Shown: piece by piece, positions 1 to 64,000 of the stretch
How the letters are laid out: the number at the start of each line of letters is the position of its first letter
How positions within the stretch are numbered: the stretch's first letter is position 1
From: an uncultured Planctomycetales bacterium
Lineage (GTDB): Bacteria; Omnitrophota; Gorgyraeia; Aquiviventales; Aquiviventaceae
Assembly: GCA_964373175.1 (NCBI GenBank)
Contig: CAYJTP010000001.1
Span: 41,654-105,653 of the forward strand
Direction: 5' to 3'
Length of the DNA: 64,000 bases
Program-made: the position numbers and the translations under genes
The notes under the pieces: model-generated
What the model was told of the DNA's origin: nothing
The model's database searches: none
Seen by the model: only the letters and a program-made list of their open reading frames with translations

Positions 1-179
1 TGAAGGGCGGTCGTACAGGAGGAGGTCGCCACGGCATCCCCCGCTCCCACATAGCGAGCGAAGGCCTCTTCGAACTCCGCCACCCTCGGCCCCTGCGATA
101 CCCAACCGGTTTCAAGGACCTTCACGACCGCCTCGGCTTCAGCAGCCGTCAACGATGGCCTCGTGATAGGGATCCTCAT
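1..179 (-). CDS. DegT/DnrJ/EryC1-family sugar aminotransferase, N-terminal fragment (gene continues beyond window start)
   Basis: Reverse-strand translation from ATG at 179: MRIPITRPSLTAAEAEAVVKVLETGWVSQGPRVAEFEEAFARYVGAGDAVATSSCTTAL, a typical DegT N-terminus. The ATG overlaps the TGA of the upstream epimerase gene (ATGA). No stop before coordinate 1. Confidence 0.6.
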   Translation of the reverse strand, partial: MRIPITRPSLTAAEAEAVVKVLETGWVSQGPRVAEFEEAFARYVGAGDAVATSSCTTAL

Positions 180-1174
180 CGCTGCCGCCCTATGAGCTGT
201 TGTTTGCGCCATTCGATGAGCTCTTGCAGCCCCTCCCGCAGTGGGACCTCAGCCCTGAAACCCAACAGCTGTTCAGCTTTCTCCGTGCTTCCGACCCGAT
301 GCTGGACGAAGGTCTGGCCCTGCGGTCGATGCTCAGGCAGGAGCAAGGACCCAGTCAGGTCCAGGAGCTCCCGCACCAGTTCGTTGAGGGTGGTGTGAAC
401 CCCCATGCCGATATTGAACGCCTCATCGGTGGCAGAAGCTTTGAGCGCCATCACGTTAGCCCGGGCCGCATCCCCCACGAAGATGAAGTCGTAGGACTGG
501 GAGCCATCCCCGTAGATGAGGGGGGGCTGTCCCTCGTCGATCCGATCCAGCGTCTTCATGATCACGTTCGTATACGCACCGCGATCATCTTGACGAGGCC
601 CATAGACGTTCATGTACCGAAGCGCCACGTATTCCAACCCATAGCGATGGGAAAAGGCTCGGCACATCTGCTCGCCGGCAATCTTCGTCGCCCCATAGAA
701 CGTTCGATTTGCGAACGGATGCTCTTCGGTCATGGGCACCTGGAGGGCATCGCCGTAGACGGAAGCCGAGGAGGAGTAGACCAACCGCTTGACCTTGTTG
801 GCCACGCACGCCTCCAGCACATTGAAGGTGCCCTGAACGTTGACCTCGAACGCCGATCTCGGGTAGTCCTGACAGTGCAACAGCCAGAGCGCTGCCAGAT
901 GCACGACGCAGTCCACATCTCGCATCGCGGCGTTGAGCACATCAGCATGCAGGATGTTGCCACCCAGTTCGTAGATCGTCACGCGAGGATCTCGAAGTGC
1001 GGCTTCGAGATTCTTCAGGTTCCCCCTTGAAAAGTCGTCGTACACGATCACCTGCGCAACCTCCTCTTGTGTGAGGAGGTCGACCACGTGAGAACCGATA
1101 AAACCGGCTCCTCCAATGACGAGAACGCGCTTTCCCTTAAGGTCCATCCGGTTGGAGGTCTTCTCGCTGCTCAC
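176..1174 (-). CDS. NAD-dependent epimerase/dehydratase (SDR family, UDP-sugar 4-epimerase-like)
   Basis: 332 aa. N-terminal [15 protein letters not shown] Rossmann motif; YGATK (YxxxK) catalytic motif; overall UDP-glucose 4-epimerase-like layout. Confidence 0.85.
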   Translation of the reverse strand: MSSEKTSNRMDLKGKRVLVIGGAGFIGSHVVDLLTQEEVAQVIVYDDFSRGNLKNLEAALRDPRVTIYELGGNILHADVLNAAMRDVDCVVHLAALWLLHCQDYPRSAFEVNVQGTFNVLEACVANKVKRLVYSSSASVYGDALQVPMTEEHPFANRTFYGATKIAGEQMCRAFSHRYGLEYVALRYMNVYGPRQDDRGAYTNVIMKTLDRIDEGQPPLIYGDGSQSYDFIFVGDAARANVMALKASATDEAFNIGMGVHTTLNELVRELLDLTGSLLLPEHRPQGQTFVQHRVGSTEKAEQLLGFRAEVPLREGLQELIEWRKQQLIGRQR

Positions 1175-2240
1175 CGTAGGCCCGCCAGCCGAACAGGCCT
1201 GTGGCGGTGACCCTCGAGCGGTCGAGCTGCGCGCGGCTCAGCCAGCTGTCAAGATCCCGGGCATCGTAATAGAAGCGGATGGGTGCCGTGAGGCGATCGA
1301 ACCAGTCCGCCCACACCACCTGAAATGGGTAGCGGCTATACACCTTGAGTCTCGGAAATGCAACCCTTCTGACCAAGGGTCCGAGGAACGGGAGTGTCGA
1401 CGTGACCTGATACGGCACGATAAAGCCTGCCCAGTCTACCGCCGCTGACACAAATGAGATCACCTGTTGAGCTCCCTTGGGTAATCGGGTTGTGACAGTC
1501 CGCGCACACTCCAGCGTGAAGTTCACGACCGGACGACTCTTGCTATAGACCCAGATGAAGACTGAGCCTCCAGGCTTGACCAGCGAGGGCAGGCAGCGGA
1601 ATCCCGCTTCTGGGTCAGGCAGGTGATGGAGGACGCCGATACTATAGGCAAAGTCAAAGCCCCTGTGACGAAACGGCAGCCGATACAGGTTCGCTTGAAC
1701 CAAGTGCACGTTCGGCAAGTGCTGGGTGTTGCGCCTTGCGACATCGATGGCCGCACCGATATCGACGCCGACCATTTCGGCGCCCAGGGTGGCTGCGTTA
1801 TAGATGTGCCGCCCAAACCCACACCCCACGTCGATGCCCACCTTGCCAGGGAAGAACGATTCATCGACTGGCTCGATGTAGTAGAGGAAGTTTTCACGGA
1901 AGTCGGTGACCATCTCGGAGAACAAGGTCCACTGGTACCCAAAACTCTCCCGTGTCTTCTCGATGATCCGAACGAAGCCGTCCCGAGGTTTCTCTGCTGC
2001 CTCAACTGTCCTGTTCCGTCCGAGCCGAACCCCGTACCGATCTCTCAACGATGGCCAGAGGTCAAAGGCGTTCTCCAGCATACGGGGAATGCCGTTGACG
2101 ATCGGGTAGCTCAATCCGCAGCGGCACTCGAGCAGCCCTTCGAGGACTTCGTCTCGCCCTAGTGACTCGACAAAGGGGGTCAGCTCGAGCGTCCCCAAAT
2201 ATCCCGGACAGCGAAGCAGCTCAACGAGTAGACCGCGCAT
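1137..2240 (-). CDS. class I SAM-dependent methyltransferase with N-terminal Trm112-like zinc-ribbon domain
   Basis: 367 aa. N-terminus ...RCPGY...ECRCGLSYPIVNGIPRML resembles a Trm112/DUF343 ribbon. GIDVGCGFGRH is a SAM-binding motif I. Confidence 0.8.
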   Translation of the reverse strand: MRGLLVELLRCPGYLGTLELTPFVESLGRDEVLEGLLECRCGLSYPIVNGIPRMLENAFDLWPSLRDRYGVRLGRNRTVEAAEKPRDGFVRIIEKTRESFGYQWTLFSEMVTDFRENFLYYIEPVDESFFPGKVGIDVGCGFGRHIYNAATLGAEMVGVDIGAAIDVARRNTQHLPNVHLVQANLYRLPFRHRGFDFAYSIGVLHHLPDPEAGFRCLPSLVKPGGSVFIWVYSKSRPVVNFTLECARTVTTRLPKGAQQVISFVSAAVDWAGFIVPYQVTSTLPFLGPLVRRVAFPRLKVYSRYPFQVVWADWFDRLTAPIRFYYDARDLDSWLSRAQLDRSRVTATGLFGWRAYGEQREDLQPDGP

Positions 2241-2254
2241 ACGACCCTCTCAGA

Positions 2255-3322
2255 CTACCTCAACCCCAGCAGGCTTCGCAGCGACGCCTGGTGGTGGGTG
2301 GCCCATACCAGTGGCCCTGTCAGCTTCAGACGCATGAGCACATTGAGCATGACGAAGATGCCATGTTGGACAAACCCAGTTCGGGAGGCTTCGAGTTGTT
2401 GAAGCACCTGCTGAAACTCTTCGGCGCTGAGACGGTAATCCAGAATTTCAAAGAGCGTCTGAGCAGCAGGCCGTTTCGATGCCCTCGAGTCCTGGTTTCT
2501 ACAGTAGAGGGCCAGCTCGTAGGCAAGCGCCCAAAACAGATAGCGATTGACCGAGGACCTCCATCGACTGACCATCTGAGCGTGGGCCGGCCAGCGCGTC
2601 ACGTGGGCATCGCAATAGCGAGAGAGGCACTCCTCATAATCACGGGCCATCGACACGATGGTCCGTGCGCTTTGTGACTGACGAAGCTGCCGACAGCGCC
2701 AGAGCAGCCTGTCCACATGGCCGATCTGCCAGCGTTCGGCAATCTGGAACCACACGACAAAGTCTCCGAACCCGATGGGTCCTTGCTCATCAAACCGAAT
2801 GTCACCGAGAGCCGTGCGCCGGATCATGGCACCCGGAATGCCGATAGAGGATCGTCCAGAGCGCATTGTGCGCTCAATGTACTCCAACCCCGGTGTGACG
2901 GACGGGACGTCGCACTCCCTGACGCCAAGGCACTCCCCCGCGTCGCTGATCAACTCCCAGTCGGAGCACACCACCCCCACCTCGGGATGGTGAGAGAGAA
3001 ACGAGACGTACTCGCTGACGAGTCGAAGACTCCGCTCATCATGGTCGTGGAAGAAACAGATGAACTCCCCATGGCTTTCGTCGATGCAGAAATTATGATT
3101 GCGGTAGAGACCCTGATTGTGAGGATGGCGCACATATCGGATACGCGAATCCGCTAACGCCGCCTGACGGCAGACAGCCTCTGTCTCATCTGCTGAACCA
3201 TTATCACTGATCAGGATCTCGAGCGGAGCGTAGTCCTGGCCTTGGATACTCCTGAGGCCCTCGCGCAGTGCAGAGGCCCGATTGTATGTCGGCACACAGA
3301 TTGAGACGAGGGGCTCGCTCAT
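2255..3322 (-). CDS. glycosyltransferase family 2
   Basis: 355 aa. VSICVPTYNRASALREGLRSIQGQDY...ILISDNGSADET is the classic GT2 (GT-A) N-terminal signature with a DxD-like region. Confidence 0.8.
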   Translation of the reverse strand: MSEPLVSICVPTYNRASALREGLRSIQGQDYAPLEILISDNGSADETEAVCRQAALADSRIRYVRHPHNQGLYRNHNFCIDESHGEFICFFHDHDERSLRLVSEYVSFLSHHPEVGVVCSDWELISDAGECLGVRECDVPSVTPGLEYIERTMRSGRSSIGIPGAMIRRTALGDIRFDEQGPIGFGDFVVWFQIAERWQIGHVDRLLWRCRQLRQSQSARTIVSMARDYEECLSRYCDAHVTRWPAHAQMVSRWRSSVNRYLFWALAYELALYCRNQDSRASKRPAAQTLFEILDYRLSAEEFQQVLQQLEASRTGFVQHGIFVMLNVLMRLKLTGPLVWATHHQASLRSLLGLR

Positions 3323-3332
3323 ACGACCATCG

Positions 3333-4172
3333 CTAGTCCGGAAAGTAAGTCATCACAATCGGCTTCCAGGTGCGGCAGAAGAGGTCTTCGCAGAGGACAT
3401 CTCGAAATCCCCACGCCTCCACGGACAACCATTCCATCACGGGCGAATGGCCAAGCCGTCTCAATGGGGCGTAATAAAACGTATAGTTCAAGAACCCTGC
3501 CGCGAAGAGACACTGGGTGAGCCGCCGCCGTGTCGTCAGCCCCACATGCTGAGGATCATCGGTCCCTGGGGCATGGGAGATGACATAGCGCATTGGATTC
3601 TGCAGCCGAAAGACCGCTCGGAGGCGTTTGTAGAGCAACGAGAGCCTCAGGTAATTCAAGTTTGGCGTCTTGATCACCAAGGGGGCACCGGGCTTGAGGC
3701 ACCTCCGCGCTTCTTTCAGGACCTCCACCTTCACGTCATCGGTCACGTGCTCCATGAAATCGCCGGAAATGGCCCCGTCAAAGAAATGATCGGGAAAATC
3801 CAGATGACGGGCGTCCCCGCAGCGGGCCTCCCCTTGGATGCCGAACCGTTTGAGGTACTCGTTCGCTTTGACGATATGTTGTTCTTCCAGATCTTGGCCG
3901 TACACGATGGCGCCTTGAAGACCACAGTAGACCATCATGGCCCCATCCCCGCATCCAATATCGAGAATCCTCTTGGAGGGACGCGGATCCAGCAGGTGAA
4001 GGGCAACATCCTTGAGCCGCAGGAAATCGACATTCTTCCAACAACGCTGGTGAGACCGATCGCCACCCAGCACATCGGTCTCATTCAGATAGAAGTACCC
4101 TTTGAGCCAACCATCCTGCGGGTACTGATCGCGCACCAGTTGGTTCTGGTCGTGTCCCTTTACCTCAGGCAT
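3333..4172 (-). CDS. class I SAM-dependent methyltransferase
   Basis: 279 aa. ILDIGCGDGAMM motif I, then an acidic motif II (ISGDFMEHV) and LKPGAPLVI motif. Confidence 0.75.
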   Translation of the reverse strand: MPEVKGHDQNQLVRDQYPQDGWLKGYFYLNETDVLGGDRSHQRCWKNVDFLRLKDVALHLLDPRPSKRILDIGCGDGAMMVYCGLQGAIVYGQDLEEQHIVKANEYLKRFGIQGEARCGDARHLDFPDHFFDGAISGDFMEHVTDDVKVEVLKEARRCLKPGAPLVIKTPNLNYLRLSLLYKRLRAVFRLQNPMRYVISHAPGTDDPQHVGLTTRRRLTQCLFAAGFLNYTFYYAPLRRLGHSPVMEWLSVEAWGFRDVLCEDLFCRTWKPIVMTYFPD

Positions 4173-4187
4173 GGTTCTTCTCCTATC

Positions 4188-5396
4188 CTATCCATGGAGC
4201 ATCTCTCGGTAGAGCGCCAAGTACTTCTCAACCCCTTTTTCCAGATCGAAATACCTCTCGGCGACCCGCCGGCAGCGACGCCGCAGCTCTTCTCCTTCTT
4301 GAAGCAGTTGACGTAACTGAGACACGGCCAAACGGTAGGAATCGTGGGACAGGGTCCGAACGACCACCCCTACCCTCTCTCGCTCGATGAGCGTGTCGCA
4401 GTCGCCCACCCCTGCGGTGATCACAATGGGGACGCCACAGGCCAACGACTCTCCCACCTTGGTAGGGCAGGCAGCACGTGCGGAGCTGACAGGCTTCACG
4501 AGACACAAGCTGGCTCTTGCATGCCGGAGTGCCCCAGGGACCTCCTCATGGGGCAGGGAGTGGATTCGATACAATCGGGGATCAACGGGAAACCGCTTCT
4601 GATCTATCCGCCCATCGGTACTATAGGTGAGGAGTTCCCACTCTGCATCCGGAATCTGCTCCTGGACCAGGGAGAAAAAGGAGGACATCGCGTCAAGCGC
4701 ATACCACCCCTCCAACGACCCGATATGCACGAGTTTAAAGCCCTTCCCGTTGTTCTGGGAAAGATCCTCAGCCAGGGTAAATCGATTCAGATTGACACAG
4801 GTGGGGATCGCCACCGTGGGAACCTGGATGCCCCGTTCTGCTAACCGAGCATCGAGGATGTTCTTTCCGGCTTCGGAGAGGATCACGATCCCATCTGCGG
4901 CCTGAAAGAAGCGGCGTTCGCACCACTTCGTTGTCCGATAGAGCATCCCGTTTGTCTTCCACAGTCCTCCTTCAACCCGTTGCTCCGGCCAAAATCCCCG
5001 GAGATCAAACAGAAAGCGCGCCCGAGTCAGGTGTGTGACCCACAAGGCGAGCAGGGCCACCACATAGCCCCTGGCGTGAACAATGTCAGGTCGCCATCGG
5101 CTGCAAATCTTCCTCGTTGCCACAAGTCCCTGAAGCAGATCCCACACCGTTGACATCACGGGGGGTCGCTTGTGGTAGCGAAGGGGCAGCCAATGAATCC
5201 GTTGACTCCTGAGATGGCGGCGACATCTCGAGAGGTCATCGTCAGAGAGGGTCGTCTTTTCAAAGCTGACGACGAATAGCTTGATGCCTCCTCGGGCGAA
5301 CCGCTCCAGGTACGGAACAACCTGAGAACGGCCCAACGGATCGAGCAACCCATCGTATGAAAGGTAGAGACAGCGAACTCCAACGGTCCTGTCCAT
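4188..5396 (-). CDS. glycosyltransferase family 4 (GT-B, retaining)
   Basis: The track ORF (4188..5753) has a low-complexity N-terminal extension. Internal Met MDRTVGVRCLYLSYDGLLDPLGRSQVVPYLE (residue 120, coordinate 5396) coincides with the stop of the upstream gene. The C-terminal half has the GT4 E-x7-E-like region (PTKVGESLACGVPIV). Confidence 0.8.
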   Translation of the reverse strand: MDRTVGVRCLYLSYDGLLDPLGRSQVVPYLERFARGGIKLFVVSFEKTTLSDDDLSRCRRHLRSQRIHWLPLRYHKRPPVMSTVWDLLQGLVATRKICSRWRPDIVHARGYVVALLALWVTHLTRARFLFDLRGFWPEQRVEGGLWKTNGMLYRTTKWCERRFFQAADGIVILSEAGKNILDARLAERGIQVPTVAIPTCVNLNRFTLAEDLSQNNGKGFKLVHIGSLEGWYALDAMSSFFSLVQEQIPDAEWELLTYSTDGRIDQKRFPVDPRLYRIHSLPHEEVPGALRHARASLCLVKPVSSARAACPTKVGESLACGVPIVITAGVGDCDTLIERERVGVVVRTLSHDSYRLAVSQLRQLLQEGEELRRRCRRVAERYFDLEKGVEKYLALYREMLHG

Positions 5397-6853
5397 CAGA
5401 CAGCCTCTCGGGACGGTTCTCGCTGAAGCCCTAAGGCTGTCAGGAAAAGGAGGAGTGGCCACACGGACGCCCGGTGTCGAAAGAGCGTCCCGATGTTTCC
5501 CTCCAGTAGGGCCATTGCACTGCAAAACACGAGAATGATGGTCAGGATCAACTGTTGCCCTGGAGACCCCAAGATCGCCCTGGTAGCTCCTCGGAAGGCG
5601 AAGAACAGGAGTGGATACCAGAGGAGCATTTCCAGGGATCCGAGAAGCTCTGTCGAGGAGCGCGCCATCCACGGAGCGGGCAGGGTGAGCACTCCCACCA
5701 GACCAATCGGCAAGAACATGACCACCTTCACCATCGTATCCAAGCGAACCCATTCAAAAAACGGGGTGCGGGCATCGAGCATCCGGACCCTTCTTGAGTA
5801 TTCGATCCATCCTGCGAGCTTGTTCGGCTCAAGAGCCTGTTCCACGATTGCCCGCTGAAAGACCATCGTGTCCACATCTCGACACAACCGTAATAATGGA
5901 CCAGGAACCTTTCCGGAAGAGATCGAGTAACACGTGAATACCGCTGCCGCGAGGAACACTACCCTCAGCATTCTGATATGAACAACCCCATACAACACGC
6001 AATAGATGAGAAGCGCAGCCAGAAACAACGAACCGATGAAGGGATTGACCTTGGCCAGTACCCATGTCACCCCAAGTCCCGCAGCCCAGGTGATCCCGCG
6101 TCCTCGCCGGAATGGGAAAAGGAAAAGAGCCAGGGCCGTCAGCAGCAACGTGAACGACATCGGTTCTTTGAGATTCTGTGTCGACCAAAGAAAAAGGGAA
6201 GGCCAAAAAGCCGTCAGGAGTCCTGCCGCTCGGGCGGCGCGTTCCCGTAGGTACAGTCGGGCAATCCAGTAGGCCAAGATCCCCGCCCATGAGCCAAAGA
6301 GGCAATTCACGCCGAAGAAGGTCAGGGGGTGATAGCCAAGCCAGTAGGCGACAAGCCCGTTCCAGTAATCAAAGGCCACCCCCGCCGCACCGGACAAGCT
6401 CACAGAACCGAGTGCCTCGGGAGTGGGAAATTCACCCCGCTTCCAATGCTCTGCTAGCCAATAGCCGTTGGCGGCATAGCCGTAACCATCTGCAACGAAA
6501 AAGCCCCCGTTCTGGAACATGCCCATCGGTGTCTCGTACCAGATCCTCGGGCAAACACCATACAAGAGCAGGGCGACGATCACCCTCGTCAACAGCGCGG
6601 TCAGGAAGAGTCGTCGCACCCACTTGCTTTGAACAGGCTCGAGTCGCTGAAGCAACACGAGGGAACACAGCGTCCCTGCCCCTAACGCCACCCAGCCCAT
6701 CCTCAGTGGGGAAGGACTGATCGCCACCAGACACCCCAACAGGCTTAAGCCCAGAAGCCGAACCCCCCCTCGGTGCCGACGCGCAAACGCCAACACCTGG
6801 CTATTCCCCCACTGGCAGCGGAAGAAGCCACCCCCCAGCAGGATGCTACTCAT
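5396..6853 (-). CDS. polytopic inner-membrane protein, O-antigen polymerase/ligase-like or GT-C-like (function uncertain)
   Basis: About 486 aa, highly hydrophobic with at least 10 predicted helices, W/Y/G-rich loops and a large loop (GYGYAANGYWLAEHWKRGE...). The first codon of the track ORF is TTG at 6868; an ATG (MSSILLGGG) at 6853 is preferred. Confidence 0.45.
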   Translation of the reverse strand: MSSILLGGGFFRCQWGNSQVLAFARRHRGGVRLLGLSLLGCLVAISPSPLRMGWVALGAGTLCSLVLLQRLEPVQSKWVRRLFLTALLTRVIVALLLYGVCPRIWYETPMGMFQNGGFFVADGYGYAANGYWLAEHWKRGEFPTPEALGSVSLSGAAGVAFDYWNGLVAYWLGYHPLTFFGVNCLFGSWAGILAYWIARLYLRERAARAAGLLTAFWPSLFLWSTQNLKEPMSFTLLLTALALFLFPFRRGRGITWAAGLGVTWVLAKVNPFIGSLFLAALLIYCVLYGVVHIRMLRVVFLAAAVFTCYSISSGKVPGPLLRLCRDVDTMVFQRAIVEQALEPNKLAGWIEYSRRVRMLDARTPFFEWVRLDTMVKVVMFLPIGLVGVLTLPAPWMARSSTELLGSLEMLLWYPLLFFAFRGATRAILGSPGQQLILTIILVFCSAMALLEGNIGTLFRHRASVWPLLLFLTALGLQREPSREAV

Positions 6854-8480
6854 CGGTTTTCTGGGCAACCCCTTCTTCGATTTCGACCACGGTTCCTTGA
6901 AGCGTATATCGAGAAGAGATGAGGGTCAGTAGGTCTCCGATCCGGATCGCCTCTTTGTCTATCTGCAACTCTGCTGTCACCTGTAATCGATGGAGATCCA
7001 CCCTCCGAACGAGGTAAGGATCGCCGGATCTCTGAACCAACCGATAGACTTCTGCTGGCCCGAGGTCTGTTACCCTCGCAATCCTGCCGATCACCTGGCC
7101 TCCCCCGAACAACAGGTCGTCCGCCTTAACAGCCTTTGCTAGCGGCTCAGGGATTTCCTCCGCAACCAGTTGGACCACCTCCTTCCTCGGCACAGTTGCA
7201 GTTTGCTGTGGCGGGGTTTCGCGGATCTCCAGGACAACCACGTCCAAATCGTACTCATCGCTCCGAAGGGACAATGAACTCCCCACCTTCAGGGGCTCTC
7301 CACTGAAGAAAAGCCAAGTCCCCTTGGAGAAGCAGTGCAGCTTCACCCAGAGTTGTATGGTTGAGCTGGTGGGGCGTACCTGGAGAAACCGCTCGGGATT
7401 CACCTCGATGTCGACGCTGGGCAAAAATGGCACGGGGGGAACGAGGAGAAACTGGACCACCTCACCAACAGGGACCATCCTGGCATCGTAGATCGGATCG
7501 TTGGGAGTGATGAGATTGAGGGCGTCGGGCTCGAACTCAGGTATGCGCACCCGGATGTACCTCCAGGCCGGCTCCGGGGCTACGACCACCGTTTCCGCTG
7601 GCGGGGTTTCGCGGATCTCCAGGATGTCGCCGGAGAAGTCATAGCGCAGACTGCGGAGCATCAGGGAAGCCCCGACCTTGAGGAGCTTGTCGTCGAAAAT
7701 AACATGACCACCGCGCTCCCACCCCACGAGCCTCACCCAAAGCTCCACCTGCGGAACCGAAACCGTGAGGGGAAGTTGGAAAAAGCCCTTTTGCTCAAGG
7801 GGAATCCATGACAGCCGTGGATTCGCGACAGAGATTTTCCCATCGATGACCTGACCGACAACCTCCCCCCGGTGATCATAAATCGCATCGCCTCGGTTAA
7901 AAAAGCCTGCCAAGTCCATGGAGGCAATGTTTCCACGAAGCAGAACAAATGCCTCCCTCGGCAAACCGGGGCGGACCGTCCCGGAGAGACCGTATTGCGC
8001 CGACCGGAAGTCAATCGAGGAACCATTCGTGACAGGTCGCCCCTGGAAGTAAAATTTGCCGTCATCACGAGAGAGCTGCCCATGGAGCCGCAACCGGGTC
8101 ACGACCCGCTTTAAAGGCTTACCCGGCACGATCGGAATGTACTGGATAGAGCTGAAGTCGGCGAGTGCCGTCGACGGCTGAGGCGCAAAGGCCTCCAGGA
8201 TCTCTGCCAGAACCCTCCCTGTGGAATCGTGGTACACATCTCCAACTTGAATCTTGGAACTCACCGTGTCCTCCACCCGATCAAAGACACACGCCACTTC
8301 GATTGCGTCGCTGAGCTCCCATGGTCCACCAGGGTGCTGTGGGGCAGTTAAGATGCGATAGCTTGAAATGGCCACAACCCCCCCGGCAATGAGCAGTCCC
8401 GAGAGCACCAGATCAGCAAGGTTGATTATTCCAAAGAGTCTCCCCTGGTCATCAAGCAGACGTCTCATCGCAACCCTCAA
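6846..8480 (-). CDS. membrane-anchored protein of unknown function with four internal ~130-aa repeats
   Basis: 544 aa. N-terminal TM helix (IINLADLVLSGLLIAGGVVAISSY), then repeated segments such as VELWVRLVGWERGGHVIFDDKLLKVGASLMLRSLRYDFSGDILEIRETPP and IQLWVKLHCFSKGTWLFFSGEPLKVGSSLSLRSDEYDLDVVVLEIRETPP. A near-identical ~34-nt DNA repeat is spaced 390 bp apart. Confidence 0.55.
   Translation of the reverse strand: MRVAMRRLLDDQGRLFGIINLADLVLSGLLIAGGVVAISSYRILTAPQHPGGPWELSDAIEVACVFDRVEDTVSSKIQVGDVYHDSTGRVLAEILEAFAPQPSTALADFSSIQYIPIVPGKPLKRVVTRLRLHGQLSRDDGKFYFQGRPVTNGSSIDFRSAQYGLSGTVRPGLPREAFVLLRGNIASMDLAGFFNRGDAIYDHRGEVVGQVIDGKISVANPRLSWIPLEQKGFFQLPLTVSVPQVELWVRLVGWERGGHVIFDDKLLKVGASLMLRSLRYDFSGDILEIRETPPAETVVVAPEPAWRYIRVRIPEFEPDALNLITPNDPIYDARMVPVGEVVQFLLVPPVPFLPSVDIEVNPERFLQVRPTSSTIQLWVKLHCFSKGTWLFFSGEPLKVGSSLSLRSDEYDLDVVVLEIRETPPQQTATVPRKEVVQLVAEEIPEPLAKAVKADDLLFGGGQVIGRIARVTDLGPAEVYRLVQRSGDPYLVRRVDLHRLQVTAELQIDKEAIRIGDLLTLISSRYTLQGTVVEIEEGVAQKTDE
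7201..7234. repeat. direct repeat copy 1 (intragenic, domain duplication)
   Basis: gtttgctgtggcggggtttcgcggatctccagga recurs near-identically 390 bp downstream at 7591-7624. Confidence 0.6.
7591..7624. repeat. direct repeat copy 2 (intragenic, domain duplication)
   Basis: gtttccgctggcggggtttcgcggatctccagga. The 390 bp spacing equals 130 codons, matching the protein-level repeat. Confidence 0.6.
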
Positions 8481-10426
8481 ACGGATGTAGGGATGGTGTC
8501 TGGTCTTTCCTGTTGGACGCCCTCATGGTGACCATCCATAAAGGTGTGCTGCCACAGTTCAAACATGATCAACGCCCACAAGCGGTACCGGTGATCGTGA
8601 ATGCCCCTCGTATGCTCATCAATGAGCCTCTGGACCGCCGCCGGCCGAAAGATCCCTCGCCGAAGCGCACGGGGATCAAGCAGGATTTCCCGCATCCAAG
8701 GATTCAGCTCCTGTTGAAGCCACCGGCCAAGCGGGATCCCAAATCCCATTTTGGACCTTCTGAGGACCGCGCGCGGTAAGACGCCGCCCATCACCTGGCG
8801 AAGCAAGACCTTTGTGGTCAAGCCGCTGACCTTATAGTGAACCGGCAACCGCGCCGCATATTCCATGAGTCGGTGATCGAGAAACGGGGAGCGCACCTCC
8901 AGCGCATGGACCATGCTCGCGATGTCGACTTTGGCTAACAGGTCCTCAGGGAGGTAGCTGCCGATATCCACGGCCATCAAGCGATCAATCACGGAGGAAC
9001 AGGGCCTCTCCTGATAGAGATCCCGTATGAACTGGTCCGATCGGAATCCGTCTACCAGCGCTCGAAATTCACCGGTATACAGCCCGTTGAGCTCCTCCGG
9101 CATGAAGTAACTGATCCATCGGAGGTAACGAGCCTCGAGGGTGGGGTAGCCGCTCACCGCGTTGAAGAACCGCGCCAAGCGATGCAGTCGATCGGTCGTC
9201 GGACGTGTCGCGCCTTGGGCCCCCATCCGGCTAAACAGCCAGCCAGCGATCCGCTTGGCCGAACGGGGGAGCCGATCGATCTGCAACGACACCGCGGCTC
9301 CCACGTAGCGCGGATACCCTGCGAACGACTCATCTCCTCCGTCGCCGTTTAAGGCGACCGTCACGTGCTGACGAGTCTCCCGCGCGACGTAGAATGTCGG
9401 GAGAGCCGACGAATCCGCGTAGGGATCACCATAGTGACGGACCAACATCGGGACGACCGTGGTGGCGTCTGGCCTGACGATGAATTCGTGATGGTCAGTC
9501 CCAAAGGCCTTGGCGACCAATCGAGCGTACGTGAGTTCGCTGTGCTCCGTTTCCTCAAATCCAATCGAGAAGGTCTTGACCGGCCTGTCAGAGAGCCGTG
9601 CCATCATGGCCACCACGCTGCTGGAATCCAAGCCACCGCTTAAGAAGGCTCCTAACGGGACGTCCGACCTCAATCGAATCCGGACGGCTTCCTCAAAAAA
9701 ACTGAGGAACTCCTCTCCGGCTTCCTGCTGGCCCACAGCTCGTTTCGGCTCATACACGAGGTGCCAATAGCGCTCGACCCTCAGACCCCTGGCATCCACA
9801 ACAACGCGGTGAGCGGGTGGGACCTTGGAGATGCCGCTGAAGATGCTGCGTGGGCTTGGGACATATCCGTACGTCAGGTAGAGATCGACGGCCTGCGGGT
9901 CCAACGGACGTTCCACCTCAGGCCCAGCGAGAAGCGCCTGGAGCTCCGAAGCAAAGAGGAGCCGATGCCCGTTGGCTGAGTACCAGAGGGGCTTCTTGCC
10001 GAGCCTGTCCCGCGCCAGCAGGAGGCGCCGTTCTTTTTCGTCCCACAAGGCAAAGGCGAACATCCCTCGGAAGGACTGGAGGCAGTCGAGGCCATCTTCT
10101 TCGTACTGGTGCACGATCACTTCCGTGTCGCTCTCCGTTGTAAACCGGTGTCCTCTTGACTCCAAGTCGCGTCGCAGCTCCACATAGTTGTAGATCTCCC
10201 CGTTACAGATGACCCAGACAGAACGGTCTTCATTGGCTATCGGCTGCCGGCCCCCTGCGAGATCGATGATGGAAAGCCGCCGGTGACCGAACCCAATCGG
10301 TCCGTTCACGTAGAAGCCGGACCCGTCAGGTCCCCGGTGAGCGAGGCAGCTGGTCATGCGTTCCAGCCCCTCCCGGTCAATAGGTCTCTGCGTGTCGAAC
10401 GAGAGCATTCCTGCAATGCCACACAT
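8477..10426 (-). CDS. asparagine synthase (glutamine-hydrolysing) family amidotransferase (AsnB/WbpS-like)
   Basis: Start placed at MCGIAGMLSFD (Met-Cys N-terminus required for class II glutamine amidotransferases). The track ORF extends 113 codons further upstream and is probably spurious. Synthetase domain carries the PP-loop SGGLDSS. Confidence 0.85.
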   Translation of the reverse strand: MCGIAGMLSFDTQRPIDREGLERMTSCLAHRGPDGSGFYVNGPIGFGHRRLSIIDLAGGRQPIANEDRSVWVICNGEIYNYVELRRDLESRGHRFTTESDTEVIVHQYEEDGLDCLQSFRGMFAFALWDEKERRLLLARDRLGKKPLWYSANGHRLLFASELQALLAGPEVERPLDPQAVDLYLTYGYVPSPRSIFSGISKVPPAHRVVVDARGLRVERYWHLVYEPKRAVGQQEAGEEFLSFFEEAVRIRLRSDVPLGAFLSGGLDSSSVVAMMARLSDRPVKTFSIGFEETEHSELTYARLVAKAFGTDHHEFIVRPDATTVVPMLVRHYGDPYADSSALPTFYVARETRQHVTVALNGDGGDESFAGYPRYVGAAVSLQIDRLPRSAKRIAGWLFSRMGAQGATRPTTDRLHRLARFFNAVSGYPTLEARYLRWISYFMPEELNGLYTGEFRALVDGFRSDQFIRDLYQERPCSSVIDRLMAVDIGSYLPEDLLAKVDIASMVHALEVRSPFLDHRLMEYAARLPVHYKVSGLTTKVLLRQVMGGVLPRAVLRRSKMGFGIPLGRWLQQELNPWMREILLDPRALRRGIFRPAAVQRLIDEHTRGIHDHRYRLWALIMFELWQHTFMDGHHEGVQQERPDTIPTSV

Positions 10427-10434
10427 CGCTGATG

Positions 10435-11703
10435 TCAAGCGGCTACGCGACCTTCCCCTGACAGATGGAACAGCCCTCTGACAGCAAAGATGGAAAGATA
10501 CGGCCACATCGGGATTTGGAACCGGGGTGAGGTGACAAACAAGGCATGCAGGGCCGTCAGATACACGAGAGGGACATACAGGGGCACAAGCTGCCGCCAC
10601 GACCTGCGACACACGTACAGTCCCCAGAAACCGAGCAGGACGATCGAGGAATGGATCAGGAACAGCAGCCCTTTCACGGAAAGCTTTTCCCATTGACGTG
10701 TTCGCCACAAGGTCACACTGGCCTCTTGAAGTCCCACGAAGGTATTCCCGTGACTCGCAAACCATAAGTGGAGAAATCGCCTGCCGACGTTCTTCACGTA
10801 ATGAAACGGGTAGCGTCGCAACTGGCGCAGGGCCTCATGGCGCAGGAGGCGCTGCCGTTCTGATGGAGACACGTCCCGACCTAAGGACTTGAACGGTTCC
10901 CGGGTCATATAGTCCAGCTCGGTTGGGCCGTCCTTGTGGAACGCCAGCCACAGGCTCTTATCGTGCTGGTAGGTGCTGAGAAACACGAACTGTCTCGCGA
11001 CGAGAGAGCTGCGCACGGTCCAGGGAAGAACCGTCAGCACGAACCCGGCGAGCAACGCGACCCCCCAGCGGAGGACTTTTCGCTTTTCGTGCTTCATCAG
11101 GAGCAGGCTCGCCAGAAGAACCAGTGGGAGGTATTGCACCCGTGAACTCACCAGTGCCGTGAATCCCAGAGACACCCCCGTCCAGAAGTACCACCGGCTT
11201 CTCTGCAAGCGGAGTGCAGTGAACAAACTGAGAGAGGCAACCAGCAGGATGAGTGTGAACAGCGTTTCTGTCATCAGCAGCCCGGCATAGGCAATCGTCA
11301 CAGGTACACACGTGATGATCGCCGCCGCGCAAACAGCAACCCGCCGATTATTCATGACGTGATCAGCCAAGCGGTACGTGAGGAGGACGATCACGGCCCA
11401 CATGACAGCCTGGGCAGCACGCGCGGTCATGGGATTCGACCCGGTGACGGCATAGATCGTCCCCAAAAAGATGACGTACAGGGGGAGCCGGTCAATCTCG
11501 TACCCGGACTCCTCCCACCCGGGAAACCCCTGCCCCGAGGCCCAGCGCTGCGCCAACAGGTCATAGGCGCCCGCGTCACTGGCCACAGGCAACTGTGGAA
11601 ACCCCAGGACGTACAGGAGCCGCAGCGCCAGTGCGACTATGAACAGCATCGCTACAGGTCGGATGGAATCCTGTAAGAAATACGACCTCCAATGACCCTT
11701 CAT
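10435..11703 (-). CDS. GT-C fold membrane glycosyltransferase (ArnT/PMT-like, GT39/83-like)
   Basis: 422 aa, about 11 TM helices. First periplasmic loop SDAGAYDLLA resembles the D-E/D motif of ArnT/PMT enzymes. Large soluble region near the C-terminus. Confidence 0.65.
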   Translation of the reverse strand: MKGHWRSYFLQDSIRPVAMLFIVALALRLLYVLGFPQLPVASDAGAYDLLAQRWASGQGFPGWEESGYEIDRLPLYVIFLGTIYAVTGSNPMTARAAQAVMWAVIVLLTYRLADHVMNNRRVAVCAAAIITCVPVTIAYAGLLMTETLFTLILLVASLSLFTALRLQRSRWYFWTGVSLGFTALVSSRVQYLPLVLLASLLLMKHEKRKVLRWGVALLAGFVLTVLPWTVRSSLVARQFVFLSTYQHDKSLWLAFHKDGPTELDYMTREPFKSLGRDVSPSERQRLLRHEALRQLRRYPFHYVKNVGRRFLHLWFASHGNTFVGLQEASVTLWRTRQWEKLSVKGLLFLIHSSIVLLGFWGLYVCRRSWRQLVPLYVPLVYLTALHALFVTSPRFQIPMWPYLSIFAVRGLFHLSGEGRVAA

Positions 11704-11725
11704 GGCGAGAACCCAAGGATCTCCA

Positions 11726-12628
11726 TCAGATCCGATCCAACGGCGAGAGCGAAAGGCCTTTCAGCGAGTTAGGCCGGAACGTCTCATCAAATACCTTGAC
11801 CATCGTTAACCGATCCTCTTGCAGAAGCGTCGTCCCCTCCTGTGGATCCGCTGGGCATACCCATTCTTTTGCATTCAAGATCAGCCCAAGTGCATTCAGG
11901 CATGGGCGCCGTCGTTCAGGCGGCTCAACGACGATTTCAAGAATCTGGGAATGATCGCCCACGACGGCATACCCGACGGCCTGATCCTTGTGCGTGAAGA
12001 GATAGGAACGCACGAGGCCAAAGTGCATATGCCACGACACCCTTGCAAGTGATAGGAAGTCTTCCTTTGTCCTCCAGAGGAATTGCTCCCCCTGTTGTGC
12101 CAACTGGAAAAGCCTTTCTCCATCTGAAATGGGGATTGCCGATACATCCTCCATCGGCTCAGAACACAGCACCCTCTGGGTTGGAAACAGGTTCTCCGGA
12201 TGCCATCCTCTTTTCGCATACAGGGCCTGTTTCGAAGCCCATAACAATCCAATACCGATCTGCTCTCGCACCGCGAGCCGATCGAACTCCGCCAACAGTT
12301 GGCGTGCGACTCCCATGCCCCGATAGCTCTCTTGCGTGGCAACAAAACCAACCAGGCCGAGTCTGAACCCCGGAGGATGAACCAATCGAACAACGAGCGT
12401 ACCAACTACAGCGTCCCCCTCATTCAACACCAAACAGAAATTCCGTTCATCAGGAGAGAACGCCAGCGGGAACATCTGGCGGAGATCGCCTGTCCTGCCC
12501 TTTTTGATCACGAAGATGTCCTGCAAGAAACGCACCACAGGATCCGGAATGGTCCCCTGGCAAACCTGAACGGTACGGGGAAACCCCAGATCGGTTGTGA
12601 GGCCACGATTCTCCATCCCGTTTTCCAC
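11726..12628 (-). CDS. GNAT-family N-acetyltransferase
   Basis: 300 aa. VATQESYRGMGVARQLL matches the acetyl-CoA-binding motif A (Q/RxxGxG/A) of GNATs. Confidence 0.65.
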   Translation of the reverse strand: MENGMENRGLTTDLGFPRTVQVCQGTIPDPVVRFLQDIFVIKKGRTGDLRQMFPLAFSPDERNFCLVLNEGDAVVGTLVVRLVHPPGFRLGLVGFVATQESYRGMGVARQLLAEFDRLAVREQIGIGLLWASKQALYAKRGWHPENLFPTQRVLCSEPMEDVSAIPISDGERLFQLAQQGEQFLWRTKEDFLSLARVSWHMHFGLVRSYLFTHKDQAVGYAVVGDHSQILEIVVEPPERRRPCLNALGLILNAKEWVCPADPQEGTTLLQEDRLTMVKVFDETFRPNSLKGLSLSPLDRI

Positions 12629-12639
12629 GCGTGCGAGAA

Positions 12640-14082
12640 CTATTTGCCTGCAAAACGTAAGTACATGAAATCACACATCTGCTGGAACCACAGGGTTCCA
12701 TTCCAGTGAGGATTCGTGTGCTGCGTAGCCAGAAAGTCAGCGAGCTTGAACGCAAGGAGCACATTGTCGTCCATGCTGTTATTGAGGAACAGGCCATGTC
12801 TCCCGACACTGAGGAAACTGTCCAACCGGTGGAGGACCTCTAGCACCGGAAACAAATTGTCCTCAAAGTGCATGTCATACACAGGGTAGACGTATTCCAC
12901 CCGACGCGTGAAAAATCCCTCAATAATCGAGAGGTCCTCAATCAGGTTGGCCCGACGCACATCCGCCAATACAATCTCGTACAGCTCTCGCTCCGAGGCC
13001 TCCCACACGGCATCGCCCTTGGTACAGGTCAACTCAAAGAGCAGCACCGTCTTGCCGTCGGGCAGCATCTCCTTGCTGACATTTTTCTGCTCGGAGATCC
13101 GGTTACAGCGGTAGAACTCATCCAGGAGGTAACACCAGTGATAATCGGTAATTCTCTCTCGGTTGAGAACAAGGTAACAAAATCGAAGACTCCGATACCT
13201 AAGACGGCTGGCCAGCTGTTGGACTTCTTGGTCAAGCGGTGGATCAAACAACCGAACGATCAACGGCAAGGGTAGTGTCGAGATGACGCCGCTACACTCT
13301 ACATTTCGTTCCTTGCCTTGAATGGAAGCGCAGACCCCCTCAATCCGATTCCCGCTCCGAACGATCCGGTGAACGGGAGCCTGAAGGTGTATCTGACCGC
13401 CGGACGCCAGAATGCTTTGCGCCATTCGCTCGTACAGCAGGCCGATCCCGCCACGGGGATACAGATACTTGTTAAAATAGACCACCGGATCTACCTTGAT
13501 CCCGAAGGTACGTAGGAGAAGTTCTGTGAGGTTGAGTTTTGCTACGCGCTGCGCCTGGCACGAGGAAATCTGACAGGTCGGCAGACCCCACACCCGCTGC
13601 GAATATATGCCGAAGCAAAGGTCGTAAAGCGTGCGACCTAAATTCTTGACGCCCCATTCCTCAAAGGAAGAGTCCTTGGTCGGCGGTTGAACCCGCAGGG
13701 TTGCATTGGCCCTCAGATAGTCCCAAAGGATCCGTATCGCTAACCAAGGTTGAATACCGGTTAACAACTCCGTGATCTTGAGGGGGTAGGTAAAGTACTT
13801 CTTTCCAAGCAGGATACGCGCGCCGCGCTTGAGTATCCTTGGGTTCTCCCCAAAAAACGGCATCAGCTCACGGATAATACGGTGGCTTTCTTCCGTCCCC
13901 CGGAGATGAAAGGTGTGTGGTCCATAATCGAGCCGGTACCCATTGACCGTGATCGTCTTCCCTAACCCGCCCACCGAGTCATCCTTGTCAAAGACCACGA
14001 CCTCCTTCCCGAGCTGAGACAAGCGCCACGCCGTGGTGAGACCAGCCGGTCCCGCTCCTAGAATCGCGATGGGTTTCCTCAG
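12640..14082 (-). CDS. FAD/NAD(P)-binding oxidoreductase (amine-oxidase / UDP-galactopyranose-mutase superfamily); start codon uncertain
   Basis: The reading frame stays open upstream of the first canonical start (TTG at 14022) and encodes RKPIAILGAGPAGLTTAWRL, a GxGxxG dinucleotide-binding fold. An in-frame TGA lies at 14119-14121. No ATG/GTG/TTG occurs between that stop and the Rossmann motif; candidates are CTG at 14082 (GAGGAG 7 nt upstream) or ATC/ATT. Confidence 0.65.
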   Translation of the reverse strand: MRKPIAILGAGPAGLTTAWRLSQLGKEVVVFDKDDSVGGLGKTITVNGYRLDYGPHTFHLRGTEESHRIIRELMPFFGENPRILKRGARILLGKKYFTYPLKITELLTGIQPWLAIRILWDYLRANATLRVQPPTKDSSFEEWGVKNLGRTLYDLCFGIYSQRVWGLPTCQISSCQAQRVAKLNLTELLLRTFGIKVDPVVYFNKYLYPRGGIGLLYERMAQSILASGGQIHLQAPVHRIVRSGNRIEGVCASIQGKERNVECSGVISTLPLPLIVRLFDPPLDQEVQQLASRLRYRSLRFCYLVLNRERITDYHWCYLLDEFYRCNRISEQKNVSKEMLPDGKTVLLFELTCTKGDAVWEASERELYEIVLADVRRANLIEDLSIIEGFFTRRVEYVYPVYDMHFEDNLFPVLEVLHRLDSFLSVGRHGLFLNNSMDDNVLLAFKLADFLATQHTNPHWNGTLWFQQMCDFMYLRFAGK

Positions 14083-14101
14083 TTCTTCTCTCCTCGTCTC
14101 G

Positions 14102-15262
14102 CTACCAGCCCTGCCGAATCACCTGAACGATAAACTTGGCCTCTTCCGGTGTCACCCACGACCCACAAGGGATGGAAATGTAGTGGCTGGTGAAAGCATC
14201 GACGCCGGGCAACACGGTACGAAATTTCCGAAACACCTCGTACTGATCGTTGCGAACGTGCACAACCGAGGTCGCGATTCCATCCTTGCGCAGGTGCTGC
14301 ACAAAGGCCTCTCGATCGTCGACAAGCATGGTGAAGATCCAAAAGGCTGATGTGCCGTCCTGCAGCCGTTTGAGATGGCGCAGTTTCGGCAGCCCCTGCA
14401 GATGTTCCAAGTAGACGGACGCGTTTCTTCGATGCGCGCTCAGGATCTGATCGATGTACTTGAGCTGTTCAATGCCAATGGCAGCGGCGACGTTGTTCAT
14501 GTGAAACTTATATCCGTACTCCTCGACGTTGTAGTCCCAGAACAGCTCCTGTCGCCGCGCATCCCGGTCGATCCCGAACCACCGCAATTTCTTCCCACGC
14601 ACATAGTCCTTCTCCTCCCGACAGAACACGGCTCCTCCGTCGATCGTGGTGATGTGCTTGATCGCCTGGAATGAGAAGCAGACAAAGTCCGAGTGCGTGC
14701 CGATCTTCGCTCCCTTGTACTGGGCGCCAAACGCATGAGCCGCATCTTCAATCACCTTGAGCCCGGAGGACCGGGCGAGCGCATTGATCTCGTCAATGGT
14801 GGCTGGATCGCCCGCCCAATGCACATAGAGGATCGCCTTGGTCTTCTTGGTGATGTTGCGTTCAATTGAACGGATGTCGATGTTCCCTGTGTCCGGGTCG
14901 ATATCCGCCCAACGAATGGTTCCGCCTGCTGCCAGCACGGGCGAGTTTGTGGCCACACACGTCATGGGAGAAGAGATCACCTCATCCCCAGGACCTACTC
15001 CTGCCAGCCGCAGCGATAGTTGAATGGCGCTGGTGCCCGAGTTGAGCGCTAAGACATACGGATTCCCAATGTAGGCGGCAAGCTGGTGCTCGAATTCTCG
15101 AACTTGCTCGCCCTCGGTGACATAGCCGCTAAAGAGCACTTGGGTCAGTGGTGCGAGAACGCCCTCGGGCATGAAGACCTTGAAGAGCGGAATGGGGGAC
15201 CTCGTTTCAGGAGGCGGCTTCTGCGCGTCGATGGCGAGATGGGCGTGAGCGCGGTTCGTCAT
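14102..15262 (-). CDS. DegT/DnrJ/EryC1/StrS-family PLP-dependent sugar aminotransferase
   Basis: IPLFKVFMPEGV..., EFEHQLAAYIGNPYVLALNSGTSAIQLSL, and the PLP-lysine region FSFQAIKHITT. Start set at the ATG overlapping the upstream TGA (TGATG); the track ORF starts 16 codons earlier. Confidence 0.85.
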   Translation of the reverse strand: MTNRAHAHLAIDAQKPPPETRSPIPLFKVFMPEGVLAPLTQVLFSGYVTEGEQVREFEHQLAAYIGNPYVLALNSGTSAIQLSLRLAGVGPGDEVISSPMTCVATNSPVLAAGGTIRWADIDPDTGNIDIRSIERNITKKTKAILYVHWAGDPATIDEINALARSSGLKVIEDAAHAFGAQYKGAKIGTHSDFVCFSFQAIKHITTIDGGAVFCREEKDYVRGKKLRWFGIDRDARRQELFWDYNVEEYGYKFHMNNVAAAIGIEQLKYIDQILSAHRRNASVYLEHLQGLPKLRHLKRLQDGTSAFWIFTMLVDDREAFVQHLRKDGIATSVVHVRNDQYEVFRKFRTVLPGVDAFTSHYISIPCGSWVTPEEAKFIVQVIRQGW

Positions 15263-15927
15263 CAGGGAGTCCTCCGCTTTTCCAAGACCATCACGTAATA
15301 CATGTTCCACCAGAACGAGAGCTTGCGAAACGGTAGTGGGTAGGCCTCGACCACGTTAAAATCTGCCGCCAAGCGGTGCATGAGGCGTGGTGTAGTGAAG
15401 GTCACATGATCGGGATAGCGGGGCGGCCATTTCAGCAGGAGCATCCGTCCCAACGTCATAGTCAGATCATTCGGCACAAGGAGCATCACCCGCCCCCCAG
15501 CTTTCAACACTCGATGCGCCTCGTTCAGGACCACATCGGGCCTCTGGACATGTTCCAGCACCGCGATGAGCAGGACCACATCGACAGAGTTACCCTGAAA
15601 GGGCATCGCGTAGAGGTCGGCGCAGATCACCTTGCCGTGAGGGTTCTCAAACTTTTTCAGCCGTGTCCAGGAGACATCGAGTTGAATCGGGCGGATGTCG
15701 CTCCCTCGGAAGAAGAACCCTTCGCCGCATGCGCCTTCCACAATGATCTCCGCTGGGAACTGTCTGAGATGGTGCATGGTCTCGCGGACACAGAGACGGT
15801 AGAACCATCCGACAACACCTACGCATTGCTGATCATGGCCGTGAGCCTGAGCCACTTCTTCGTGGAGCAGGCGCTCCTGGAGCTGTTCCGCTGACTCCGA
15901 CGCGACTAAAGATGTGTTCACGCTCAT
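15262..15927 (-). CDS. class I SAM-dependent methyltransferase (Methyltransf_11-like)
   Basis: Start at MSVNTSL (ATGA overlap with upstream stop). VVLLIAVLEHVQRPDVVLNEAHRVLKAGGRVML is a typical motif II/III region. Confidence 0.75.
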   Translation of the reverse strand: MSVNTSLVASESAEQLQERLLHEEVAQAHGHDQQCVGVVGWFYRLCVRETMHHLRQFPAEIIVEGACGEGFFFRGSDIRPIQLDVSWTRLKKFENPHGKVICADLYAMPFQGNSVDVVLLIAVLEHVQRPDVVLNEAHRVLKAGGRVMLLVPNDLTMTLGRMLLLKWPPRYPDHVTFTTPRLMHRLAADFNVVEAYPLPFRKLSFWWNMYYVMVLEKRRTP

Positions 15928-16124
15928 GACATGAATTCGTAAAAATGGTTCTCGTGCATCTGGAAGGCGTCGAACAGGTCCCTGCCACACTGCTGCGTGG
16001 CGCCCATCCCGCCCACGAACGGTGCACGCTCCAGGATGACGACGGCCTGCTCCCCTTCAAGCAAATCGCGGGCCGCCGCCAGGCCGCAGGAACCCGCCCC
16101 CCGGATGACCACAGGCTTATTCAT
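15924..16124 (-). pseudogene. 66-aa N-terminal fragment of an FAD-dependent oxidoreductase (probable gene remnant)
   Basis: MNKPVVIRGAGSCGLAAARDLLEGEQAVVILERAPFVGGMGATQQ has a GxGxxG fold and a 'VGG' motif like CDS 12640..14082, but terminates after 66 aa. It overlaps the next genes at both ends. Confidence 0.4.
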
Positions 16125-17310
16125 GGCTGTCAAACCCCTTGCCGGCCCGCAGATAGACAGACAGTCCCGTTCGCCATCGCGTTCGGTGCTGGCTATGGAC
16201 CTGCCGGTAAAGAGCTCCCAGTCGGCGAGCGGTCTCATCCGCATGAAAGTGCTCACGCACCCTCGCTCGACCCGCCTGGCCCAAGGCCTCACATCGAGAG
16301 GGGTCCTTCAACAGCGTGGCAATGGCCTGAGCCAACGCCTGTGCAGAGCCCGGCTCTGTTAAGAGACCCGTGACACCATCTGCAATGACTTCCGGCATGG
16401 GGCCGAGTCGAAACGCCACGCAAGGTTTTCCCGCTGCCATCGCCTCCAACAGCACGAGTGGCAGCCCTTCGCTCAGAGACGGAAAGATGAACAGATCACT
16501 AAGGGCTAGCAGTTCCGGGATATCGCGACGAGTCCCAAGAAATCGGACGTGGGTTTGAAGACCCAGCGCCTCGGTTTGGCGTTCTAATTCCTGGCGGCAG
16601 CATCCGTTCCCAACGATGAGCCAATACAGCTTGGACAGACTCCCCTGGAGAAGGGTGAGCGTCTGAAGGACGAACCGGTGCCCTTTGGGCGGATCCAGCC
16701 TGCCGATGGTGATCAAGATCTTCGACCCCTCCGGAAGGCAGAGCTCTTCCTTCAGCCGACGGACCCGCTCCGAGCCGACGGTCTCAAACAGTTGCGGATC
16801 GATCGCGTTCGGAATCACAGAGCAACGCTCCTCAGGAATCCGAAACCGCCGAACCACGGATTGCTTCACAAAGTCGGAGACCGCCACAAAGTGGGCTACG
16901 CAGGTCCGAGCGGTCAGACGATCGATCCATTCCCGTTTCCCTGAACGTAGGTAAGGATCCGGGCTTTCGTACGCCGAACCCTGGACTGTCGAAATGACTG
17001 GGATTCCCATCGCCCTTGCGACAACGCGGCCATAGCAGTCGGCGCCAAACAACTGGGTGTGCATCGCATCAGGTCGGATCTGACGAATAAGATTACGGAG
17101 TCTCGGAATCGCGTTGACATCCAACAATCCGCGAAGCCCCAACCCGATGACTGGAATGCCATTCTTGAGAAACAGGTCGGCCATCGAGGTATCGGAAAAC
17201 AGATGCACTACCGTGTGGCAACAGTCGTGGTTCAATCGGACAACGTCATTCAAGAGGCGCCGTTCGGCACCACCGATCCCGAGGCTGTCGATCAGGTGGA
17301 GGATCCGCAT
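16117..17310 (-). CDS. glycosyltransferase family 4 (GT-B)
   Basis: Start at MRILHLIDSLGIGGAERR (ATGA overlap with upstream stop). C-terminal FIFPSLSEGLPLVLLEAMAAGKPCVA is the GT4 signature. The track ORF has a 90-aa low-complexity extension. Confidence 0.8.
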   Translation of the reverse strand: MRILHLIDSLGIGGAERRLLNDVVRLNHDCCHTVVHLFSDTSMADLFLKNGIPVIGLGLRGLLDVNAIPRLRNLIRQIRPDAMHTQLFGADCYGRVVARAMGIPVISTVQGSAYESPDPYLRSGKREWIDRLTARTCVAHFVAVSDFVKQSVVRRFRIPEERCSVIPNAIDPQLFETVGSERVRRLKEELCLPEGSKILITIGRLDPPKGHRFVLQTLTLLQGSLSKLYWLIVGNGCCRQELERQTEALGLQTHVRFLGTRRDIPELLALSDLFIFPSLSEGLPLVLLEAMAAGKPCVAFRLGPMPEVIADGVTGLLTEPGSAQALAQAIATLLKDPSRCEALGQAGRARVREHFHADETARRLGALYRQVHSQHRTRWRTGLSVYLRAGKGFDSHE

Positions 17311-19397
17311 CAGGGAAGCCACTTCGGCGGGTGGTGATGAAACCGCATGAGGGCCTCCAGACTCAGGTCCAGCCAGCGGAACGACCGCAGGGATCTCCGG
17401 ATGAAGTACAGGAACGCCAACCACCGAACCCACTCCGGGTCCACGCCGATAGTCTTCGCGTAGGTTCGGCATGAAGCCGAAACCCTCTTGCGCCAGTCCG
17501 GCTGCTCCAACCGAAGGACGTTTTGCCACACGTTCCCCCCTGTACGGACTTGGACGGCGTTCAGCCACAGATGGAACCAATCCAAGAACGGCAGTTCCCT
17601 CCGGTCGGATTCTTCCCAGTCAACGATCCCGCAGCGCTGCCCATCCCAAAGAAGATTGCAGGGATGGTAATCGCCATGCTGGCACACCGCAAACAATGGG
17701 CTCGTCGGAAGACCTTGGAGCTCCTGATCGAGGTTGGCGAGGACGCGGTAGACGTCCCGGTACGGCCATGTATAACGGGCCGGTTCGAGCCTCTCTTGAA
17801 GCTGAAGAGCTGCTCCCAACAGTTTGGCTCTGACAACGGATGGGCTCAACGGCACACGCGTCGCCGCATGGAACGCCCGGAGCCATTCCTGCGCGGCTTC
17901 CAAGGCACCATCAAGCTCACCACCCTGGAGATGTTCCACCGGAATACCCGCCATCTTTCGGTACACGAACACAGCCGTCTCGCCATGCACGATGGAATCC
18001 ACAGGGACGGGGAGTGGGCGGGAGAGTGGAGGAGGAAGTTCCTGACGCAATTGTTGTACGATCTCAAACTCACGACCTGCTCGGATCCGGTCCTCCGAGA
18101 CCGTCACCCATTTCAGGACGAATGACTGCCCACTCGATGTTGTCTCCCCTAGCCAGCGCATGGCCCCCTCGAGATTCGGAAGTGGGCGGAAGGAAACAGA
18201 CAGATGAGTGGGTTTGGACTGACCGCACCACGCCTCCCAGCGACCGCTCACGACTTCCTTGAGATGCTCCACGTCGTGTCCATGGGGATTCGCGAGCTCC
18301 TGGGGCTTGTGGACTAGCCAACTGGTGTGAGGGATGAGCCAATCCAGTAGTCCCCAGCTGGCCATCTGGATCTTGACCAGGGTCTTGAGGTTCCATGGCT
18401 TTCCCTGGTCCAGCTGACCCAGCCGAGTGGCGAATATCCCACGCTGGTCGGCCGGGATGAGTTCACGGATGTCGTGGTAGGAGGGGCGCGGCCAGAAGAG
18501 CCGGGGCTCTTGGAATCCCGCCTGTGCGAGGAGCCGACGATACCCCCATGTGGAGTGCGTGACGGTCCGATACGGTTTTCCCGTCCGCCACCTGGAATAG
18601 AGTGTCGCCACCCGGTAGGGCAGCACAGAGATATACCGAAGCTTTGTGTGAGGATCCGGTGCCCCTCGAAAGGCGTCAACGCTGAACCGATTCTCGATGC
18701 CTAAATACAGCCAGCCGCCTGGCCGCAAGATCCGTTGTGCTTCGCGCAACATGGCTAGCTGTTTCTCACGCGGATGCCCGTGACTCGCCAGAGGAACCCA
18801 CTCCAACACCCCATTCATGATCACCAGGTCAAAGGAATTCGACGTGAAGGGAAGCAGCCGTTCGTTTCCCCCACACAAGACCTTCACCTGCGCCTCGAGT
18901 CCCTGTTGGCGAATACGCAACGCCGTAAAGAGCGCTCGCTCAAAGGAAAGATCCATGCTCACGACGTGGGCGCCCCTCTGGGCCCACGCGGTCGTCAGCG
19001 TCCCGCAGCCACAGCCCAGATCGAGAACCCTCCATGGCTGCGGCAGCGGAGGCAGGTGGATGGCCCAGGCGATCCGCGTCGGATTCACCAACAGCTTATA
19101 GAGACCGGGACGATTCCACTCTCTGGCCAGCCGTTCTGCCTCTTCCAACCATCGCTCACTCCGGAGCGCCTCGAGCAGCTTCTGGGTCTCTTCCCGACCC
19201 AGCCGTTCCCAAAAGATCGGCGAGCGTGTGAGGATTGGGATGCCCTCCCGCACAGGCCACTCCAACCGGCACCGAGCGCATCGCAGAGCATCTTCCTGCT
19301 GAACCTCCGCTCCACAATTCGGACACGTGAGGTCTTGCTCTCCGCCGCCACGCGTGGCCGATCCTGCAAGAGGCTTGGCGAGCTCGATACCTGCCAC
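17310..19397 (-). CDS. tridomain protein: Trm112-like zinc ribbon + class I SAM methyltransferase + protein-kinase/APH-like kinase domain (WbdD-like O-polysaccharide chain terminator candidate)
   Basis: 695 aa. CPNCG...CARCRLEWPVREGIPIL ribbon; VLDLGCGCGTLT motif I; C-terminal HGDYHPCNLLWD (HGDxxxxN catalytic loop) and DWE (DFG-like) as in eukaryotic-like/aminoglycoside kinases. This is the same domain order as E. coli O9a WbdD. Confidence 0.7.
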   Translation of the reverse strand: MAGIELAKPLAGSATRGGGEQDLTCPNCGAEVQQEDALRCARCRLEWPVREGIPILTRSPIFWERLGREETQKLLEALRSERWLEEAERLAREWNRPGLYKLLVNPTRIAWAIHLPPLPQPWRVLDLGCGCGTLTTAWAQRGAHVVSMDLSFERALFTALRIRQQGLEAQVKVLCGGNERLLPFTSNSFDLVIMNGVLEWVPLASHGHPREKQLAMLREAQRILRPGGWLYLGIENRFSVDAFRGAPDPHTKLRYISVLPYRVATLYSRWRTGKPYRTVTHSTWGYRRLLAQAGFQEPRLFWPRPSYHDIRELIPADQRGIFATRLGQLDQGKPWNLKTLVKIQMASWGLLDWLIPHTSWLVHKPQELANPHGHDVEHLKEVVSGRWEAWCGQSKPTHLSVSFRPLPNLEGAMRWLGETTSSGQSFVLKWVTVSEDRIRAGREFEIVQQLRQELPPPLSRPLPVPVDSIVHGETAVFVYRKMAGIPVEHLQGGELDGALEAAQEWLRAFHAATRVPLSPSVVRAKLLGAALQLQERLEPARYTWPYRDVYRVLANLDQELQGLPTSPLFAVCQHGDYHPCNLLWDGQRCGIVDWEESDRRELPFLDWFHLWLNAVQVRTGGNVWQNVLRLEQPDWRKRVSASCRTYAKTIGVDPEWVRWLAFLYFIRRSLRSFRWLDLSLEALMRFHHHPPKWLP

Positions 19398-19398
19398 C

Positions 19399-20679
19399 TT
19401 AGCTTCCTCCTGCCAGCCGTCTGGCTAACTGCGCGAGGCGCTGATGCGCTAAGCCGTCGCAAGGACCACACACGAACCTGACCAAGCGTCTGCGCTCCTC
19501 TTCCAAATACCGAGGATTCTCTAAGAAGCGATTGATACCGGCAATGAGACTCTCTTCATCCTGGGCGACCCAGGTTGCCCCGGTGTCCCGCACGACCCGA
19601 AAATGGCGCTGCCAGTGATCGTGGTGGATGTTGCGCTCAAACACCTCCGGATGCGCCCCATCGAACGCCACGTTGACCACCGGCGTATCGACCAAGCACG
19701 CTTCCAAGGTGATCGTCGAAGCGATGTTGACCACGACCGCGCTGTGACGAAGGAGATTCGCGATGTGGGTACTTTCCTCAAGCGTGGGATCCCATCCGAG
19801 GACACGGGAAACCCGATGAAACCGGTCAAAACGAAGGTCCGGGATCGATTCGAACTGCTCGTATTGGAAGCTCTGGAGCGGATGGGGCCGACAGAGAAAT
19901 TGGGGATTCCCCACGAATCGTTTCTGACGAACCGCCTGCGCGATCCGCTCAATGAAAAACCCACTGTCGATCTGAGGCATTCCCGTCGCAAGCGTCACCA
20001 CAGGACGGGAAGGATCCAGTTGCAACCTGTGAAGGAACTCCTCCCTTGGGAGGAAGGTGGAGGGAGAAGCATACACATCAAACTGGAGCGCGCCGATCAC
20101 CTCCACCTGTTCGGGGACGTAGTGGTACCGCTGGATGGCTTGCTCCTTCATGATGTCATTCCACACCGCAAGGACATCCGGCCGCTCCAACATCAAGCCT
20201 TTCATCCCGGTGAGGTTGTCCCAACTGTGGACCGCGTAAAGCGTCTGCACCCCGGCTGCCCTCGCTTCCCGAATTAACGGCACGTCGCGTGTCGTCGAGA
20301 ACCCAACGGAAGCCACCACCAACAGGTCTGGCCTGAGCGCGGCGAGGACTTGTCGATAGTGCGCCGGCCGAAACGTGCGGTACGCGGTGTGGTGCATCTG
20401 CATCGCTGCCAGGAAGAGGCCCCGATGAGGCAGGCTCATCTGACAGACCTTCCACAGCGCACGCTCCCAGAGAGCCCGGCCAATCGGCTCGTCGATCAAG
20501 GGAAAGAATGAGACGCGGCCATCCCATCGAAACTCATTCACAAAGTGGGGATCCTCCGCACCGGGACTAAAGATGGCCAGGTGCGTGAGGGGATCAGTCA
20601 ACAGGGCCCTCGGGAATCCGCTGCGTAAGAGAAACCGCGCATAGCGTCCCAACGAGACAGAGAGCGCGATCGTCGACAT
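19399..20679 (-). CDS. surface-carbohydrate/capsule biosynthesis protein, putative GT-B-fold glycosyl- or phospho-transferase
   Basis: About 426 aa, soluble. C-terminal ASTITLEACLVDTPVVNVAFDG resembles GT-B nucleotide-sugar-binding segments of capsule/teichoic-acid-type transferases. The track ORF begins at GTG 20706; ATG at 20679 is preferred. Family assignment is tentative. Confidence 0.5.
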   Translation of the reverse strand: MSTIALSVSLGRYARFLLRSGFPRALLTDPLTHLAIFSPGAEDPHFVNEFRWDGRVSFFPLIDEPIGRALWERALWKVCQMSLPHRGLFLAAMQMHHTAYRTFRPAHYRQVLAALRPDLLVVASVGFSTTRDVPLIREARAAGVQTLYAVHSWDNLTGMKGLMLERPDVLAVWNDIMKEQAIQRYHYVPEQVEVIGALQFDVYASPSTFLPREEFLHRLQLDPSRPVVTLATGMPQIDSGFFIERIAQAVRQKRFVGNPQFLCRPHPLQSFQYEQFESIPDLRFDRFHRVSRVLGWDPTLEESTHIANLLRHSAVVVNIASTITLEACLVDTPVVNVAFDGAHPEVFERNIHHDHWQRHFRVVRDTGATWVAQDEESLIAGINRFLENPRYLEEERRRLVRFVCGPCDGLAHQRLAQLARRLAGGS

Positions 20680-20681
20680 CC

Positions 20682-21611
20682 CTACACACCGTTTGTCCGG
20701 ATCCACCAGTTCTTCATAGTCGCCAGTGGGGTTTTCACGGTATTGATCAGGAACCGCCTCCGAACTTGGCCCCCCGCCTTCTCATACGGCACCTGTTCCA
20801 GGTGAGTGAAGCGCCGCTCAGTCTTTTGGGCTAGAAAGCGCAGTTGCACGACATAGCGCTTCCGAATCTGCCAAAACCGAACGACGCGAAACCCACTCAC
20901 GTGTAACAGCAGCCTCGCTGTGCCCTCCCCATACATGAAGGGATGGTCAATTTGGGCATCGACCTTCAGGAACGAGGAGGCGCGAACGACATCCGGGACG
21001 TCCACATAGAGGAACCCGCCAGGTTTCACGAGCCGGTAGACACTGCGCAGCGTCCCCACAGGCTGAACCACATGATTCAAGGTCCGTGCCAGAATCACCA
21101 GATCAAAGGTTTCGGAGTCGAACTCCGATCCGTCGAACGCCTGTTGGAGCACCGGGATCCCCAACGCCCTCGCCCTTCCACAGGCCACTTCATTCGGTTC
21201 CACCCCAACCACCTGGACCCCGCAGGTCTCCCGCAGGAGCGCGAGAAGCCCACCTTGGTCACACCCGATCTCCAGGACCTTGGAATGGGGGGCAAACTGA
21301 GCGATTTCTTTGAGCCCCTGATCGACGAGCCACTGACCGAACGCTCGCTGCGCGGCTACTCGCTCTTCCCCGTTGTCGATCGTCTCGGTCAACAGTCGGT
21401 AATCATGTTGGTAAAATCGGCTATATCCCTCCGTGGACCACATCGGGTTGAAAAACAGCAACCCACACCGTCTGCAGAGGACAATCTGGATCGGGAAGCC
21501 GTACTTTTCATCGGTCGGCAGCCCTTTCAATCGGTCGGAGCCACAGAGCGTACAGACCCGAGATTGCAGGAAGAGACGGTACCGATCAAAGAGGGTCTGC
21601 GCGAATTCCAT
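20682..21611 (-). CDS. SAM-dependent methyltransferase with N-terminal Cys4 zinc-binding domain (Methyltransf_13-like; sugar C-/O-methyltransferase-like)
   Basis: 309 aa. CTLCGS...CRRCGLLFFNP zinc ribbon; VLEIGCDQGGLL motif I. Confidence 0.75.
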   Translation of the reverse strand: MEFAQTLFDRYRLFLQSRVCTLCGSDRLKGLPTDEKYGFPIQIVLCRRCGLLFFNPMWSTEGYSRFYQHDYRLLTETIDNGEERVAAQRAFGQWLVDQGLKEIAQFAPHSKVLEIGCDQGGLLALLRETCGVQVVGVEPNEVACGRARALGIPVLQQAFDGSEFDSETFDLVILARTLNHVVQPVGTLRSVYRLVKPGGFLYVDVPDVVRASSFLKVDAQIDHPFMYGEGTARLLLHVSGFRVVRFWQIRKRYVVQLRFLAQKTERRFTHLEQVPYEKAGGQVRRRFLINTVKTPLATMKNWWIRTNGV

Positions 21612-21613
21612 GC

Positions 21614-22510
21614 TCAGACGTAGCCCGGACTGACGGGCGACTTGACCCTGCGCAGCTTCGTGAGGATTGGGCGCTCCCGCTCATAGACCACCTTGTTTCC
21701 ATCTCCAAGGATAACAGGAACTGCCCGGACATACTTGACCAAGAGCTCTAACCCATGGGGCTCAAGGCTTGCCGCCTGGTCCGAGCCCCACATGGCTCGA
21801 TTGAGCGTGATGTGACGCTCGACCATGCAGGCTCCCAGGAGGGTCGCAACCACCGAGGGCATGACGCCGGTCTCATGCCCGCTGTATCCGATCGGACACT
21901 GAGGAACGCGCTCCTTCAGTCGGGCGATGAGGCTGAGATTCAACTCGTCATCTTCAGCAGGATACGTGGAGGTACAATGGAGAATCACGAGGTCCTGTCG
22001 GCCCAACACCTCCACGGCGTGCTCAATCTCCTCCATCGTGCTCATGCCGGTGGAAAGAATCACTGGTTTTCCCTTCGAGCGAGTATGGCGCAAGAGGTGG
22101 TCATCGGTGAGGGAGGCAGAAGCAATCTTGTAGCCAGGAGGATTGAATCGATCGATGAAATCAACGGATAGCTCATCCCAACATGAGGCGTACCAGAGGA
22201 TCCCTTGTTGTCTGCACGTCCGAACGATCTCGTCGTACTCCTCCTCGTCCAATTCCAGTCCACGTTTGAGGTCCCCGTTCGTCGGCCCAAACGGGTTCTC
22301 CCGAGGTCGGCTCAATTCCGCCGGGGTGTAGACGACGTCCACGGTTCTCTTTTGGAACTTGACCGCATCTGCCCCCGCGCGGACGGCCACATCGATGAGC
22401 TGTTTCGCTAGCTCGATGTCCCCGTTGTGATTAATCCCAATTTCCGCTGTGATGAAGCAGGGGTGTCCTTCCCCTACCTGACGACCACCGATGGACACCA
22501 CGCCACCCAT
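21614..22510 (-). CDS. N-acetylneuraminate-synthase (NeuB) family aldolase without C-terminal SAF domain
   Basis: 298 aa. CFITAEIGINHNGDIELAKQLID...DAVKFQ...IGYSGHETG are NeuB/PseI/LegI hallmarks. It ends before the SAF (antifreeze-like) domain. Confidence 0.8.
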   Translation of the reverse strand: MGGVVSIGGRQVGEGHPCFITAEIGINHNGDIELAKQLIDVAVRAGADAVKFQKRTVDVVYTPAELSRPRENPFGPTNGDLKRGLELDEEEYDEIVRTCRQQGILWYASCWDELSVDFIDRFNPPGYKIASASLTDDHLLRHTRSKGKPVILSTGMSTMEEIEHAVEVLGRQDLVILHCTSTYPAEDDELNLSLIARLKERVPQCPIGYSGHETGVMPSVVATLLGACMVERHITLNRAMWGSDQAASLEPHGLELLVKYVRAVPVILGDGNKVVYERERPILTKLRRVKSPVSPGYV

Positions 22511-22530
22511 GAACGCGCTTCTCCTTTTTT

Positions 22531-23382
22531 CTACCAGCAGGTTAACCCACCATCCACGATCACATTGGCTCCTGTCATGTAGGATGACGCATCAGAAACG
22601 AGGAACAGGACCGCCCCTTTGTACTCATCCCGATGCGCCATCCTTCCCAGTGGAACTCGATGGGAGTACTGTCGCACGAAACGAGACTCGTGCCCGTCAA
22701 ATACCCCGCCTGGCGAGAGGGCATTCACCCGGATTCCTTGCGTTGCCCAGTAGGTCGCCAGGTAACGGGTAAATTGAATGACACCCGCTTTCGTTGTGGC
22801 ATACGCAATGGGGGTGTTAAACGGCTGCCCCGTAGAGGGGTTTTTGACCCCCCGATAGATGCGGTGGTCAGGCGCCACCACCCCGGCCGTGGAGGCCACG
22901 TTGAGAAGGACCCCGCGGCGCTGCTTCAGCATGATCTTCCCGACCGCCTGGGTGCAAAGAAACAACCCGGTCAAATTGACTTCCAGGGCCTGTCTCCACA
23001 GCGCAGCGGGGTACTCCTCGAACGGAGCAAAGTAGGAGCGCGCCGTCCCCGCCCCTTGCTTCACGGTCATGGCCGCGTTGTTGATCAGGATATCCACCCG
23101 GCCACATATGTTGACCACCTGACGAACCATCTTGGCCACCTGATCCGGCTTGGTGATGTCTGTCCGGACTCCGAAGACCTCGGTGCCAAACTGGCCTTTG
23201 AGCGCGATCGTAGCCTCATGGATCGCCGCAGCGTCCTGATCGACCAACACCGACACTCCGCCGGCTTCGGCGATTGCCTCTGCGTGCTTGCGGCCAAGCA
23301 TCCCTGCCCCACCGGTGATCACCGCGACGCGTCCGGTCAAATCGAACAGCTCATGCACACTTCTCGACTTATCCCGCATCAC
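22531..23382 (-). CDS. SDR-family short-chain dehydrogenase/reductase
   Basis: VAVITGGAGMLG (TGxxxGxG), NNAA, YATTKAG (YxxxK). Confidence 0.85.
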   Translation of the reverse strand: MMRDKSRSVHELFDLTGRVAVITGGAGMLGRKHAEAIAEAGGVSVLVDQDAAAIHEATIALKGQFGTEVFGVRTDITKPDQVAKMVRQVVNICGRVDILINNAAMTVKQGAGTARSYFAPFEEYPAALWRQALEVNLTGLFLCTQAVGKIMLKQRRGVLLNVASTAGVVAPDHRIYRGVKNPSTGQPFNTPIAYATTKAGVIQFTRYLATYWATQGIRVNALSPGGVFDGHESRFVRQYSHRVPLGRMAHRDEYKGAVLFLVSDASSYMTGANVIVDGGLTCW

Positions 23383-24472
23383 AGGTCACTGCTTCACCGG
23401 TCAGCATTGAGCGCTTCACCGCCAGGGCGACCTTCAAACTTTGAAGCCCATCCCAGAGACTGACCTTGGGACTGGCCTGGCCTGTCAGACAGGCCAAGAA
23501 ATGCTTCCATTCAGACAGGAACAGGTGGTTCCGTTCAAGCCCATCGAACCGATACACGTGAGGTGCCTTGGAGCCGGCGTTCCACATCTGAACCGTCTGA
23601 CGGTCATCATCCCAGGCCATCTTTCCCTCGGATCCTACGACGAGACACGATCTCACCGGCGGCTGCTGCAGATAGTCCATATGGACGTGGACAGGAAGCA
23701 GCCGTCCGTCTTCGAGGGGAAAGGACAGCAATGCGGATACCGTATCTTCGGCGTCGACCTCGAGGCGTCCTGACCTGCCTCCGATGGCAAAGACCCGCCG
23801 TGGCGCGCCAAACAACCAGCACGCCATATCAAATTCATGGATCTGAGTTAACACGGCTCCTCCCCCGAGCTCAGCCCTCGCGGCGTAGCTCGTTCGGTAG
23901 TCCTCGTAAGGGTGCCATTGCGGCAGGTACTCCCCGATCTCCAACCGGGCCTCAAGGGGGGCCCCGACCGCCTGCTCTCGAAGCAACCGATGGAGCAGTT
24001 CAAGTCCGGGGTGGAAACGAAACTGGTAGCCCATCAATACCACGAGTTGCTTCTCCTCCACCAGCTGAAGCAGCCGATCCACCCCCTCCAAGGAATGTGA
24101 GAGGGGCTTCTCGATGAGCAGATGACATCCGGCCTGAGCACAGGCAAGAGCCACCGGGATGTGCAGCGCGGTGGGATTGGCGATGACCGCCACTTCCGGT
24201 TTTTGCGCAAGGGCTTCTTCAAGATCTCGGAAGGAGGTCACTCGATAGGCCGCTTCCAGAGAACGGCTTGGATCGATGGCCATCTCCTCGGTCAACACCG
24301 CTTGGGATCCTCGAACTCGATAGGCCAGAATTTCCACATCGGAACCTAAGAGCGCTCGGATGTTTCTAAGATGCCGCTGCCCGACCCCGCCAAGTCCCAC
24401 TATCAGGACTTTTCGGGGAATCACCGCTGGAGACACGCGACGTTCCCTGGTGAGGGTTGTCTGGTTGATCAT
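23369..24472 (-). CDS. Gfo/Idh/MocA-family NAD(P)-dependent oxidoreductase
   Basis: VLIVGLGGVGQRHLRN N-terminal Rossmann fold; EKPLS motif; C-terminal alpha/beta domain. ATGA overlap with the downstream gene. Confidence 0.85.
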   Translation of the reverse strand: MINQTTLTRERRVSPAVIPRKVLIVGLGGVGQRHLRNIRALLGSDVEILAYRVRGSQAVLTEEMAIDPSRSLEAAYRVTSFRDLEEALAQKPEVAVIANPTALHIPVALACAQAGCHLLIEKPLSHSLEGVDRLLQLVEEKQLVVLMGYQFRFHPGLELLHRLLREQAVGAPLEARLEIGEYLPQWHPYEDYRTSYAARAELGGGAVLTQIHEFDMACWLFGAPRRVFAIGGRSGRLEVDAEDTVSALLSFPLEDGRLLPVHVHMDYLQQPPVRSCLVVGSEGKMAWDDDRQTVQMWNAGSKAPHVYRFDGLERNHLFLSEWKHFLACLTGQASPKVSLWDGLQSLKVALAVKRSMLTGEAVTCDAG

Positions 24473-25218
24473 GCGGGATGCCGCTGAACCATCGGCTGCG
24501 GCAGGACCTTGCCCTCGTTACGAGCTTTCATGAGGCGCTCCGCCACGTGAAGCGATTCCTCGTAGTCAATCTCCACACACGGCTCCTGAATCCGAAAGGG
24601 CAGAACCCGGGGGCCTGTCATCGAATTCAATTTCAGAATCGTCTGTGATCGTATGACGTCGACGTATCCGTTCTGCCAGAACATCTCGGGGAGCATCTGA
24701 CGTGGCTGGTTGTAAGGCTCCGGAACCCCGTCGAGCTCAAGCAGGGGCTTCAGATACCTGTCAACGATCCTCCACATCTTGTACGGAGTCTGAACCGGCC
24801 ACGAAACGGATCGAAGAGCGGTCGCCTCCTGATGCGCCTCCAGGGCGTCGATCGCCGCAGCGATCGTCTCGACGTTCCTGACCGGACAGGTGGGGCGAAG
24901 GTGAACCACGAGATCCGGTTCGTATCCCTGCTGCTCTTTGAGCCACCTCATCGCGTGCTGAAACACAGGCAGATCCGGTGTCCGGTCCTGGGCCAGCTCC
25001 GCAGGTCTGAGGAACGGGACCTCCGCTCCTCCCGCTAACGCGACCTGGGCAATTTCCGGATCATCGGTTGAAACCACGGTCCTCGTGATGTACCCGCACG
25101 CCAGGGCGTCTTGGATCGTGTAAACGATCAGAGGTTTTCCATACACAGACCGAAGATTTTTTCGCGGAATTCCCTTCGATCCGCCACGGGCCGGAATGAG
25201 CGCTAGGATCTCAGACAT
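24469..25218 (-). CDS. acylneuraminate cytidylyltransferase family (CMP-nonulosonic acid synthetase, NeuA/PseF-like)
   Basis: Start at ATG MSEILALIPARGGSKGIPRKNL...GKPLIVYTI...VPFLRP. The track ORF starts at an upstream GTG. Confidence 0.8.
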   Translation of the reverse strand: MSEILALIPARGGSKGIPRKNLRSVYGKPLIVYTIQDALACGYITRTVVSTDDPEIAQVALAGGAEVPFLRPAELAQDRTPDLPVFQHAMRWLKEQQGYEPDLVVHLRPTCPVRNVETIAAAIDALEAHQEATALRSVSWPVQTPYKMWRIVDRYLKPLLELDGVPEPYNQPRQMLPEMFWQNGYVDVIRSQTILKLNSMTGPRVLPFRIQEPCVEIDYEESLHVAERLMKARNEGKVLPQPMVQRHPA

Positions 25219-26036
25219 GTCAGGTGTTCTCGGATGAAGGACAGGTGACGCCACGCTGCCCGGATCGGATCGTTTCCCGGAGGGGTCTCCAGGATTAACG
25301 GACCCTGATATCCGACGTCTTGCAATGCCGCGAAGCAGGCTGGAAAATCGACCGCCCCGGATCCCAGCTCCACATTCGGTCCACCCAACGGCCGATCCTT
25401 GATATGGACACCGCCAATGAGGGGGCCCAGGAGTCGGATGTCAGCCGGGATGTCAAATCCTAACGCCGCGGCGTTGCCCACGTCATAGTAGGCCTTCACC
25501 AGTGGATGATCAGCCTGCCGAATCACGTCAAGGATCTGCCACGCCGGCTGATCCATCTCCAGCGCGAACTCCACTTCGGCGGCTTCAGCTTCGGGCAGGG
25601 CTTCTCGCAGGCACGCGAGGAAGGCTGACCTGTCGTCTGCCGTCTGCAGCGCCGCGTCCTCCAGGATCGGAATCCCAATGCGCTTCGCACCGACAGACTG
25701 GGCCGCCTGGATCAGGTCGTGAAGCAGGTGCAGACGCTGGGTGCGTGCGTTGGGCTGCCCACGAAAGAAGGGCTGGGTCTTGAAGACGTCGGCGCAGATC
25801 GAGGAGAGGGGCAGACCATCCCGACGCGCCAATGCCTTCAGCCTGTTTCTCCCCTCGTGAGACAGCAACGGGTTCGATGCGACGTCCTCTGCTGTCACCA
25901 AGAGCTCGAACGCCGTAAACCCAATCTCCGTCGCCCACGCAAACTCCTGTTCCCATGTCTGCACCGGGAAGATCTGAAGCCGACCGTCCATCGATCGCGA
26001 CAGACGTCCCTGGAGGATTCCAATGCGGTTCGTCAT
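25203..26036 (-). CDS. sugar-phosphate isomerase/epimerase (xylose-isomerase-like TIM barrel)
   Basis: 277 aa. TIM-barrel AP-endonuclease-2/xylose-isomerase-like pattern (GFTAFELL..., HIKD..., ILETP). Confidence 0.65.
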   Translation of the reverse strand: MTNRIGILQGRLSRSMDGRLQIFPVQTWEQEFAWATEIGFTAFELLVTAEDVASNPLLSHEGRNRLKALARRDGLPLSSICADVFKTQPFFRGQPNARTQRLHLLHDLIQAAQSVGAKRIGIPILEDAALQTADDRSAFLACLREALPEAEAAEVEFALEMDQPAWQILDVIRQADHPLVKAYYDVGNAAALGFDIPADIRLLGPLIGGVHIKDRPLGGPNVELGSGAVDFPACFAALQDVGYQGPLILETPPGNDPIRAAWRHLSFIREHLTCLRS

Positions 26037-27487
26037 GTCTCAGTGCGCGCTGGGACCAGGGTGACTGACCGACCATGCAAGGGGATCACATAGTCGCGCC
26101 GCGCTCGAGCCAACTGCACCTCGACCCTCCTCCGGAAGTTGGCTCCTGCCTCGTTCAGTTCACCAACAATGGCGTCGCTCACCTGGCGCACGGTCTGATC
26201 ATCAAAGTATTTGTCCGTGGTTTCCCATTTCCCATCGGGAACGATCCGCCATCGATGGAACGACCAATCTCGATGTACGCCGAGTTGCATCCGTACCCGT
26301 GCCAGGACGTTCGAGGAACGCGTCGACCTGGGCCACTGCACACCATAGGCCAATGCTTTGCATCGCTGCAGTCGAACCCTCTGACCGTCTCGGCCGTTGA
26401 GCGATGCCAAGATGCACGCGGCGACTCGGTCATGAGCACGACCATCGACCCGATAGAACCAATCTTGAATCACGTCGGTGAGGCGCTGTCGAATGTGCGT
26501 GGGAACCTCAAAGCCACCTCGCAAGATCTCCCTCAGGTTCCCCTTCAGCTCCTCCTCTGAACCACACGGAATGCTGACCGCCTCGACCGAGGGGATCTTC
26601 ACCGCATCAGGCATCCATGCTGGCGACAGGGTTGGCACACCGACCATGCCGGCTTCCACCCCTGTGGTACAGTTCTTCTGAATGAGGGCTTTGGACCGGA
26701 GGATCCAACCTTCCACCGTTCCTGACTTCACTAAGTGCAAGTTCGGCAGAGGCTCCAGCAGTTCCTGATACCTGTCAGTGCGTTCAAATGGATGAGGTCG
26801 ATAGACAAACGTCGCCGTGGGGAATTCCCGGGCCAGGCCGTTCGACAACGCGGTCAAGCCTCTCATCAACTGCCGCTCGCGCTGCTGAACGCCCAACAGT
26901 TCCTGCTGATCCTGCCCAAACCACTTGACGGTTGCCGCGACAACGCTTTCCGGAGTGAGCGCGATCGGGTTGGCAAGCGGAAAGTTTCCATTGATGAGCA
27001 CCAGGGGCTGTCCGTATCGCTCGACATACCCGGACGCTTCCAGAGCTGCCCGACGCCATGGCTCCACATAGAAATCCGATCGGGGCGTCCCGGTGAGCCT
27101 GACCTGTCGTGACGAATACCTGCCGCTGCGAAGGACGTAGTCGGCCAACAGCAGCCCCCAGCTACAGAAAAACTCCGCCTGGTCTCGCAACGTCTGGTCG
27201 TCACCCATCGCCTCGGCATACATCTCGATGCTCGGGAGCACCCCTCCCTCTTTGTCCAAGACACCAAACGGAATGCCCGCTGACACGAGGGCCCGGACAA
27301 AGGGTTCGTTCGTTTTATGCATCTGATTCACCAGCACAAAGTCTGGGGCCAAGGCGGGGATTTCGCTCCATCGCAGGTTGTATGGGACGAGATGTGACAC
27401 GATCCCTTCTTGGCACAGCCGATGGGCCACCAACACTGCGCTGGGGATGTCCCGGTAGGGACTATCCACGATTAACGCGACCCGCAT
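26033..27487 (-). CDS. surface-carbohydrate biosynthesis protein, putative GT-B-fold (CMP-sugar-dependent?) transferase
   Basis: 484 aa, soluble. Same tentative family as 19399..20679 (paired hydrophobic beta-alpha segments, TGVEAGMVGVPTL). Assignment is tentative. Confidence 0.5.
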   Translation of the reverse strand: MRVALIVDSPYRDIPSAVLVAHRLCQEGIVSHLVPYNLRWSEIPALAPDFVLVNQMHKTNEPFVRALVSAGIPFGVLDKEGGVLPSIEMYAEAMGDDQTLRDQAEFFCSWGLLLADYVLRSGRYSSRQVRLTGTPRSDFYVEPWRRAALEASGYVERYGQPLVLINGNFPLANPIALTPESVVAATVKWFGQDQQELLGVQQRERQLMRGLTALSNGLAREFPTATFVYRPHPFERTDRYQELLEPLPNLHLVKSGTVEGWILRSKALIQKNCTTGVEAGMVGVPTLSPAWMPDAVKIPSVEAVSIPCGSEEELKGNLREILRGGFEVPTHIRQRLTDVIQDWFYRVDGRAHDRVAACILASLNGRDGQRVRLQRCKALAYGVQWPRSTRSSNVLARVRMQLGVHRDWSFHRWRIVPDGKWETTDKYFDDQTVRQVSDAIVGELNEAGANFRRRVEVQLARARRDYVIPLHGRSVTLVPARTET

Positions 27488-29010
27488 CCTCGGAATCCTT
27501 CCTCGGCCACCCGCAGGGCTCCTCGTCCGTCGACCAGCTGCTGTCCTGTCGAGGACATGTGGTCCTGTAATTGTTCATCGTCTCGCAAGCGGTTCACCAA
27601 ACGCGACACACGGGACAGCAGCCTTGGATCCCCTGCCCGGCCGGCGAACTGAACGGCTCCGAGACCAGCCAGGGCCTTCAGTTGTGCTCGTTGATTCTCG
27701 GCCACCTCAATAGCGATCGTTGGACATCCGACACAGGCCAGCTCATAGAGCGATTGCCCTCCCGCGGTAATCGCCACATCGGCCTGCACCATGTAGTCAA
27801 CCAGTTGCGTGGGGCTCTCCACGACACACACGGGACGCCTGAGTCGCTTGACCAGCGATCTGATCCGTTCTGGGTTTTTGAAAAACGGCCCAAGGATCGC
27901 GGTCACGCTGAACTCGCCTTTTAATTCCTCTAAGAGACCCAGCAACCCTGGCATCAGGTGATGGGGATCCGAACCACCCCCGAGCATCACCAACACCTCC
28001 TGCACTCTTGGGCGTGGTCTCCGTCTGGGAGGACTCCAAAATTCCGGACGAAGCAGGGCGTACGCTGGACCCAACAGGAACCGCGTGTCTCCCGATGAGG
28101 AACGGTAGGACAGGTTGCGCGCATGGGCACCGGGGCTGACGACCAGCTGACAGGGAAACGGAAAACGGCCCAGATCGTCAATGGCCATGACGAACAAGCC
28201 GGCCGCTCGCAAACGAAGGAGGTACTCTGCGTCCACATGGTAGGAATCCACCACGACCCCTTCGCACCGACACCGGGCGGAGATCGCCAGCGTGTGTAAC
28301 AGGTCGGACGGTCCACCTCGTTCGATACCATTCATGCGCTCACTCTGAAAACCAAGGCCGGACAGGTGCCTCTCCACACCAGGGTCCCCATCGGACAGGA
28401 AGCAGGAACTGAGCCCCTTTTTGAATGCGAAGGCCTTTGCCAACGCACAGCAGCGCTGGAAATGGCCCAGCCCGCTCTTCGCGCTCGCGTCCACACGGAA
28501 CAGCATCTGTCGTGGTTCCTGTTGGCGATCCCGGTACACGAACTCCAGCACCTCCCCTTCAGCAGATCGCCGCGTGAGAGCCAACACGAACCCAACCCGC
28601 TCAAATGCCTTTCGAGAGGCGTCGTTACCCGCTTTGACCAGCGCCACAACCCGCTCGATCCGATCCCACTTCAGTGCCAACTGGCATACGCGGCGGATGG
28701 CGCTCACCCCATACCCCTGTCCTCGTTCGGCAGAATCCACGCTGAGGTGAATGAAGACGTCAGGAATCTTTGCCTCCAGCCGAACATACCCGATGGGGGT
28801 CTTTGATTCATTGAGGATGACGAACAGCGTCACCGTGGGATCGCGCAGGACCCGGTGGTACCAGTTCTTGTGGAGCGGATACTCAATGGGTGTCATGTCG
28901 AAGGAGGCCCGGCGCGTCTCCGGTTCGTTCCTCCACTCCCAGATACGCCGGCAATCCTCCGGTGTCCCTCGCCGCAGTGTGACCGTCGGCGATCCCGCCA
29001 CCTCACGCAA
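27472..29010 (-). CDS. bifunctional PseH-like GNAT N-acetyltransferase / PseG-like UDP-2,4-diacetamido-2,4,6-trideoxyhexose hydrolase (MurG-like GT-B)
   Basis: N-terminal GNAT (TPEDCRRIWEWRNEPE..., VALVKAGNDASRKAFERVGF). C-terminal MurG/PseG-like domain (LVMLGGGSDPHH..., ITAGGQSLYELACVGCPTIAI). The track ORF starts at GTG 29058; TTG at 29010 is preceded by AGGAGG with a 6-nt spacer and sits 2 nt after the upstream stop. Confidence 0.7.
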   Translation of the reverse strand: MREVAGSPTVTLRRGTPEDCRRIWEWRNEPETRRASFDMTPIEYPLHKNWYHRVLRDPTVTLFVILNESKTPIGYVRLEAKIPDVFIHLSVDSAERGQGYGVSAIRRVCQLALKWDRIERVVALVKAGNDASRKAFERVGFVLALTRRSAEGEVLEFVYRDRQQEPRQMLFRVDASAKSGLGHFQRCCALAKAFAFKKGLSSCFLSDGDPGVERHLSGLGFQSERMNGIERGGPSDLLHTLAISARCRCEGVVVDSYHVDAEYLLRLRAAGLFVMAIDDLGRFPFPCQLVVSPGAHARNLSYRSSSGDTRFLLGPAYALLRPEFWSPPRRRPRPRVQEVLVMLGGGSDPHHLMPGLLGLLEELKGEFSVTAILGPFFKNPERIRSLVKRLRRPVCVVESPTQLVDYMVQADVAITAGGQSLYELACVGCPTIAIEVAENQRAQLKALAGLGAVQFAGRAGDPRLLSRVSRLVNRLRDDEQLQDHMSSTGQQLVDGRGALRVAEEGFRGCGSR

Positions 29011-30061
29011 CGTCACCCTCCTGCAGCGCTGATTCAGCCGCAATGGCTCGCCGCACACGCCTGCCGAGCAGCTCGTCGAAGCGCTCCGGCTTCACTCCTC
29101 CATCCAAATTCCCACACCGCAGGACCGCGATGTTGTCGCGGGTCAAGACCTCTCCCGAGATGAGCTGCCGAACCGCGAAGATACTCCGGCGCGCAAACTT
29201 CCTCAACTCCGCCTCAACGGCCTGGACCGTCTTTTCACCGGATCCCAAGGCTCGTTCTCCTTCGCGGATCTTCTGAACCATCTGGTGCAATTCATGGGGC
29301 TCAAGCGCAAACGAGTGATCCGGCCCAGGCAGTGCGTTGCTTAAGGTGAAATGCTTTTCGATGAGGTCCGCCCCTAAGGCGACGGCGGACAAGGGCCCAA
29401 CAACCGGATCGCGCGAGTGGTCTGAGAATCCCACGGGGACACCAAATGCGGCTTTCATGCTCGCAACCGCCCGGAGATTCAGAGACTCCAGGGGTGCAGG
29501 ATACGCCGCCGTACAGTGCATCAAGATCAGGTCGCCGTTTCCGGTCCGTCGGAATTCCTCAACCGTGTTGGACACCTCCTCCAAGTTCGCGGCGCCCGTG
29601 GAGATGATCACCGGCTTGCCCTTCTTCGCTATATGTCGCACGAGGGGAATGTGGGTCATCTCATAGGAGGCAATCTTGAAGGCGACCACGTAGGGGTGAA
29701 GACGATCTGCCGTCTCTTCGTCGAACACAGAAGCAAGGAAGAGGATGTCTTTTTCCCGACAGTAGGCCGACAGCTCCGGCAACCATTCATAGGGCATCTG
29801 CATCTCGGCGATGATGTCATAGATGGAACGAGGATCCTTCAGGTACTCGCTGTGGCCCGCCCCTTTTGGATAGAGCGTCTCCGCACGGAACAGTTGGAAC
29901 TTCACGGCATCGGCGTTGGCAGAGGCCGCCACATCGATGAGTCGCTTGGCCTGCTGAAGACTGCCGTTATGGTTGCTGCCCGCCTCCGCGATGATGCAAC
30001 AAGGCTGCCCGTCGCCGATCCATCGACTGCCAATCCGCACCTTGGAAACCCCTGGTGTCAT
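29003..30061 (-). CDS. pseI: pseudaminic acid synthase / N-acetylneuraminate synthase family with C-terminal SAF domain (PseI-like)
   Basis: 352 aa. CCIIAEAGSNHNGSLQQAKRLID...DAVKFQ...GFSDHS plus a C-terminal SAF domain. Adjacent to the PseH/G fusion. Confidence 0.8.
   Translation of the reverse strand: MTPGVSKVRIGSRWIGDGQPCCIIAEAGSNHNGSLQQAKRLIDVAASANADAVKFQLFRAETLYPKGAGHSEYLKDPRSIYDIIAEMQMPYEWLPELSAYCREKDILFLASVFDEETADRLHPYVVAFKIASYEMTHIPLVRHIAKKGKPVIISTGAANLEEVSNTVEEFRRTGNGDLILMHCTAAYPAPLESLNLRAVASMKAAFGVPVGFSDHSRDPVVGPLSAVALGADLIEKHFTLSNALPGPDHSFALEPHELHQMVQKIREGERALGSGEKTVQAVEAELRKFARRSIFAVRQLISGEVLTRDNIAVLRCGNLDGGVKPERFDELLGRRVRRAIAAESALQEGDVA
29017..29022 (-). promoter_or_regulatory. 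Shine-Dalgarno AGGAGG for the TTG start of the PseH/PseG fusion
   Basis: Perfect AGGAGG 6 nt upstream of the in-frame TTG at 29010. Confidence 0.4.
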
Positions 30062-30095
30062 TGTGCTGCCTGCATGCCTGCTGCCAAATCGCCTC

Positions 30096-32093
30096 TTACG
30101 GTTCCCGGAATACCGGCTGCACCGGTTCTCCTTGCAACCGACTTCTCACATCGTCCGATCGAATAGCCGTGGCCAGAACCTGCAGGGCTTCCCGATACGC
30201 GCGAAGCGTCTGCTCGACATCCGCGTCGCTGTGGCTGTACGAGATATTCTGGCCTCCAGAAAACAGGATTCCCCTCTTGACGCATTCTTGTTGGAACAAA
30301 CTTTTGAGCGCCAGAGACTGTCTTTCCCTGTCGTCTGTGAAGACGATCACGGTGCGAGGCGGCAGACCGATGCACTCGGTGGTACGCTCTAAGCCCAACG
30401 CTCGTGCCAGCGCGTTGTATCCGTCCTTCAGCTTCCGTCCCTGGTTCCACAGGTGCTGGATCACGTCTTTCTCCCGAATCTCCGTAATCGTCGCCATGGC
30501 CGCAGCAAGGGACAGCGTCTCTCCTCCAAAGGTACATGAGAAGAAGACCTCGTCGAACAGCTTCATGATCTCTGCCCGACCAACCACAGCCGCCAGAGGA
30601 TAGCCGTTGGCCATGGCTTTACCAAGGCAGGTCAGATCTGGGATAACCCCAAGGAGCTCTTGCGCCCCACCTACGGCCAGACGAAACCCAGTGATCACCT
30701 CGTCAAAGATCAACACGGCACCCTCGCGGTGGGCCAGCTCCCGGACCTGTTGCAAGAAGCCCTCGAGGGGCTCCACCACGCCGACGGGCTCCATGATGAC
30801 GGCTGCCACTTGGCCAGGATGCTCGGCGAAGATGCGCTTCAAGCTGTCAAGGTTGTTGTACTCAAACGGGATCGTGAGTTCCCGGACCACCTTTGGTACA
30901 CCGTTGTTCCGACTTGTCGTGCCGATGTACCAATCCTGCCAGCCGTGGTACCCGCAGCAGGTGATCAGATCGCGTCCGGTGTAGGCACGCGCCACCCTCA
31001 CCGCTCCGGCCGTCGCGTCGGATCCGTTCTTGGCAAAGCGGACCATCTGCGCAGACGGAATGATGCGGGTGAGCATCTCGGCCAGCTCCACTTCCAAGGG
31101 ATGAGGCAAGGTGAAGGTCGTCCCGTCTTCGAGCTGACGCAGCACCGCCTTCGTGACCGACGGATAGTTGTGACCGAGAATCACTGGCCCCAGGGCCATC
31201 GGGTAATCAATGTACTCGTTCCCGTCGACGTCCCACACACGACACCCCTGGCCACGCTTCAAGAACACAGGAGATGCTCCTTGGATAAACTGCGTGGGGC
31301 CTTTGCTGAACGTCTGCGAACACGAGGGGATCAAAACGCTCGCCTTTTTCTTGAGTTCAAGGGAACGAGCGAGCCTGCGACGGTTGATCTGGGCAAGAGC
31401 GGGTTCTCGTTCCAGAAGCTGAAGGATCTCTTTGAAACCAAAGGAGAGCCCGTTCGAACTGAGTCTCGCATAGACCGAGCGGACAAACTCCAGATCAGAC
31501 GGTTCATCCACTGCCCAATGGAGATTCAGCGGGGAGAGATCGACCTCATGTTCGACATTGCGGGTGCGAAAGCGACCCGACGTGCGGAGGTACGGTGTGA
31601 CATGCTCCCGTTCCGCAGATGACCGGGCCTCCTGGTGGGCCCTCTCTAGGGCCTGAAAACTGAAGACCTCCACATCGAGACCATCGGGATAAGTATAGCG
31701 GAGCGTGTTGGTGACATAGTCGTAGCCTCCCTCACGGTACGCAGCCACAACCCGATCCAACACCTCTGGGTCGATCAGCGGACAATCCGCTGTGATGCGG
31801 GCGACCACATCGGCCTTAACCTGCTTGGCCACCTCGTACGTGCGACCCAGGACATCGTGTTCGCTACCCCGAAGACATCGAATCCCGTCCTTCCGGCAGA
31901 ACTCGACAATGGCGTCATCGATGGGCTCTGTCGAGGTCGCGACCACCACCTCGTCCACCTGCCGAGCTTGGCGGACCTGACCGACCACCCGCTTGAGCAG
32001 TGGCATTCCAGCGACGTCCATGAGGACCTTCCCGGGTAACCGGGTTGAGCCCATTCGCGCCTGGATCACGGCCACCACCCGCTCCTCCTTCAT
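30096..32093 (-). CDS. fusion of SpsF/NeuA-like cytidylyltransferase and class-III (glutamate-1-semialdehyde aminomutase-like) PLP aminotransferase
   Basis: 665 aa. N-terminus VAVIQARMGSTRLPGKVL (SpsF/CMP-sugar synthetase-like). C-terminus HNYPSV..., FDEVITGFRLAVGGAQ..., LTCLGKAMANGYPL (class III aminotransferase with PLP lysine). Confidence 0.75.
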   Translation of the reverse strand: MKEERVVAVIQARMGSTRLPGKVLMDVAGMPLLKRVVGQVRQARQVDEVVVATSTEPIDDAIVEFCRKDGIRCLRGSEHDVLGRTYEVAKQVKADVVARITADCPLIDPEVLDRVVAAYREGGYDYVTNTLRYTYPDGLDVEVFSFQALERAHQEARSSAEREHVTPYLRTSGRFRTRNVEHEVDLSPLNLHWAVDEPSDLEFVRSVYARLSSNGLSFGFKEILQLLEREPALAQINRRRLARSLELKKKASVLIPSCSQTFSKGPTQFIQGASPVFLKRGQGCRVWDVDGNEYIDYPMALGPVILGHNYPSVTKAVLRQLEDGTTFTLPHPLEVELAEMLTRIIPSAQMVRFAKNGSDATAGAVRVARAYTGRDLITCCGYHGWQDWYIGTTSRNNGVPKVVRELTIPFEYNNLDSLKRIFAEHPGQVAAVIMEPVGVVEPLEGFLQQVRELAHREGAVLIFDEVITGFRLAVGGAQELLGVIPDLTCLGKAMANGYPLAAVVGRAEIMKLFDEVFFSCTFGGETLSLAAAMATITEIREKDVIQHLWNQGRKLKDGYNALARALGLERTTECIGLPPRTVIVFTDDRERQSLALKSLFQQECVKRGILFSGGQNISYSHSDADVEQTLRAYREALQVLATAIRSDDVRSRLQGEPVQPVFREP

Positions 32094-33445
32094 CGGGGTT
32101 CCTCCACCGCAGGGTGGATCTCGGAACCGACTCTCCCGCAGTGATGATCGATAAAATCCACCAGGCCCTTGTCGCGAAACCGTTCGAGGTACGCAAGGAC
32201 CTTCTCATACGGCAGGCCGTGCTTCTGAGCGATATCAAGGACCGTCATGCGGCCGTCAAAATACCGTGGCAGACAATCCATCAGGTAGTTCCACTGTCGT
32301 TGCTCCATCTCCACCTCTGGCCGGATGGAAGGATCGGCCGTCGGGATGTACAGGTCATACTTCGGGTGACTCAGGGCCACCAAACCATCGAATTTTCGAT
32401 GCAGCCGGCTATTGGTTTCCAGGATTCTGACCAAGTCAAGCACCACGTCGACAGCCTCCTCCAAACGATGTTCCGAGATAATGCGGTCCGTATCATGGCT
32501 TGAGTGATACTCCGGAAAGGGAAAGCGAGAGAGCGAAATCGTGGGAATCTCGTACCCCGGCGCTTCCCACACGGTCTCATCGTTGCCGACGATCTTCCGA
32601 AACCGGTCAGCAAAGAAGTCAGGGTGCCGATGCCGCAGCACCTGATGCATCGCCCGGTCCAGCTCAGAGGCCCCTGTAAACGACTCTTGGAGGGCGAATC
32701 GATTGTCATTACCGAGGCACTCCAGAAAGACGGCTCCCCTGAAATGCGCCAATTCGGCCTTGGTCCGAGGCGCCAGATAGAAGACGGTCCCATGATGCTC
32801 TGGGGCAATGATGAGGCGATAGCTGTAGCGCCGCTCCGACTGGCTCTTCAGGTGTTTCATGACCTCCACACCAACGACGACCCCGGAGATGTCATCGTTG
32901 GCCTGACCCGCATGGCAATTGTGGGCGTTCAGGACGATGGTGTCCTGCGTATCTCCGGGAAGCAGGTAATCGCAGACCTTCATCGTGCCGGCCTCGTGGA
33001 CCGTCTCGAGGATCACCTCATACGTTCCTGGCTCCAGCTGATTGGACAAGGTCTGCGGCACAGAGAATCCCCAATCCTTCTGACCAACTTTGTAGTACAG
33101 GTCGCAATGATAGACCAGGGCGTCTGGCCATGTCGGATGGAAGAAGAGGTGCCGTTTCAACTCTTCTCGATCCACCGTGCCCTGAAACGGTTGTGAGTAG
33201 CCGATGACCCCAAGCGGATGCGCGAGGCCGTCATACACCACCCGACCGTGGCGACGGATCTCGGCGCGTCGGACTTCCCATTTCCACGGAATGACCCAGC
33301 CGTTATGTTCCTGACCAGACGCGTACGCATGGACCGTGAAGGGTAGCTCTTCACAGAGCAGTTCTGTACATCGGTCCAGGCCGCTGGAGACCGGAGCCAA
33401 CCGGAGAGGGTACAACGTTCGTAAGAGGTTCAGCATACCTGCCAT
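32090..33445 (-). CDS. DUF4910 / M28-aminopeptidase-like domain protein with C-terminal winged helix
   Basis: 451 aa. Central region with His/Asp/Glu-rich metal-site-like segments (AHNCHAGQANDDISGVVVG..., IAPEHHG). Architecture resembles aminopeptidase-like-domain proteins found in glycan loci. Tentative. Confidence 0.5.
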   Translation of the reverse strand: MAGMLNLLRTLYPLRLAPVSSGLDRCTELLCEELPFTVHAYASGQEHNGWVIPWKWEVRRAEIRRHGRVVYDGLAHPLGVIGYSQPFQGTVDREELKRHLFFHPTWPDALVYHCDLYYKVGQKDWGFSVPQTLSNQLEPGTYEVILETVHEAGTMKVCDYLLPGDTQDTIVLNAHNCHAGQANDDISGVVVGVEVMKHLKSQSERRYSYRLIIAPEHHGTVFYLAPRTKAELAHFRGAVFLECLGNDNRFALQESFTGASELDRAMHQVLRHRHPDFFADRFRKIVGNDETVWEAPGYEIPTISLSRFPFPEYHSSHDTDRIISEHRLEEAVDVVLDLVRILETNSRLHRKFDGLVALSHPKYDLYIPTADPSIRPEVEMEQRQWNYLMDCLPRYFDGRMTVLDIAQKHGLPYEKVLAYLERFRDKGLVDFIDHHCGRVGSEIHPAVEEPR

Positions 33446-33450
33446 GAGGG

Positions 33451-34032
33451 TTAGGACGTGTCCTCGGGTCGAACCAATCCAAACAACACCTCGTCCACGT
33501 AGGGGCCGTTACAGGCATACTGCTGAGGCCGAAGCCCCTCTTGGATGAACTGGGCCTTTCGGAGCGCCTTGGCGGACCCGATGTTGGTGGCGTAGCAGCC
33601 TGCGGTCACCTTGTGGAGCCCCAGCTCACGGAAGGCGTACTCAGTCACGAGCCGAATCGCCTCCGTGGCGTACCCCTGCCCCCACGCCGATTTCTCGCCG
33701 ATCAGGAAGCCCAGGTCCGCCGTCCGGTGAGCCCAGTTGATCGGCCCCAATTTAATATTGCCGATGTGCCGATCCCCCGCCTTCAGGATGATGGCCAGGA
33801 ACAGATAGTCAGGGTTTCGCGTGATCTGGGTCACGTAGTCCTCCAACGAAGCTCGGGTGTGCTGGACAAAGCGGCATTCCAGGTATTGGGTCACCTCTTG
33901 ATCATTCATCCAGCGGCAATACGCCTCCGTCACATCAGCAGTCTGTATTGGTCGAAGAGAGATCCGCTTGCCTGCAAGGAGCGGCCGGTGAACGGCAACG
34001 GTCCCGCTCGGGTCGTTGGCGATCGTGGTCAT
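33451..34032 (-). CDS. GNAT-family N-acetyltransferase (RimL-like)
   Basis: 193 aa. HIGNIKLGPINWAHRTADLGFLIGEKSAWGQGYATEA is the RimL-like acyl-CoA-binding core. Confidence 0.75.
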   Translation of the reverse strand: MTTIANDPSGTVAVHRPLLAGKRISLRPIQTADVTEAYCRWMNDQEVTQYLECRFVQHTRASLEDYVTQITRNPDYLFLAIILKAGDRHIGNIKLGPINWAHRTADLGFLIGEKSAWGQGYATEAIRLVTEYAFRELGLHKVTAGCYATNIGSAKALRKAQFIQEGLRPQQYACNGPYVDEVLFGLVRPEDTS

Positions 34033-35063
34033 CCCGCCCCCACCGTCTTCAGGCGCAGCCCCCTCGCATCGTAGCCAGCCCTGTCCATCATGGCGGCTTC
34101 CACATACCGGCGCGGTGTGTAAAACCGCTGCCCAAGCCGCAGCTGGCTGACGAGATTCTCTCCCGCGTCGTTCAACACCGTTTTGATCACGAGGGTCCCG
34201 TCGTGGGTGGCCACTGAGACACCCTCTGGCCCCTTGCGATAGATGAGCCCAGCCTGGAATGGATGGAATGGCCCATCGTCAGCATGGGCCGTGCAGCCCT
34301 TCAGTCGAACCCGCTTGCCGTTCAAGAACGTCGCCGCACCTGCATACGGATTATCGAACGCGCAGAGGAAGGCTTCGAGATCCTTCGTCCCCCATGCCCA
34401 ATCGGCGTATCCGTGATGGGCGGTCGACAGACGAGGAAAGTAGCTGCTCGTCGCCTCGTCCAGGCGCACCCGCCTGAAGGTCGTGCCTTCACGGACTTGC
34501 TGGAGGAATTCCTCGAGAAACTGTTGGCCCTCCTCGAGGACGATCGCGACGTCATCGGCTGGAATCCTTGCGGACTCAGGAAGGACATACTCCTGGGCCT
34601 TAATCACGTCGCCAACGTCAAGTTCTTCCTCGATCAGCTGGATGTAACAGCCCCACTGTCGGTCCCGGCGCATGATCCGCCAGGAGTGGTGCGCCCCGCC
34701 CCGGTAACGCGGCAAGGGGATGGGATGAACGTTGACGAACCGCTCTGCCAACAACTCCAGGAGTGGTTTCTTAAACACCCACGCTGGACCCATCGCCACC
34801 CCCAGGGTCGTTGGATGGATGTGTCGCGGAACCCGTTCATCGTCGTTGATCTCCTCCGAGCTGAAGCAGGGCAGATCCGCACGACGAAGCGCCTCTGCCA
34901 AGGTCAGTCCCTCTGCTGTCACAGGCTCCTCAGCGTGTCGCGGAGCGGTAAAAATGGTGGCGGCAAATCCCAGGGACTCAAGCTTGGGCGCTATTCGGGC
35001 AAGCAGCGCTCCACCCCCAATGATGAGGAGATGGTCGATCGGACCAAAACAGATCGTTGGCAT
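34029..35063 (-). CDS. formyltransferase family (Fmt/ArnA-N-terminal-like sugar N-formyltransferase candidate)
   Basis: 344 aa. Formyl_trans_N-like core (FVNVHPIPLPRYRGGAHHSW, with the SLLP-equivalent catalytic region) plus a C-terminal domain. Confidence 0.7.
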   Translation of the reverse strand: MPTICFGPIDHLLIIGGGALLARIAPKLESLGFAATIFTAPRHAEEPVTAEGLTLAEALRRADLPCFSSEEINDDERVPRHIHPTTLGVAMGPAWVFKKPLLELLAERFVNVHPIPLPRYRGGAHHSWRIMRRDRQWGCYIQLIEEELDVGDVIKAQEYVLPESARIPADDVAIVLEEGQQFLEEFLQQVREGTTFRRVRLDEATSSYFPRLSTAHHGYADWAWGTKDLEAFLCAFDNPYAGAATFLNGKRVRLKGCTAHADDGPFHPFQAGLIYRKGPEGVSVATHDGTLVIKTVLNDAGENLVSQLRLGQRFYTPRRYVEAAMMDRAGYDARGLRLKTVGAG

Positions 35064-35069
35064 GAGACG

Positions 35070-35900
35070 CTAGGAGACCCGAACGTTGAGTCCCGCCTGT
35101 TTCATGTAGGCCCTGGCTTTAATGACGCTCTGGTCCGTAAAGTGGAAAATGGAGGCCGCCGCAACGGCGGAGGCTCCTCCGAGCGTCACCGCTTCCACGA
35201 GATGCTGGAGCGTTCCTGCCCCACCAGCCACAATGACCGGGCAGTCCACGGCATCGGCGACGGCTCGAATCAGCCTTAGGTCATAGCCCAATCCGGTTCC
35301 GTCCCGATCGATGGACGTCAAAAAGATCTCCCCTGCCCCTGCCTCGAGCGCAGTCCGAGTCCAGCAGACCGGTTCGAGACCTGTCGGCTCCTTGCCCCCC
35401 TGTATGAACACCTCGTAACGATCCGGCACAACCTGCTTCGCATCGATGGCCACGACCACACTTTGGCTGCCGAAACGGACCGCGCAGTCCCCGATCAGCT
35501 TGGGGTTTAAGACGGCCGCCGTGTTGATGGCAACTTTATCCGCTCCTGCCTCAAGCAACCTTCGAGCATCCTCAACCGTTCTCACGCCGCCGCCAACGGT
35601 CAGCGGCATGAAGCAGGCCTCGGCCGCCTTCGCAACGACTTCGAGAAGGGTGGAACGATTTTCCTGGGTCGCTGTAATGTCCAGGAATACCAACTCATCG
35701 GCCCCTTGCGCGTCGTAGACCTTTGCAGCGGTGACTGGGTGCCCCACGTCCCGAAAATTATCGAACCGGATGCCCTTGACGCAGCGACCGTTCGACACGA
35801 GCAATGTCGGAATGAGGCGAATCTTCAGCGGGCACACGCACTCCGCCGTCGACCCTTCGACGCGGGCCACGGCCTCCCCGGCCCGCCTGGAGAACAGCAT
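35070..35900 (-). CDS. HisF-like imidazole-glycerol-phosphate-synthase cyclase subunit homolog (WbuY-like)
   Basis: [22 protein letters not shown]...DELVFLDI...AINTAAV matches HisF. Start uncertain: ATG at 35900 chosen, GTG at 35840 or ATG at 35996 possible. The track ORF (to 36086) carries a Pro/Arg-rich extension. Confidence 0.7.
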
Positions 35901-36004
35901 GCCGGGGCGGGCTGGCCGTGGGCCCTTGCTCAGGATGTCACCCCGAATGGGCGAAGAACAGGTGCCACCCCGCATTGGCGGGGTGGGGCTCCACATCTGG
36001 AGTG

Positions 36005-36646
36005 CTAAGTCGGCCATGTGACAAAGTTGCGCAGAAGTTTCAGACCCGCCATCTGGCTTTTCTCTGGATGGAATTGCACAGCCCACAGATTCCGGTCATG
36101 GAGGGCGACAGCGACCGGTCCACCATAGTTGCAGGTTGCGATCACGAACTCCGGGCGGTCACTCACAAAGTGATAACTGTGTGCGAAGTACAGGACCGGT
36201 TCCGGGCCTAAACCCTGAAAGAGCCAACTCTCGGTTGTGGGGTAGACCGTATTCCATCCCATATGCGGGACACGCAACTGTCGGCTGTTATTCAACGGTC
36301 TAACCCGGCCGGGGAGCCAGCGGAGCCCCTCATGAAAGCCGTGTTCGTATCCCTCATGGGCAAGGATCTGCATGCCCAGGCAGATTCCAAGAAACGGTTT
36401 TCCCTTTTGTCGAACCTCCTCATCCAGGACATCAATCCACCCCCCAGACTTCAAGTTCTTCATGCATTCCCCAAACGCCCCGACCCCGGGTAGCACAATC
36501 CGATCGGCTGCTTCGAGATCCTCAGGCCGGTCCATCACGGTGACCTGCGCACCCACGGTCTCCAAGGCCTTTGCGACAGAACGGAGGTTCCCGGTCCCGG
36601 CATTAATGACCGCCACACTGACCCTGGAAGATGAGCGGGGATTCAT
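36005..36646 (-). CDS. HisH-like class-I glutamine amidotransferase subunit homolog (WbuX-like)
   Basis: [14 protein letters not shown], catalytic GICLGMQ (Cys), and HFHPEKS (His/Glu). Start at the ATG overlapping the upstream TGA (ATGA). Confidence 0.8.
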
Positions 36647-37803
36647 TCGCGCGGCTGAGTCCGATCCCAAAGCGGTTGGTCCCAAAGAGCCGTTCCCCGC
36701 TCCGCGTTGGATGGATCGTGCTGGTAGGGGGCGACCGCATGGCCTAAGGCGATCTTCATGAACTCCTCTTCCGTAATCCCGACGGCCTTTAAGAAAAGAT
36801 CGAGGCTGGCCGGACGTTTGCCGTCGTACGCCGCCTCAAGCCGGAGCGCTTCCTCCCGTGAGGTCATCTTCCCTTCCCGCAGGTCTTTACTCACCAGATG
36901 GGCCGTCCGTCCAAACCCGCGCTTGATGAACTTCAGATAATCCCGCACCCCCTGCATGAAGCACTCGATCTTTTCATACCCGTATTCCGGCGGGACCCCC
37001 TCCACCTGTTCTTCCTTCCATCCAAGCTCTCGTTTGATGATCTCAGCTTGCGCCTTGGTCTCCCAGGGGATGTAGCTCCCCAAACAGATGGAGCGGTAAT
37101 TCAGCGCTCGTAATTCCTCGATCGGCGGGTACGCAAAGGGCTCCAGGTCCCGCATCGTGATCCCTTTCCCCAGCATCCCCAGCATATCCTCGGCGGTGAT
37201 TCCCAGGTTGACGAACCGGTTAAAGCGACGCTCGTCTACTTCTTCCTCTTCCTGATACGTGTAGTAGCTCGTATACTCAGCGCTGGGCTCTCCCCAGATG
37301 ACCAAGGGGACTTTGAACTTCACCGCAATGTGCATCGGATAGGCGAAGATCCCGGTATGGCAGTGCCAGCAGAAGTCCCCCTTGCGGATCAGCGCCTCCA
37401 GCATGAGCCGTCGGACAACCTGCCAGTTTGGACGAAACTTCAAGTAGTCGACCCCCAACGTCTTCATGGTCCGCTCAGTATTCGCCAGCACGGTTGGACG
37501 CATAAAGCCGTGATCGAAGGTGACCACCAGCGGCTTGAGATGGTAGCGCACCACCACGGTGTAGAGGGTAAACGTGCTGTCCTTGCCACCAGAAAACGGC
37601 ACAAGACAGTCATAAGGGTGCTTGTCGCGGTAGTGATCGAGGATCGCGATCAGCTCCTTCTCCTTCTGCTGCCAATCGATGTGCTTCTGTTTGTACTCAA
37701 TCTGGCGGCAGACGTTGCAAACGCCCTCCCCATCAAACACGATCGTCTCCTGGGTTTCCGGCAGCACACAACGGCTGCACCGTTTGAGCTCGGTCATCGG
37801 CAT
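36643..37803 (-). CDS. N-acetyl sugar amidotransferase, PP-loop ATP pyrophosphatase family (PseA/WbuZ-like)
   Basis: 386 aa. N-terminal Cys4 (CSRCVLP...CNVC), then PP-loop LVPFSGGKDST. This family pairs with HisH/HisF-like proteins for acetamidino-sugar formation. Confidence 0.8.
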   Translation of the reverse strand: MPMTELKRCSRCVLPETQETIVFDGEGVCNVCRQIEYKQKHIDWQQKEKELIAILDHYRDKHPYDCLVPFSGGKDSTFTLYTVVVRYHLKPLVVTFDHGFMRPTVLANTERTMKTLGVDYLKFRPNWQVVRRLMLEALIRKGDFCWHCHTGIFAYPMHIAVKFKVPLVIWGEPSAEYTSYYTYQEEEEVDERRFNRFVNLGITAEDMLGMLGKGITMRDLEPFAYPPIEELRALNYRSICLGSYIPWETKAQAEIIKRELGWKEEQVEGVPPEYGYEKIECFMQGVRDYLKFIKRGFGRTAHLVSKDLREGKMTSREEALRLEAAYDGKRPASLDLFLKAVGITEEEFMKIALGHAVAPYQHDPSNAERGTALWDQPLWDRTQPRE

Positions 37804-38834
37804 ACCTCAGATGGAGCCACGCTGGGAACAGCTCCGGCTGCGCAGGCCACTTCCCGGCCAAGACGGGCTGACGCGTGGGCCGCGACGACCACTTCAAGGA
37901 CCCGAAGGGCGTCCTCTCCAGACACGCGGGGGACGGCTTCTCCCTTGAGACAGCTCAGGAATTCCTTGAGCTCCTCCAGATACAGCACGTTTGGATCGAG
38001 AGGGGTCGGGATCGTCTCCCAGCAGCGCGTGTCGGCCCGGTACCATCGCAGGCCCTCCAGATAGTCCCAGATGAGCGTGCCCTCTGTGCCGATGACTTTG
38101 CAGGTCCGCGTGTAGGCCCGTTGGGCGCAGTCCAGGTGGAGGCTCGCGCGCCAGCCATTGCTCAACGACAGCCAGAGCAGCGCAAGATCCTCCGCATCCA
38201 TTTGTAAATCGCTCAGATGTGCGGTCAGCGCGGTGACCGTTTCCACCTCGCCCGCAAGCCAGCGCACATAATCAATTTCATGGGAGGCGTCGAGCAGTAT
38301 GCCCCCTCCCAATGCCGCGTGAGCCGTATAACTTTCCTCGTAGTGTTGAGCGGGACGCCAGTCAGGAAGGTACTGGCCGAACTCGGCCTGGATGAACAAC
38401 ACGCGACCCACCCGGCCTTCATCGACCCAAGCCTTGAGGCGCTGGAGACCAGGATGGAACCGGAGCTGATACCCGACCTGAATCACCCGAGAACTCAGGC
38501 GGGCCATGGCGCACAGATCGGCCACGCCCTCGAGCGTGTGAGAGATCGGCTTTTCAATGAACACGTGAGCCCCATGCTGGATGGCTTGCCGAGCAGGCTC
38601 CACGTGAAGAGCAGGAGGCGTGCAAATCAACACCCCTTGGGGCAGACGATCGAACCCCTCCGCGATGCTGCAACAAGGCACGACGCCCAACTCACGAACC
38701 ACCCCGTTGAGCCGATCCGGCAGAGGATCATAGGCAAACAATTCCTTGATCCCTAAGGTCCGGAGGTTGAGAAGATGTCGCCGGCCGATGGAGCCGCATC
38801 CTAAGACGAAGAGTCGTGGGGGGCTATTGACCAT
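37794..38834 (-). CDS. Gfo/Idh/MocA-family oxidoreductase
   Basis: RLFVLGCGSIGRRHL N-terminus, EKPIS motif. Start ATG at 38834 (alternative at 38840). The track ORF is longer. Confidence 0.8.
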   Translation of the reverse strand: MVNSPPRLFVLGCGSIGRRHLLNLRTLGIKELFAYDPLPDRLNGVVRELGVVPCCSIAEGFDRLPQGVLICTPPALHVEPARQAIQHGAHVFIEKPISHTLEGVADLCAMARLSSRVIQVGYQLRFHPGLQRLKAWVDEGRVGRVLFIQAEFGQYLPDWRPAQHYEESYTAHAALGGGILLDASHEIDYVRWLAGEVETVTALTAHLSDLQMDAEDLALLWLSLSNGWRASLHLDCAQRAYTRTCKVIGTEGTLIWDYLEGLRWYRADTRCWETIPTPLDPNVLYLEELKEFLSCLKGEAVPRVSGEDALRVLEVVVAAHASARLGREVACAAGAVPSVAPSEVCR

Positions 38835-40023
38835 ACGCATCCAGCACCTTGGTGACCGCTTCGATGCAATCTTCCACGTCCGCATCAGTCATGCTGTGAA
38901 ACAGCGGCAAGCTGATCAGGCGACGATAGGCCTCCTCGGCCACGGGGTATTCCCCTCCTCGGTAACCAAACCGGTGCCGATAGTACGGGTGCAGATGGAC
39001 CGGGATGTAGTGGACATTGACCCCCAGGCCTTCGGCCCGCAGCGCTTTGAAGATCTCCGCCCTCTCCACGTGCAGCTTCGACAAGTCCAGTTGAACAGGG
39101 TACAGATGCCACGCCGGTGTGGCATCGGGTCGCACCACCGGTGGCATCACCCCTCCCAGGTCCTTGAAGACCCTGGTATAGCGCATCGCAATCTGCTGAC
39201 GGCGCTCCAGATTTCGATCAAGCCGCTTGAGTTGGGATAACCCCAGCGCACATCCGATATCTGAGAGGCGATAGTTATACCCCAACGCGACCATCTCATA
39301 GTACCAGTCACCGCCCGCTTCACGCTCGTGGACGTCGTGCTCGATCCCCTGGTTGCGGAAGATGCGCAGTTGACGGGCAAATTCCGCGTTGTCCGTCGTC
39401 ACCATGCCCCCCTCTCCCGTCGTGATATGCTTCACGGGATGAAAACTGAAGACGGTCATATGGCTGACCGACCCGACCCGGCGACCTCGAAGCTCTGCGC
39501 CCAGCGCATGACAGGCATCCTCAATCACGACCAGTCCCTGTCGTTCGGCCAACGCGACGAGCGCATCGAGATCGGCCGGATGCCCCGCGTAGTCCACCGG
39601 GAGGATGGCTTTTGTCCTGGCTGTGACCGCCTGCGCGACACGGTTCGGATCAAGGTTCAACGTATCGGGGCAGACGTCGCAGAACACGGGCAACGCCCCT
39701 TGGTACAACAGGGCATTGGCCGTCGCGCAGAACGTCAGCGGGGTGGTCACCCCTTCATCCCCAGGCCCCAACCCAGCCGCAAAGACCGCTCCATGAAGCG
39801 CGGCAGTGCCGGAAGAGAAGGCCACAGCGTAACGACTCCCGACACGAGCCGCGAGGGCCGCTTCGAACTGCTCGACGACCGGACCGGTCGTCAACCAGTC
39901 CGACCGCAGGACTTCCAGGACCCCCTGGAGATCCTCCTCGAGCACCTCATGGTGCCCATACGGCAACCGTCTCTGGCGGACCGGTTGTCCCCCGTCGACC
40001 GCCAAGGTAGGTAGCGCCTTCAT
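38824..40023 (-). CDS. pseC: DegT-family aminotransferase (PseC-like UDP-4-amino-4,6-dideoxy-N-acetyl-beta-L-altrosamine transaminase)
   Basis: VLEEDLQGVLEVLRSDWLTTGP..., and FSFHPVKHITTGEGG (PLP lysine). Immediately downstream of the PseB-like gene. ATG at 40023; the preceding GTG at 40026 is used by the track. Confidence 0.8.
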   Translation of the reverse strand: MKALPTLAVDGGQPVRQRRLPYGHHEVLEEDLQGVLEVLRSDWLTTGPVVEQFEAALAARVGSRYAVAFSSGTAALHGAVFAAGLGPGDEGVTTPLTFCATANALLYQGALPVFCDVCPDTLNLDPNRVAQAVTARTKAILPVDYAGHPADLDALVALAERQGLVVIEDACHALGAELRGRRVGSVSHMTVFSFHPVKHITTGEGGMVTTDNAEFARQLRIFRNQGIEHDVHEREAGGDWYYEMVALGYNYRLSDIGCALGLSQLKRLDRNLERRQQIAMRYTRVFKDLGGVMPPVVRPDATPAWHLYPVQLDLSKLHVERAEIFKALRAEGLGVNVHYIPVHLHPYYRHRFGYRGGEYPVAEEAYRRLISLPLFHSMTDADVEDCIEAVTKVLDAYGQ

Positions 40024-40033
40024 CACCGGGGAC

Positions 40034-41014
40034 TCACCTCGAAAACTGCCCGATCATCTGATGCAACCGCTCCCCGCTCAGCCAATCCGTATTGGTGTTG
40101 CTAGCGTAGCGGGTGCCGGGCTTCATCGGCCGGCCTCCCGACCAGCTCTGTCCGTCCCACCAAGGATGAGCGGGCTGGATGATGTACATATCATCAAATT
40201 CGAGGGCCTGGGCGACTTCGTCCTCGGAAATGAGCACCTCATGGAGTTTCTCTCCTGGCCGGATGCCAATGAGCTCCACTTGAGCGTCCGGTGCAATGGC
40301 TTTCGCTAGGTCCATGATCGCCATGCTGGGAATTTTTGGCACAAACACCTCCCCGCCCTGCATCTGCTGGACACAGCGAATCACAAAGTGTACCCCTTGC
40401 TCGAGCGTGATCCAAAAGCGTGTCATCCGAGAGTCGGTAATCGGCAGCCGGCCGTTCTCGCGTTTGCCCAGGAACAGGGGGATCACGCTGCCCCGGCTGC
40501 CCACGACATTGCCATAGCGCACACAACTAAAACGCGGGCCCTCCGCACCGGAGTACGCATTGCTGTGAATACAGAGCTTCTCCGCACACAGTTTTGTCGC
40601 GCCATACAGGTTGACCGGATTGACCGCTTTATCAGAGCTGACCAGCATGACCCTCTTGACCCCCTGATCGATCGCGGCCTCCACGACGTTCCGCGAGCCC
40701 ATCACATTGGTCATGATCGCTTCGATGGGATTGTACTCACAGGTTGGGATCTGCTTTAAGGCTGCGGCATGCACGACGATCTCGACACCGTTGAAGGCCC
40801 GTTCCAGTCGTTCCCGGTCCCTGACATCCCCGATGAAATACCGAAGACAGGGATGGTCAAAGCCGGATTGCCGCATCTCATGCTGTTTGAGCTCATCCCG
40901 ACTGAAGACGATGAGTTTCTTGGGCTGATAATCCCGCAGGACGACTTCTACGAATTTCCGCCCAAACGATCCAGTGCCACCTGTGACGAGAATCGTTCGA
41001 CCGTTAAGCTCCAT
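40034..41014 (-). CDS. pseB: UDP-N-acetylglucosamine 4,6-dehydratase (inverting), PseB/FlaA1/CapD-like
   Basis: NGRTILVTGGTGSFGRKFVE..., YGATKLCAEKL. Short SDR-like protein of the Polysacc_synt_2 type. ATG at 41014 gives the typical 7-residue lead-in before ILVTGG; ATG at 41035 is also possible. Confidence 0.85.
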   Translation of the reverse strand: MELNGRTILVTGGTGSFGRKFVEVVLRDYQPKKLIVFSRDELKQHEMRQSGFDHPCLRYFIGDVRDRERLERAFNGVEIVVHAAALKQIPTCEYNPIEAIMTNVMGSRNVVEAAIDQGVKRVMLVSSDKAVNPVNLYGATKLCAEKLCIHSNAYSGAEGPRFSCVRYGNVVGSRGSVIPLFLGKRENGRLPITDSRMTRFWITLEQGVHFVIRCVQQMQGGEVFVPKIPSMAIMDLAKAIAPDAQVELIGIRPGEKLHEVLISEDEVAQALEFDDMYIIQPAHPWWDGQSWSGGRPMKPGTRYASNTNTDWLSGERLHQMIGQFSR

Positions 41015-42323
41015 TGGACGCTCGGCTCCCTCCATCGTTTGGAATCAGTTGGACGGCCACCCTTCTGCCATCGGGATAGACCCACTCGTAAGGAACGAAG
41101 AAGGGTGCGGCGCTCCGGGCCTTGATATCCGCCTGTTCACCCCTCAAACCAAAATCGGCCAGGGGGCCCACGACATGAAATGCTGCGACCTCTTGCGATT
41201 CGAGCAAGGTACGCTTGCTGTTCGCCTGCCGAACACACATCTTCACCGTGTAGAATTGGGGGAGCAGGGGAACAGCGCGGAAACGACAACCGATCACGTC
41301 GTCCCCCTCCATGGCATTCAGAAGCTGTCCATCGAGAGTCATGTTCGCAGCAAAGATTTCACCGAATCCGCTGTTAATCGAGATCCAGACGTAGGGTTTC
41401 TCCACCCTCTGCCGCGCAAAGATGTGCACGGCAATATCGATGTCGTCTCCCGGATGAAAGATCGTCGTTGGCTGACCCTTCGCGTTCCTCAACACGACCC
41501 GCCTCACTTGGATGACTCCCAGGCCTTGGGTCGCGAGTGAACCTTCGGTGACAGCGGAAAGATACGCCGCCACCGTCTCCTCCGGGGAGCCGACGTCCCG
41601 CAGTTGTCCGCCATCCAGCCAGATCGTCCGATCACAGAGACTCTCGATGGCCCCCATGTTGTGGCTGACGAAGAGGACGGTCCGACCCTCGCTGGCGACG
41701 TTGCCCATCCTTCCCAGACACTTCTTCTGGAACGCCGCGTCTCCTACAGCCAGCACTTCATCAACCAAGAGGATCTCCGGCTCCAAGTGGGCGGCGACCG
41801 CGAAAGCCAGTCGCACGTACATGCCGCTCGAGTAATGCTTCACCGGGGTATCCAGGAACCTCTCCACCTCGGAAAAGGCGACAATCGCATCGAATTTGCG
41901 CGTGATCTCCGCTGTTCTCATCCCCAAGATGGCGCCGTTCAAGAACACGTTCTCCCGACCCGTCAATTCTGGGTGGAACCCAGTCCCCACCTCCAACAAC
42001 GACCCCACTCGCCCCCGGACCGCTGCGAATCCCTCCGTGGGTTCTGTGATGCGGGAGAGGAGTTTCAGCAACGTGGTCTTGCCTGCTCCGTTGCGGCCGA
42101 TCACCCCCATCACCTCGCCCGGCCTGACCTCGAAGGAGACATCCTTCAGGGCCCAGATCATCCCACTGTCCGAGGCTCGGGAACAGGAAGGCGATCTTCT
42201 CAAGCGTCGAAAGGGAGCGTTCCAGGCCTCCGTCAAGGTGTCTCGAAGCGTGCGGTAGCGCTCCGGCTGACCGATGCGGTAGCGCTTGCTGAGATTCTTG
42301 ACGTCGATGGCGACATGGGTCAT
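41004..42323 (-). CDS. wzt: ABC transporter ATP-binding protein Wzt (O-polysaccharide/teichoic-type exporter) with C-terminal carbohydrate-binding-like extension
   Basis: 439 aa. Walker A GRNGAGKTT, signature YSSGMYVRLAF, Walker B LLVDE, then a ~180-aa extra C-terminal beta-rich domain. Confidence 0.85.
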   Translation of the reverse strand: MTHVAIDVKNLSKRYRIGQPERYRTLRDTLTEAWNAPFRRLRRSPSCSRASDSGMIWALKDVSFEVRPGEVMGVIGRNGAGKTTLLKLLSRITEPTEGFAAVRGRVGSLLEVGTGFHPELTGRENVFLNGAILGMRTAEITRKFDAIVAFSEVERFLDTPVKHYSSGMYVRLAFAVAAHLEPEILLVDEVLAVGDAAFQKKCLGRMGNVASEGRTVLFVSHNMGAIESLCDRTIWLDGGQLRDVGSPEETVAAYLSAVTEGSLATQGLGVIQVRRVVLRNAKGQPTTIFHPGDDIDIAVHIFARQRVEKPYVWISINSGFGEIFAANMTLDGQLLNAMEGDDVIGCRFRAVPLLPQFYTVKMCVRQANSKRTLLESQEVAAFHVVGPLADFGLRGEQADIKARSAAPFFVPYEWVYPDGRRVAVQLIPNDGGSRASNGA

Positions 42324-42326
42324 GGC

Positions 42327-43214
42327 CTACACCACATCAGCAAACGTCTTCTCCATGCGACGAAAGTACACGACCCCACCTGCGAGGAGCACGGCCACCG
42401 CGAACGCCGATACGAGAACCAGTGGTCCAGGGCTTCCCGTCTTGCCCAGCAGGGCCCAACGAAATCCTTCCACGACACCGGCCATCGGATTCAGCCCATA
42501 CAGAATGCGCCAGGATTCCGGAACGAGACTGCTTGGATACGCGATCGGCGTGGCAAACAGCCAGACCTGGGCCAGAAACGGAATCGTATAGCGGACGTCC
42601 CGGTACTTCACATTCATCGCCGACAGCCAGAGACCCACGGAGAGAGCCGTGGCAATGGCCAATCCGATGAACAGGGGCGTCAACCAGATCGCCGCTGTAG
42701 GAACGATCCCGTAATAGAGCATCATGCCGATCAAGACCACGAAGGCAACGCCAAAATCCACCAACCCGGCCAGAACCGCAGCGAGGGGGATGATCAGGCG
42801 CGGAAAATAGATCTTCTTGATCAGGTGTTGGTTGGCGATCAGGCTGTTTCCCGACTCCGTGAGCGCATGGGCAAAGAGCTGCCACGGGACCAGGGCCGCG
42901 TACGCGAAAATCGGGTACGGGATTCCATCAGATGGCACCTTGGCCAATCGACCAAAAAAGATGCTGAAGACGACCATCGTGAGAAACGGCTGCAGGATGG
43001 CCCACGCCGCTCCGAGCGCCGTCTGTTTATAGCGCACCTTGATATCCCGCCAGATCAGGAAATACAACAACTCGCGGTATTCCCAGAGCTCCTTCAGCTG
43101 GAGGGAGACGAAGCCCTTGGTCGGCTGAATCACCACGACGGGGACCGGCACCGATGGCACGGAAAGGAGATCCGCCTCCGGCAACGGGTGTGCAATGTCC
43201 GTGATGTGGGACAT
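42327..43214 (-). CDS. wzm: ABC-2 type transporter permease Wzm
   Basis: 295 aa, 6 TM helices, ABC2_membrane pattern (LWEYRELLYFLIWRDIKVRYKQTALG). Confidence 0.85.
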   Translation of the reverse strand: MSHITDIAHPLPEADLLSVPSVPVPVVVIQPTKGFVSLQLKELWEYRELLYFLIWRDIKVRYKQTALGAAWAILQPFLTMVVFSIFFGRLAKVPSDGIPYPIFAYAALVPWQLFAHALTESGNSLIANQHLIKKIYFPRLIIPLAAVLAGLVDFGVAFVVLIGMMLYYGIVPTAAIWLTPLFIGLAIATALSVGLWLSAMNVKYRDVRYTIPFLAQVWLFATPIAYPSSLVPESWRILYGLNPMAGVVEGFRWALLGKTGSPGPLVLVSAFAVAVLLAGGVVYFRRMEKTFADVV

Positions 43215-44078
43215 CTACCGTGGTGGGCTCTTCGACCGCCGATTCGATCCAAGGGGCAACAGCGGTTTCTCGTCTACTCGGTTCAGACGATACCGTATGG
43301 CCTGGCTCACATACTGCCGAAACCGAATATACCACTGCTTCAGGTCAGCAGGAGCGCGATCCCCGTAGTTCAGCTGTTGGACGGAAGGCTGGGTGTGATC
43401 GATTCCCACCCCTCCTTCCGTGGTCACGGTATAGAGCAGCGACATCATGGCGCTGCCATCACAGCGTCCGAAACAGGCGTACATGGTGGGGGAGGCTACC
43501 CCAAGCAGGCGATCCTCTAGAGCCAGCCAATAGGTCCCAAACGGGGCGATCTCTGCGCGACCGGCCTGGACCACGTGACCTCGAGGGTCGAAGATTTCAT
43601 ACTGATAAGACGCCACGCGCGCATAGTCGTTCTTCGTACTGATATTCATCAGGACGAGACCGCAGGATTGGACGGTCGAATCGACAAAGTGTACGGAAAA
43701 GCCGTGGTAGCGATGGGGTCTCCCTGAATGGTTGATCGAGGAGGGAGGGGTATACACCACATGGGTAAATCCCCCGCCTCTGAGATAGTAGTGATACCGG
43801 TCTTTCTTGTAGGGCCGGTCGCTCAGGAGGATGGTTTCAACCAAGCCCTTCTGTCCGTCTCTGATGGAGGGTTGCAAGAACGCGTGATCCAGTTCAATGG
43901 AGGCAACACCCTGGAGAGGCTCCCCGTCATTCCACACGTGTTCCTTGAAGACCCGACCCTGCTCATCACGAGCCCGAAGAAGGACCATGTATCGCTGCCC
44001 TTCATCACACCGCAAGACGGTTCTCATCCCCTCATGGATCTGGAAGTTGAATGGGAGCCAATCCTTGGAAATTTCCAT
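43215..44078 (-). CDS. hypothetical protein, no recognisable family
   Basis: 287 aa, soluble, no motifs recognised. Tightly coupled (1-nt gap) to wzm. Confidence 0.5.
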   Translation of the reverse strand: MEISKDWLPFNFQIHEGMRTVLRCDEGQRYMVLLRARDEQGRVFKEHVWNDGEPLQGVASIELDHAFLQPSIRDGQKGLVETILLSDRPYKKDRYHYYLRGGGFTHVVYTPPSSINHSGRPHRYHGFSVHFVDSTVQSCGLVLMNISTKNDYARVASYQYEIFDPRGHVVQAGRAEIAPFGTYWLALEDRLLGVASPTMYACFGRCDGSAMMSLLYTVTTEGGVGIDHTQPSVQQLNYGDRAPADLKQWYIRFRQYVSQAIRYRLNRVDEKPLLPLGSNRRSKSPPR

Positions 44079-44080
44079 CC

Positions 44081-44881
44081 TTAGAGGTGGTGGAGATTAA
44101 AATCGTCTGTCGTCTGGGTCAGGAGCCACCCTTTCCCCTTCGGACCTCGGACGAAGTACAGGTAGCGCGACGACGTCTTGAATTCCACCTCAAACAGCTC
44201 GCCCAGGTCGACCCAGAGACTGGGAACGAACGCGACGTCTTGGGTCACGTACCTCCATGGGGCTGACCCTTCTTTCAGGCCGAACGTATAGGTCAACCGT
44301 GTTGGCCTGTGCCGGTACGCATCCCAAGGGGCACACACGATGGCGGTCACGCGCGCTCCGTCCTTGGGCACCCAAAAGATCCGTTCCCGCGCATAGTTAT
44401 TGCGCGAGGCACTGGAGTGCACACAATCAAGCGTCCGCCGGATACGCCTGCTCTGATAACATGCGTAAAAGATGGGTGCCAGCCGGTGATGGTCCACGCA
44501 AAAACCTGCTGGATACCCCTCACGCTCCGTCCAGGCAAAACACACACCGCGGAGATCCGACTTGTTCAGCAGGGGTTCGAGCGACAGGCACTGGCTCTGA
44601 TGGTAGGGGAGGCGGACCCGAATCAGGTGGGCCGAACCCTTATCGAGGACCATGGCGTGAAACAGCATGGGTTCCCGAAATGTCTCATCGCAGACTGCAT
44701 GGCAGTAGGTGCATAACAGATGGGTGTCAAACCCATCGGCACACAACACGGGGAGACAGGAGCTGCCTCGGGCCACGTACCGACTCACCGCCCCAAAGAG
44801 ATCGCTTCCCAGTGATTCGACCTGGATTCGATCCGCGTCGTTGAGCTCCGTTGATCGCTGCATCGAGATGGTGGTCATCTT
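44081..44881 (-). CDS. hypothetical protein (Cys/His-rich), no recognisable family
   Basis: Start at MTTISMQRS, 1 nt after the upstream stop. Contains CxxC pairs (LLCTYCHAVCDETF). The track ORF extends 46 codons further. Confidence 0.45.
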   Translation of the reverse strand, partial: KMTTISMQRSTELNDADRIQVESLGSDLFGAVSRYVARGSSCLPVLCADGFDTHLLCTYCHAVCDETFREPMLFHAMVLDKGSAHLIRVRLPYHQSQCLSLEPLLNKSDLRGVCFAWTEREGYPAGFCVDHHRLAPIFYACYQSRRIRRTLDCVHSSASRNNYARERIFWVPKDGARVTAIVCAPWDAYRHRPTRLTYTFGLKEGSAPWRYVTQDVAFVPSLWVDLGELFEVEFKTSSRYLYFVRGPKGKGWLLTQTTDDFNLHHL

Positions 44882-45840
44882 TTCACGGCACCTCTGCTGA
44901 ACGCTTTTGCCCACGCGACACACGCCTTCGCGCGTTGGGGCCCGAGAACCCAATCGAGGCTCCTTCGTGCCCTGTGCTTCAACGTCGAACTGTAGAAATA
45001 GGTGATCTGATACCTCCAAAAAACCAGCCGCAGAGCTCTGGCTTTGGCCACAGCATGGTTCGAGCCCTGCAGGTTCAGTGCAGGTCTTTCGACCGGAGGG
45101 GCGGCCTTCGCCAACACCCGTAAGCCTCTTCCTTCATCCCCCACAACACAAGAAGAAAATCCAACCTGTCCCAGCAGGGACAAAAACGATGGGCGTGTGA
45201 AGAGCCGTAAATGCTGGGCCCCGAGGAACTCGCCCAGGTGGTGGCGAGGCTTCCAGGCATTGGGGACTTCAAGATACAACCGTCCGTCCGGTCTCAAGAG
45301 AGTCTTCACCCGCGTCAGAAAGGCGCAGGGGTCAGAGACATGCTCCAACACCCGCAAGGCGGCCACCAGATCAAATCTCCCTGGAGGCAGGGACGCCTCC
45401 TCGAAAGTCCCTCGCCGGATATCCAACCCGTACGCCCGTTGCCCAAACCGGGCAAAGGCGGAGGGCTCGATGCCGCACGTCTCCCATCCCAGCCGATGAA
45501 ATCTCAACAGGAAGGAACCCTCGGAGCAACCAATGTCCAGCACCCTCCCCCTCTGCCTGAGATGGGGAGCCGCCCAGTGAAAATCTTCCTCGGCCTGACG
45601 CCCCTTCCACCACAGGTGCTCCTCACTTGGGGTGTCTTCCGCCCGCAACGTTTCGTAGAGTCGTGTTAACTCCCCAGGCTCCAGTTGCGGCCGAGAGTAC
45701 ACCAATCCGCAGGTCTGACACATCACCTTCACTACGCGGGCCCGTTCCAGCCCCAATCGCTGGAGGTACGCATCCCGGCGCAGCACGTAGACCGGCACCG
45801 CCGCCCAGGAACCACACACAAGACACGGGACGTCCTTCAT
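44875..45840 (-). CDS. SAM-dependent methyltransferase with N-terminal Cys4 zinc-binding domain (Methyltransf_13-like)
   Basis: CLVCGS...CQTCGLVYSRP ribbon; VLDIGCSEGSFLL motif I. Start at the ATG in an ATGA overlap. Confidence 0.75.
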   Translation of the reverse strand: MKDVPCLVCGSWAAVPVYVLRRDAYLQRLGLERARVVKVMCQTCGLVYSRPQLEPGELTRLYETLRAEDTPSEEHLWWKGRQAEEDFHWAAPHLRQRGRVLDIGCSEGSFLLRFHRLGWETCGIEPSAFARFGQRAYGLDIRRGTFEEASLPPGRFDLVAALRVLEHVSDPCAFLTRVKTLLRPDGRLYLEVPNAWKPRHHLGEFLGAQHLRLFTRPSFLSLLGQVGFSSCVVGDEGRGLRVLAKAAPPVERPALNLQGSNHAVAKARALRLVFWRYQITYFYSSTLKHRARRSLDWVLGPQRAKACVAWAKAFSRGAVKR

Positions 45841-46541
45841 CGGCTGTATTCTCCTGAGCCACACAATTGTAGGAGAGCCTGCGCGAGCCTCAATCCATCC
45901 TCGTCATGGAGATCGACCTGGCTACTCACATCCCGGACTGGAACTAACCCGATTCGATCTCCAAGCCGTCTACCAGATCGAACGATGTCGGCTCGAATGG
46001 CGGTCGCCATCCCCGCCAACTCCTTATAGGTAGGTTGCACCTGATGACGCGTATGATCTCCCTCCTCAGGGTGGAGCTGCTCGAGGCTGTTTTCCGAAAA
46101 CCGCCAGAAGCGATGGCGCTCCTCCCGAGCGGCAAAGACCGTATCCAATCCTTCTGTCTGAAGCACCTCGACGACATCGTCGATCAGCCCTGGTGGCCGG
46201 ATCGGATGCGTCACCTCGAGCAAGACCACAATATCCACCGGGTAAGAGTCCTCTTGCTCGAGCCACTGGAGGCAATGTTGGAGGACCTGAATCATCGGCA
46301 CCCCTGCAGCCGCGAGGTGGGGTGGTCGGAAAAAGGGGACCTCCGTCCCGTAACCCCTGGCCACCTCCGCGACCACGGCGCTATCCGTAGAGACGAGAAT
46401 CCGGTCCAGACATGTCGCCTGACGTGCGGCCTCAATCGTGTAGGTGAGCACCGGTTTTCCACACAGCAGGGACTCTGGTGTCATCTGGGCCTCCGGGTCA
46501 CTGCCCCGGAGCGGGATGATCGCTACCGTGTTCAGATGCAT
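45837..46541 (-). CDS. NeuA-family cytidylyltransferase (CMP-ulosonic acid synthetase-like), divergent
   Basis: VAIIPLRGS...GKPVLTYTIEAARQ...ILVSTDS...EVPFFRP follows the CMP-NeuAc synthetase pattern but lacks the GSKG loop. Confidence 0.65.
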   Translation of the reverse strand: MHLNTVAIIPLRGSDPEAQMTPESLLCGKPVLTYTIEAARQATCLDRILVSTDSAVVAEVARGYGTEVPFFRPPHLAAAGVPMIQVLQHCLQWLEQEDSYPVDIVVLLEVTHPIRPPGLIDDVVEVLQTEGLDTVFAAREERHRFWRFSENSLEQLHPEEGDHTRHQVQPTYKELAGMATAIRADIVRSGRRLGDRIGLVPVRDVSSQVDLHDEDGLRLAQALLQLCGSGEYSR

Positions 46542-47920
46542 GATCGCCCTTCCAGCCATCGTGCGAGAAATGCCAGCGTGCGATCAACCGCCCCGCTCTC
46601 CTGTTGGATCAGGCGAGCCCCGGCAGTCCGAATCGCCTGAAGTGGAGCGTGGCCGGTCAGAACGTCAACCGCTCGGCTCGCCAGAGTCATGGGTGAATCC
46701 ACCTCAAGCCCTGGCCAAGCCTCCAACAACTGCGTAGTGGCGGTTCGCCAAAGATTCATATGGGGGCCAAAGAGGGGTGGCACCCCGTGCGCTAATGGCT
46801 CTAGGGGGTTATGGCCCCCTCTCCGTTCATTGATTGGGACAAGACTGGACCCAATAACGGCCACATCGGCCGCACCATAGATCGTCCGGAGCTCCCCAAA
46901 CGTATCCACTACTAACGCGTCGTACCGCCCCAACTCTGGCGTAGGATGTTGGGCCACCGCGGTTCGCGTCATGACCCTGAAGCCATGTTCCCTGACCCGT
47001 CCCACCATTGCGGGAACGTCGTGAAGCCAGCGTGGCGCGATGATCAACCGGCTGCTCGGAAGGCTCGCCCGGATCAGGCTGAAGGCCTCAAGCATGGTTC
47101 CAATTTCTCCTGGAGGCAGGCTCCCAGCAATCATGACGCGATCCTCTTCTCGAAGGCCGAGGCTACCCCGAAGCGCTTGACGCTCCGCTGGAGAGAGTTG
47201 GAGATGGCTCAGATCCCCTTCCAATTTCCCTGTGACGGCCAACCGATCGGTCGGCACCCCCAGCGAACGAAAGGCGTCGTAATCGGCTTCGCTTTGGACC
47301 GCGATGGCATCGAGCGTGCGGTGGACGCCCAAGGCGAGCGAACGTCGCAAACACGGGTTCGCCACGTGCACATTCCGAGTAAGCACGGCGTTCACCAGCA
47401 CCGTTGTCACCCCTCGCCGCTTCGCATGCTTGAGGAGCGTTGGGAAATAGGCATTCGCCACAAACACCAACGCCTTAGGATTCAACCGGCGGACCACGCG
47501 CGAGACTGGAAGTGAGGTATCCCAAGGTGGGAATGCCACCCGCCCTGGACCATACCACTGGCGGAGCAGCCCGTGTGCATCGTACGAATCGGTGGAGAAA
47601 TAACACGGGTCTCCTCCCGCTTCCAATTGGCGAATCAGGGACTGCGCCATGATCACCTCACCGCCAGAATTCATATGGATCCACAGCGGTTTGGTCCCAT
47701 CATACTGTTCGAGCTCTGCCGGCAACCACCCCCACTGATCCCAAAACCGACGGACCATCAGATCGTGCACAGCGCGACGAGGGTGCAGCAGCACGCGCTT
47801 CGTCAAGGTAATTGGGAAATACGCATACGCCAATGCTGCATAGGGCATCTGATAGCGAGCCCACGTGGTCCAGCGCTCCTGGGCGCTGCGGAACTCACCG
47901 GTCGAGGGATTCCCCATCAC
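46532..47920 (-). CDS. 3-deoxy-D-manno-octulosonic-acid transferase-like glycosyltransferase (GT30, KdtA/WaaA family)
   Basis: 462 aa. N-terminal LWIHMNSGGEV (WaaA HxxSxGE-like) and a C-terminal GT-B domain (VVDTFGELRTIYGAADVAVIGSSL). Confidence 0.7.
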   Translation of the reverse strand: MMGNPSTGEFRSAQERWTTWARYQMPYAALAYAYFPITLTKRVLLHPRRAVHDLMVRRFWDQWGWLPAELEQYDGTKPLWIHMNSGGEVIMAQSLIRQLEAGGDPCYFSTDSYDAHGLLRQWYGPGRVAFPPWDTSLPVSRVVRRLNPKALVFVANAYFPTLLKHAKRRGVTTVLVNAVLTRNVHVANPCLRRSLALGVHRTLDAIAVQSEADYDAFRSLGVPTDRLAVTGKLEGDLSHLQLSPAERQALRGSLGLREEDRVMIAGSLPPGEIGTMLEAFSLIRASLPSSRLIIAPRWLHDVPAMVGRVREHGFRVMTRTAVAQHPTPELGRYDALVVDTFGELRTIYGAADVAVIGSSLVPINERRGGHNPLEPLAHGVPPLFGPHMNLWRTATTQLLEAWPGLEVDSPMTLASRAVDVLTGHAPLQAIRTAGARLIQQESGAVDRTLAFLARWLEGRSCI

Positions 47921-49698
47921 GTCCGCAAGATGTATTCGACCAACCGGAACGGAAAGTCATCCTTCACGTGCAGGAGTTCAAGCCTAGCCCGTTCAAACAT
48001 CGATAACCAGCGCGCCGTCGTGGTTGGCAAGCCCTGCCACGTCAGGGGATGGATGATGTACTGGTAAAACAGCGGATGGATGCGGTCCGGAAACGGCAGT
48101 GCCTTAACCTCTTCATCCGACAGGCGGTTGAATTCCCCGACAAAGATATACCGCCCGGGGAACTGCCGCTTGAGCCCCGCAAAGAGCTGGACGACCGGCT
48201 CTTCGCCATCTCGCAGGAACTCATGGAAGGACATGATGCCGTTGAAGGCACCAACCTCCTTGACCTCGCTGGCAAACGTCTCTGGTCGGGTGAAATCGCC
48301 CTTGACCAGCCGAATGCGGTCAGTCAATCCGGCCTCTGCTACACGGCGCCGGGCCTCCTCAAGCGCCTCCTCTGAGATGTCGATCCCGATACCCCGAAGA
48401 GCCGGATCCAACCGACAGAAGGCAATGAGCGTTTCGCCAGATCCGCAGCCGAGATCAGCGAACGTCCGCACACCCCGCTTGGTCAGCTCTGACACGACCC
48501 AGGGATAGTTTGATTTGCCCGTGTAGTAACTGCCGCGGGCCAGCCAATCCCCTCGGCGGACGAAACCCACGCCGTAGCGCTTTTCCTCGCGTAGTGCGGG
48601 CACGAGTTCGTAGAGCAGACACGCATAGGCGCCGACCGCTCCAAAGGACATGGCCAGCACGGGATCGGTGAAGAGCCACTCGCCGCGGTCGGTGAGGGCA
48701 AATCGGTCCCCTTCTTTCTGCAGCACGCGGTCGGCAAAGGCGAGGAAGTGCAGCACGCCATCCAAGAGGTACGTGTTGAGTCCACATTCCGCGGCCAATT
48801 CTTTGACGGTCTTGGGACCGCTGCGGCGCAGCACCTCGAAGACACCGGTCTCGTGGAGAGCAAACAGGATAAAGGCCCTTGCGTACCCATTCCGAATGTT
48901 CTGAGACCACGTTTTCACATCGTCCCCAAGCCAACCCTCTTTCAGATCAGTGCCGCCGGCGCCATTGCCAGACAGTAGCGGGGCAGCGGGTGCCTCCGGA
49001 TAACGCAACAGCTGTTCCGCCAGCCAGAAATCCAAGGGGGTATGGATATCGATTGACGTGCGAAAATCATTCGTTTCCACAATGTCCACGCGCGAGCCCA
49101 CACGCTGGCCTGCTCGGATGAGCGACGCTCTGGTGGCGCAGGCCACGCCGGTATCCTCCCGGTAGAGGTACGCCTTGCGGCTCTGCCGGGAGGTATAGGT
49201 CGCTAATTCTGGCGCAAGCCGCTGGAAACCTTCCGGCGTCCGATGCCAGTAGTTTTTGTGCGTCTTGTACCCTGAGAAGACGGTTTCCAACTCGGGATGA
49301 GCCGCAAGCCGATGGACGCACTCCCGGATTATGTCCGGCGTCCGGAACAGGTCCGTCGTCTGCAGGTACACGACGATGTCAAACGTGATTCCCCGCAGTT
49401 GTTCGTACGTGACGAGGGCGTGCTGGAGCATGGGCTCGGCAGGTACAGAGTCCTCAGCGAGCTCGCGCGGACGAAGAAACGGGACCTCAGCTCCAGCGTC
49501 GCGGGCGATGCGGGCGACACGCTCATCCTCGGTGCTCACGAGCACGACATCGCACACCCCGGAGACCTTCGCGTGCTCGATGGTATGGACTAGGAGGGGT
49601 TTGCCGCCGATCGGCAGCAGGTTCTTACCCGGCAAGCCCTTTGAACCGGCCCGTGCCCCGATGATCGCGATTGTCCTTGGCAGCGCGGCTGGCATCAC
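47917..49698 (-). CDS. fusion: NeuA-family cytidylyltransferase + class I SAM O-methyltransferase (with dimerisation/wHTH-like linker)
   Basis: 593 aa. IAIIGARAGSKGLPGKNLLPIGGKPLLVHTIEHA...VPFLRP (CMP-sugar synthetase). C-terminal FADLGCGSGETL motif I, preceded by a winged-helix-like segment as in plant-type O-MTs. Confidence 0.75.
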   Translation of the reverse strand: MMPAALPRTIAIIGARAGSKGLPGKNLLPIGGKPLLVHTIEHAKVSGVCDVVLVSTEDERVARIARDAGAEVPFLRPRELAEDSVPAEPMLQHALVTYEQLRGITFDIVVYLQTTDLFRTPDIIRECVHRLAAHPELETVFSGYKTHKNYWHRTPEGFQRLAPELATYTSRQSRKAYLYREDTGVACATRASLIRAGQRVGSRVDIVETNDFRTSIDIHTPLDFWLAEQLLRYPEAPAAPLLSGNGAGGTDLKEGWLGDDVKTWSQNIRNGYARAFILFALHETGVFEVLRRSGPKTVKELAAECGLNTYLLDGVLHFLAFADRVLQKEGDRFALTDRGEWLFTDPVLAMSFGAVGAYACLLYELVPALREEKRYGVGFVRRGDWLARGSYYTGKSNYPWVVSELTKRGVRTFADLGCGSGETLIAFCRLDPALRGIGIDISEEALEEARRRVAEAGLTDRIRLVKGDFTRPETFASEVKEVGAFNGIMSFHEFLRDGEEPVVQLFAGLKRQFPGRYIFVGEFNRLSDEEVKALPFPDRIHPLFYQYIIHPLTWQGLPTTTARWLSMFERARLELLHVKDDFPFRLVEYILRT

Positions 49699-51356
49699 CC
49701 CTCCAGGGAACTCACGGACGCAGCGGTGGGGACGTGGGGTCGCTCATGGATAAGCTCGATGACGCGCGCCACACGCTGTGCCCGCCGCTCGTCACGGCCT
49801 TGGTGGATCCCGTGATAGTGGTACACGCTGGCGAGCGGCGTGTACACGATCTGGTGGCCCTCCGCCAGCACCTTCTTTGCCCAATCTCGATCTTCAACAC
49901 CGTTGAGCTGCTCGTCGAACGGGATTCGTTGCCACACGGCCTTGCAGATCATCGAGTTCGCGTTATGGAAGAAGTAGTCCTGCCCATGTTGCATGCGCCG
50001 CTCTGCTCCAAATGTCGTCCATAAGTCCCGTTTATCAAAATGACTCGTATCGGGCATCGGCTCTTGTCGGCCATAGGCAGCCGCCACAAATGGGAGTCGG
50101 CCATAGCCCGTCGCCCGTTCGCATGCGAAGCCCTCGAGCCACCGGTCGTGGACCGGGATGCAGTGGGCCGACAGGTTGACCACCCATGGGCAGTGCGCGG
50201 CGTCAATGCCCCGATTGAGGGCGCGGCCGAAACTGAACTCATCATCACGCATGGTGAGGACGCGGCACTCGAACTGGCGCGCGACCTCTACCGACTCATC
50301 CGACGAGTCGTTGTCCACGACGATGATCTCCTTCGGCGGCCGCTGCTGGTTGAGGAGGGCCCACAGCGAGCGACGCAGCCATCCGGCTTCGTTCTTGGTC
50401 CGAATGACCACGGAAATCTCCAGTGGCAACCCCGAACTCCTCACAGTCCACGGAACCACCATCCCGAAGGTCATGGGCTCGCCGGGCTCGCGGTCATACA
50501 GCAACTGCGCGCCCTCCAGGCGAGCCGTCATGGCAGGCGTGAAGCCTTTCAGCTTAGGCACCATCTCAACGTCGCTCGAGGCCAAACGACTGCCGGCTCG
50601 TAGGGACCGTCGGGCAACTAGGCTTGGCGCAAACGCCAGCGGCGATTCGCCCTGGGGAACCGCAGCCAGCTGTGCTGCTCCTTGCTGAAACGTGGAAACC
50701 AGCGACTCGTGTTCCCGCACGTAGGTGACCAGCCGCGCGAACTCATGTGGATAGAGGCTTCCCTGGTGCTCAGGTCCTCCAAGGCTTCGGTTCAAGGTCA
50801 ATCCCTTCAAAATCGTCTCGGCTCCGGCCAATGCCCCGTTCAGGGCTCGCCACGGCTCTGGAAACTCATCAGAATAGCCCACGCCCCATCCGAGCTCACG
50901 AACCTGTTGTCTGAGTCTGAACCACTCCGACAGCCGCTCGCCGCGGTTCATGACGATGACGACCAGATGGACTAACCGCTCGTCAACCGGCCCCAGGTCG
51001 AGGTCAACTGTAGCATTGTTGTCGATGAGCAGCAGCATCGGCTTCTGGCAGGTTCGAAGCGCCAGGAGGGACTGGAAGCCCTGAAGGTCTCTGGGACGGA
51101 GGAGATAGCCTGCCGCATCACGGAGTAGCGGCTGATGCAGATCGTCGGAGCTCGAGATTTCGAGGTAGGGATCAAGGTCACAGGCCCTCGCGCTCTGGCA
51201 TAGCTGCTGTGCCACATGGTTCGAAACCCATGGTCGCCGTGGGATGACCACACCAGAAACCTTGCACTCCACAGCCCACTCGATGAGTCGTAGTCCTCGT
51301 TCAGGCGCCTGCTGCTCAATCATCAGTTCAGCGAGGAGTTGCCGCGGTGTGCTCAT
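49695..51356 (-). CDS. fusion: degenerate NeuB-like (TIM-barrel) domain + GT2 glycosyltransferase
   Basis: C-terminal ISVVIRTKNEAGWLRRSLWALLNQQ...IIVVDNDSSDES is GT2. The N-terminal ~300 aa has NeuB-like spacing (GWGVGYSDEF versus NeuB IGYSDHT) but lacks the His. Start at the ATG in an ATGA overlap (MSTPRQL). Confidence 0.6.
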   Translation of the reverse strand: MSTPRQLLAELMIEQQAPERGLRLIEWAVECKVSGVVIPRRPWVSNHVAQQLCQSARACDLDPYLEISSSDDLHQPLLRDAAGYLLRPRDLQGFQSLLALRTCQKPMLLLIDNNATVDLDLGPVDERLVHLVVIVMNRGERLSEWFRLRQQVRELGWGVGYSDEFPEPWRALNGALAGAETILKGLTLNRSLGGPEHQGSLYPHEFARLVTYVREHESLVSTFQQGAAQLAAVPQGESPLAFAPSLVARRSLRAGSRLASSDVEMVPKLKGFTPAMTARLEGAQLLYDREPGEPMTFGMVVPWTVRSSGLPLEISVVIRTKNEAGWLRRSLWALLNQQRPPKEIIVVDNDSSDESVEVARQFECRVLTMRDDEFSFGRALNRGIDAAHCPWVVNLSAHCIPVHDRWLEGFACERATGYGRLPFVAAAYGRQEPMPDTSHFDKRDLWTTFGAERRMQHGQDYFFHNANSMICKAVWQRIPFDEQLNGVEDRDWAKKVLAEGHQIVYTPLASVYHYHGIHQGRDERRAQRVARVIELIHERPHVPTAASVSSLEG

Positions 51357-52483
51357 CGATCCCACTCGGTCGCCATCGCACAGAGCACCCGTTCGTGCGT
51401 GGTGGAATGATCCAGGCCTAACTGACGAAGCCATGGCCGGCAGACGAAACGCGTGAAGGCCTCAGCGGCCTGCGCGAGGTTCATCATCCGCCCGTTCAAC
51501 GTCGGATGCCCGCTCCATCGGGCATGGCGGAGGAACACCGTCTCCAAGGGACTGTAGATGATGTCGTAGCAGACAGTGGTACGAGGCAACCGACTGCAGC
51601 TCACCAGCGAGACCTCCTGATTACGCTGGATGTCTCCGACGGACTTCCAATACCAGTCCTCACGGAACACATCCTCTGCTCCCGGGGTGCCAGCAAGGAC
51701 TTCAGGATGGGCCGGCCCAAGCGCGGAATATGGCTCCAAGCAAGTCCACCGACCGTCCCGCAACTTTCGGATACCCCCCTGTCCCTTTACCGTCGCGTTG
51801 ATGACCAGATCCACTTGAGGCAGGTGGTGGACGATCATTCCTTCATCGATTGCGGTCAACCGTCCGGACCGCGTCCCTGCTAGACGCTCCACTAGATGCT
51901 GCGCCTGGGGTTGCGTTCGATTCGCAATGATCAGCTCGCCCTGCAGCATCTGGTCCCAGAGATAGAAGGCCAGCGCTTGAGCCGCACCCCCTGCTCCCAG
52001 TAACAGCACACGCGCACGGGAGAGATCTGAGAAGAGGGGCTGGCTGCCGCCAGCAGCCGGCGAAGTCAAGGCGCGCAGCCCGCCCAGCCCATCGGTGTTG
52101 TAGCCTACAAGCCGCCCATCTGCTCCCCGGGCGATGACGTTGACGGCGCCGATACGTTCAGCCAGTAGGTCGAGCTCGTCCAGCAAAGGGATCACGGCCA
52201 CCTTGTAGGGCACTGTCACGCTGCCGCCCAAGAAGGCGTCACTGCACCGCAGTAGCTGGATGACCTGAGACAACTGATCCTGCGAGACGTCGAAGGGAAC
52301 GTAGACCGCTTCAAGGCCAAGCGCGGCAAATGCCGCGTTCCATAGGCGTGGGCTCTTCGCATACGTCGAGGGCGTATCGCCCAGGATCGCGGCGATGCGC
52401 TTGCCCTGCAGTGCCGCCACGTCAAGCGGGTTGGTCACCAGCCGCTGGAGTTCCTCAAGCCACGTGTCCTGGGTGGTCGTCAT
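51353..52483 (-). CDS. shikimate 5-dehydrogenase (AroE) family oxidoreductase homolog
   Basis: 376 aa. N-terminal substrate-binding pattern (GDTPSTYAKSPRLWNAAF, NVTVPYK) and the glycine-rich NAD(P) site VLLLGAGGAAQA. Confidence 0.7.
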   Translation of the reverse strand: MTTTQDTWLEELQRLVTNPLDVAALQGKRIAAILGDTPSTYAKSPRLWNAAFAALGLEAVYVPFDVSQDQLSQVIQLLRCSDAFLGGSVTVPYKVAVIPLLDELDLLAERIGAVNVIARGADGRLVGYNTDGLGGLRALTSPAAGGSQPLFSDLSRARVLLLGAGGAAQALAFYLWDQMLQGELIIANRTQPQAQHLVERLAGTRSGRLTAIDEGMIVHHLPQVDLVINATVKGQGGIRKLRDGRWTCLEPYSALGPAHPEVLAGTPGAEDVFREDWYWKSVGDIQRNQEVSLVSCSRLPRTTVCYDIIYSPLETVFLRHARWSGHPTLNGRMMNLAQAAEAFTRFVCRPWLRQLGLDHSTTHERVLCAMATEWDR

Positions 52484-53325
52484 GCAACCCTCACCAGCCC
52501 AGCCGTCAGCCTCCGTCCAACAGCGGGAGCCATCGTTTCGAGCTGCTGCATGAGCTGCCCAAACGCCCCGTAGTCTAACGCCTGCAGGGGATCCACGGCT
52601 GCCTGCTCCGGTGTTGGATGGACGTCAATCAAGATCCCATCGGCACCAATCGCCAGGGCCGCGCGCGCCACGGGGGCGACATACGGCCGTCGAAACGTTG
52701 CGTGACTCGGATCAACCAAGATGGGGAGGTGCGTGTACTCTTGCGCCGCGGGAACCACCTGGAGGTCCACGATGAAGCGCGACGTAGGCGCATGGGTATG
52801 AGGCGCGACGATGCCGCGCTCGCACAAAACAACCTGTGAATTGCCGCCAGCGAGGAGATACTCAGCGGCCCCGAGCCAGTCGCGCAAGCTGGCTCCAAAG
52901 TGGCGCTTGAGGAGAACGGGTTTGCCTATTTTCGAAACGGCTTCAAGGAGCGGAACGTTCTGCATGTTGCGCGAGCCGATCTGCAGCATGTCGGCATAGG
53001 TGGCCACCACTTCCACCACCCGCACATCCATCACTTCCGTGACGACCGGTAACCCTGCGGCGTCCCCGGCTTCGCGCAGGTACCGCAGGCCTTCTTCACG
53101 CAATTCAAACATTGTGGTGTTCCGATACGGAAATGTGAGCGGCTTGAACGCCCCGCCACGCAACATCTGCGCCCCAAGCTCCTTGACGCGGTGGGCAATC
53201 TCACGGATCTGCGCGCGACTCTCGACCACACAAGGGCCAGCAATCACCGTGAAGGTCTCAGCGCCTATCGCGTGACCGCCAACCGTCACGATCGTCTTGT
53301 GGGTTGGGGTTCGCCGGGCTGCCAA
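52480..53325 (-). CDS. DAHP-synthase-I-beta / Kdo8P-synthase family aldolase, divergent active-site motif; start uncertain
   Basis: KTIVTVGGHAIGAETFTVIAGPCVVES...LRGGAFKPLTFPY (canonical KPRTSPY)...PILVDPSH. The track ORF (to 53517) would overlap the upstream gene by 154 nt; TTG at 53325 is provisionally chosen. Confidence 0.6.
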   Translation of the reverse strand: MAARRTPTHKTIVTVGGHAIGAETFTVIAGPCVVESRAQIREIAHRVKELGAQMLRGGAFKPLTFPYRNTTMFELREEGLRYLREAGDAAGLPVVTEVMDVRVVEVVATYADMLQIGSRNMQNVPLLEAVSKIGKPVLLKRHFGASLRDWLGAAEYLLAGGNSQVVLCERGIVAPHTHAPTSRFIVDLQVVPAAQEYTHLPILVDPSHATFRRPYVAPVARAALAIGADGILIDVHPTPEQAAVDPLQALDYGAFGQLMQQLETMAPAVGRRLTAGLVRVA

Positions 53326-53363
53326 GGGAAGGTTGTGCTCTAGGTCACTGGGTGAGATGTCTT

Positions 53364-54416
53364 TCAGTCCGCTCCTCCTCCGCTCCTGGCTAGCGCTGGC
53401 GAGAGGTTGACCACGCGTCGTTGCGCCGACGACTGGTAAATGGCTTCCATGACCTCGGCCAGCCGCACACCGCTGTCCACGACATTGGCTTCCGGGGTCG
53501 TTCGCGTCTCGACGCATCGCAGGAACGACTCCAGTTCGAGCTTCACCTGATCCACCGGGCCTAGGCTCGGCAGGTTCAGCCGAATACCCCCCTCATTGAC
53601 CAACTGCCATACCCCCTCGCGCAACGCATGGTGCACGCGAAACAACTCTACGGTCCCAGTCTCGACATCCGCTTCGATGGTCGCCTTTGACCCACAGACC
53701 ACGAGCTCTTTGGTGGTCTTGGCGTGTGGAACGACACGGTCGTTCCACCGACCAGGCTGAATATAGCCGGACTCCACGTGAGCAAGCACCCCATTGGGGT
53801 AGGTAAGCAGCACGACTGACAGATCTTCCAACCCACGATTCAAGTGATCGCGGGTCACGGCGAAGACCTCTTCAGGCTCGGCCGCCAGCAACCAGTTGAT
53901 CAAGTCAATGAAGTGGATGGCATCCGTGTGCGTGACGCCCACGTCGGTCCGCGCACGCTTAAATCCCATGAACCGTCCTGAGAAATAGCGGAGGCCGCCC
54001 AGCGTCCCCAGCGCGAGCTGCTGCTTGATCCACTGCGCGATCGGATGGACACGATAGTAGTAGCCGACCTGGACGATCCGGCCGGTCTGCGCAACCAGCT
54101 CGCTGAGTTCCCGCGCCTCGGCCGCCGTCATCGTCATTGGCTTCTCAATGAACGTATCCTTGCCAGCGGTCAGTGCCTCACGGCAGAGCATTCCGTGCGT
54201 ATCTGTCGCCGTCACGATGTCCACCACGTCCACTGTTGGCAACCAGGATCGGAAGTCAACACCAACCCGCTCACGCGGAACCCCACATGCCACAGCCCAC
54301 GTGTGCCGCTTGGGCAACACCTCTGCGACCCACAACGACTCTCGGTAGCCAAGCTCAAGCCACGCCTTCAGGTGGACCTGGCCGAAGCCGCCTAACCCAA
54401 TCTGGAGCACGTTCAT
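53364..54416 (-). CDS. Gfo/Idh/MocA-family oxidoreductase
   Basis: MNVLQIGLGGFGQVHL, EKPMT motif, 350 aa. Confidence 0.8.
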   Translation of the reverse strand: MNVLQIGLGGFGQVHLKAWLELGYRESLWVAEVLPKRHTWAVACGVPRERVGVDFRSWLPTVDVVDIVTATDTHGMLCREALTAGKDTFIEKPMTMTAAEARELSELVAQTGRIVQVGYYYRVHPIAQWIKQQLALGTLGGLRYFSGRFMGFKRARTDVGVTHTDAIHFIDLINWLLAAEPEEVFAVTRDHLNRGLEDLSVVLLTYPNGVLAHVESGYIQPGRWNDRVVPHAKTTKELVVCGSKATIEADVETGTVELFRVHHALREGVWQLVNEGGIRLNLPSLGPVDQVKLELESFLRCVETRTTPEANVVDSGVRLAEVMEAIYQSSAQRRVVNLSPALARSGGGAD

Positions 54417-54502
54417 CTGGTGTTCTTCAACCGCTCCTTACTACACGGTACGTCACGACAGGGAGGAATCACGTGCTGCAGGAGCTGGCTAAGAGAGCCA
54501 CT

Positions 54503-55162
54503 TCAAAGAATCGCGCTCGCTGGCTTAGATGAAGAGGCGGCTTGCTTTCGCACGATTTCTTTGACCTCTTGGCCAGTCTGCTCGAAACGCCGGCCACAGC
54601 GTGCACAGCGTCCAGTGGCATGGGAGACTACCGGTGTAAACGGAAGCCGCTGCCCACACACGCACATCCATCCCTGAAGTCTCGCCGGGTTACCGTACAT
54701 CAGTGCAAACGCCGGCACATCGTGCGTGACCACCGCACCGGCTCCGATGAATGCCTGCTCCTCAATCGTCAGGCCGCAGACGATCGTCGCATTCGCGCCA
54801 ATGCTCGCTCCGCGCCGGACACGTGTTGGTATGTATCCCGTCGCCGGGTCCTTGGGGAACGCTGAGCGGGGATCCTTCACATTGGTAAAGACAGCCGAAG
54901 GACCGCAGAAGACGTCGTCCTCCAGGGTCACCCCCGCGTAGATCGACACGTTATTCTCGATCTTCACCCGGTTGCCAATACTGACCCCCTTACCGATCAA
55001 CACGTTTTGCCCTAGCCGGCAGTCACGACCGATGCGCGCACCGCCCATCACGTGCGAAAAATGCCACACGTGCGTCCCTGGTCCGATCACCGCGCCAAGA
55101 TCCACCACGGCCGTGGGATGAATCATAACCGCCTGCTTGGCAGATTTCAGAGCCTGACCCAT
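54503..55162 (-). CDS. wbpD: hexapeptide-repeat (left-handed beta-helix) sugar N-acetyltransferase, WbpD/PglD-like, with C-terminal zinc ribbon
   Basis: Repeated [LIV]G..x..x hexapeptides (IGRDCRLGQNVLIGKGVSIGNRVKIENNVSI). C-terminal CVCG...CARCG. Confidence 0.75.
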   Translation of the reverse strand: MGQALKSAKQAVMIHPTAVVDLGAVIGPGTHVWHFSHVMGGARIGRDCRLGQNVLIGKGVSIGNRVKIENNVSIYAGVTLEDDVFCGPSAVFTNVKDPRSAFPKDPATGYIPTRVRRGASIGANATIVCGLTIEEQAFIGAGAVVTHDVPAFALMYGNPARLQGWMCVCGQRLPFTPVVSHATGRCARCGRRFEQTGQEVKEIVRKQAASSSKPASAIL

Positions 55163-56214
55163 GCGCCTCCACGATCCATCGACTGCTGGGCCGCATCCAG
55201 CACCCGCAGCACCCGCAAGCCGCCCTCACCGTCGCTGAGCGGTTGCTTCCCTTGGCGGACACACTCCAAGAAGTGTTCACACTCAAGCTTCAGCGGCTCA
55301 GTCAAGTCGATGCGGGGAATCCGGATGTCACCGCTGCGCAGCGTGATCCACCAGTCACCGTACGAATCATAATCACGCATCGCCCCCTTATCGTAGATGC
55401 GCAGCTTCTCGGTCGGCTCCATGTCATCGAACGTCACCATCTTCTGGCTGCCTACCACGGTCACCTTGCGAATCTTGTGCGGATCGAGCCAACTCAGGTG
55501 GATGTGGGCGAGTGGCTCGTCTGAAAACTTCAGCGTCACGAAGACGACGTCCTCAACCTTCTCCTGGACGTAGCACGCGCCGTGCGCCGCGACAGCAACG
55601 GGCAGTTCCCCGAGCAGATCGAGAATCATCGAGACATCGTGAGAGCCAAGGCTCCACAGCACATTCTCATCTCTACGGATCTGCCCGAGGTTGAGCCGCT
55701 GCGTATAGATGTAGTGCACCGTCCCGAGCTCACCAGATTCCACCAAGCGCTTGAGCGCTAGAAAGGCGGGGTGGTATCGCAAGAGATGGCCAACCATCAG
55801 GCACCGGCATTGCACTTTGGCCAACTTGATACACTGCTCTGCATCAGCCAACAGGAGCGCAACGGGTTTTTCGATGAACACATGCTTGCCCGCCTCGAGT
55901 GCCTGCAGGCCAAACTGAGCATGGGTCACCGCTGGGGTCGCAATCACCACCGCCTCGATCGATTCGTCTGAAAAAATGGGGGCGGTGGTCTTGACATACC
56001 GAACCTTAGGAAATGCGCGCCGCATGGCGTCCAGCCGTTCGTCCAGGATGTCGCAGCAATAGACGAGTTCGGACCCGGGTAATTGGTGAAACTCCCGCAC
56101 GAGATTCTTGCCCCAGTCCCCACACCCAATCACCGCCAGGCGTACAGGCGCTGTTGTCTCGGCGCGATCTGCAGATCTGCGTGTGGTTCTTGGGGCGGCC
56201 GCACGCACAGTCAT
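55147..56214 (-). CDS. wbpB: Gfo/Idh/MocA oxidoreductase, WbpB-like UDP-N-acetylglucosaminuronate 3-dehydrogenase candidate
   Basis: [20 protein letters not shown] motif. Adjacent to the LbH acetyltransferase, as in WbpB-WbpD pairs. Start at the ATG in an ATGA overlap. Confidence 0.75.
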
Positions 56215-57167
56215 CGGACCACCGACGCAAGGGACTGGGCGAACCAGGCAATGCTGCGCTGGAGGCCGTCCGACAACGTGGTCTTCGGCTCCCACCCTTT
56301 GAGCGTTCTCCTGGCCACACTGATGTCAGGGCGACGCTGCTTCGGATCGTCCTGCGGGAGTGACCGGAATTCAATCCGGCTCTTGCTCTTCGTTCCCTGA
56401 ACGTGCTTGAGAATGGTTTCTGCGAGACGGAGGATGGTCCACTCCTCGGGGTTGCCAAGGTTCACTGGGTCGGGGTGTGAGATGGTCATAAGCTGGGTGA
56501 TGCCTTCGATCAAATCATCAATGTAGCAGAAGCTGCGGGTCTGGCTCCCGTCGCCAAAGACGGTCAGGGGCTCCCCGCGCAAAGCCTGCGTGATGAAGGT
56601 GGGGATGGCGCGGCCGTCGTCCATCCTCATCCGGGGTCCAAACGAATTGAAGATGCGAGCGATCCGTGTCTCGACGCCATGTTCGCGGTGATAGGCCATC
56701 GTGAGGGCTTCCGCGAACCGTTTGGCCTCATCGTAGACGCCGCGAGGCCCGACTGGGTTGACGTGGCCCCAGTAGGATTCGGGCTGGGGATGGACCTGCG
56801 GATCGCCGTAGACCTCCGAAGTTGACGCCAAGAGGAACTTGGCCTGCTTGGCCTTGGCGATCCCCAGGGCATTAAGGGTTCCAAGGGAGCCGACCTTGAG
56901 GGTTTGGATCGGGTACTTGAGGTAATCGTGTGGACTGGCGGGCGAGGCGAAGTGCAGGACGTAGTCGACAGGACCATCCGGCTCGTACGGTTTGCTGACG
57001 TCGTGTTGCACAAACGCGAATCGGGCGTGGGTCTTGAGGTTGGCGACGTTGTCCATCTTTCCCGTGATCAGGTTGTCCACGCAGAGCACCTCATGGCCGC
57101 CTTCGATCAGCCGGTCGCACAGGTGCGAGCCGATGAACCCTGCCCCGCCGGTGACGAGGATTCTCAT
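56211..57167 (-). CDS. UDP-glucuronate decarboxylase (UDP-xylose synthase) / extended-SDR NDP-sugar dehydratase family
   Basis: [29 protein letters not shown] (YxxxK), UXS/ArnA-C-terminal-like length and pattern. Confidence 0.8.
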
Positions 57168-57418
57168 GAAGCCAGCGGTCCTCCTTCAGCGGCTTCGAGG
57201 AACGGCTGCTCTAGCGTCACCGTGAAGTCCAGGAACCGATGCAGGAGCTTGATGCCCCGATGCTTGTTCGAGGTGCGCTTGATGAAGCCTTTGCGTTCCA
57301 GGGCGTTGAGGCGGTCGACGGCGGATTTGTACGAGGCGATCTGGCAGTTGGCTTGGATCTCGCGGATAAAGGGGGCGCGCTGGTTCTGCGCCAGATAGCG
57401 CTGGATATACTCCAGCAC
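57164..57418 (-). CDS. small LexA-N-terminal-domain-like winged-helix DNA-binding protein (putative transcriptional regulator)
   Basis: 84 aa. [45 protein letters not shown] closely follows the LexA DNA-binding-domain consensus (..PPSIREIA..LGL.S.S.V..HL.ALE.KGYI.R). No peptidase domain. Confidence 0.55.
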
Positions 57419-57506
57419 GGCCTGTTGTTTACTGGTAAGTTTGGTCAGTCCAGGGCCTTAAGCAGAGTAAAAATTACTATCAACCGGTGAGCAATTATTA
57501 ACATAC
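57419..57506 (-). promoter_or_regulatory. AT-rich intergenic region upstream of the LexA-like gene with inverted repeat AGTAA-N3-TTACT; candidate internal promoter/operator
   Basis: The only AT-rich stretch in the cluster. Minus-strand reading contains TTGATA and TA-rich hexamers compatible with a sigma70-like promoter. Confidence 0.35.
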
Positions 57507-58655
57507 TTAGGGAACCTTGTCAAACGCTTTCTGGGCCTTCGGGGCCCCCAGAATCTGCTGGATGTCCTCCACCACACGACGCAACTGGGCACTCGAAAGT
57601 TCTGGATAGAGGGGAAGCGCCAGGACCTCGGCAGCTGCGCGTTCGGCCACAGGGTATCGCTCTGGCCGGCTGCCCAGAAAGGCGAGGGCTGGCTGGTGTG
57701 GGAGGATAAGTGGATAGACCACCTGGACACCGATACCTTCCTGGGTTAACCCTTCGTAGAGCCTCTCCCGTTGGGAGCACCGGATCACATACAATGAAAA
57801 CACGTGCCAGCACTCAGGGCGTTCCTCTGGCAGGGTGAGCCACTCGGTTAAGCCAGTGCTGGTGAACAGCGCCCGATACGTCTGAGCATGTTGCCGCCTG
57901 GCACGGGTCCATGCCTCGAGGTGGGGGAGCTTCGCCCGCAAGATCGCTGCCTGGAGTTCATCTAAGCGACTGTTCTTCCCCGGCAGGACGTGCACGTACT
58001 TCTCTCGACTGCCATGGACCCGAAGCAGACGAAGGCGCTCGGCGAGGTCGGCATCGTGAGTCACGACCAGTCCCCCGTCACCGTACGCCCCAAGAGGCTT
58101 GCTCGGATAAAAGCTGAAGCAGCCAGCACGGCCAAACGACCCCACAGGCACACCGCGATACCGCGCGCCGAGCGCCTGGGCACAGTCCTCAATCACCGCA
58201 AGATGGTGCCGTGTGGCGAATTCCATGAGGGGGGCCATGTCGCATGGGTGGCCATACAGGTGGACGGGGAGCACAGCCTTGGTTCGAGGGGTCAGCTGGG
58301 CTTCCAGGTGAGAAGGGTCGAGCGTAAAGGTCAGCGGATCAATGTCCACAAAGACCGGGATAGCCCCCATGGTGACAATCGCTTCCGCCGTGGCAAAAAA
58401 CGAAAACGCACTCGTGATCACCTCATCGTTGGGACCGATCCCACAAGCCCGCAAGGACAGCTCCAGCGCATCGGTCCCTGAGGCAACGGCAACGGCGTGC
58501 GTGGTGCCACAGTAGGCAGCCAGTTCCTGCTCGAGCGCTTCGACTTCGGGTCCAAGGATGAACTGTCCCTTGGCGAACACGCGCTGAATTGCCGCATCGA
58601 TCGCAGGTTTGAGGCTGGCGTACTGCGCCTTCAAGTCCACTAAGGGAATCTTCAT
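57507..58655 (-). CDS. wbpE: DegT-family aminotransferase (WbpE-like UDP-2-acetamido-2-deoxy-3-oxo-glucuronate aminotransferase candidate)
   Basis: MKIPLVDLKAQY... and FSFYPSKPLGAYGDGG (PLP lysine), 382 aa. Confidence 0.8.
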   Translation of the reverse strand: MKIPLVDLKAQYASLKPAIDAAIQRVFAKGQFILGPEVEALEQELAAYCGTTHAVAVASGTDALELSLRACGIGPNDEVITSAFSFFATAEAIVTMGAIPVFVDIDPLTFTLDPSHLEAQLTPRTKAVLPVHLYGHPCDMAPLMEFATRHHLAVIEDCAQALGARYRGVPVGSFGRAGCFSFYPSKPLGAYGDGGLVVTHDADLAERLRLLRVHGSREKYVHVLPGKNSRLDELQAAILRAKLPHLEAWTRARRQHAQTYRALFTSTGLTEWLTLPEERPECWHVFSLYVIRCSQRERLYEGLTQEGIGVQVVYPLILPHQPALAFLGSRPERYPVAERAAAEVLALPLYPELSSAQLRRVVEDIQQILGAPKAQKAFDKVP

Positions 58656-58676
58656 CGTATGGGGGTCCGAGGAGGA

Positions 58677-59630
58677 TCAGCGGCTTGCGGTGCGAGCGTA
58701 GCCGTTTTGAAACCACGCCACCGTATGCGCCAAGCCTTCAGCAAACCGAACGGTTGGCTGCCACTTCAGGTGCTGAGCAGCTTTGGAAATATCCGCGAGG
58801 GTTCGACGCACATCTCCAGGACGCGGCGGGGTAAATTGTGGCGAGATCGACAGCCCCAGGACCGTATTGAGCTGAGCAAGCAGATCTAAGACCGAGTAGC
58901 TTTCTCCGCAGCCGACATTGAAGACTTCCCCACTCACGCCTGGCGCGGTGGCGGCTCGAATGGTCACCTCGACGACATTCTCAATATACGTGAAGTCACG
59001 CGATTGCAGCCCATCCCCATGCACCGGTGGCGATTCGTGTCGCAGTAAGCACGTGATGAACTTCGGCACCACCACCGCATACTCGTTCTCCAGACTTTGC
59101 CGCGGACCAAACACATTGAAATAGCGCAAGGCGACCGTCTCCAGTCCGAAGCTGCGGGCAAAGAGTTGGCAGTAGTGCTCTGCGCTCAGTTTGGACATCG
59201 CATAGGGGGAAACCGGCGCCACCGGTTGCACTTCTCGTAGGGGGACGCGGTCCGTCTCGCCATACACGGAACTGGACGATGCAAACACGACCCGTTTCAC
59301 CTTCGCCGCGACAGCCGCCGCCAGGAGATTCACGGTTCCCAGCACATTGACCTCGGTGTAGCCGCAGGGATCCTCCATCGATTTGGGCACGCTGCGCCAG
59401 GCAGCCTCGTGGATCACATAGTCGATGTCTTTCACAGCTCGTCGGACAGCCTGTCGGTCACGGATATCCCCGCTGATGAGTTCGAGGCGGGTCTGGACAC
59501 TCGCGAGGTTGTCCGATCGGCCGGTGGAGAGATCATCCAGAACCCGGACCGCGTGTCCCTCGCGGACGAGCCGCTCGACAATGTGAGACCCAATGAATCC
59601 GGCACCGCCGGTGACCAGATACCGGGCCAT
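58677..59630 (-). CDS. NAD-dependent epimerase/dehydratase (UDP-sugar 4-epimerase-like, WbpP-type)
   Basis: [30 protein letters not shown] (YxxxK). Confidence 0.85.
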   Translation of the reverse strand: MARYLVTGGAGFIGSHIVERLVREGHAVRVLDDLSTGRSDNLASVQTRLELISGDIRDRQAVRRAVKDIDYVIHEAAWRSVPKSMEDPCGYTEVNVLGTVNLLAAAVAAKVKRVVFASSSSVYGETDRVPLREVQPVAPVSPYAMSKLSAEHYCQLFARSFGLETVALRYFNVFGPRQSLENEYAVVVPKFITCLLRHESPPVHGDGLQSRDFTYIENVVEVTIRAATAPGVSGEVFNVGCGESYSVLDLLAQLNTVLGLSISPQFTPPRPGDVRRTLADISKAAQHLKWQPTVRFAEGLAHTVAWFQNGYARTASR

Positions 59631-59653
59631 GCTAGCGAAGGCCTGGGACTGTG

Positions 59654-61021
59654 TTAGAGTGTCGTGACATGAGGCGCGGCGCTACGTCCCCGACCGTACT
59701 GGTTGCGGGTGTCCACAATCACTGGGGCGTGGCGCAGCACAAGGTCATAATCGACATTTGAATGGTTCGTCAGCACCACCACACAATCAGTCTGTTTGAG
59801 CAGGCTGGCCTCCAAGGGCATGGAGCGGACCATACGACCATTGAGCTGGACGGTGGGCACGTAGGGATCATGATACCGCACCTCAGCCCCACGCCGCTGC
59901 AGTTCCTGGGCCACCTCAAACGTGGGAGAGTCGCGGGTATCGTTGACGTCTTTCTTGTACGCCAGCCCAAGCAGGAGGATCCGCGAGCCGTTGAGCGATT
60001 TGCGATGGTCATTGAGCGCAGCCGCGACTTTTTCCACAACGTGGTGCGGCATGTACCGATTGGTCTGATCCGCCAGCTCGATAAACCGCGCTTCAAACCC
60101 GTGAAGCCGAGCTTTCCAGGCGAGGTACATCGGATCCGAGGGGATGCAATGTCCGCCGATCCCGGGACCTGGATAAAAGCCCATGAACCCAAACGGCTTG
60201 GTCTTCGCGGCCTCGATGACCTCCCAGACGTCGAGTCCGAGCTTGTCACACATCAGGGTAATCTCGTTGACTAAGCCGATGTTGACCGCTCGAAAGGTGT
60301 TCTCCAGCAGCTTCACCATCTCGGCGACCTTGGTGGAGGAGACCGGGACAACGCGCGTGACGACCTGGCGGTAGAGCAACTGGGCGACTTTCAAGCACGT
60401 GGGTGTGACCCCGCCGATGACCTTGGGGATCGTCCGGGTCGTAAACTGGGCATTGCCCGGATCAATCCGTTCCGGCGAGAAGGCGAGGCAAAAGTCGCGG
60501 CCGACTGTGAATCCTCGCGCCTCCAGCATCGGGAGGATCACCTCATCGGTCGTTCCAGGATAGGTCGTGCTCTCAAGGACGATCAACTGGCCAGGGCGGA
60601 GGGCGTTAGCAATCTCTTGTGCGGCTGAGAGGATATAGGAGATATCCGGCTCGCGGGTTTTTCGTAACGGGGTCGGCACACAGATGATGATCGCATCCAG
60701 GTCAGCCAACTGGGTAAAGGTCGCTGTCGCCGCGAGCCGTTTCGAGCGGACCAACTGGGTGAGTTTCCCGCTGGCAACATCCGCAATGTAGGAGCGACCG
60801 GCGTTCACCTGCGTGACACGGTTGAGGTCCAGATCGATACCCGTGACACGAAACCCTTCGGTGGCAAACTCGACGGCCAAGGGCAATCCCACATAGCCCA
60901 AGCCGATGACGCCAATCCGCGCGGTCTTCGTGCGCAGCCGCTGCTCCAGTTGCTTAAGGCTGGTAGGCTGGTGGGAAGATGCCGACGAATGTTTAGCAGT
61001 GCGAAGGCGCGCCGGGCTCAT
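59654..61021 (-). CDS. wbpA: UDP-N-acetyl-D-glucosamine/mannosamine 6-dehydrogenase (WbpA/WecC family)
   Basis: IGVIGLGYVGLPLAVEFA...; nucleotide-sugar dehydrogenase three-domain layout with catalytic Cys region (GGHCIPSDP). Confidence 0.8.
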   Translation of the reverse strand: MSPARLRTAKHSSASSHQPTSLKQLEQRLRTKTARIGVIGLGYVGLPLAVEFATEGFRVTGIDLDLNRVTQVNAGRSYIADVASGKLTQLVRSKRLAATATFTQLADLDAIIICVPTPLRKTREPDISYILSAAQEIANALRPGQLIVLESTTYPGTTDEVILPMLEARGFTVGRDFCLAFSPERIDPGNAQFTTRTIPKVIGGVTPTCLKVAQLLYRQVVTRVVPVSSTKVAEMVKLLENTFRAVNIGLVNEITLMCDKLGLDVWEVIEAAKTKPFGFMGFYPGPGIGGHCIPSDPMYLAWKARLHGFEARFIELADQTNRYMPHHVVEKVAAALNDHRKSLNGSRILLLGLAYKKDVNDTRDSPTFEVAQELQRRGAEVRYHDPYVPTVQLNGRMVRSMPLEASLLKQTDCVVVLTNHSNVDYDLVLRHAPVIVDTRNQYGRGRSAAPHVTTL

Positions 61022-62322
61022 TCCACCATAGGCCCCCGACCCACACCGACATAGCGAAATCCCAGGCGCCGCAAGGCGGCTGGATCGTAGAGATTGCGCC
61101 CATCCGCCACGAACGGCTGCCGCATCAGCTTCTTGATCCGGTTGAAATCGAGTCCCTTGAATTCATCCCATTCAGTGACAATTGCCAGACAATCCGCGCC
61201 GCACGCCGCATCATAGACATCCTTGCAGAACGTCACGCCCTGAAACACCCCATCGGCATGCGGCATGGCCTTGGGGTCGAACACCCGAACCTGCGCCCCT
61301 TCTTGCTGGAGCATGCGGATGATGTCAATGGCAGGGGCTTCGCGCAGATCATCCGTGTTGGGCTTAAACGCCAGGCCGAGCACCCCGATCGTCTTGTTGT
61401 TCAAATTCCAGAGGCTTTTGGCAATCTGTTTCACAAAGAGTTCCCGTTGCTCCTGGTTCACATGGGCAACGGCTTTCAAGATGGGCATCTCGACGCCAAG
61501 TTTTTCCGCGATGCGGATAAAGGCGGAGACATCCTTGGGAAAACAGTAGCCCCCATAGCCCACGCCGGCATCCAAGAACGCCCGGCCGATCCGTTTGTCC
61601 AGCCCCATGCCTTCAGTGACCTTAACGACATCAGCCCCGACCCGATCGCAGAGCTGCGCAATCGCATTGATGTACGAGACTTTCATGGCCAGAAATGAGT
61701 TGGAGGCGTGCTTGATCAGTTCGGCGCTCTTGATATCGGTGATGACCAAGGGGGCCTGCAACGGTTTGTAGAGTTTCACCAACGTATCTTTCGCCCGCTT
61801 GGTTTCCACCCCCAGGACGACACGGTCCGGATGTAGGAAGTCCTGGATCGCGGATCCCTCCCGCAGGAATTCGGGATTCGAGGCCACATCGAAGGCGACC
61901 CCGCGGTGGGCCGCCACACGCATCGTGCGCTTGATCCACTCCCCTGTTTCCACCGGAACCGTGCTTTTCTCGACGATCAACCGATACGAACGTATGGCAT
62001 GGGCGATCTCGCGACAGACGTTTTCCACCGCGGACAGATCGGCCTCCCCATTGGGGCGAGCCGGGGTGCCGACACAAATAAATATGACCAGACTCTGCTC
62101 AGCCGCCTCCTTGATGGAGGAGACCAATCGAAGTCGCTTCTCACTCAAGCCCCGGTGGACGAGCTCCTCCAGCCCGGGCTCGTAAAACGGGACCTGCCCT
62201 TTCTTGAGGAGGGTGAGCTTCTTCTGGTCATGATCCACCATGACCACTTGATTGCCCAAATCGGCAAAACAGGCTCCCGTCACCAATCCCACATGACCGG
62301 CGCCCACAATGCTAATATCCAT
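61018..62322 (-). CDS. ugd: UDP-glucose 6-dehydrogenase
   Basis: MDISIVGAGHVGLVTGACFADLGNQV...; catalytic GYGGYCFPKD. Confidence 0.85.
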   Translation of the reverse strand: MDISIVGAGHVGLVTGACFADLGNQVVMVDHDQKKLTLLKKGQVPFYEPGLEELVHRGLSEKRLRLVSSIKEAAEQSLVIFICVGTPARPNGEADLSAVENVCREIAHAIRSYRLIVEKSTVPVETGEWIKRTMRVAAHRGVAFDVASNPEFLREGSAIQDFLHPDRVVLGVETKRAKDTLVKLYKPLQAPLVITDIKSAELIKHASNSFLAMKVSYINAIAQLCDRVGADVVKVTEGMGLDKRIGRAFLDAGVGYGGYCFPKDVSAFIRIAEKLGVEMPILKAVAHVNQEQRELFVKQIAKSLWNLNNKTIGVLGLAFKPNTDDLREAPAIDIIRMLQQEGAQVRVFDPKAMPHADGVFQGVTFCKDVYDAACGADCLAIVTEWDEFKGLDFNRIKKLMRQPFVADGRNLYDPAALRRLGFRYVGVGRGPMVE

Positions 62323-62344
62323 GACGACTCACCACAGGGTTCAG

Positions 62345-62385
62345 GAAGGAAGCAGGATCCCTACCGTCTTGCAGAAGTGTTTATT
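62345..62385 (-). promoter_or_regulatory. candidate sigma70-type promoter for the glycan operon (TTGTGG-N18-TATAAT)
   Basis: Minus-strand TATAAT at 62352-62357 with a TTG-containing -35 box about 18 nt upstream, within the 105-nt gap between lptD and ugd. It is the only good -10 hexamer seen between genes. Confidence 0.35.
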
Positions 62386-62427
62386 ATAATGCAGCGTCCA
62401 CGAACCCACAAGGCCATTTCCCTGCTG

Positions 62428-64000
62428 TTAGCGCTTGGCCACCGGTGAGAAGGGGCTGCTCTGCGAACCAATCTTGGGTTGGTGGTACGATTCCGCCAGT
62501 CGGATGGGAAGCTCTGGATAGGCCTTCAAGGTCAGCGTAAAGTAGAGCTCTTCCCCGTATTCCCGATCGACGTGATAGACGGCCTCCGCCACCCAGTCAT
62601 GGAGGTCGCGCGTCAGCGTGTACTGGGTTTCTCGCAGATTGTGAAACCGCTTCGAGCTTCCGGCCACTTCCTTCCAGGTGTAGCGGTGAAACATCCCAAT
62701 CTGCCACTTCTCGCTCAACCGCCAATCGAATTCCGCGACCGTTTCGGTCTTATCGTTGTAGGAATAGCGATGGCCGAGGCCGAGGTACCATTGGCCTTTC
62801 GGCAGCGAGAGCGCAACAGCCCCTTCAGCGTGAGGCCCAACCTTGAACGCGCGTCGTGGGGGAGGCGCTTGGATGCCCGGAACCTGCTGGGCCTGGGACG
62901 GTTGCTGGCCTCCTCCCACCATCACGAGATCGAGATTCCATGCTGTCACCCGCTCGTCCCGCACCCCTTTGGGGAAATGGCTGGGGTAGGACCAATTGGT
63001 TTCGAGGCGCATCCACGGCCACGGGTAAAGCTCCAGCTTAAACGACCAATCCCCCACCCGCCCGCCCTGTTTGTTCCCGATTCCGCGAAAGGTGTAGGGG
63101 AGCGACGTCAAGAACCTGGCGAGGTCGACGCTCCGGGGGTTGCCTGACGCGTCGGGGCGTTTCGTCTGCAGCTTGTTCTCGATGCCAAAGGAGAGTTGGT
63201 TCGTAGGAGCCGAGGCGGCGGCAAAACTCAACAGATCGTTCGGGACGGTCGGTGGATGGATGTAGCTATAACCCACCGTGGGGGTGAGGACATGGCGCAG
63301 TTGATGGATATTCAGGCCAAGCCAATTCGTCAAGACCGGAACAATGCGGAACAGCTTGAGGCTCGCATCAGCCCCCGTCGAGAACTGCCCGCTGACGACA
63401 TCCCGCTTCCCCTGAGGTCGCTCAGAGCCCCCCTGCTTGTCTTTGGTGTAATAGGCCTGTTGGATATTGACCCTTGGGGTCACCAGAATCGGCCGAAAGA
63501 GGTTTAAGGCGTAACTGAACCCTTGTGACCACGTCGCCTTGACGACATCCGTGTCGGCATCCGAATGGGCCGTTCTGGTCTGGAGATTGGCAACGCTCGC
63601 CCCTGAGCTCGTGTACAGATTGGTCTCGCCGATTCGTTGTGACACGACATTAATCGACGCCTCTGGAAACGCTTCCGTCCCTCCCTGGAACCGGTTGACC
63701 CGCTTCTTGGCCAGGAGGCTTAAGGTGAAATGGGGGTCGTTGGTGACCATGGAGATGAAGCTCTCCGGGGTATCGTCGGCCACATATTCCTCTCGGAATA
63801 AGAGGTCTTTTCGAAAATTCGCATCGCTGAACTTCTGGAAATCGGTCACCACAGTTGTATCAGGGAGGATCGGCCAGTTGTGGCGCACCAGGACACGATA
63901 GCGCTTCAACGCGGCACCCTTCGGCAACTGCGCTTTAGGATCTGAGACGGTAAAATTGCGATTATCGAAGTACACCTTGACGATGCCTTTCCCGAAGTTG
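62428..64000 (-). CDS. lptD: LPS-assembly protein LptD (OstA family), C-terminal beta-barrel portion; gene continues beyond window end
   Basis: 515+ aa of beta-strand-rich sequence with alternating aromatic residues and a C-terminal F/Y-rich end typical of OMP barrels. OstA_C-like motifs; no start found within the window. Confidence 0.7.
   Translation of the reverse strand, partial: NFGKGIVKVYFDNRNFTVSDPKAQLPKGAALKRYRVLVRHNWPILPDTTVVTDFQKFSDANFRKDLLFREEYVADDTPESFISMVTNDPHFTLSLLAKKRVNRFQGGTEAFPEASINVVSQRIGETNLYTSSGASVANLQTRTAHSDADTDVVKATWSQGFSYALNLFRPILVTPRVNIQQAYYTKDKQGGSERPQGKRDVVSGQFSTGADASLKLFRIVPVLTNWLGLNIHQLRHVLTPTVGYSYIHPPTVPNDLLSFAAASAPTNQLSFGIENKLQTKRPDASGNPRSVDLARFLTSLPYTFRGIGNKQGGRVGDWSFKLELYPWPWMRLETNWSYPSHFPKGVRDERVTAWNLDLVMVGGGQQPSQAQQVPGIQAPPPRRAFKVGPHAEGAVALSLPKGQWYLGLGHRYSYNDKTETVAEFDWRLSEKWQIGMFHRYTWKEVAGSSKRFHNLRETQYTLTRDLHDWVAEAVYHVDREYGEELYFTLTLKAYPELPIRLAESYHQPKIGSQSSPFSPVAKR

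Follow-up and report, generated by a model that had tools for sequence, protein, structure and literature searches.

A cytidylyltransferase–class-III aminotransferase fusion of a widespread family in a pseudaminic acid-type gene cluster

We have found that the fusion protein encoded on the minus strand at 30096..32093 of the window (the whole 64,000-nucleotide stretch of DNA that was analysed) is a further member of a widespread, generically annotated family, an ordinary member and no one-off invention. It joins an N-terminal cytidylyltransferase (CT) domain of the FlmC/SpsF type to a class-III pyridoxal phosphate (PLP) aminotransferase (AT) domain, and its relatives keep company with an oxidoreductase in gene clusters for pseudaminic acid (Pse)-type nonulosonates. 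We suggest, with a probability of roughly 0.4, that it has two functions in a Pse-type pathway, tailoring the sugar and activating it: a CMP-nonulosonate synthetase would be combined with an aminotransferase that converts a hydroxyl to an amine together with an oxidoreductase partner.

The fusion gene and its cluster

According to the ORF list and translation, a single reading frame of 665 codons runs from ATG to stop over exactly this interval; on the plus strand the same interval contains many stops. The sequence-only reading had described a single 665-aa polypeptide containing both domains and the motif LGKAMANGYPL, without stating the strand, and Pfam and the reading frame bear it out. The gene is divided as follows.

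30096..32093, minus strand: whole fusion gene (665 aa plus stop); ORF and translation, Pfam CTP_transf_3 and Aminotran_3, identical protein on 3 contigs
31386..32093, minus strand: FlmC/SpsF-type CT domain, aa 1–236; PF02348, 6oew, FlmC, motifs
31308..31385, minus strand: short interdomain linker, about aa 237–262; homologue alignment, low pLDDT starts here
30099..31307, minus strand: class-III PLP AT domain, about aa 263–665; PF00202, NF004856, alignments to glutamate-1-semialdehyde aminomutase (GSAM)

In the full-length protein, Pfam places CTP_transf_3 at residues 7–172 (E 6.9e-36, 124.5 bits) and Aminotran_3 at residues 275–563 (E 4.5e-54, 184.1 bits against a cutoff of 30.5), and there is no stop and no change of frame between the domains. 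A sequencing frameshift is unlikely because three independent contigs of NCBI and Logan assemblies encode the identical 665-residue protein; given this and hundreds of fused homologues, we reject an artefact as the source of the fusion, and the break between the domains that had been named beforehand as a refutation is absent. The start codon overlaps the stop codon of the upstream gene by 4 nt (ATGA) and is preceded by a GGAGG-like site. GC content is uniform at about 59–60% across the whole cluster, and a recent horizontal insertion of the fusion gene finds no compositional signal. The linker is ~22 residues shorter than in all 15 of the 15 aligned homologues and lacks their conserved segment, RNEGYYxSLAxEPPxPxxxR. 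In an AlphaFold monomer model (pTM 0.57), the CT domain has a pLDDT of about 90, residues 263–329 fall below 50, as expected for a dimeric enzyme modelled as a monomer, and the packing between the domains carries no confidence. A PDB fold search with the fusion returned single-domain GSAM-like matches only.

The gene lies beside a NeuB gene within a Pse cluster, which agrees with the nonulosonic acid context proposed from the letters alone. The cluster is arranged as follows.

40034..41035, minus strand: PseB, UDP-GlcNAc 4,6-dehydratase (inverting); TIGR03589, 489 bits, cutoff 408
38824..40026, minus strand: PseC aminotransferase (DegT family); TIGR03588, 466 bits, cutoff 423.5
37794..38885, minus strand: GFO1, Gfo/Idh/MocA oxidoreductase (GFO), predicted redox partner of the fusion; Pfam, match to the module's GFO
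35070..37803, minus strand: WbuX amidotransferase and HisH/HisF-like pair (acetamidino-forming set); TIGR03573, TIGR01855, TIGR03572/TIGR00735
34029..35063, minus strand: formyltransferase-like protein with N- and C-terminal domains, candidate N-formylase; Pfam Formyl_trans_N/C
33451..34032, minus strand: GNAT_a, extra GNAT N-acyltransferase, candidate acylase of a newly introduced amine; Pfam Acetyltransf_3
32090..33445, minus strand: DUF4910/M28-like protein, translationally coupled to the fusion gene; Pfam, 4-nt ATGA overlap
29003..30061, minus strand: NeuB1, NeuB/PseI-type nonulosonate synthase, directly downstream of the fusion; Pfam NeuB and SAF
27472..29058, minus strand: GNAT-PseG fusion (PseH-like acetyltransferase and UDP-sugar hydrolase); TIGR03590, 163.7 bits, cutoff 153.6, N-terminal GNAT
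26033..27487, minus strand: TIGR04396 surface-carbohydrate/BFO_1060-like glycosyltransferase, candidate nonulosonate transferase; NCBIfam

Six genes lie between GFO1 and the fusion, which counts against a partnership of the two. GFO1 is nevertheless the best match in the window to the GFO found next to CT-AT, or fused with it, at 47 other loci (median identity 43%, against 35% for GFO2); judged by this comparison it is the ortholog of the GFO of the module. No aldo-keto reductase (AKR) was found among the scanned window genes. Homologues of the DUF4910/M28-like protein occur in only 9 of the 82 related loci described below, and a homologue of GNAT_a (35% identity) is present in Pseudosulfitobacter.

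The two catalytic halves

The CT half carries the motifs QARMGSTRLPGK (R13, R18, K22), DCP (D103–P105) and EREHVT, with R13, R18, K22 and D103-C104-P105 invariant in 63 homologues. PDB entry 6oew, a 'cytidylyltransferase', aligns to residues 6–235 (E 2e-38), and C. crescentus FlmC is 38.7% identical over 230 residues (E 6e-44). The match to PF02348, the end-to-end homology to FlmC and 6oew and the complete set of nucleotide-binding motifs place the domain with the FlmC/SpsF-type enzymes of the CTP_transf_3 subfamily (COG1861-like), which have in common with it the motifs QARxxSxRLPGK, DCP and EHVT, the location of their genes in Pse/Leg clusters and a presumed activating-enzyme role. They differ in that each stands alone at about 240 aa and lacks an aminotransferase domain, and their own CMP-transferase activity is deduced from genetics and reconstitution: six Caulobacter genes, with FlmC as their sole cytidylyltransferase, are enough to give E. 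coli Pse-dependent flagellin glycosylation (PMC7591256), and B. subtilis spsF is needed for the transfer of legionaminic acid, not for its synthesis (PMC7439481).

The PseF equivalog TIGR03584 is not reached (35.6 bits for the N-terminal domain alone, cutoff 205.7), and the CT half may do the job of PseF though it belongs to a different subfamily. A second cytidylyltransferase within about 10 kb is present in only ~7 of the 82 related loci and absent from about 75, and on a Pseudosulfitobacter plasmid PGAP names pseB, pseC, pseG and pseI and no pseF. A cultured carrier of the module is Pseudosulfitobacter pseudonitzschiae SMR1, with the related protein WP_089422657.1. From homology and gene content, the CT half is most likely the putative CMP-nonulosonate synthetase of its pathway. 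The window holds three further CT genes (24469–25254, 45837–46559 and 47917–49698) and a second NeuB, and therefore the fused CT need not be the sole activator here.

In the AT half, the PLP lysine is K492 (codon 30618–30620) in the motif LGKAMANGYPL at residues 490–500, accompanied by D464 (FDEV), GSDAT and a family-specific CCGYHGWQDWYIGTT segment. K492 (GKAMANG) and D464 align with the lysine and aspartate of GSAM, and these and the other PLP-site residues are invariant in the 63 homologues. The earlier description of this half as GSA-aminomutase-like fails both in its HemL scores and in its motifs. The fusion scores 284.9 bits against the HemL equivalog TIGR00713 (cutoff 527.3), 302.8 against PRK00062 (cutoff 398) and 265.7 against PRK12389 (cutoff 637). 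Alignments of five GSAM structures to the AT start at GSAM residue 31 or later, past the 'SPVRAF' motif, in whose place the AT has SCSQTFSKGP, and the loop after YHG is ~10 residues shorter. In GSAM the arginine of 'SPVRAF' contacts the substrate carboxylate, and the loop gates the active site. NF004856 (PRK06209), which is named 'GSA aminomutase', is a near miss at 461.7 bits against a cutoff of 486 (residues 238–664, profile positions 5–439 of 450), and the name is probably a misnomer for this sugar-cluster clade. The AT shares with HemL and NF004856 a common fold and roughly 32–36% identity, and differs from them in the absence of the Arg32 motif, the shortened gating and phosphate loops, the sugar-pathway context and scores below both cutoffs. 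A true HemL of tetrapyrrole synthesis, joined to the CT by chance, would explain why the best PDB and NCBIfam names for the C-terminal half are GSAM, but this is scarcely conceivable given the missed TIGR00713 and PRK00062 cutoffs, the substrate-arginine motif that lies outside the alignment, the shorter gating loop and the invariable synteny with Pse genes. These profile and motif comparisons set the AT half apart from the HemL-type aminomutases.

The conserved module and a proposed reaction

The sequence-only reading took the architecture to be unusual. The same PF02348 plus PF00202 arrangement is present in 120 of the 120 best matches (62–73% identity), relatives are spread over at least 585 species genomes and more than 15 phyla, and JGI annotates it as 'glutamate-1-semialdehyde 2,1-aminomutase/spore coat polysaccharide biosynthesis protein SpsF'. 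In the best 80 genome loci the whole query is covered, its CT and AT parts being either fused or direct neighbours. The window protein has the same two-domain order over its full length at the family criterion of at least 46% identity to other members, and it has the family synteny, with PseB, PseC, PseG, NeuB and a GFO in the window. A common annotated family of known function had been named as a further refutation; the family is indeed common and annotated, and an experimental function was not found in the searchable literature, where a search for characterised CT-AT proteins or class-III aminotransferases in Pse/Leg clusters gave descriptive mentions only and the SugarBase preprint contained nothing on either.

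Across 82 related loci, CT and AT are fused in 55, carry an additional N-terminal GFO in a GFO-CT-AT triple fusion in 21, and are separate adjacent genes in 6; separate CT and AT genes occur in Halorussus and Aeromonas too. Either a GFO or an AKR, never both, adjoins or is fused to CT-AT in 77 of the 82, and the filling of one slot by two unrelated families argues that a redox step is required. Gene content was counted in the 61 of these loci with complete flanks: PseB is present in 55, PseC in 56, NeuB in 58 and GNAT-PseG in 51, which with the oxidoreductase and CT-AT make up the minimal cluster. An extra GNAT lies beside CT-AT in 27 of the 61 and sugar N-formyltransferases occur in 6. The presence of PseC in the window and in 56 of 61 loci rules out the class-III aminotransferase as its replacement, and CT-AT is not among the six canonical Pse enzymes, so that its position outside the canonical pathway, claimed previously, stands.

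In the reaction that we propose, GFO1 would oxidise the nonulosonate at a secondary hydroxyl, giving a ketone, the AT, acting as an ordinary transaminase rather than an aminomutase, would convert the ketone to an amine, and the FlmC/SpsF-type domain would catalyse the PseF-equivalent step, CTP + nonulosonate -> CMP-nonulosonate + PPi; either activation or amination could come first. The most plausible position, chosen on chemical grounds alone, is C8: free secondary hydroxyls are found in Pse at C4 and C8 only, and a 4-ketone linked to CMP would be prone to elimination. The product would be a 5,7,8-triamino-3,5,7,8,9-pentadeoxy-nonulosonate, whose new amine the neighbouring GNAT and/or formyltransferase may N-acylate. 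Two points count against the proposal: the extra GNAT is missing from more than half of the loci, and AKRs are usually reductases, better fitted to reducing a ketone than to forming one. A more specific suggestion, which we offer tentatively and regard as doubtful, is that the trio of oxidoreductase, CT and AT serves specifically to make CMP-activated 8-amino-8-deoxy-pseudaminic acids (5,7,8-triamino nonulosonates).

A coupling of CMP activation to amination of a nonulosonate, as suggested earlier, would fit the oxidoreductase partner and the GFO-CT-AT triple fusions. The substrate channelling suggested with it fares worse, given that in other proteins the fusion partner of the CT domain is PseB, PseC, PseG, GNAT, a formyltransferase, GFO or AKR, that CT and AT can be separate genes, and that the AlphaFold model shows no confident packing of the domains. 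Because the CT domain joins so many different Pse enzymes, fusion alone does not prove consecutive steps.

Known systems and alternative readings

Chemical precedents for the proposed reaction come from A. baumannii, Tenacibaculum and the Kdo8N pathway. The A. baumannii prophage protein EpaA, a CTP_transf_3 and AKR fusion, acts with EpaB to convert Pse5Ac7Ac to its 8-epimer, as established by NMR (PMC12053666). The likeness lies in a CTP_transf_3 domain fused to nonulosonate tailoring, a second redox enzyme and C8 of Pse; the differences are that the partner domain is an aldo-keto reductase with no PLP enzyme and that the outcome is epimerisation without amination. The window fusion falls outside the EpaA type, its C-terminal domain being Aminotran_3 and not Aldo_ket_red, and a search of a phage collection for EpaA-like CTs with the window CT domain gave no match. 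An 8-amino-3,5,7,8,9-pentadeoxy-nonulosonic acid occurs naturally in Tenacibaculum (Flexibacter) maritimum (PMC3210612); the O-antigen paper on this species makes no mention of a cytidylyltransferase and states no class for the aminotransferase of its second locus. The Shewanella Kdo8N pathway (KdnB, KdnA, KdsB) combines C8 oxidation, transamination and CMP activation of an ulosonic acid, and differs in its eight-carbon sugar, primary alcohol, Fe-ADH-type oxidase, unrelated aminotransferase family and unfused enzymes. Gattis and colleagues reportedly described in 2013 how transamination by KdnA follows KdnB in this pathway, with KdsB as the activating cytidylyltransferase. The first step is the oxidation of Kdo at C8 by KdnB (PMC5125639). 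Unfused AKR–pseF–class III aminotransferase–pseG arrangements are found in Aeromonas group I flagellin glycosylation islands (PMC7874193) and in the O-antigen clusters of Legionella pneumophila Sg6/Sg12 (PMC3694923); gene set and order between pseC and pseG are the same, compared by published arrangement, and the difference is that CT and AT are separate genes. This unfused arrangement recurs at the 6 loci with separate genes and in Halorussus.

In another reading the CT would still be the CMP-Pse synthetase, and the AT and oxidoreductase might act on an N-acyl side chain or other substituent instead of the C9 backbone, for example an oxidised and transaminated 3-hydroxybutyryl group. Derivatives of Pse commonly differ in their N-acyl groups, and unexplained Pse derivatives of 376, 403 and 422 Da are present in Aeromonas strains that have related islands, the first of which (376.14 Da) by our own arithmetic fits Pse5Ac7Ac +C2H4O2 without extra nitrogen. 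We consider this unlikely nonetheless, as the acyl-CoA/ACP machinery for unusual acyl groups is absent from most related loci; we also know of no such natural amino-acyl product. The AT could be a PLP epimerase or racemase working on a free C5 or C7 amine, or could edit stereochemistry with the oxidoreductase, to yield a Pse stereoisomer. The PDB matches of the class-III fold do include isoleucine 2-epimerase, amino-acid racemases and a C-6' epimerase/aminotransferase, and 8-epimerisation of Pse by a CT-AKR fusion and an SDR is established. The best sequence and fold neighbours of the AT are, however, transaminases and GSAM, C8 epimerisation has no need of PLP, and an extra GNAT and formyltransferases are found alongside the module, all of which makes this reading improbable.

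A further reading places the AT and oxidoreductase earlier, on the UDP-hexose, in an alternative C4 or C3 amination or a ketoreduction, with the fusion reflecting only a shared pathway. Triads of GFO dehydrogenase, aminotransferase and acetyltransferase acting on UDP-sugars are well known (WbpB/WbpE/WbpD type), and the fusion of CT to PseB, PseC, PseG or GNAT elsewhere means that partners need not be consecutive. Against it, amination at C4 is already covered, because PseC is kept in 56 of 61 loci and is above its equivalog cutoff in the window, an amine at hexose C3 would sit where the nonulosonate comes to have its ring oxygen (O6), and the known UDP-sugar aminotransferases are DegT-type and not class III. 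We judge it quite improbable.

Pse-type sugars decorate flagella, capsules, O-antigens and archaeal glycoproteins and are targets for vaccines, phage receptors and antibodies. The oxidoreductase–CT–AT module recurs in hundreds of Pse clusters, those of Aeromonas and Legionella among them, and this implies that many organisms make a tailored derivative and not plain Pse5Ac7Ac. Defining the CT-AT reaction would provide a gene marker for genome-based prediction of sugars, an explanation of unassigned glycan masses on Aeromonas flagellins and enzymes for new nonulosonates. If the 8-amino route is correct, triamino sugars would constitute a widespread, overlooked third branch of nonulosonates on the surfaces of bacteria and archaea, most of them uncultured, in more than 15 phyla, it would supply the biosynthesis so far missing for the T. 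maritimum 8-amino sugar, and some of the odd-mass Pse derivatives on Aeromonas flagellins might be accounted for.

The RkpN/RkpO pair of S. fredii was considered as a characterised fusion and rejected, RkpN being of the PseF type and RkpO a PseG. A homologue of the class-III aminotransferase in NGR234 (45% identity) is located outside any Pse cluster. At one related locus (L064), an AKR+CT protein is encoded directly beside a CT-AT fusion.

The fusion gene and its distribution

The sequence-only reading described a single polypeptide joining a cytidylyltransferase half (CT) to a class-III PLP aminotransferase half (AT), and this description is correct. Pfam locates CTP_transf_3 at residues 7–172 (E 6.9e-36) and Aminotran_3 at residues 275–563 (E 4.5e-54) of the one product, and translation of the plus strand over the same interval is interrupted by stops. 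The motif LGKAMANGYPL is found in the translation as that reading gave it, the Schiff-base lysine being K492 in full-length numbering.

30096–32093, minus strand: CT-AT fusion gene, ATG start, 665 codons, uninterrupted
31308–31385, minus strand: interdomain linker, ~22 residues fewer than in each of the 15 aligned homologues

Nor is there the stop or frameshift between the domains against which the same reading had warned: the frame is unbroken, and three independent contigs yield the identical 665-residue protein. The ATG shares an ATGA with the stop codon of the gene before it and is preceded by a GGAGG-like site, and base composition is uniform over the whole locus. Thus the fusion is genuine, and a frameshift artefact as its source is ruled out. 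Judged by its sequence, the sole local oddity of the gene is the short linker, an in-frame deletion reproduced on the three contigs, which lacks the segment RNEGYYxSLAxEPPxPxxxR conserved in 15 of 15 aligned homologues.

The architecture, supposed to be unusual, is in fact frequent, mainly in uncultured lineages. In a collection of 5.8 billion proteins, all of the best 120 matches carry PF02348 and PF00202 together (62–73% identity, mostly 680–690 aa); for several the JGI annotation reads [quoted passage not shown], and two, of ~1035 aa, have an extra N-terminal Gfo/Idh/MocA oxidoreductase (GFO) domain. When one genome per species was scanned, relatives turned up in at least 585 genomes. The best 80 of these relatives cover the whole query at 46–69% identity, are nearly all from MAGs and come from Dadabacteria, Thermodesulfobacteriota, Dehalococcoidia, Omnitrophota, Planctomycetes, Acidobacteriota, Verrucomicrobiota, Elusimicrobia, Myxococcota, Alpha- and Betaproteobacteria, Actinomycetota, Woesearchaeota and others; Bathyarchaeota and haloarchaea are also found among the relatives. 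The CT-AT of the window is a routine member of this widespread family, which is annotated generically only.

The conserved module and the genes of the window

CT-AT is embedded in a minus-strand glycan locus of great length, in which the genes of the pseudaminic acid (Pse) pathway and their neighbours are as follows.

Minus strand, in the direction of transcription: Wzm/Wzt ABC exporter, PseB, PseC, GFO1, WbuX and HisH/HisF-like amidotransferases, formyltransferase-like protein, GNAT, DUF4910/M28-like protein, CT-AT, NeuB/PseI-type synthase, GNAT-PseG fusion, TIGR04396/BFO_1060-like putative transferase
41004–43214: Wzm/Wzt ABC exporter, ATPase with a Wzt_C glycan-end-binding domain
32090–33445, minus strand: DUF4910/DUF2172/M28-like protein with a winged-helix tail, translationally coupled to CT-AT by the ATGA overlap
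45837–54416, minus strand: third sugar-acid module, upstream of the CT-AT module; CT, Kdo-transferase-like Glycos_transf_N protein, 593-aa CT+methyltransferase fusion, GT2 with a partial NeuB-like N-terminus, shikimate-dehydrogenase-like protein, DAHP/KdsA-type synthase, another Gfo/Idh/MocA
20682–26036, minus strand: second ulosonate module, directly downstream of the CT-AT module; xylose-isomerase-like TIM barrel, PseF-like CT2, GFO2, SDR, second NeuB, methyltransferase
17310–19397, minus strand: SAM methyltransferase and APH-type phosphotransferase (kinase) domains fused in one 695-aa protein
Near this fusion: GT4 glycosyltransferase, further methyltransferase, DegT aminotransferase (14102–15310), flavin amine oxidase (12640–14022)

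All ORFs of 82 non-redundant related loci were clustered, 61 of which have at least 5 kb on both sides. In these complete loci PseB is present in 55, PseC in 56, NeuB in 58 and the GNAT-PseG fusion in 51, the usual order being PseB, PseC, oxidoreductase, CT-AT, GNAT-PseG, NeuB. Over all 82 loci, 55 have CT and AT fused, another 21 have the two joined behind an N-terminal GFO, and in six they are separate neighbouring ORFs. An oxidoreductase adjoins or is fused in 77 of the 82 and is either a Gfo/Idh/MocA protein or an aldo-keto reductase (AKR; Pfam-confirmed), never both. A second, separate cytidylyltransferase is detectable in only ~7 of the 82.

In the window, PseB and PseC each score above their equivalog cutoffs, and six genes are inserted between GFO1 and CT-AT. 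Judging from median identity to 47 module GFOs (43% for GFO1, 35% for GFO2), GFO1 is orthologous to the GFO of the module. The extra ~190-aa GNAT, homologous to 33451–34032 of the window, is found alongside the module in 27 of the 61 complete loci, and sugar N-formyltransferases occur in some related loci; PIG-L de-N-acetylases (13/61) and NodB-type deacetylases (11/61) also recur, a hint that an amine is re-acylated. Homologues of the DUF4910/M28-like protein are found in only 9 of the 82 loci.

The Wzm/Wzt exporter with its Wzt_C domain points to an O-antigen- or capsule-like polymer that depends on an ABC transporter and ends in a defined cap, and the third module suggests a pathway to an eight-carbon or other ulosonate. 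In the second module, CT2 falls below the PseF cutoff (137 against 205.7 bits) and NeuB, of 298 aa, is without a SAF domain; the CT-GFO pair of this module recurs close to the fusion in a few other loci (L001, L003, L015 and L071). A ~583-aa family (cl15), without a match in a Pfam search, follows NeuB in 33 loci, mainly of Acidobacteriota; it may be a nonulosonate transferase. Plasmid pSMR1-1 of Pseudosulfitobacter pseudonitzschiae carries pseB, pseC, AKR, GNAT, a hypothetical gene, the CT-AT fusion, pseG and pseI, with no pseF among the annotated genes of the cluster. In Halorussus aquaticus, the three genes for GFO, CT and AT are unfused and lie next to NeuB, DegT and PseB-like genes.

Assignment of the two halves

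The CT domain fails the PseF equivalog test (35.6 bits, cutoff 205.7), resembles KdsB-type enzymes weakly and is matched over its full length by the uncharacterised PDB entry 6oew. The C. crescentus FlmC sequence, translated from the synthetic operon in the supplement of PMC7591256, aligns with it at 38.7% identity over 230 residues (E 6e-44) and with a stand-alone Roseiarcus CT, located before an AT-III gene, at 49.6%. In B. subtilis, spsF is required for legionaminic acid transfer and dispensable for synthesis (PMC7439481). Given the FlmC homology and this precedent, and since most loci have no second CT, the CT half is probably a CMP-nonulosonate synthetase. CT-AT may be likened to an FlmC/SpsF-type activating enzyme to which, as in EpaA, a tailoring enzyme has been attached.

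A census of the CT family gave 3,886 representatives at E ≤ 1e-30. The nearest 150 include 81 stand-alone proteins, ~28 CT-AT and further fusions: GFO-CT, AKR-CT, CT-AKR, CT-CT, CT-PseG, CT/GNAT, CT-PseC, PseB-CT and CT-formyltransferase. Since CT is fused to nearly any pathway enzyme, shared pathway membership is supported, and the fusion is no proof of the channelling once proposed. The top CT-domain matches in the 50%-identity library (P0124–P0127, 480–515 aa) are tandem FlmC/SpsF-type CT-CT proteins.

The best-named matches of the AT half are "GSA aminomutase". A HemL role is opposed by its sub-cutoff scores (285 bits against 527 for hemL TIGR00713; 462 against 486, narrowly below, for NF004856, the closest model), by alignments to GSAM structures that begin after the N-terminal SPVRAF motif, and by shorter loops, namely that following YHG (by ~10 residues) and the EPVxGNAG loop. 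Across 63 homologues the PLP lysine, the aspartate and ~150 further positions never vary, which shows that selection maintains the domain as an enzyme. Its structural neighbours include transaminases of cyclic or polyol ketones and amines (PctV, FumI, aminoglycoside C-6′ aminotransferases). In the AlphaFold model of CT-AT, CT has a pLDDT of ~90 and the AT core is confident; residues 263–329 are poor and pTM is 0.57, and we therefore claim no fixed interdomain geometry. Stand-alone AT homologues (~45% identity) occur on rhizobial megaplasmids, as in Sinorhizobium fredii NGR234 pNGR234b (L086, 9001–10293), where no Pse gene lies closer than 9 kb; some members of the AT clade thus belong to no nonulosonate cluster.

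The protein lies outside HemL, PseF (TIGR03584) and, narrowly, NF004856, and is a clear member of an unnamed CT-AT(III) fusion family of Pse clusters, for which we found no published biochemical characterisation in the searchable literature.

A proposed reaction

A transaminase requires a carbonyl, and the near-obligatory oxidoreductase is its obvious source; two unrelated families fill this slot, and the GFO-CT-AT triple fusions would tie the three activities together. The secondary hydroxyls of the Pse backbone are at C4 and C8 only. Of these C8 is favoured, as a ketone at C4 would lie beta to the anomeric carbon that bears CMP and would be prone to elimination. Precedents for redox reactions at this end of an ulosonic acid are provided by EpaA (a CTP_transf_3-AKR fusion) with EpaB, which epimerise Pse at C8 (PMC12053666), by KdnB, which oxidises Kdo at C8 as the first step toward Kdo8N (PMC5125639), and by the natural 8-amino-3,5,7,8,9-pentadeoxy-nonulosonic acid of Tenacibaculum maritimum (PMC3210612). 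We tentatively propose, at a probability of roughly 0.4 and with every catalytic step inferred, that Pse or CMP-Pse would be oxidised to an 8-keto form and this converted to an 8-amino form, which the extra GNAT or formyltransferase would optionally N-acylate, the fused CT providing CMP activation. The value of the scheme is as a testable prediction for the whole CT-AT(III) family rather than for this locus.

Aeromonas flagellins carry unexplained Pse derivatives of 376, 403 and 422 Da in strains of the genus. An odd nominal mass such as 403 Da means an odd number of nitrogens; a third amine and an acetamidino group would both fit, and the mass does not tell them apart. An unfused arrangement (pseB, pseC, aldo/keto reductase, pseF, class III aminotransferase, pseG) occurs in the Aeromonas group I flagellin glycosylation islands (PMC7874193), and the same set in the Legionella pneumophila Sg6/Sg12 O-antigen clusters (PMC3694923), both described there without an assigned function.

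In one uncultured Acidobacteriota locus (L064), a 554-aa ORF at 8305–9970, directly upstream of CT-AT, matches both AKR and CT probes and is possibly EpaA-like; epimerase-type and aminotransferase-type tailoring enzymes may occur together there, each with its own CT domain.

Follow-up and report, generated by a model that had tools for sequence, protein, structure and literature searches.

A probable acetamidino-sugar amidotransferase trio whose HisF-like barrel lacks Asp11 and whose third gene has an in-frame insertion at its start

The three genes and the start of the third

Three adjoining genes on the minus strand, at positions 35070-37803 of the window (the whole 64-kb stretch of DNA analysed here), encode an N-acetyl sugar amidotransferase, a HisH-type glutaminase and a HisF-type barrel. 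All three open reading frames of the HisH-like/HisF-like/PP-loop trio described in the original prediction lie where it placed them on that strand, with the following features.

36643..37803, minus strand: N-acetyl sugar amidotransferase (NASAT; WbuX/WbpG/PseA family), 386 aa, assigned by TIGR03573
37708..37779, minus strand: Zn-binding tetracysteine motif CxxC...GxCxxC (C9, C12, C29, C32), here CSRC...GVCNVC
37576..37593, minus strand: PP-loop SGGKDS (residues 71-76), an ATP pyrophosphatase signature read from the sequence
36005..36646, minus strand: WbuY-like class-I glutamine amidotransferase of HisH type (213 aa), assigned by TIGR01855, with a start ATG that shares an ATGA with the WbuX stop
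35070..36017, minus strand: WbuZ/HisF2-like protein, a HisF-type (beta/alpha)8 barrel that lacks Asp11 of the cyclase; 315 aa in its long form, assigned by family scores and alignments

The PP-loop protein was rightly taken for a TIGR03573-type amidotransferase: it scores 349.8 bits against a cut-off of 203.2 and covers model positions 2-342 of 344, and a score so far above the cut-off argues against its being unrelated to that family. Homologues at 65-93% identity carry the source name 'N-acetyl sugar amidotransferase', and the sole PDB relative is the Legionella NASAT 8WEX, a distant one (108 bits, E 4e-30). Residues C9, C12, C29 and C32 are invariant across 21 homologues, as are S71, G72, G73, K74, D75 and S76 of the PP-loop, and both groups correspond to features that the crystal structure of the Legionella NASAT served to define; there the tetracysteine motif is given as CXXCXn[GN]XCXXC, its Zn binding is shown and SGGXDS is named as a family feature (PMC10607449). 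By analogy, the protein most likely converts a sugar N-acetyl to an N-acetimidoyl group in an ATP-dependent manner.

The HisH-like protein (maximal ORF 36005..36685) scores 221.5 bits with TIGR01855, for which the cut-off is 105.4; the profile libraries used hold no WbuY-specific model. Its start is likely the ATG at 36646, within the ATGA overlap with the WbuX stop, and NCBI and Logan both have an entry for exactly this 213-aa protein. The catalytic triad is intact (Cys89, 36380-36382; His193, 36068-36070; Glu195, 36062-36064), shows no variation across 63 sequences and matches that of the PDB HisH chains 4gud, 1ka9 and 1jvn, with which the protein aligns. These three PDB sequences cluster apart from 60 context-defined sequences, a separation that is thinly sampled. 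Besides the ATGA overlap, the hisH-like stop overlaps the ATG of the HisF-like long form by 13 nt, and such overlapping coding regions are consistent with co-expression of the trio.

The HisF-like gene was described as having an ambiguous start, with either a 104-nt gap or a Pro/Arg-rich extension, and both parts of this description hold. The gap is exact if translation starts at ATG 35900, the hisH-like stop being at 36005-36007, and the extension is real, since no stop interrupts the frame as far as ATG 36017 and GTG 36086 (maximal ORF 35070..36086). Both arise because the gene carries a 141-nt insertion relative to its closest relative, the metagenome locus L001. Two features are relevant here.

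35854..35994, minus strand: 141-nt in-frame insertion of 47 codons in the HisF-like gene, towards its 5' end, 73% GC and with two strong hairpins
35835..35837, minus strand: GTG alternative start giving a barrel of canonical length (255 aa), proposed from homologue lengths and a GGAG 3 nt upstream

Neither L001, which encodes a HisF-like protein of 95% identity, nor a second related locus, L002, has the insertion; an identical copy is present in a contig of an independent assembly. The insertion is a recent, lineage-specific and in-frame event. No further copies were found in the window or in 91 related loci, no match was found in JGI metagenomes and none reached the Rfam threshold. It folds with a predicted energy of -84.4 kcal/mol (z = -2.25).

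The insertion has one of two roles: it encodes 47 disordered residues in the N-terminal part of the protein, or it is a spacer upstream of GTG 35837. We lean slightly towards translation from the conserved ATG 36017, which would place the insertion within a 62-residue N-terminal extension. The ATG that overlaps the hisH-like stop by 13 nt also opens the frame in L001 and L002 (extensions of 15 and 21 residues respectively), the canonical HisF-like start position carries no start codon in L002, more distant relatives have a MADL or VADL N-terminus with short extensions, and the exact product on record in NCBI and Logan is the 315-aa form. The length of the insertion is a multiple of three and its HisF-like frame has no stop, each of the other two frames having one; at 73% GC, however, a stop-free frame would be preserved by chance with a probability of about 0.15 (1/3 for length times about 0.45 for no stop, estimated from composition). 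Also against translation, the GC2 of the insertion (0.67-0.72) is unlike that of neighbouring genes (about 0.43), and in an AF2 model of the 315-aa form residues 63-315 form a confident barrel and residues 1-62 are predicted to be unstructured. GTG 35837, with its GGAG 3 nt upstream, corresponds to the canonical N-terminus of the family, most homologues being 253 aa long and beginning MLKxRLIP; a start there leaves 167 nt after the hisH-like stop. A long tail could moreover interfere with HisH binding, as the HisF N-terminus sits at the HisH interface, which is established from the 1GPW complex. The insertion might impair the HisF-like subunit.

The neighbourhood and the likely substrate

The trio is flanked on both sides by genes of nonulosonic acid synthesis, which occupy a block at 24469..33445 on its downstream side, and a second set of sugar genes lies further off.

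40034..41035, minus strand: PseB (TIGR03589, 489.3 bits against 407.75)
38824..40026, minus strand: PseC (TIGR03588, 466.4 bits against 423.5)
37794..38885, minus strand: Gfo/Idh/MocA oxidoreductase (Pfam GFO_IDH_MocA domains), between PseC and the amidotransferase
34029..35063, minus strand: formyltransferase-like gene (Pfam Formyl_trans_N, Formyl_trans_C), directly after the trio
33451..34032, minus strand: GNAT N-acetyltransferase (Pfam Acetyltransf_3), after the formyltransferase-like gene
32090..33445, minus strand: DUF4910, in the nonulosonic-acid block
30096..32093, minus strand: cytidylyltransferase/class-III aminotransferase fusion, in the same block
29003..30061, minus strand: NeuB-type synthase (PseI 302.9 against 340.25, NeuB 344.8 against 399.65, both below cut-off)
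27472..29058, minus strand: GNAT-PseG fusion (C-terminal PseG part, TIGR03590, 163.7 against 153.55)
26033..27487, minus strand: TIGR04396 surface carbohydrate protein, in the same block
25203..26036, minus strand: xylose-isomerase-like TIM-barrel protein, in the same block
24469..25254, minus strand: PseF-like cytidylyltransferase, in the same block, below the PseF cut-off
53364..61021: WbpA/B/E/D-like block (nucleotide-sugar 6-dehydrogenase, UDP-GlcNAc 3-dehydrogenase-like Gfo/Idh/MocA protein, DegT aminotransferase, hexapeptide acetyltransferase)

PseB and PseC belong at the start of the pseudaminic acid pathway, as its first and second enzymes. Together with PseG they score above their curated equivalog cut-offs; the PseH model (31.5 against 93.1) and the PseF model (137.4 and 81.5 against 205.7) stay below theirs. 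As the PseH, PseI and PseF homologues are present but divergent, the nonulosonic acid may be Pse-related rather than canonical Pse. The neighbours PseB, PseC, GNAT, NeuB and PseG thus point to an acetamidino pseudaminic-acid derivative as the likely product, and the Wzm/Wzt ABC export genes and KdtA-like transferase of the same locus to a lipid-linked surface polysaccharide.

This setting recurs in related metagenome loci. The order amidotransferase, hisH-like, hisF-like was found in 49 of the 61 judgeable loci with a related amidotransferase, which supports the predicted association of the trio with acetamidino formation; the amidotransferase stands without hisH- or hisF-like neighbours in seven. 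Among 37 loci of at least 9 kb that carry close WbuX relatives, neighbours include the cytidylyltransferase/aminotransferase (33), GNAT (28), NeuB (19), PseC (17), PseB (14) and PseG (14), so that this amidotransferase clade travels with nonulosonic-acid genes, chiefly the first two of these. The Gfo/Idh/MocA oxidoreductase holds the equivalent position in L001 and has a homologue in 11 of the 37, and the formyltransferase-like gene is followed by GNAT in L001 and L002 as in the window. A natural NASAT-GNAT fusion, whose C-terminal half shares 51% identity with the GNAT protein, ties acetylation to amidation.

It is quite unlikely that the trio, while still acetamidino-forming, acts instead on a 2,3-diacetamido-2,3-dideoxy-hexuronic acid made by the WbpA/B/E/D-like block. 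That block could supply a different di-N-acetylated substrate, and the best-documented NASAT substrates are of this type (WbpG of P. aeruginosa O5, MMP1081 of M. maripaludis). It lies, however, at least 15 kb from the trio, which itself sits between PseC and the GNAT, NeuB and PseG genes; no WbpA/B/E/D-like homologue was found in any of the 37 large loci, where nonulosonic-acid genes are common, and in L001 and L002 the trio is kept inside a Pse-type block.

The HisF-like barrel and its lost Asp11

Family models alone place the third protein ambiguously. It scores 244 bits with Pfam His_biosynth and passes the HisF model TIGR00735 (303 bits, cut-off 294.55), but narrowly misses the WbuZ model TIGR03572 (291.2, cut-off 299.7) and stays below NF038364, the model for AglZ/HisF2 family acetamidino modification proteins (255.3, cut-off 310); the latter two appear to have been trained on other subclades. 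Automatic NCBIfam annotation would therefore name the protein 'HisF', a name that its close Leu-type relatives do carry at NCBI. Its identity to three reference HisF proteins (T. maritima, T. thermophilus and the reconstructed HisF-LUCA) is 52-60%. Mutagenesis of HisF has established that Asp11 and Asp130 (T. maritima numbering) are both essential, and the first of these is replaced.

35799..35801, minus strand: CTC codon, giving Leu where HisF has its catalytic Asp11, from alignment to HisF structures and T. maritima HisF

The T. maritima reference sequence was verified against PDB 2wjz. The ammonia-gate residues R5, E46, K99 and E167 are kept, as are D98-K99, D130 and both Gly-rich phosphate loops. 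In an alignment of 123 sequences (the listed homologues, the window protein and the three reference HisF, with one truncated hit set aside), the Asp11 position is Leu in 113 and Asp in 10. A neighbour-joining tree of this set, the only tree method used and with sampling biased towards best hits, joins the ten Asp-bearing HisF in one monophyletic group and places the window protein among the 113 of Leu type. One Leu-type hit is located behind a NASAT and a GATase gene in a NeuB cluster; the Asp-type control, a true HisF, lies in a hisB-hisH-hisA-hisF-hisE operon. In 48 relatives defined by context the Asp11 position is Leu (35) or Gln (13), the gate residues are invariant in 47-48, and Asp130 and both glycine-rich phosphate-binding loops are invariant throughout, so that the old cyclase site differs only at Asp11. 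Across the related metagenome loci that position is Leu in 40, Gln in 12 and Met in one, and never Asp.

It is thus highly improbable that the HisH- and HisF-like proteins are a genuine imidazole glycerol phosphate synthase that stands beside the PP-loop gene by chance: both pass their NCBIfam equivalog cut-offs, the barrel is 52-63% identical to real HisF and it retains D130 and the phosphate-binding loops, but the catalytic Asp11 is Leu, the protein falls in a clade apart from Asp-bearing HisF, no hisA intervenes and no other his gene was found within the 64-kb window, and the three-gene order recurs in related loci without Asp11 ever being present. To judge by its sequence, the window protein is, as had been proposed, a HisF paralogue and not a histidine enzyme. 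The environmental clade of paralogues to which it belongs is large; members are 60-69% identical to the window protein, always have Leu in place of Asp11, show few other differences from true HisF and are routinely mislabelled as histidine-biosynthesis enzymes.

Proposed reaction and comparison with known systems

With its family memberships, intact motifs, lost Asp11 and conserved gene order and neighbourhood, the trio is probably (about 0.8) a glutamine-dependent amidine synthase that converts a sugar N-acetyl (acetamido) to an N-acetimidoyl (acetamidino) group, most likely on a Pse-type substrate. The HisH-like subunit would hydrolyse glutamine through Cys89-His193-Glu195, and the ammonia would travel down the channel at the centre of the HisF-like barrel, in which the four gate residues are kept and the cyclase Asp11 is lost. 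NASAT/WbuX would activate the carbonyl of the acetamido group with ATP, the activated form probably being an O-adenylyl imidate, and release AMP and PPi; ammonia would then displace the activating group to give the amidine. The substrate would be an intermediate or the CMP-activated form of the pseudaminic-acid-type nonulosonic acid made by the flanking PseB/PseC/GNAT/NeuB/PseG proteins, and the product a 5- or 7-acetamidino Pse derivative, possibly with N-formyl or N-acetyl at the other nitrogen, to be built into a surface glycan and exported by the neighbouring Wzm/Wzt ABC transporter. Acetamidino groups put positive charge on surface sugars and alter antigenicity, phage recognition and host interaction. 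The chemistry, channelling, complex formation and exact substrate we infer from genetics elsewhere and from analogy with PP-loop amidotransferases and imidazole glycerol phosphate synthase; no in vitro reconstitution of any enzyme of such a trio was found in the searchable literature, so the adenylation and channelling steps are argued by analogy.

A more speculative and rather doubtful proposal is that the barrel is more than a passive ammonia pipe, forming part of a substrate-gated, tunnel-coupled amidine synthase. The invariance of Asp130 and the phosphate-binding loops in the 48 relatives suggests that it may still bind a phosphorylated ligand. This may be the nucleotide-sugar substrate, or an activator of the glutaminase comparable to PRFAR in imidazole glycerol phosphate synthase. 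If so, barrel and PP-loop enzyme would share a substrate site. A lesser point is that 47 disordered residues inserted exactly where glutaminase and barrel meet would be tolerated in this lineage.

The role of such trios in acetamidino formation is genetically established, and this one is an ordinary fresh example of a familiar type of enzyme set that adds little new and will not surprise the specialist; the exception is the 141-nt in-frame insertion opening the third gene. Imidazole glycerol phosphate synthase itself shares with the window pair the folds, glutaminase triad, gate residues, D98-K99 and D130, but differs in that Asp11 is Leu in the window, hisA and a his operon are missing there, and the partner is a PP-loop enzyme and not the PRFAR cyclase reaction. 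By family models, the E. coli O145 WbuX/WbuY/WbuZ and P. aeruginosa O5 WbpG/HisH2/HisF2 systems combine the same three families in one operon, with the same proposed N-acetyl to N-acetimidoyl chemistry, in making O-antigen L-FucNAm and ManNAc3NAmA. The window pathway in contrast leads to a Pse-type nonulosonic acid and not to FucNAc or ManNAc3NAcA, and its HisF-like protein falls just under the WbuZ and just over the HisF cut-off.

In C. jejuni, hisH- and hisF-like genes presumably adjoin pseA. Campylobacter PseA (Cj1316c) and PtmG/LegA likewise serve Am modification of a Pse or Leg nonulosonic acid and are encoded inside the biosynthesis locus; pseA and ptmG appear to act at the CMP-sugar stage (PMC5378307), and Campylobacter proteins are among the NASAT homologues aligned in the structure paper (PMC10607449). 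Flagellin is modified there, whereas the Wzm/Wzt and KdtA-like genes of the window indicate a lipid-linked surface polysaccharide.

A parallel in gene order is the O-antigen cluster of non-Sg1 L. pneumophila (Sg6/Sg12), which nearly matches the window and shares the PP-loop and Zn tetracysteine motif. In L. pneumophila Sg6 this cluster encodes CapD, DegT, an oxidoreductase, an LPS protein, HisH2, HisF4, an acetyltransferase, a cytidylyltransferase, a class-III aminotransferase, PseG and NeuB (PMC3694923). A homopolymer of 5-acetamidino-7-acetamido nonulosonic acid is present in the LPS of non-1 serogroups according to work that is cited in PMC3694923, and we infer its link to the Sg6 cluster. 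The window differs in having the formyltransferase-like gene and DUF4910 in addition, in fusing the cytidylyltransferase with the aminotransferase and GNAT with PseG, and in a WbuX that the solved NASAT 8WEX matches only distantly.

In M. maripaludis the proteins MMP1081-1083 (AglX/Y/Z) belong to the same three families, although this archaeal system acts on a diacetamido mannuronic acid and the window HisF-like protein is below the NF038364 cut-off of 310. Deletion of the NASAT homologue MMP1081 abolishes the acetamidino group of the N-glycan (PMC2952790), and no visible effect of deleting MMP1082, the HisH homologue, was seen in preliminary data cited there, which suggests that glutamine-derived ammonia may be dispensable. 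In Sphingomonas, transposon hits in the WbuX, HisF2 and HisH genes give the same class of colony phenotype (PMC11340318).

The three genes and their products

The interval 35070..37803 carries three consecutive minus-strand ORFs with overlapping coding regions, and the original prediction of a HisH-like, a HisF-like and a PP-loop amidotransferase gene was right in both coordinates and gene content, matches being found to WbuX, HisH and HisF models.

Genes of the trio (scores in bits, followed by the curated model cut-off where given)
36643..37803, minus strand: N-acetyl sugar amidotransferase (WbuX), 386 aa; NCBIfam TIGR03573, 349.8 vs 203.2
36005..36685, minus strand: HisH-like ORF; TIGR01855, 221.5 vs 105.4; Pfam GATase
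35070..36086, minus strand: HisF-like ORF; Pfam His_biosynth, 244; matches to three NCBIfam models

The amidotransferase is a member of TIGR03573, as had been supposed, and a Pfam search matched no domain in it. Its SGGKDS motif (residues 71-76) and the four cysteines of C9xxC12...GxC29xxC32 show no variation when the protein is aligned with 20 homologues of 65-93% identity, and those homologues that carry a name in their source are called N-acetyl sugar amidotransferase. The only relative in the PDB is the Legionella enzyme 8WEX (E 4e-30), the subject of the sole structural study, in which the PP-loop and tetracysteine define the family, zinc was shown to be bound at the tetracysteine site and the ATP-to-AMP+PPi chemistry was deduced from the PP-loop (PMC10607449).

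The best start for the HisH-like gene is ATG 36646, which forms an ATGA overlap with the amidotransferase stop; the resulting 213-aa product has an identical entry in NCBI and in Logan. It aligns over its full length with solved HisH chains, and Cys89 (the nucleophile), His193 and Glu195 are invariant in 60 context-defined relatives and three PDB HisH proteins. In a comparison with true HisH, one of the checks proposed with the prediction, the three PDB HisH proteins cluster away from the context-defined set, a separation that carries little weight with a sample of three. The database protein P0119, an apparent HisH-HisF fusion considered as Rosetta-stone evidence, was rejected, its HisH part aligning over 126 residues only and then appearing frameshifted.

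The HisF-like barrel and the proposed chemistry

The core of the HisF-like protein is 52-60% identical to the HisF proteins of T. maritima (reference sequence checked against PDB 2wjz) and T. thermophilus and to a reconstructed ancestral HisF. In T. maritima numbering it keeps the ammonia-gate residues R5, E46, K99 and E167, together with K19, D51, N103/T104, D130, D176/G177, G202/G203 and A224/S225; Leu takes the place of the catalytic Asp11 (codon 35799-35801). We compared it with the best 120 database homologues and the three reference HisF proteins, a set of 123 sequences after one truncated match was put aside, in which the Asp11 position is Leu in 113 and Asp in 10 (seven homologues and the three references). 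In the phylogeny proposed for HisF, here a neighbour-joining tree of these sequences, the Asp group is monophyletic and the window protein falls outside it, among the Leu group; V17C, E34T, G230T and E236K also separate the groups. Two context controls were as expected: the Asp-type P0118, 63% identical to the window protein, lies in a hisB-hisH-(GNAT)-hisA-hisF-hisE cluster, and the Leu-type P0004, which is 68% identical and which NCBI calls 'HisF', belongs to a NeuB cluster in a Rokubacteria assembly, where it is preceded by an amidotransferase and a GATase. The barrel is thus best read, on its sequence, as a HisF paralogue and not as HisF. A scan of genome contigs with peptide patterns from unconserved parts of the HisF-like core gave four distant matches, none of them relevant.

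There is an annotation pitfall here that is worth keeping in mind. The window protein passes the HisF model TIGR00735 (303 vs 294.55) and narrowly fails the WbuZ model TIGR03572 (291.2 vs 299.7), and would therefore be wrongly named HisF; it also scores below the cut-off of the AglZ/HisF2 model NF038364 (255.3 vs 310). The name 'imidazole glycerol phosphate synthase subunit HisF' is carried in NCBI by the Leu-type homologues P0004, P0061 and P0079 and at locus L088, and such misnamed paralogues adjoin an amidotransferase wherever the context was checked. P0076 is the only Leu-type homologue named WbuZ.

The three genes form a conserved module. Of 80 metagenome loci recovered with a profile built from amidotransferase homologues, 61 include enough DNA to judge, and in 49 of these the amidotransferase gene is followed on the same strand by the HisH-like and then the HisF-like gene; both partners are otherwise arranged in four, HisH only is present in one and neither in seven. 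The Asp11 position of 53 HisF-like neighbours of amidotransferases is Leu in 40, Gln in 12, Met in one and Asp in none. Among the 48 that are full length, the four gate residues are conserved in 47-48, and no variation at all is seen at Asp130 or in the two glycine-rich phosphate-binding loops. The Gln-type proteins form a second subclade, whose identity to the window protein is no more than 40-49% (loci L031, L033, L034, L041, L046, L047, L049, L070, L071, L074, L076 and L080). The system is of a known kind, and the window trio is a new environmental example of it.

The role originally proposed for the trio, formation of acetamidino sugars, is supported by the motifs, the loss of Asp11, the conserved gene order and the nonulosonic-acid neighbourhood. 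That the module would make acetamidino groups is suggested by genetics elsewhere: deletion of MMP1081 in M. maripaludis leads to loss of the acetamidino group (PMC2952790), the Am forms of Campylobacter need pseA and ptmG, probably acting at the CMP-sugar stage (PMC5378307), and transposon insertions in all three genes of Sphingomonas belong to one phenotype class (PMC11340318). On the model of imidazole glycerol phosphate synthase and of PP-loop amidotransferases (GMP and NAD synthetases, for example), the HisH-like subunit would hydrolyse glutamine and the ammonia would pass via the HisF-like barrel to the PP-loop enzyme, which would adenylate the acetamido oxygen, displacement of AMP by ammonia then yielding the amidine. 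Our literature search found no in vitro reconstitution of the trio, and the glutaminase may be dispensable according to preliminary archaeal data cited in the M. maripaludis paper (PMC2952790).

An insertion at the start of the HisF-like gene

The closest relative is L001, a locus from a Logan assembly that is syntenic with the window and encodes a HisF-like protein 95% identical to the window's; its HisF-like gene opens with an ATG and overlaps the end of the hisH-like gene by 13 nt. The same ATG (36017) occurs in the window, as does the downstream sequence of L001, but the two are separated there by 141 additional bases (35854..35994). This insertion accounts for the start region that had been called ambiguous: the distance from the hisH-like stop to the aligned HisF-like core is -1 to 60 nt in related loci, typically about 15, and by our own count 44 nt in L001 and 185 nt in the window. 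The insert is present base for base in L091, an independent assembly of a different sequencing run, and is therefore no assembly artefact.

The insert has a GC content of 73% and two strong hairpins, including CCACCCCGC-CAAU-GCGGGGUGG; its folding energy of -84.4 kcal/mol reflects a strong fold but a modest z of -2.25 against shuffles. It comprises exactly 47 codons, stop-free in the frame of the gene and with one stop in each other frame. We rejected the notion that it is a repeat element or encodes a known RNA, there being no second copy in the window or in the 91 fetched loci, no match to the 24-nt hairpin in JGI metagenomes and nothing at threshold in Rfam (a sub-threshold match to a plant miRNA was taken as chance); the insert is a unique indel. 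A search for promoter-like sites found none, and the only two terminator-like matches, at about 35155-35170, are far from the insert and no more than are seen in shuffles.

We put the odds at slightly better than even that translation begins at ATG 36017, giving a 315-aa protein in which the insert is translated. The overlapping ATG and open frame are common to the window, L001 and L002 (the last with a HisF-like protein 79% identical), and L002 lacks a start codon at the canonical position; distant relatives also open with MADL or VADL and short extensions. The reading frame is kept across the insert, although by our own estimate a stop-free frame would be preserved by chance with a probability of about 0.15, and the 315-aa protein is the form on record. 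Against this, GTG 35837 would give a 255-aa protein with the canonical family N-terminus and has GGAG 3 nt upstream, and the N-terminus of HisF lies at the HisH interface, which we counted towards that start. The insert moreover has a GC2 of 0.67-0.72, unlike coding sequence, as compared with roughly 0.43 in neighbouring genes, and AlphaFold2 models residues 1-62 of the longer form with pLDDT below 50 and without secondary structure, residues 63-315 being a confident barrel. The barrel is intact under both starts. The 104-nt gap originally described does exist, between the hisH-like stop at 36005 and ATG 35900, but that codon ranks below ATG 36017 and GTG 35837 because it is without a Shine-Dalgarno-like sequence, lies in a hairpin loop and does not give the form on record.

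The surrounding operon and the likely sugar

The trio lies within a tightly packed single-strand operon transcribed from high to low coordinates, with Wzm/Wzt export genes and a KdtA-like transferase directly upstream.

Other genes of the operon (scores as for the trio)
40034..41035, minus strand: PseB; 489 vs 408
38824..40026, minus strand: PseC; 466 vs 424
37794..38885, minus strand: Gfo/Idh/MocA oxidoreductase; Pfam
34029..35063, minus strand: formyltransferase-like; Pfam
33451..34032, minus strand: GNAT; Pfam
32090..33445, minus strand: DUF4910; Pfam
30096..32093, minus strand: cytidylyltransferase/class-III aminotransferase; Pfam, NCBIfam
29003..30061, minus strand: NeuB-type synthase; below cut-offs
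27472..29058, minus strand: GNAT-PseG fusion; PseG 163.7 vs 153.55
26033..27487, minus strand: TIGR04396 surface carbohydrate protein; 244 vs 125
25203..26036, minus strand: xylose-isomerase-like TIM barrel; Pfam
24469..25254, minus strand: PseF-like cytidylyltransferase; below cut-off

Every score to the PseH, PseI and PseF models is under the cut-off, and thus the product may be a relative of Pse and not the canonical sugar. The formyltransferase-like gene adjoining the trio hints at a possible N-formyl group on the same sugar; although it matches its models weakly (E 1e-18 to Fmt), it retains the region with the N-x-H and D-x-G-D motifs of Fmt/ArnA-type enzymes (NVHPIPLPRYRGG ... LDVGDVI).

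The clade of this amidotransferase is strongly associated with nonulosonic-acid genes. Across the 37 loci with a close relative that span 9 kb or more, the neighbours include GNAT in 28, NeuB in 19, PseC in 17, and PseB and PseG in 14 each; the most constant is the cytidylyltransferase/class-III aminotransferase (glutamate-1-semialdehyde-aminomutase-like; PRK06209, 462 bits), present in 33. We know of no assigned role for this protein in nonulosonic-acid modification. Its two parts are separate genes in the Legionella Sg6 cluster, and the gene order of the L. pneumophila Sg6/Sg12 O-antigen cluster is nearly that of the window operon (PMC3694923); a report among the references of that paper describes non-1 serogroup LPS with a homopolymer of 5-acetamidino-7-acetamido nonulosonic acid. 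The homologue P0235, a 591-aa amidotransferase with a C-terminal GNAT 51% identical to that at 33451..34032, fits acetylation followed by amidation; this fusion is found on a single 12,526-nt Logan contig and may be a frameshift artefact.

The trio could instead act on a 2,3-diacetamido sugar acid, the classical WbpG-type substrate, supplied by a block at 53364..61021 that encodes a nucleotide-sugar dehydrogenase, two Gfo/Idh/MocA proteins, a DegT aminotransferase and a hexapeptide acetyltransferase and resembles the WbpA/B/E/D route to 2,3-diacetamido-2,3-dideoxy-hexuronic acids. Homologues of this block, however, are present in none of the 37 large loci, in which nonulosonic-acid genes are frequent instead.

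Nearly all of the window (1-64000) is taken up by a single glycan-biosynthesis super-locus on the minus strand, with about 55 genes whose junctions are overlapping or very short. Two full NeuB-type synthase genes (29003..30061 and 21614..22510), a short stretch resembling NeuB within a GT2 protein (49695..51434) and four cytidylyltransferase domains (24469..25254, 30096..32093, 45837..46559 and 47917..49698) suggest that there are at least two pathways for ulosonic or nonulosonic acids. Adjoining that GT2 protein, inside the glycan locus, are a DAHP synthase above curated cut-offs (PRK08673, 352.6 vs 335; TIGR01361, 311 vs 268) and a shikimate-dehydrogenase-like gene (51353-53517). A second amidation enzyme, unrelated to the trio, is the AsnB-type glutamine amidotransferase at 8477-10765, which is above the asparagine synthase cut-off and has the XrtA/PEP-CTERM system amidotransferase as its best model (659 vs 817 bits); its real start is probably downstream, since the match begins at residue 114. 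One ORF at 17310-19397 combines class-I methyltransferase and APH-type phosphotransferase domains, an unusual pairing in a glycan locus. Where relatives of the Ugd protein carry a name they are Omnitrophica, a weak hint that the source may be related to Omnitrophota, and a gene for an LptD-like protein lies upstream, directly outside the window. The largest non-coding gap, 339 nt at 57168-57506 between two sugar-nucleotide genes, is a possible site for a promoter within what is otherwise a continuous operon.

Follow-up and report, generated by a model that had tools for sequence, protein, structure and literature searches.

Wzm/Wzt systems that include a carbohydrate-binding domain are found widely, and in E. 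coli O9a WbdD acts as the O-antigen chain terminator and length regulator. The ASRAH superfamily comprises predicted binders of sugars or small molecules, and TM1070 (PDB 1nc7) and ASRT from Anabaena (PDB 2ii7), of family PF07100/DUF1362, are seen as binders or sensors, not enzymes (PMC2739507). It has two hallmark residues, a Trp (W7) with which strand 1 opens and an Asn (N32) that closes strand 2; the ligand-binding signature of the ASRT-like family, SHEshChhN, has its residues replaced in other ASRAH families too (PMC2739507). The domains are found as dyads or tetrads and assemble into tetramers, and they are encoded in sugar-metabolism operons, where an intracellular sensor role has been proposed for stand-alone members (PMC2739507). 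Cell-surface lipoproteins of actinobacteria carry two ASRAH domains and are linked to a glycosyltransferase; they have been proposed to bind its polysaccharide or to recruit the enzyme (PMC2739507).

In the window, the whole stretch of 64,000 nucleotides that was analysed, two orphan genes adjoin a wzm/wzt exporter. The features concerned are:

17310..19397, minus strand: WbdD-like protein (methyltransferase plus APH-type kinase), 695 aa; Pfam Methyltransf_11 and APH
26033..27487, minus strand: unannotated protein, possibly GT-B-like, 484 aa
41004..42323, minus strand: wzt, O-antigen ABC transporter ATP-binding subunit, 439 aa; Pfam ABC_tran and Wzt_C, PDB 8dku/7k2t
41169..41528, minus strand: part of wzt that codes for the Wzt_C carbohydrate-binding domain, residues 266-385; Pfam PF14524
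42327..43214, minus strand: wzm, ABC-2 type permease, 295 aa; Pfam ABC2_membrane, 1.4e-18
43215..44078, minus strand: ORF3, orphan protein, predicted cytoplasmic, 287 aa
44081..44878, minus strand: ORF4, orphan Cys/His-rich protein, predicted cytoplasmic, 265 aa
44875..45864, minus strand: Zn-ribbon plus class-I SAM methyltransferase, 329 aa; Pfam Methyltransf_23, 7.2e-23
46532..47920, minus strand: Kdo-transferase-like glycosyltransferase (Glycos_transf_N), 462 aa; Pfam, 1.6e-26
47917..49698, minus strand: CMP-ulosonate synthetase-like domain (CTP_transf_3) fused to an O-methyltransferase, 593 aa; Pfam and NCBIfam

ORF4, ORF3, wzm and wzt form a tightly coupled minus-strand run in that order, with ORF3 directly upstream of wzm. 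The gaps measure 2 nt (ORF4-ORF3), 0 nt (ORF3-wzm) and 3 nt (wzm-wzt), and no promoter- or terminator-like sites above chance were found between the four genes. All four reading frames of the initial annotation are present essentially as it gave them, and the close linkage it saw for the two unknowns upstream of wzm is confirmed as translational coupling, with gaps of 0-2 nt. Only the start of ORF4 had to be moved, from 44881 to 44878, which gives a product of 265 aa; its ATG overlaps the TGA of the upstream methyltransferase gene as ATGA.

Judged by its domains, Wzt is an ordinary O-antigen ABC transporter ATPase with a carbohydrate-binding domain, a kind already known. Residues 59-190 match ABC_tran (3.3e-21), and in a PDB search residues 55-364 aligned with the 404-aa full-length Wzt of the solved WzmWzt chains 8dku/7k2t (E 3.5e-67). 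The NCBIfam Wzt/RfbE and TagH models also match, each below its own cut-off. The C-terminal extension of about 180 aa, which had been described as carbohydrate-binding-like, contains an established Wzt_C domain: residues 266-385 match PF14524 at 4e-09, with 37.0 bits against a curated cut-off of 30.4. The permease gene adjoins wzt, 3 nt upstream. In locus L005, a 90%-identical relative of the window, Wzm is 93% identical and the nucleotide-binding domain of Wzt 92.6%, as against 38% for the Wzt_C half; synonymous difference is 0.15 in the nucleotide-binding domain and 0.76 in the Wzt_C half. The carbohydrate-binding segment has been replaced between the two loci, with methyltransferase genes gained or lost alongside.

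The operon of the window also encodes a candidate chain terminator for the Wzm/Wzt pathway. The 695-aa protein carries Methyltransf_11 at residues 125-232 and APH at residues 419-598; its likeness to WbdD is one of architecture only, since phmmer, at E up to 0.001, recovered generic methyltransferase chains and no chain named WbdD. Such a methyltransferase-kinase could supply termination, and Wzt probably recognises the terminal modification that it puts on. Termination and terminal-residue recognition would then be accounted for by the WbdD-like protein together with the carbohydrate-binding domain of Wzt.

Neither ORF3 nor ORF4 has a match in Pfam, NCBIfam or the PDB sequences. The initial annotation had found no recognisable motifs in either protein, in agreement with the Pfam and NCBIfam searches, and had called the second Cys/His-rich, which is borne out by 11 Cys and 11 His in its 265 residues. 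The two are not ordinary annotated enzymes; they are unannotated orphans. Among 5.8 billion proteins, ORF3 has about 10 relatives and ORF4 about 17. Both are nonetheless genuine genes and not chance reading frames, because comparison with the closest relative gives dN/dS values of 0.17 and 0.33 respectively, indicating purifying selection. They are predicted to be soluble cytoplasmic proteins: no hydrophobic stretch of transmembrane length was found (maximum 19-residue hydropathy about 1.07), and their N-termini, judged by eye only, do not look like signal peptides.

Conservation within the two families is concentrated in polar residues. In ORF3 H15, H130, H228, D64, E81, R123, S147 and T148 are invariant; in ORF4 full or almost full invariance is seen at D51, T52, C59, H60, C113, H154, C182, D186, H263 and H264, and the family conserves the motifs DTHLLFTYCH, GVCFAW, IVCAPLDAY, GPKGKGW and, at the C-terminus, DFNLHHL. 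So many invariant His, Cys, Asp, Arg, Ser and Thr residues could make up a catalytic site just as readily as a binding site. The C-terminal halves of the two proteins align collinearly across 84 columns, a stretch that takes in the Gly-rich basic loops FGRCDGS and GPKGKG, with an E-value of 0.017 and an equal score in 2 of 120 column shuffles, a weak signal of possible paralogy.

Structure prediction places both proteins among the beta-sandwiches. ORF3 is modelled, at low confidence (pLDDT 57.9), as two eight-stranded halves (about residues 1-110 and 120-230; 8+8 strands) followed by a C-terminal helix (244-267), which is Arg/Tyr-rich and moderately amphipathic (hydrophobic moment up to 0.55). 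ORF4 is modelled as two beta-sandwich domains (residues about 15-125 and 130-265). The predicted models of the pair show the eight-stranded beta-sandwich with TM1070 topology. In Foldseek, 1nc7 was the only target with a probability of 1.0 and a target TM-score of 0.6, in a class of folds that matches promiscuously. The models thus suggest that ORF3 and ORF4 resemble TM1070 and ASRT at the level of the fold. None of the members of the two families (16 + 8) matched PF07100 at E up to 10, and profile searches of the PDB sequences with the families recovered neither 1nc7 nor 2ii7.

In ORF3, W7 is invariant and starts strand 1, within the first predicted strand; N145, also invariant, ends the second strand of the C-terminal half, and an Asp or Asn follows strand 30-37. 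Compared by conservation and position in the predicted strands, W7 and N145 may correspond to the hallmarks W7 and N32 of ASRAH domains. No equivalent of the ASRAH Trp or Asn is evident in the ORF4 alignment, and SHEshChhN is absent from the alignments of both families. Neither protein matches PF14524 or the fold of the Wzt carbohydrate-binding domain.

The conserved residues might instead mark ORF3, ORF4 or both as new beta-sandwich enzymes that act on an ulosonic-acid sugar or glycan. They could serve, for example, as epimerase, dehydratase, transferase or hydrolase, and the conserved His, Cys and Asp might make them metal-dependent. The density of invariant polar residues in both proteins, the GPKGKG loop of ORF4 and the position of the pair in biosynthetic operons beside methyltransferases, cytidylyltransferases and glycosyltransferases all argue for such activity. 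We nevertheless regard it as doubtful: what the fold searches brought up were binding modules and structural proteins, with no enzyme family of this architecture such as mutarotase or cupin epimerase, Pfam and NCBIfam recognise no cofactor-binding motif, and TM1070 and ASRT, to which the structures come closest, count as binders or sensors (PMC2739507).

The wider genomic distribution bears on a third possibility, that of the initial annotation, which from the position of the pair suggested accessory roles in Wzm/Wzt export, chain-length control or terminal-residue recognition. In each of the 11 recovered contexts the next gene after ORF4 is ORF3 (gap -4 to about +150 nt), and the pair adjoins wzm/wzt in just two of them, the window and L005, where it stands immediately upstream of wzm with gaps of 0-2 nt. 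A tblastn search across the other loci found Wzm/Wzt homologues only in L005, so that co-occurrence with wzm/wzt is not conserved. L001 and L003/L004 have a Wzx-type flippase (Polysacc_synt_3) instead, and no exporter gene was found in the sequence at hand for L002, L006, L007, L008, L014 and L015; most contexts are short metagenomic contigs, and in several loci an exporter may lie further away. A carbohydrate-binding-like beta-sandwich would suit glycan recognition, and the amphipathic, Arg-rich C-terminal helix of ORF3 could touch the membrane. Against this, adjacency to wzm/wzt is confined to one lineage, with Wzx flippases or no nearby exporter elsewhere, and the Wzt of the window has its own carbohydrate-binding domain and a WbdD-like terminator at hand. 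Moreover the families are vanishingly rare where Wzm/Wzt systems with such a domain are common; the pair occurs fewer than 20 times in 5.8 billion proteins, too seldom for a general accessory of Wzm/Wzt. An export role is highly improbable.

All contexts are clusters for glycan or ulosonic-acid biosynthesis, and it is with sugar-acid glycan biosynthesis genes, rather than with an exporter, that the pair travels. Its commonest immediate neighbour is the Zn-ribbon methyltransferase, which accompanies it in 4-5 loci: homologues flank the pair in L005, L001 and L007, and in L014 a cut reading frame on the downstream side resembles them in its Cys-pair N-terminus. The CTP_transf_3-methyltransferase combination accompanies it in 5 loci (homologues 64-98% identical in L001, as split genes, L002, L005 and L006), and the Glycos_transf_N protein in 4 (50-99% identical in L001, L005 and L006). 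A fourth co-occurring family, of about 460 aa and unannotated, is present in 5 loci; its 484-aa member in the window clusters with L001 3760-5115, L002 1528-2925, L003 3-836 and L007 4292-5683, and a member lies immediately upstream of ORF4 in L002 and L003/L004. The 484-aa protein has weak matches only, to UDP-GlcNAc 2-epimerase 6vlb (E 0.005) and to Capsule_synth and Glyphos_transf (E 0.15), and the family is possibly GT-B-like.

We tentatively favour, at somewhat less than an even chance, a reading of the pair as a cytoplasmic module that binds a sugar or sugar nucleotide in ulosonic-acid glycan biosynthesis, and not as an export accessory. ORF4 and ORF3 constitute a co-inherited, translationally coupled two-gene module, each protein contributing two predicted beta-sandwich domains of the TM1070/ASRT ('ASRAH') fold. 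With two sandwich halves predicted per protein and the two encoded together in 11 of 11 contexts, there would therefore be four domains in total, and ORF3 and ORF4 may assemble as a hetero-oligomer that displays four ASRAH-like domains and so mimics the ASRT/TM1070 tetramer. Its ligand would be an ulosonic-acid sugar, the CMP-activated form or the growing end of the glycan. The assembly would be accessory, not catalytic, and would lend substrate binding, specificity or regulation to the enzymes that travel with it as their subunit: the Zn-ribbon methyltransferase, the CMP-ulosonate-synthetase-methyltransferase fusion, the Kdo-transferase-like glycosyltransferase and the GT-B-like protein of about 460 aa. 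The position beside wzm/wzt would then be an accident of operon order, the pair serving glycan biosynthesis or modification. More speculatively, and with a somewhat lower probability, ORF3 and ORF4 may form an obligate heteromeric four-domain ASRAH-like complex that is a new part of ulosonic-acid (Kdo-like or nonulosonic) glycan assembly, either as a non-catalytic, substrate-selecting subunit needed by a methyltransferase or glycosyltransferase or as a new beta-sandwich enzyme. If this is true, the poorly understood TM1070/ASRT fold would gain, through the complex, its first ligand and its first concrete role in biochemistry.

An ASRT-style intracellular sensor would bind a pathway intermediate and switch neighbouring enzymes allosterically, taking no part in the chemistry or in handing over substrate. 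The fold match to TM1070 and ASRT speaks for it, as does the proposal of such a role for ASRAH proteins that stand alone in sugar operons (PMC2739507), and the variable neighbouring enzymes fit a generic regulator of a shared intermediate. The present data do not separate such a sensor from the favoured binding module; strict co-transcription in long biosynthetic operons and two strongly conserved, distinct subunits suggest a stoichiometric partner more than a regulator, and the sensor role of ASRT is itself only predicted. We consider a sensor unlikely.

A number of parallels can be drawn with the described systems. The window Wzt shares with the solved WzmWzt transporter (8dku/7k2t) its nucleotide-binding domain, Wzt_C, a neighbouring Wzm and a terminator-like enzyme in the same operon. 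Chain-length control as exercised by WbdD of E. coli O9a is better matched by the 695-aa methyltransferase and APH-kinase protein than by ORF3 and ORF4, which, unlike WbdD, have no kinase domain, methyltransferase domain or coiled-coil ruler. The genomic link to a glycosyltransferase and, as predicted for the pair, a tandem dyad of ASRAH-like domains are common to the pair and the actinobacterial two-ASRAH lipoproteins; the latter, however, are secreted and carry a lipobox, whilst ORF3 and ORF4 have no hydrophobic segment or signal peptide (by eye) and no sequence similarity to them. With TM1070 and ASRT, which are intracellular eight-stranded beta-sandwiches embedded in sugar-metabolism operons, the pair has in common its predicted fold and location and a sugar-related gene neighbourhood. 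Here too there are differences. The context of TM1070 and ASRT is sugar catabolism or uptake, that of the pair surface-glycan or ulosonic-acid biosynthesis, and the pair has neither detectable sequence similarity to them nor SHEshChhN. ORF3 and ORF4 each comprise two predicted domains with additions of their own, in ORF3 the C-terminal Arg/Tyr helix and in ORF4 an HH motif at the end, and form a pair of two different subunits that are always encoded together.

The flagged interval is a stretch of one very long minus-strand operon for a surface glycan. Four genes lie within it:

41004-42323, minus strand, Wzt (439 aa)
42327-43214, minus strand, Wzm (295 aa)
43215-44078, minus strand, ORF3 (287 aa)
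44081-44878, minus strand, ORF4 (265 aa), with its stop end at 44081 and the sensible start an ATG at 44878

The intergenic gaps across the four genes are 3, 0 and 2 nt, and the ATG of ORF4 overlaps, within the sequence ATGA, the stop of the methyltransferase gene upstream. The arrangement described in the initial annotation is accurate, save that the start of ORF4 is shifted by 3 nt. A consensus scan for promoters and terminators between 40000 and 46000 gave no site above chance, and an Rfam scan of the entire window gave no RNA family. Antisense across wzt, wzm and ORF3 runs a plus-strand ORF of 638 aa (41604-43520), which most probably arises only from the G+C-rich coding sequence opposite it.

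Wzt and Wzm are ordinary members of their families. Wzm is an ABC-2 permease according to Pfam, while Wzt has an ABC_tran domain at residues 59-190 and a Wzt_C domain (PF14524) at residues 266-385, the latter scoring 37 bits, above the curated cut-off of 30.4. The solved WzmWzt ATPase chains 8dku/7k2t (404 aa) match residues 55-364 by sequence (E 3.5e-67), a span that takes in the nucleotide-binding domain and the greater part of the C-terminal one. What had been called a carbohydrate-binding-like tail is thus the established carbohydrate-binding domain of Wzt; this part of the interval was already known and nothing new is added to it. The same operon also encodes a methyltransferase-kinase protein:

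17310-19397, minus strand, WbdD-like protein of 695 aa, with Methyltransf_11 at residues 125-232 and an APH-type kinase at residues 419-598

The O9a terminator WbdD of E. coli has this layout of domains. The likeness to WbdD is one of domain architecture only, and phmmer searches with the 695-aa protein at E up to 0.001 returned generic methyltransferase chains, none of them named WbdD. The protein probably terminates the chains made for the operon's Wzm/Wzt pathway or regulates their length. With it and the Wzt domain encoded together, terminal modification and its recognition are covered without recourse to ORF3 and ORF4.

L005 is the counterpart of this locus in a close relative, the closest to the window. 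The flanking proteins of the two loci are otherwise 89-99% identical, and the nucleotide-binding domains of Wzt (L005 gene at 11756-13066) share 92.6% identity with a synonymous difference of 0.15. The C-terminal half (residues 231-439; window 41004-41630) has 38% identity to the L005 protein and a saturated synonymous difference of 0.76. L005 also carries methyltransferase genes which are missing from the window, a TylF-like gene at 8456-9175 and another past wzt at 13063-13914. From these sequences, the carbohydrate-binding segment of Wzt looks to have been swapped as a cassette together with terminal-modification genes, which would accord with the known logic by which Wzt and terminator are matched in specificity.

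ORF3 and ORF4 are real genes, orphan and extremely rare. Neither has a match in Pfam or NCBIfam; comparison of every family member with Pfam at E up to 10 yielded noise only, and profile searches of all PDB sequences with the two families were empty. Among 5.8 billion non-redundant proteins ORF3 has four homologues (six with a profile) and ORF4 has 15. When 1.84 billion cluster representatives were searched exhaustively with the HMMER profile of the ORF4 family, one genuine representative of full length and a fragment of 58 aa came up. A further hit, P0023 (2370 aa, RTX/PKD-like repeats; E 1.5e-20), was rejected as an artefact of repeat summation: each of its 11 near-identical PKD-like repeats contributes 6-12 bits, at single-repeat E-values far above 1, illustrating how whole-sequence E-values mislead for repeat proteins. 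Three apparent metagenome relatives (L009-L011) were likewise set aside, as they share only the motif IVCAPWDAY, inside a methyltransferase-like ORF picked by the search pattern. No relative of ORF4 was found in a set with one genome per GTDB species, and a search of the literature on the sole NCBI assembly with a homologue found nothing. Both genes are under selection: against L005 their dN/dS values are 0.17 (ORF3) and 0.33 (ORF4), comparable to those of the flanking enzymes. With pI values of 8.3-9.0 both proteins are basic, and no hydrophobic stretch in either reaches membrane-segment length. Their N-termini, judged by eye, do not look like signal peptides. Both proteins are most likely cytoplasmic.

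The DNA around the homologues, drawn from Logan, NCBI, ENA and JGI assemblies, reveals a strict pairing, with tblastn and HMM searches confirming which genes are ORF3-like. An ORF3 homologue always comes right after the ORF4 homologue, in the window, L001, L002, L003/L004, L005, L006, L007, L008, L014 and L015; a further JGI contig, known without its DNA, has an unannotated 266-aa ORF at the expected place. The following genes travel with the pair:

CMP-ulosonate-synthetase-like CTP_transf_3 protein, fused or adjacent to an O-methyltransferase: window, L001, L002, L005 and L006 (64-98% identity)
Kdo-transferase-like Glycos_transf_N protein: window, L001, L005 and L006
Methyltransferase with an N-terminal Cys-pair ribbon, directly flanking the pair: window, L005, L001, L007 and probably L014
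Unannotated family of ~460 aa: window 26033-27487 (minus strand), L001 3760-5115, L002 1528-2925, L003 3-836, L004 1-1056 and L007 4292-5683

In L002 and L003/L004 the gene for the ~460-aa family immediately precedes ORF4. The family has only weak similarities, of GT-B type (UDP-GlcNAc 2-epimerase, E 0.005; Capsule_synth and Glyphos_transf, E 0.15). The CTP_transf_3-methyltransferase fusion has just two distant matches among GTDB species representatives. Upstream of the pair in L008 are asparagine-synthase-like genes; in L014 and L015 the upstream ORFs are cut, and they look like the L008 gene.

The exporter, by contrast, is not conserved. Among the relative loci Wzm/Wzt homologues occur only in L005; L001 and L003/L004 have a Wzx-type flippase (Polysacc_synt_3) one or two genes past the pair, and L002, L006 and L007 have no exporter gene near it. 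The position of ORF3 and ORF4 directly beside wzm had been taken as a hint of an accessory role in export or chain-length control. That proposal is not supported, given that co-occurrence with wzm/wzt is confined to the window and its close relative, and it is the weakest of the explanations considered. The recurrent ulosonic-acid genes, together with the changing exporter, indicate instead that the pair tracks the biosynthesis and modification of ulosonic-acid glycans and not the ABC export route. The comparative work corrects an attractive but wrong reading by adjacency.

The window itself has NeuB-family, DAHP-synthase-family and several CTP_transf_3 genes, and the following of its glycan genes are of note:

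21614-22510, 29003-30061 and 52480-53517, two full NeuB-family synthases and a DAHP-synthase/KdsA-like gene
24469-25254, 30096-32093, 45837-46559 and 47917-49698, cytidylyltransferase (CTP_transf_3) genes, at least four in the operon
30096-32093, minus strand, 665-aa fusion of a CTP_transf_3 cytidylyltransferase with a class-III aminotransferase, an unusual pairing in the nonulosonic-acid part of the cluster
49695-51434, minus strand, 579-aa fusion of a partial NeuB-like domain followed by a GT2 glycosyltransferase domain
19399-20706 (435 aa) and 36643-37803 (386 aa), both minus strand, with no Pfam match at the thresholds used

The set of synthases and cytidylyltransferases points to the synthesis of several different ulosonic acids for a single glycan. 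The NeuB-like part of the 579-aa fusion is C-terminal only (residues 181-246, equivalent to profile positions 171-236), an architecture also present in L005, and may be a non-catalytic sugar-binding remnant. Judged by eye, the product of 36643-37803, a gene that adjoins HisH/HisF-like genes, resembles an N-acetyl-sugar amidotransferase.

AlphaFold2 with the family alignments produced a usable model of ORF4 (pLDDT 78, pTM 0.76) and a weak one of ORF3 (pLDDT 57.9). Both proteins are predicted to be all-beta with two sandwich-like halves each, ORF3 having 8+8 strands and then a long C-terminal helix. In Foldseek searches with the ORF4 model 1nc7, the structure of TM1070, alone reaches a probability of 1.0, with a target TM-score of 0.6; the other matches are two-domain proteins superposed at ~19 Å rmsd. 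The structures of TM1070 and ASRT are those on which De Souza, Iyer and Aravind based their definition of the ASRAH superfamily (PMC2739507). The domain is an eight-stranded sandwich with a conserved Trp starting strand 1 and an Asn ending strand 2; its ligand cleft is bounded by strand 2 and the dimer interface, tetramers form, and the domains are found as dyads or tetrads (PMC2739507). Operon links to sugar metabolism led to a predicted role in binding sugars or small molecules (PMC2739507). As for the conserved Trp and Asn, an invariant W7 lies in the first strand of ORF3; ORF4 shows neither hallmark.

ORF3 and ORF4 show no similarity to each other by BLASTP, and their full-length profile-profile comparison gives E 0.12. 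Domain-wise hhalign is best for the C-terminal halves (E 0.017, a value equalled by 2 of 120 column shuffles), which are collinear over 84 columns and pair the Gly-rich basic loops FGRCDGS and GPKGKG; with statistics so borderline, paralogy is suggestive only. The models support the statement that the proteins would work like ASRAH domains at the level of the fold. Membership of the family is unproven, as the sequences do not bear it out and only one domain per protein demonstrably aligns.

The most likely account is of a heteromeric ASRAH-like binder acting in ulosonic-acid glycan synthesis. The ORF3 and ORF4 subunits would join into a complex with four ASRAH-like domains, which may bind an ulosonic-acid sugar, its CMP ester or a glycan end; a carboxylate or phosphate would find fitting contacts in the Gly-rich basic loops and the invariant His residues. 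Such a complex could serve as a substrate-binding, specificity or regulatory subunit for the co-conserved methyltransferase, cytidylyltransferase and glycosyltransferase set, and its place beside wzm would be incidental. In the main rival account ORF3, ORF4 or both would be new enzymes with a beta-sandwich fold, as their many invariant polar residues might suggest. If the ASRAH-like binder is the correct reading, the pair would be a new, very rare two-gene variant of the TM1070/ASRT-like sugar-binding beta-sandwich.

The general impact is limited, since the families are so rare. The pair is nevertheless among the few components of a large surface-glycan operon left unexplained by any database, and is strictly paired, under selection and tied to modified ulosonic-acid pathways of uncultured bacteria. 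For the TM1070/ASRT fold a role in sugar sensing has so far been predicted only; a version embedded in a defined pathway with few candidate ligands (Kdo-like or nonulosonic acids and their CMP esters) would open that prediction to a direct test.
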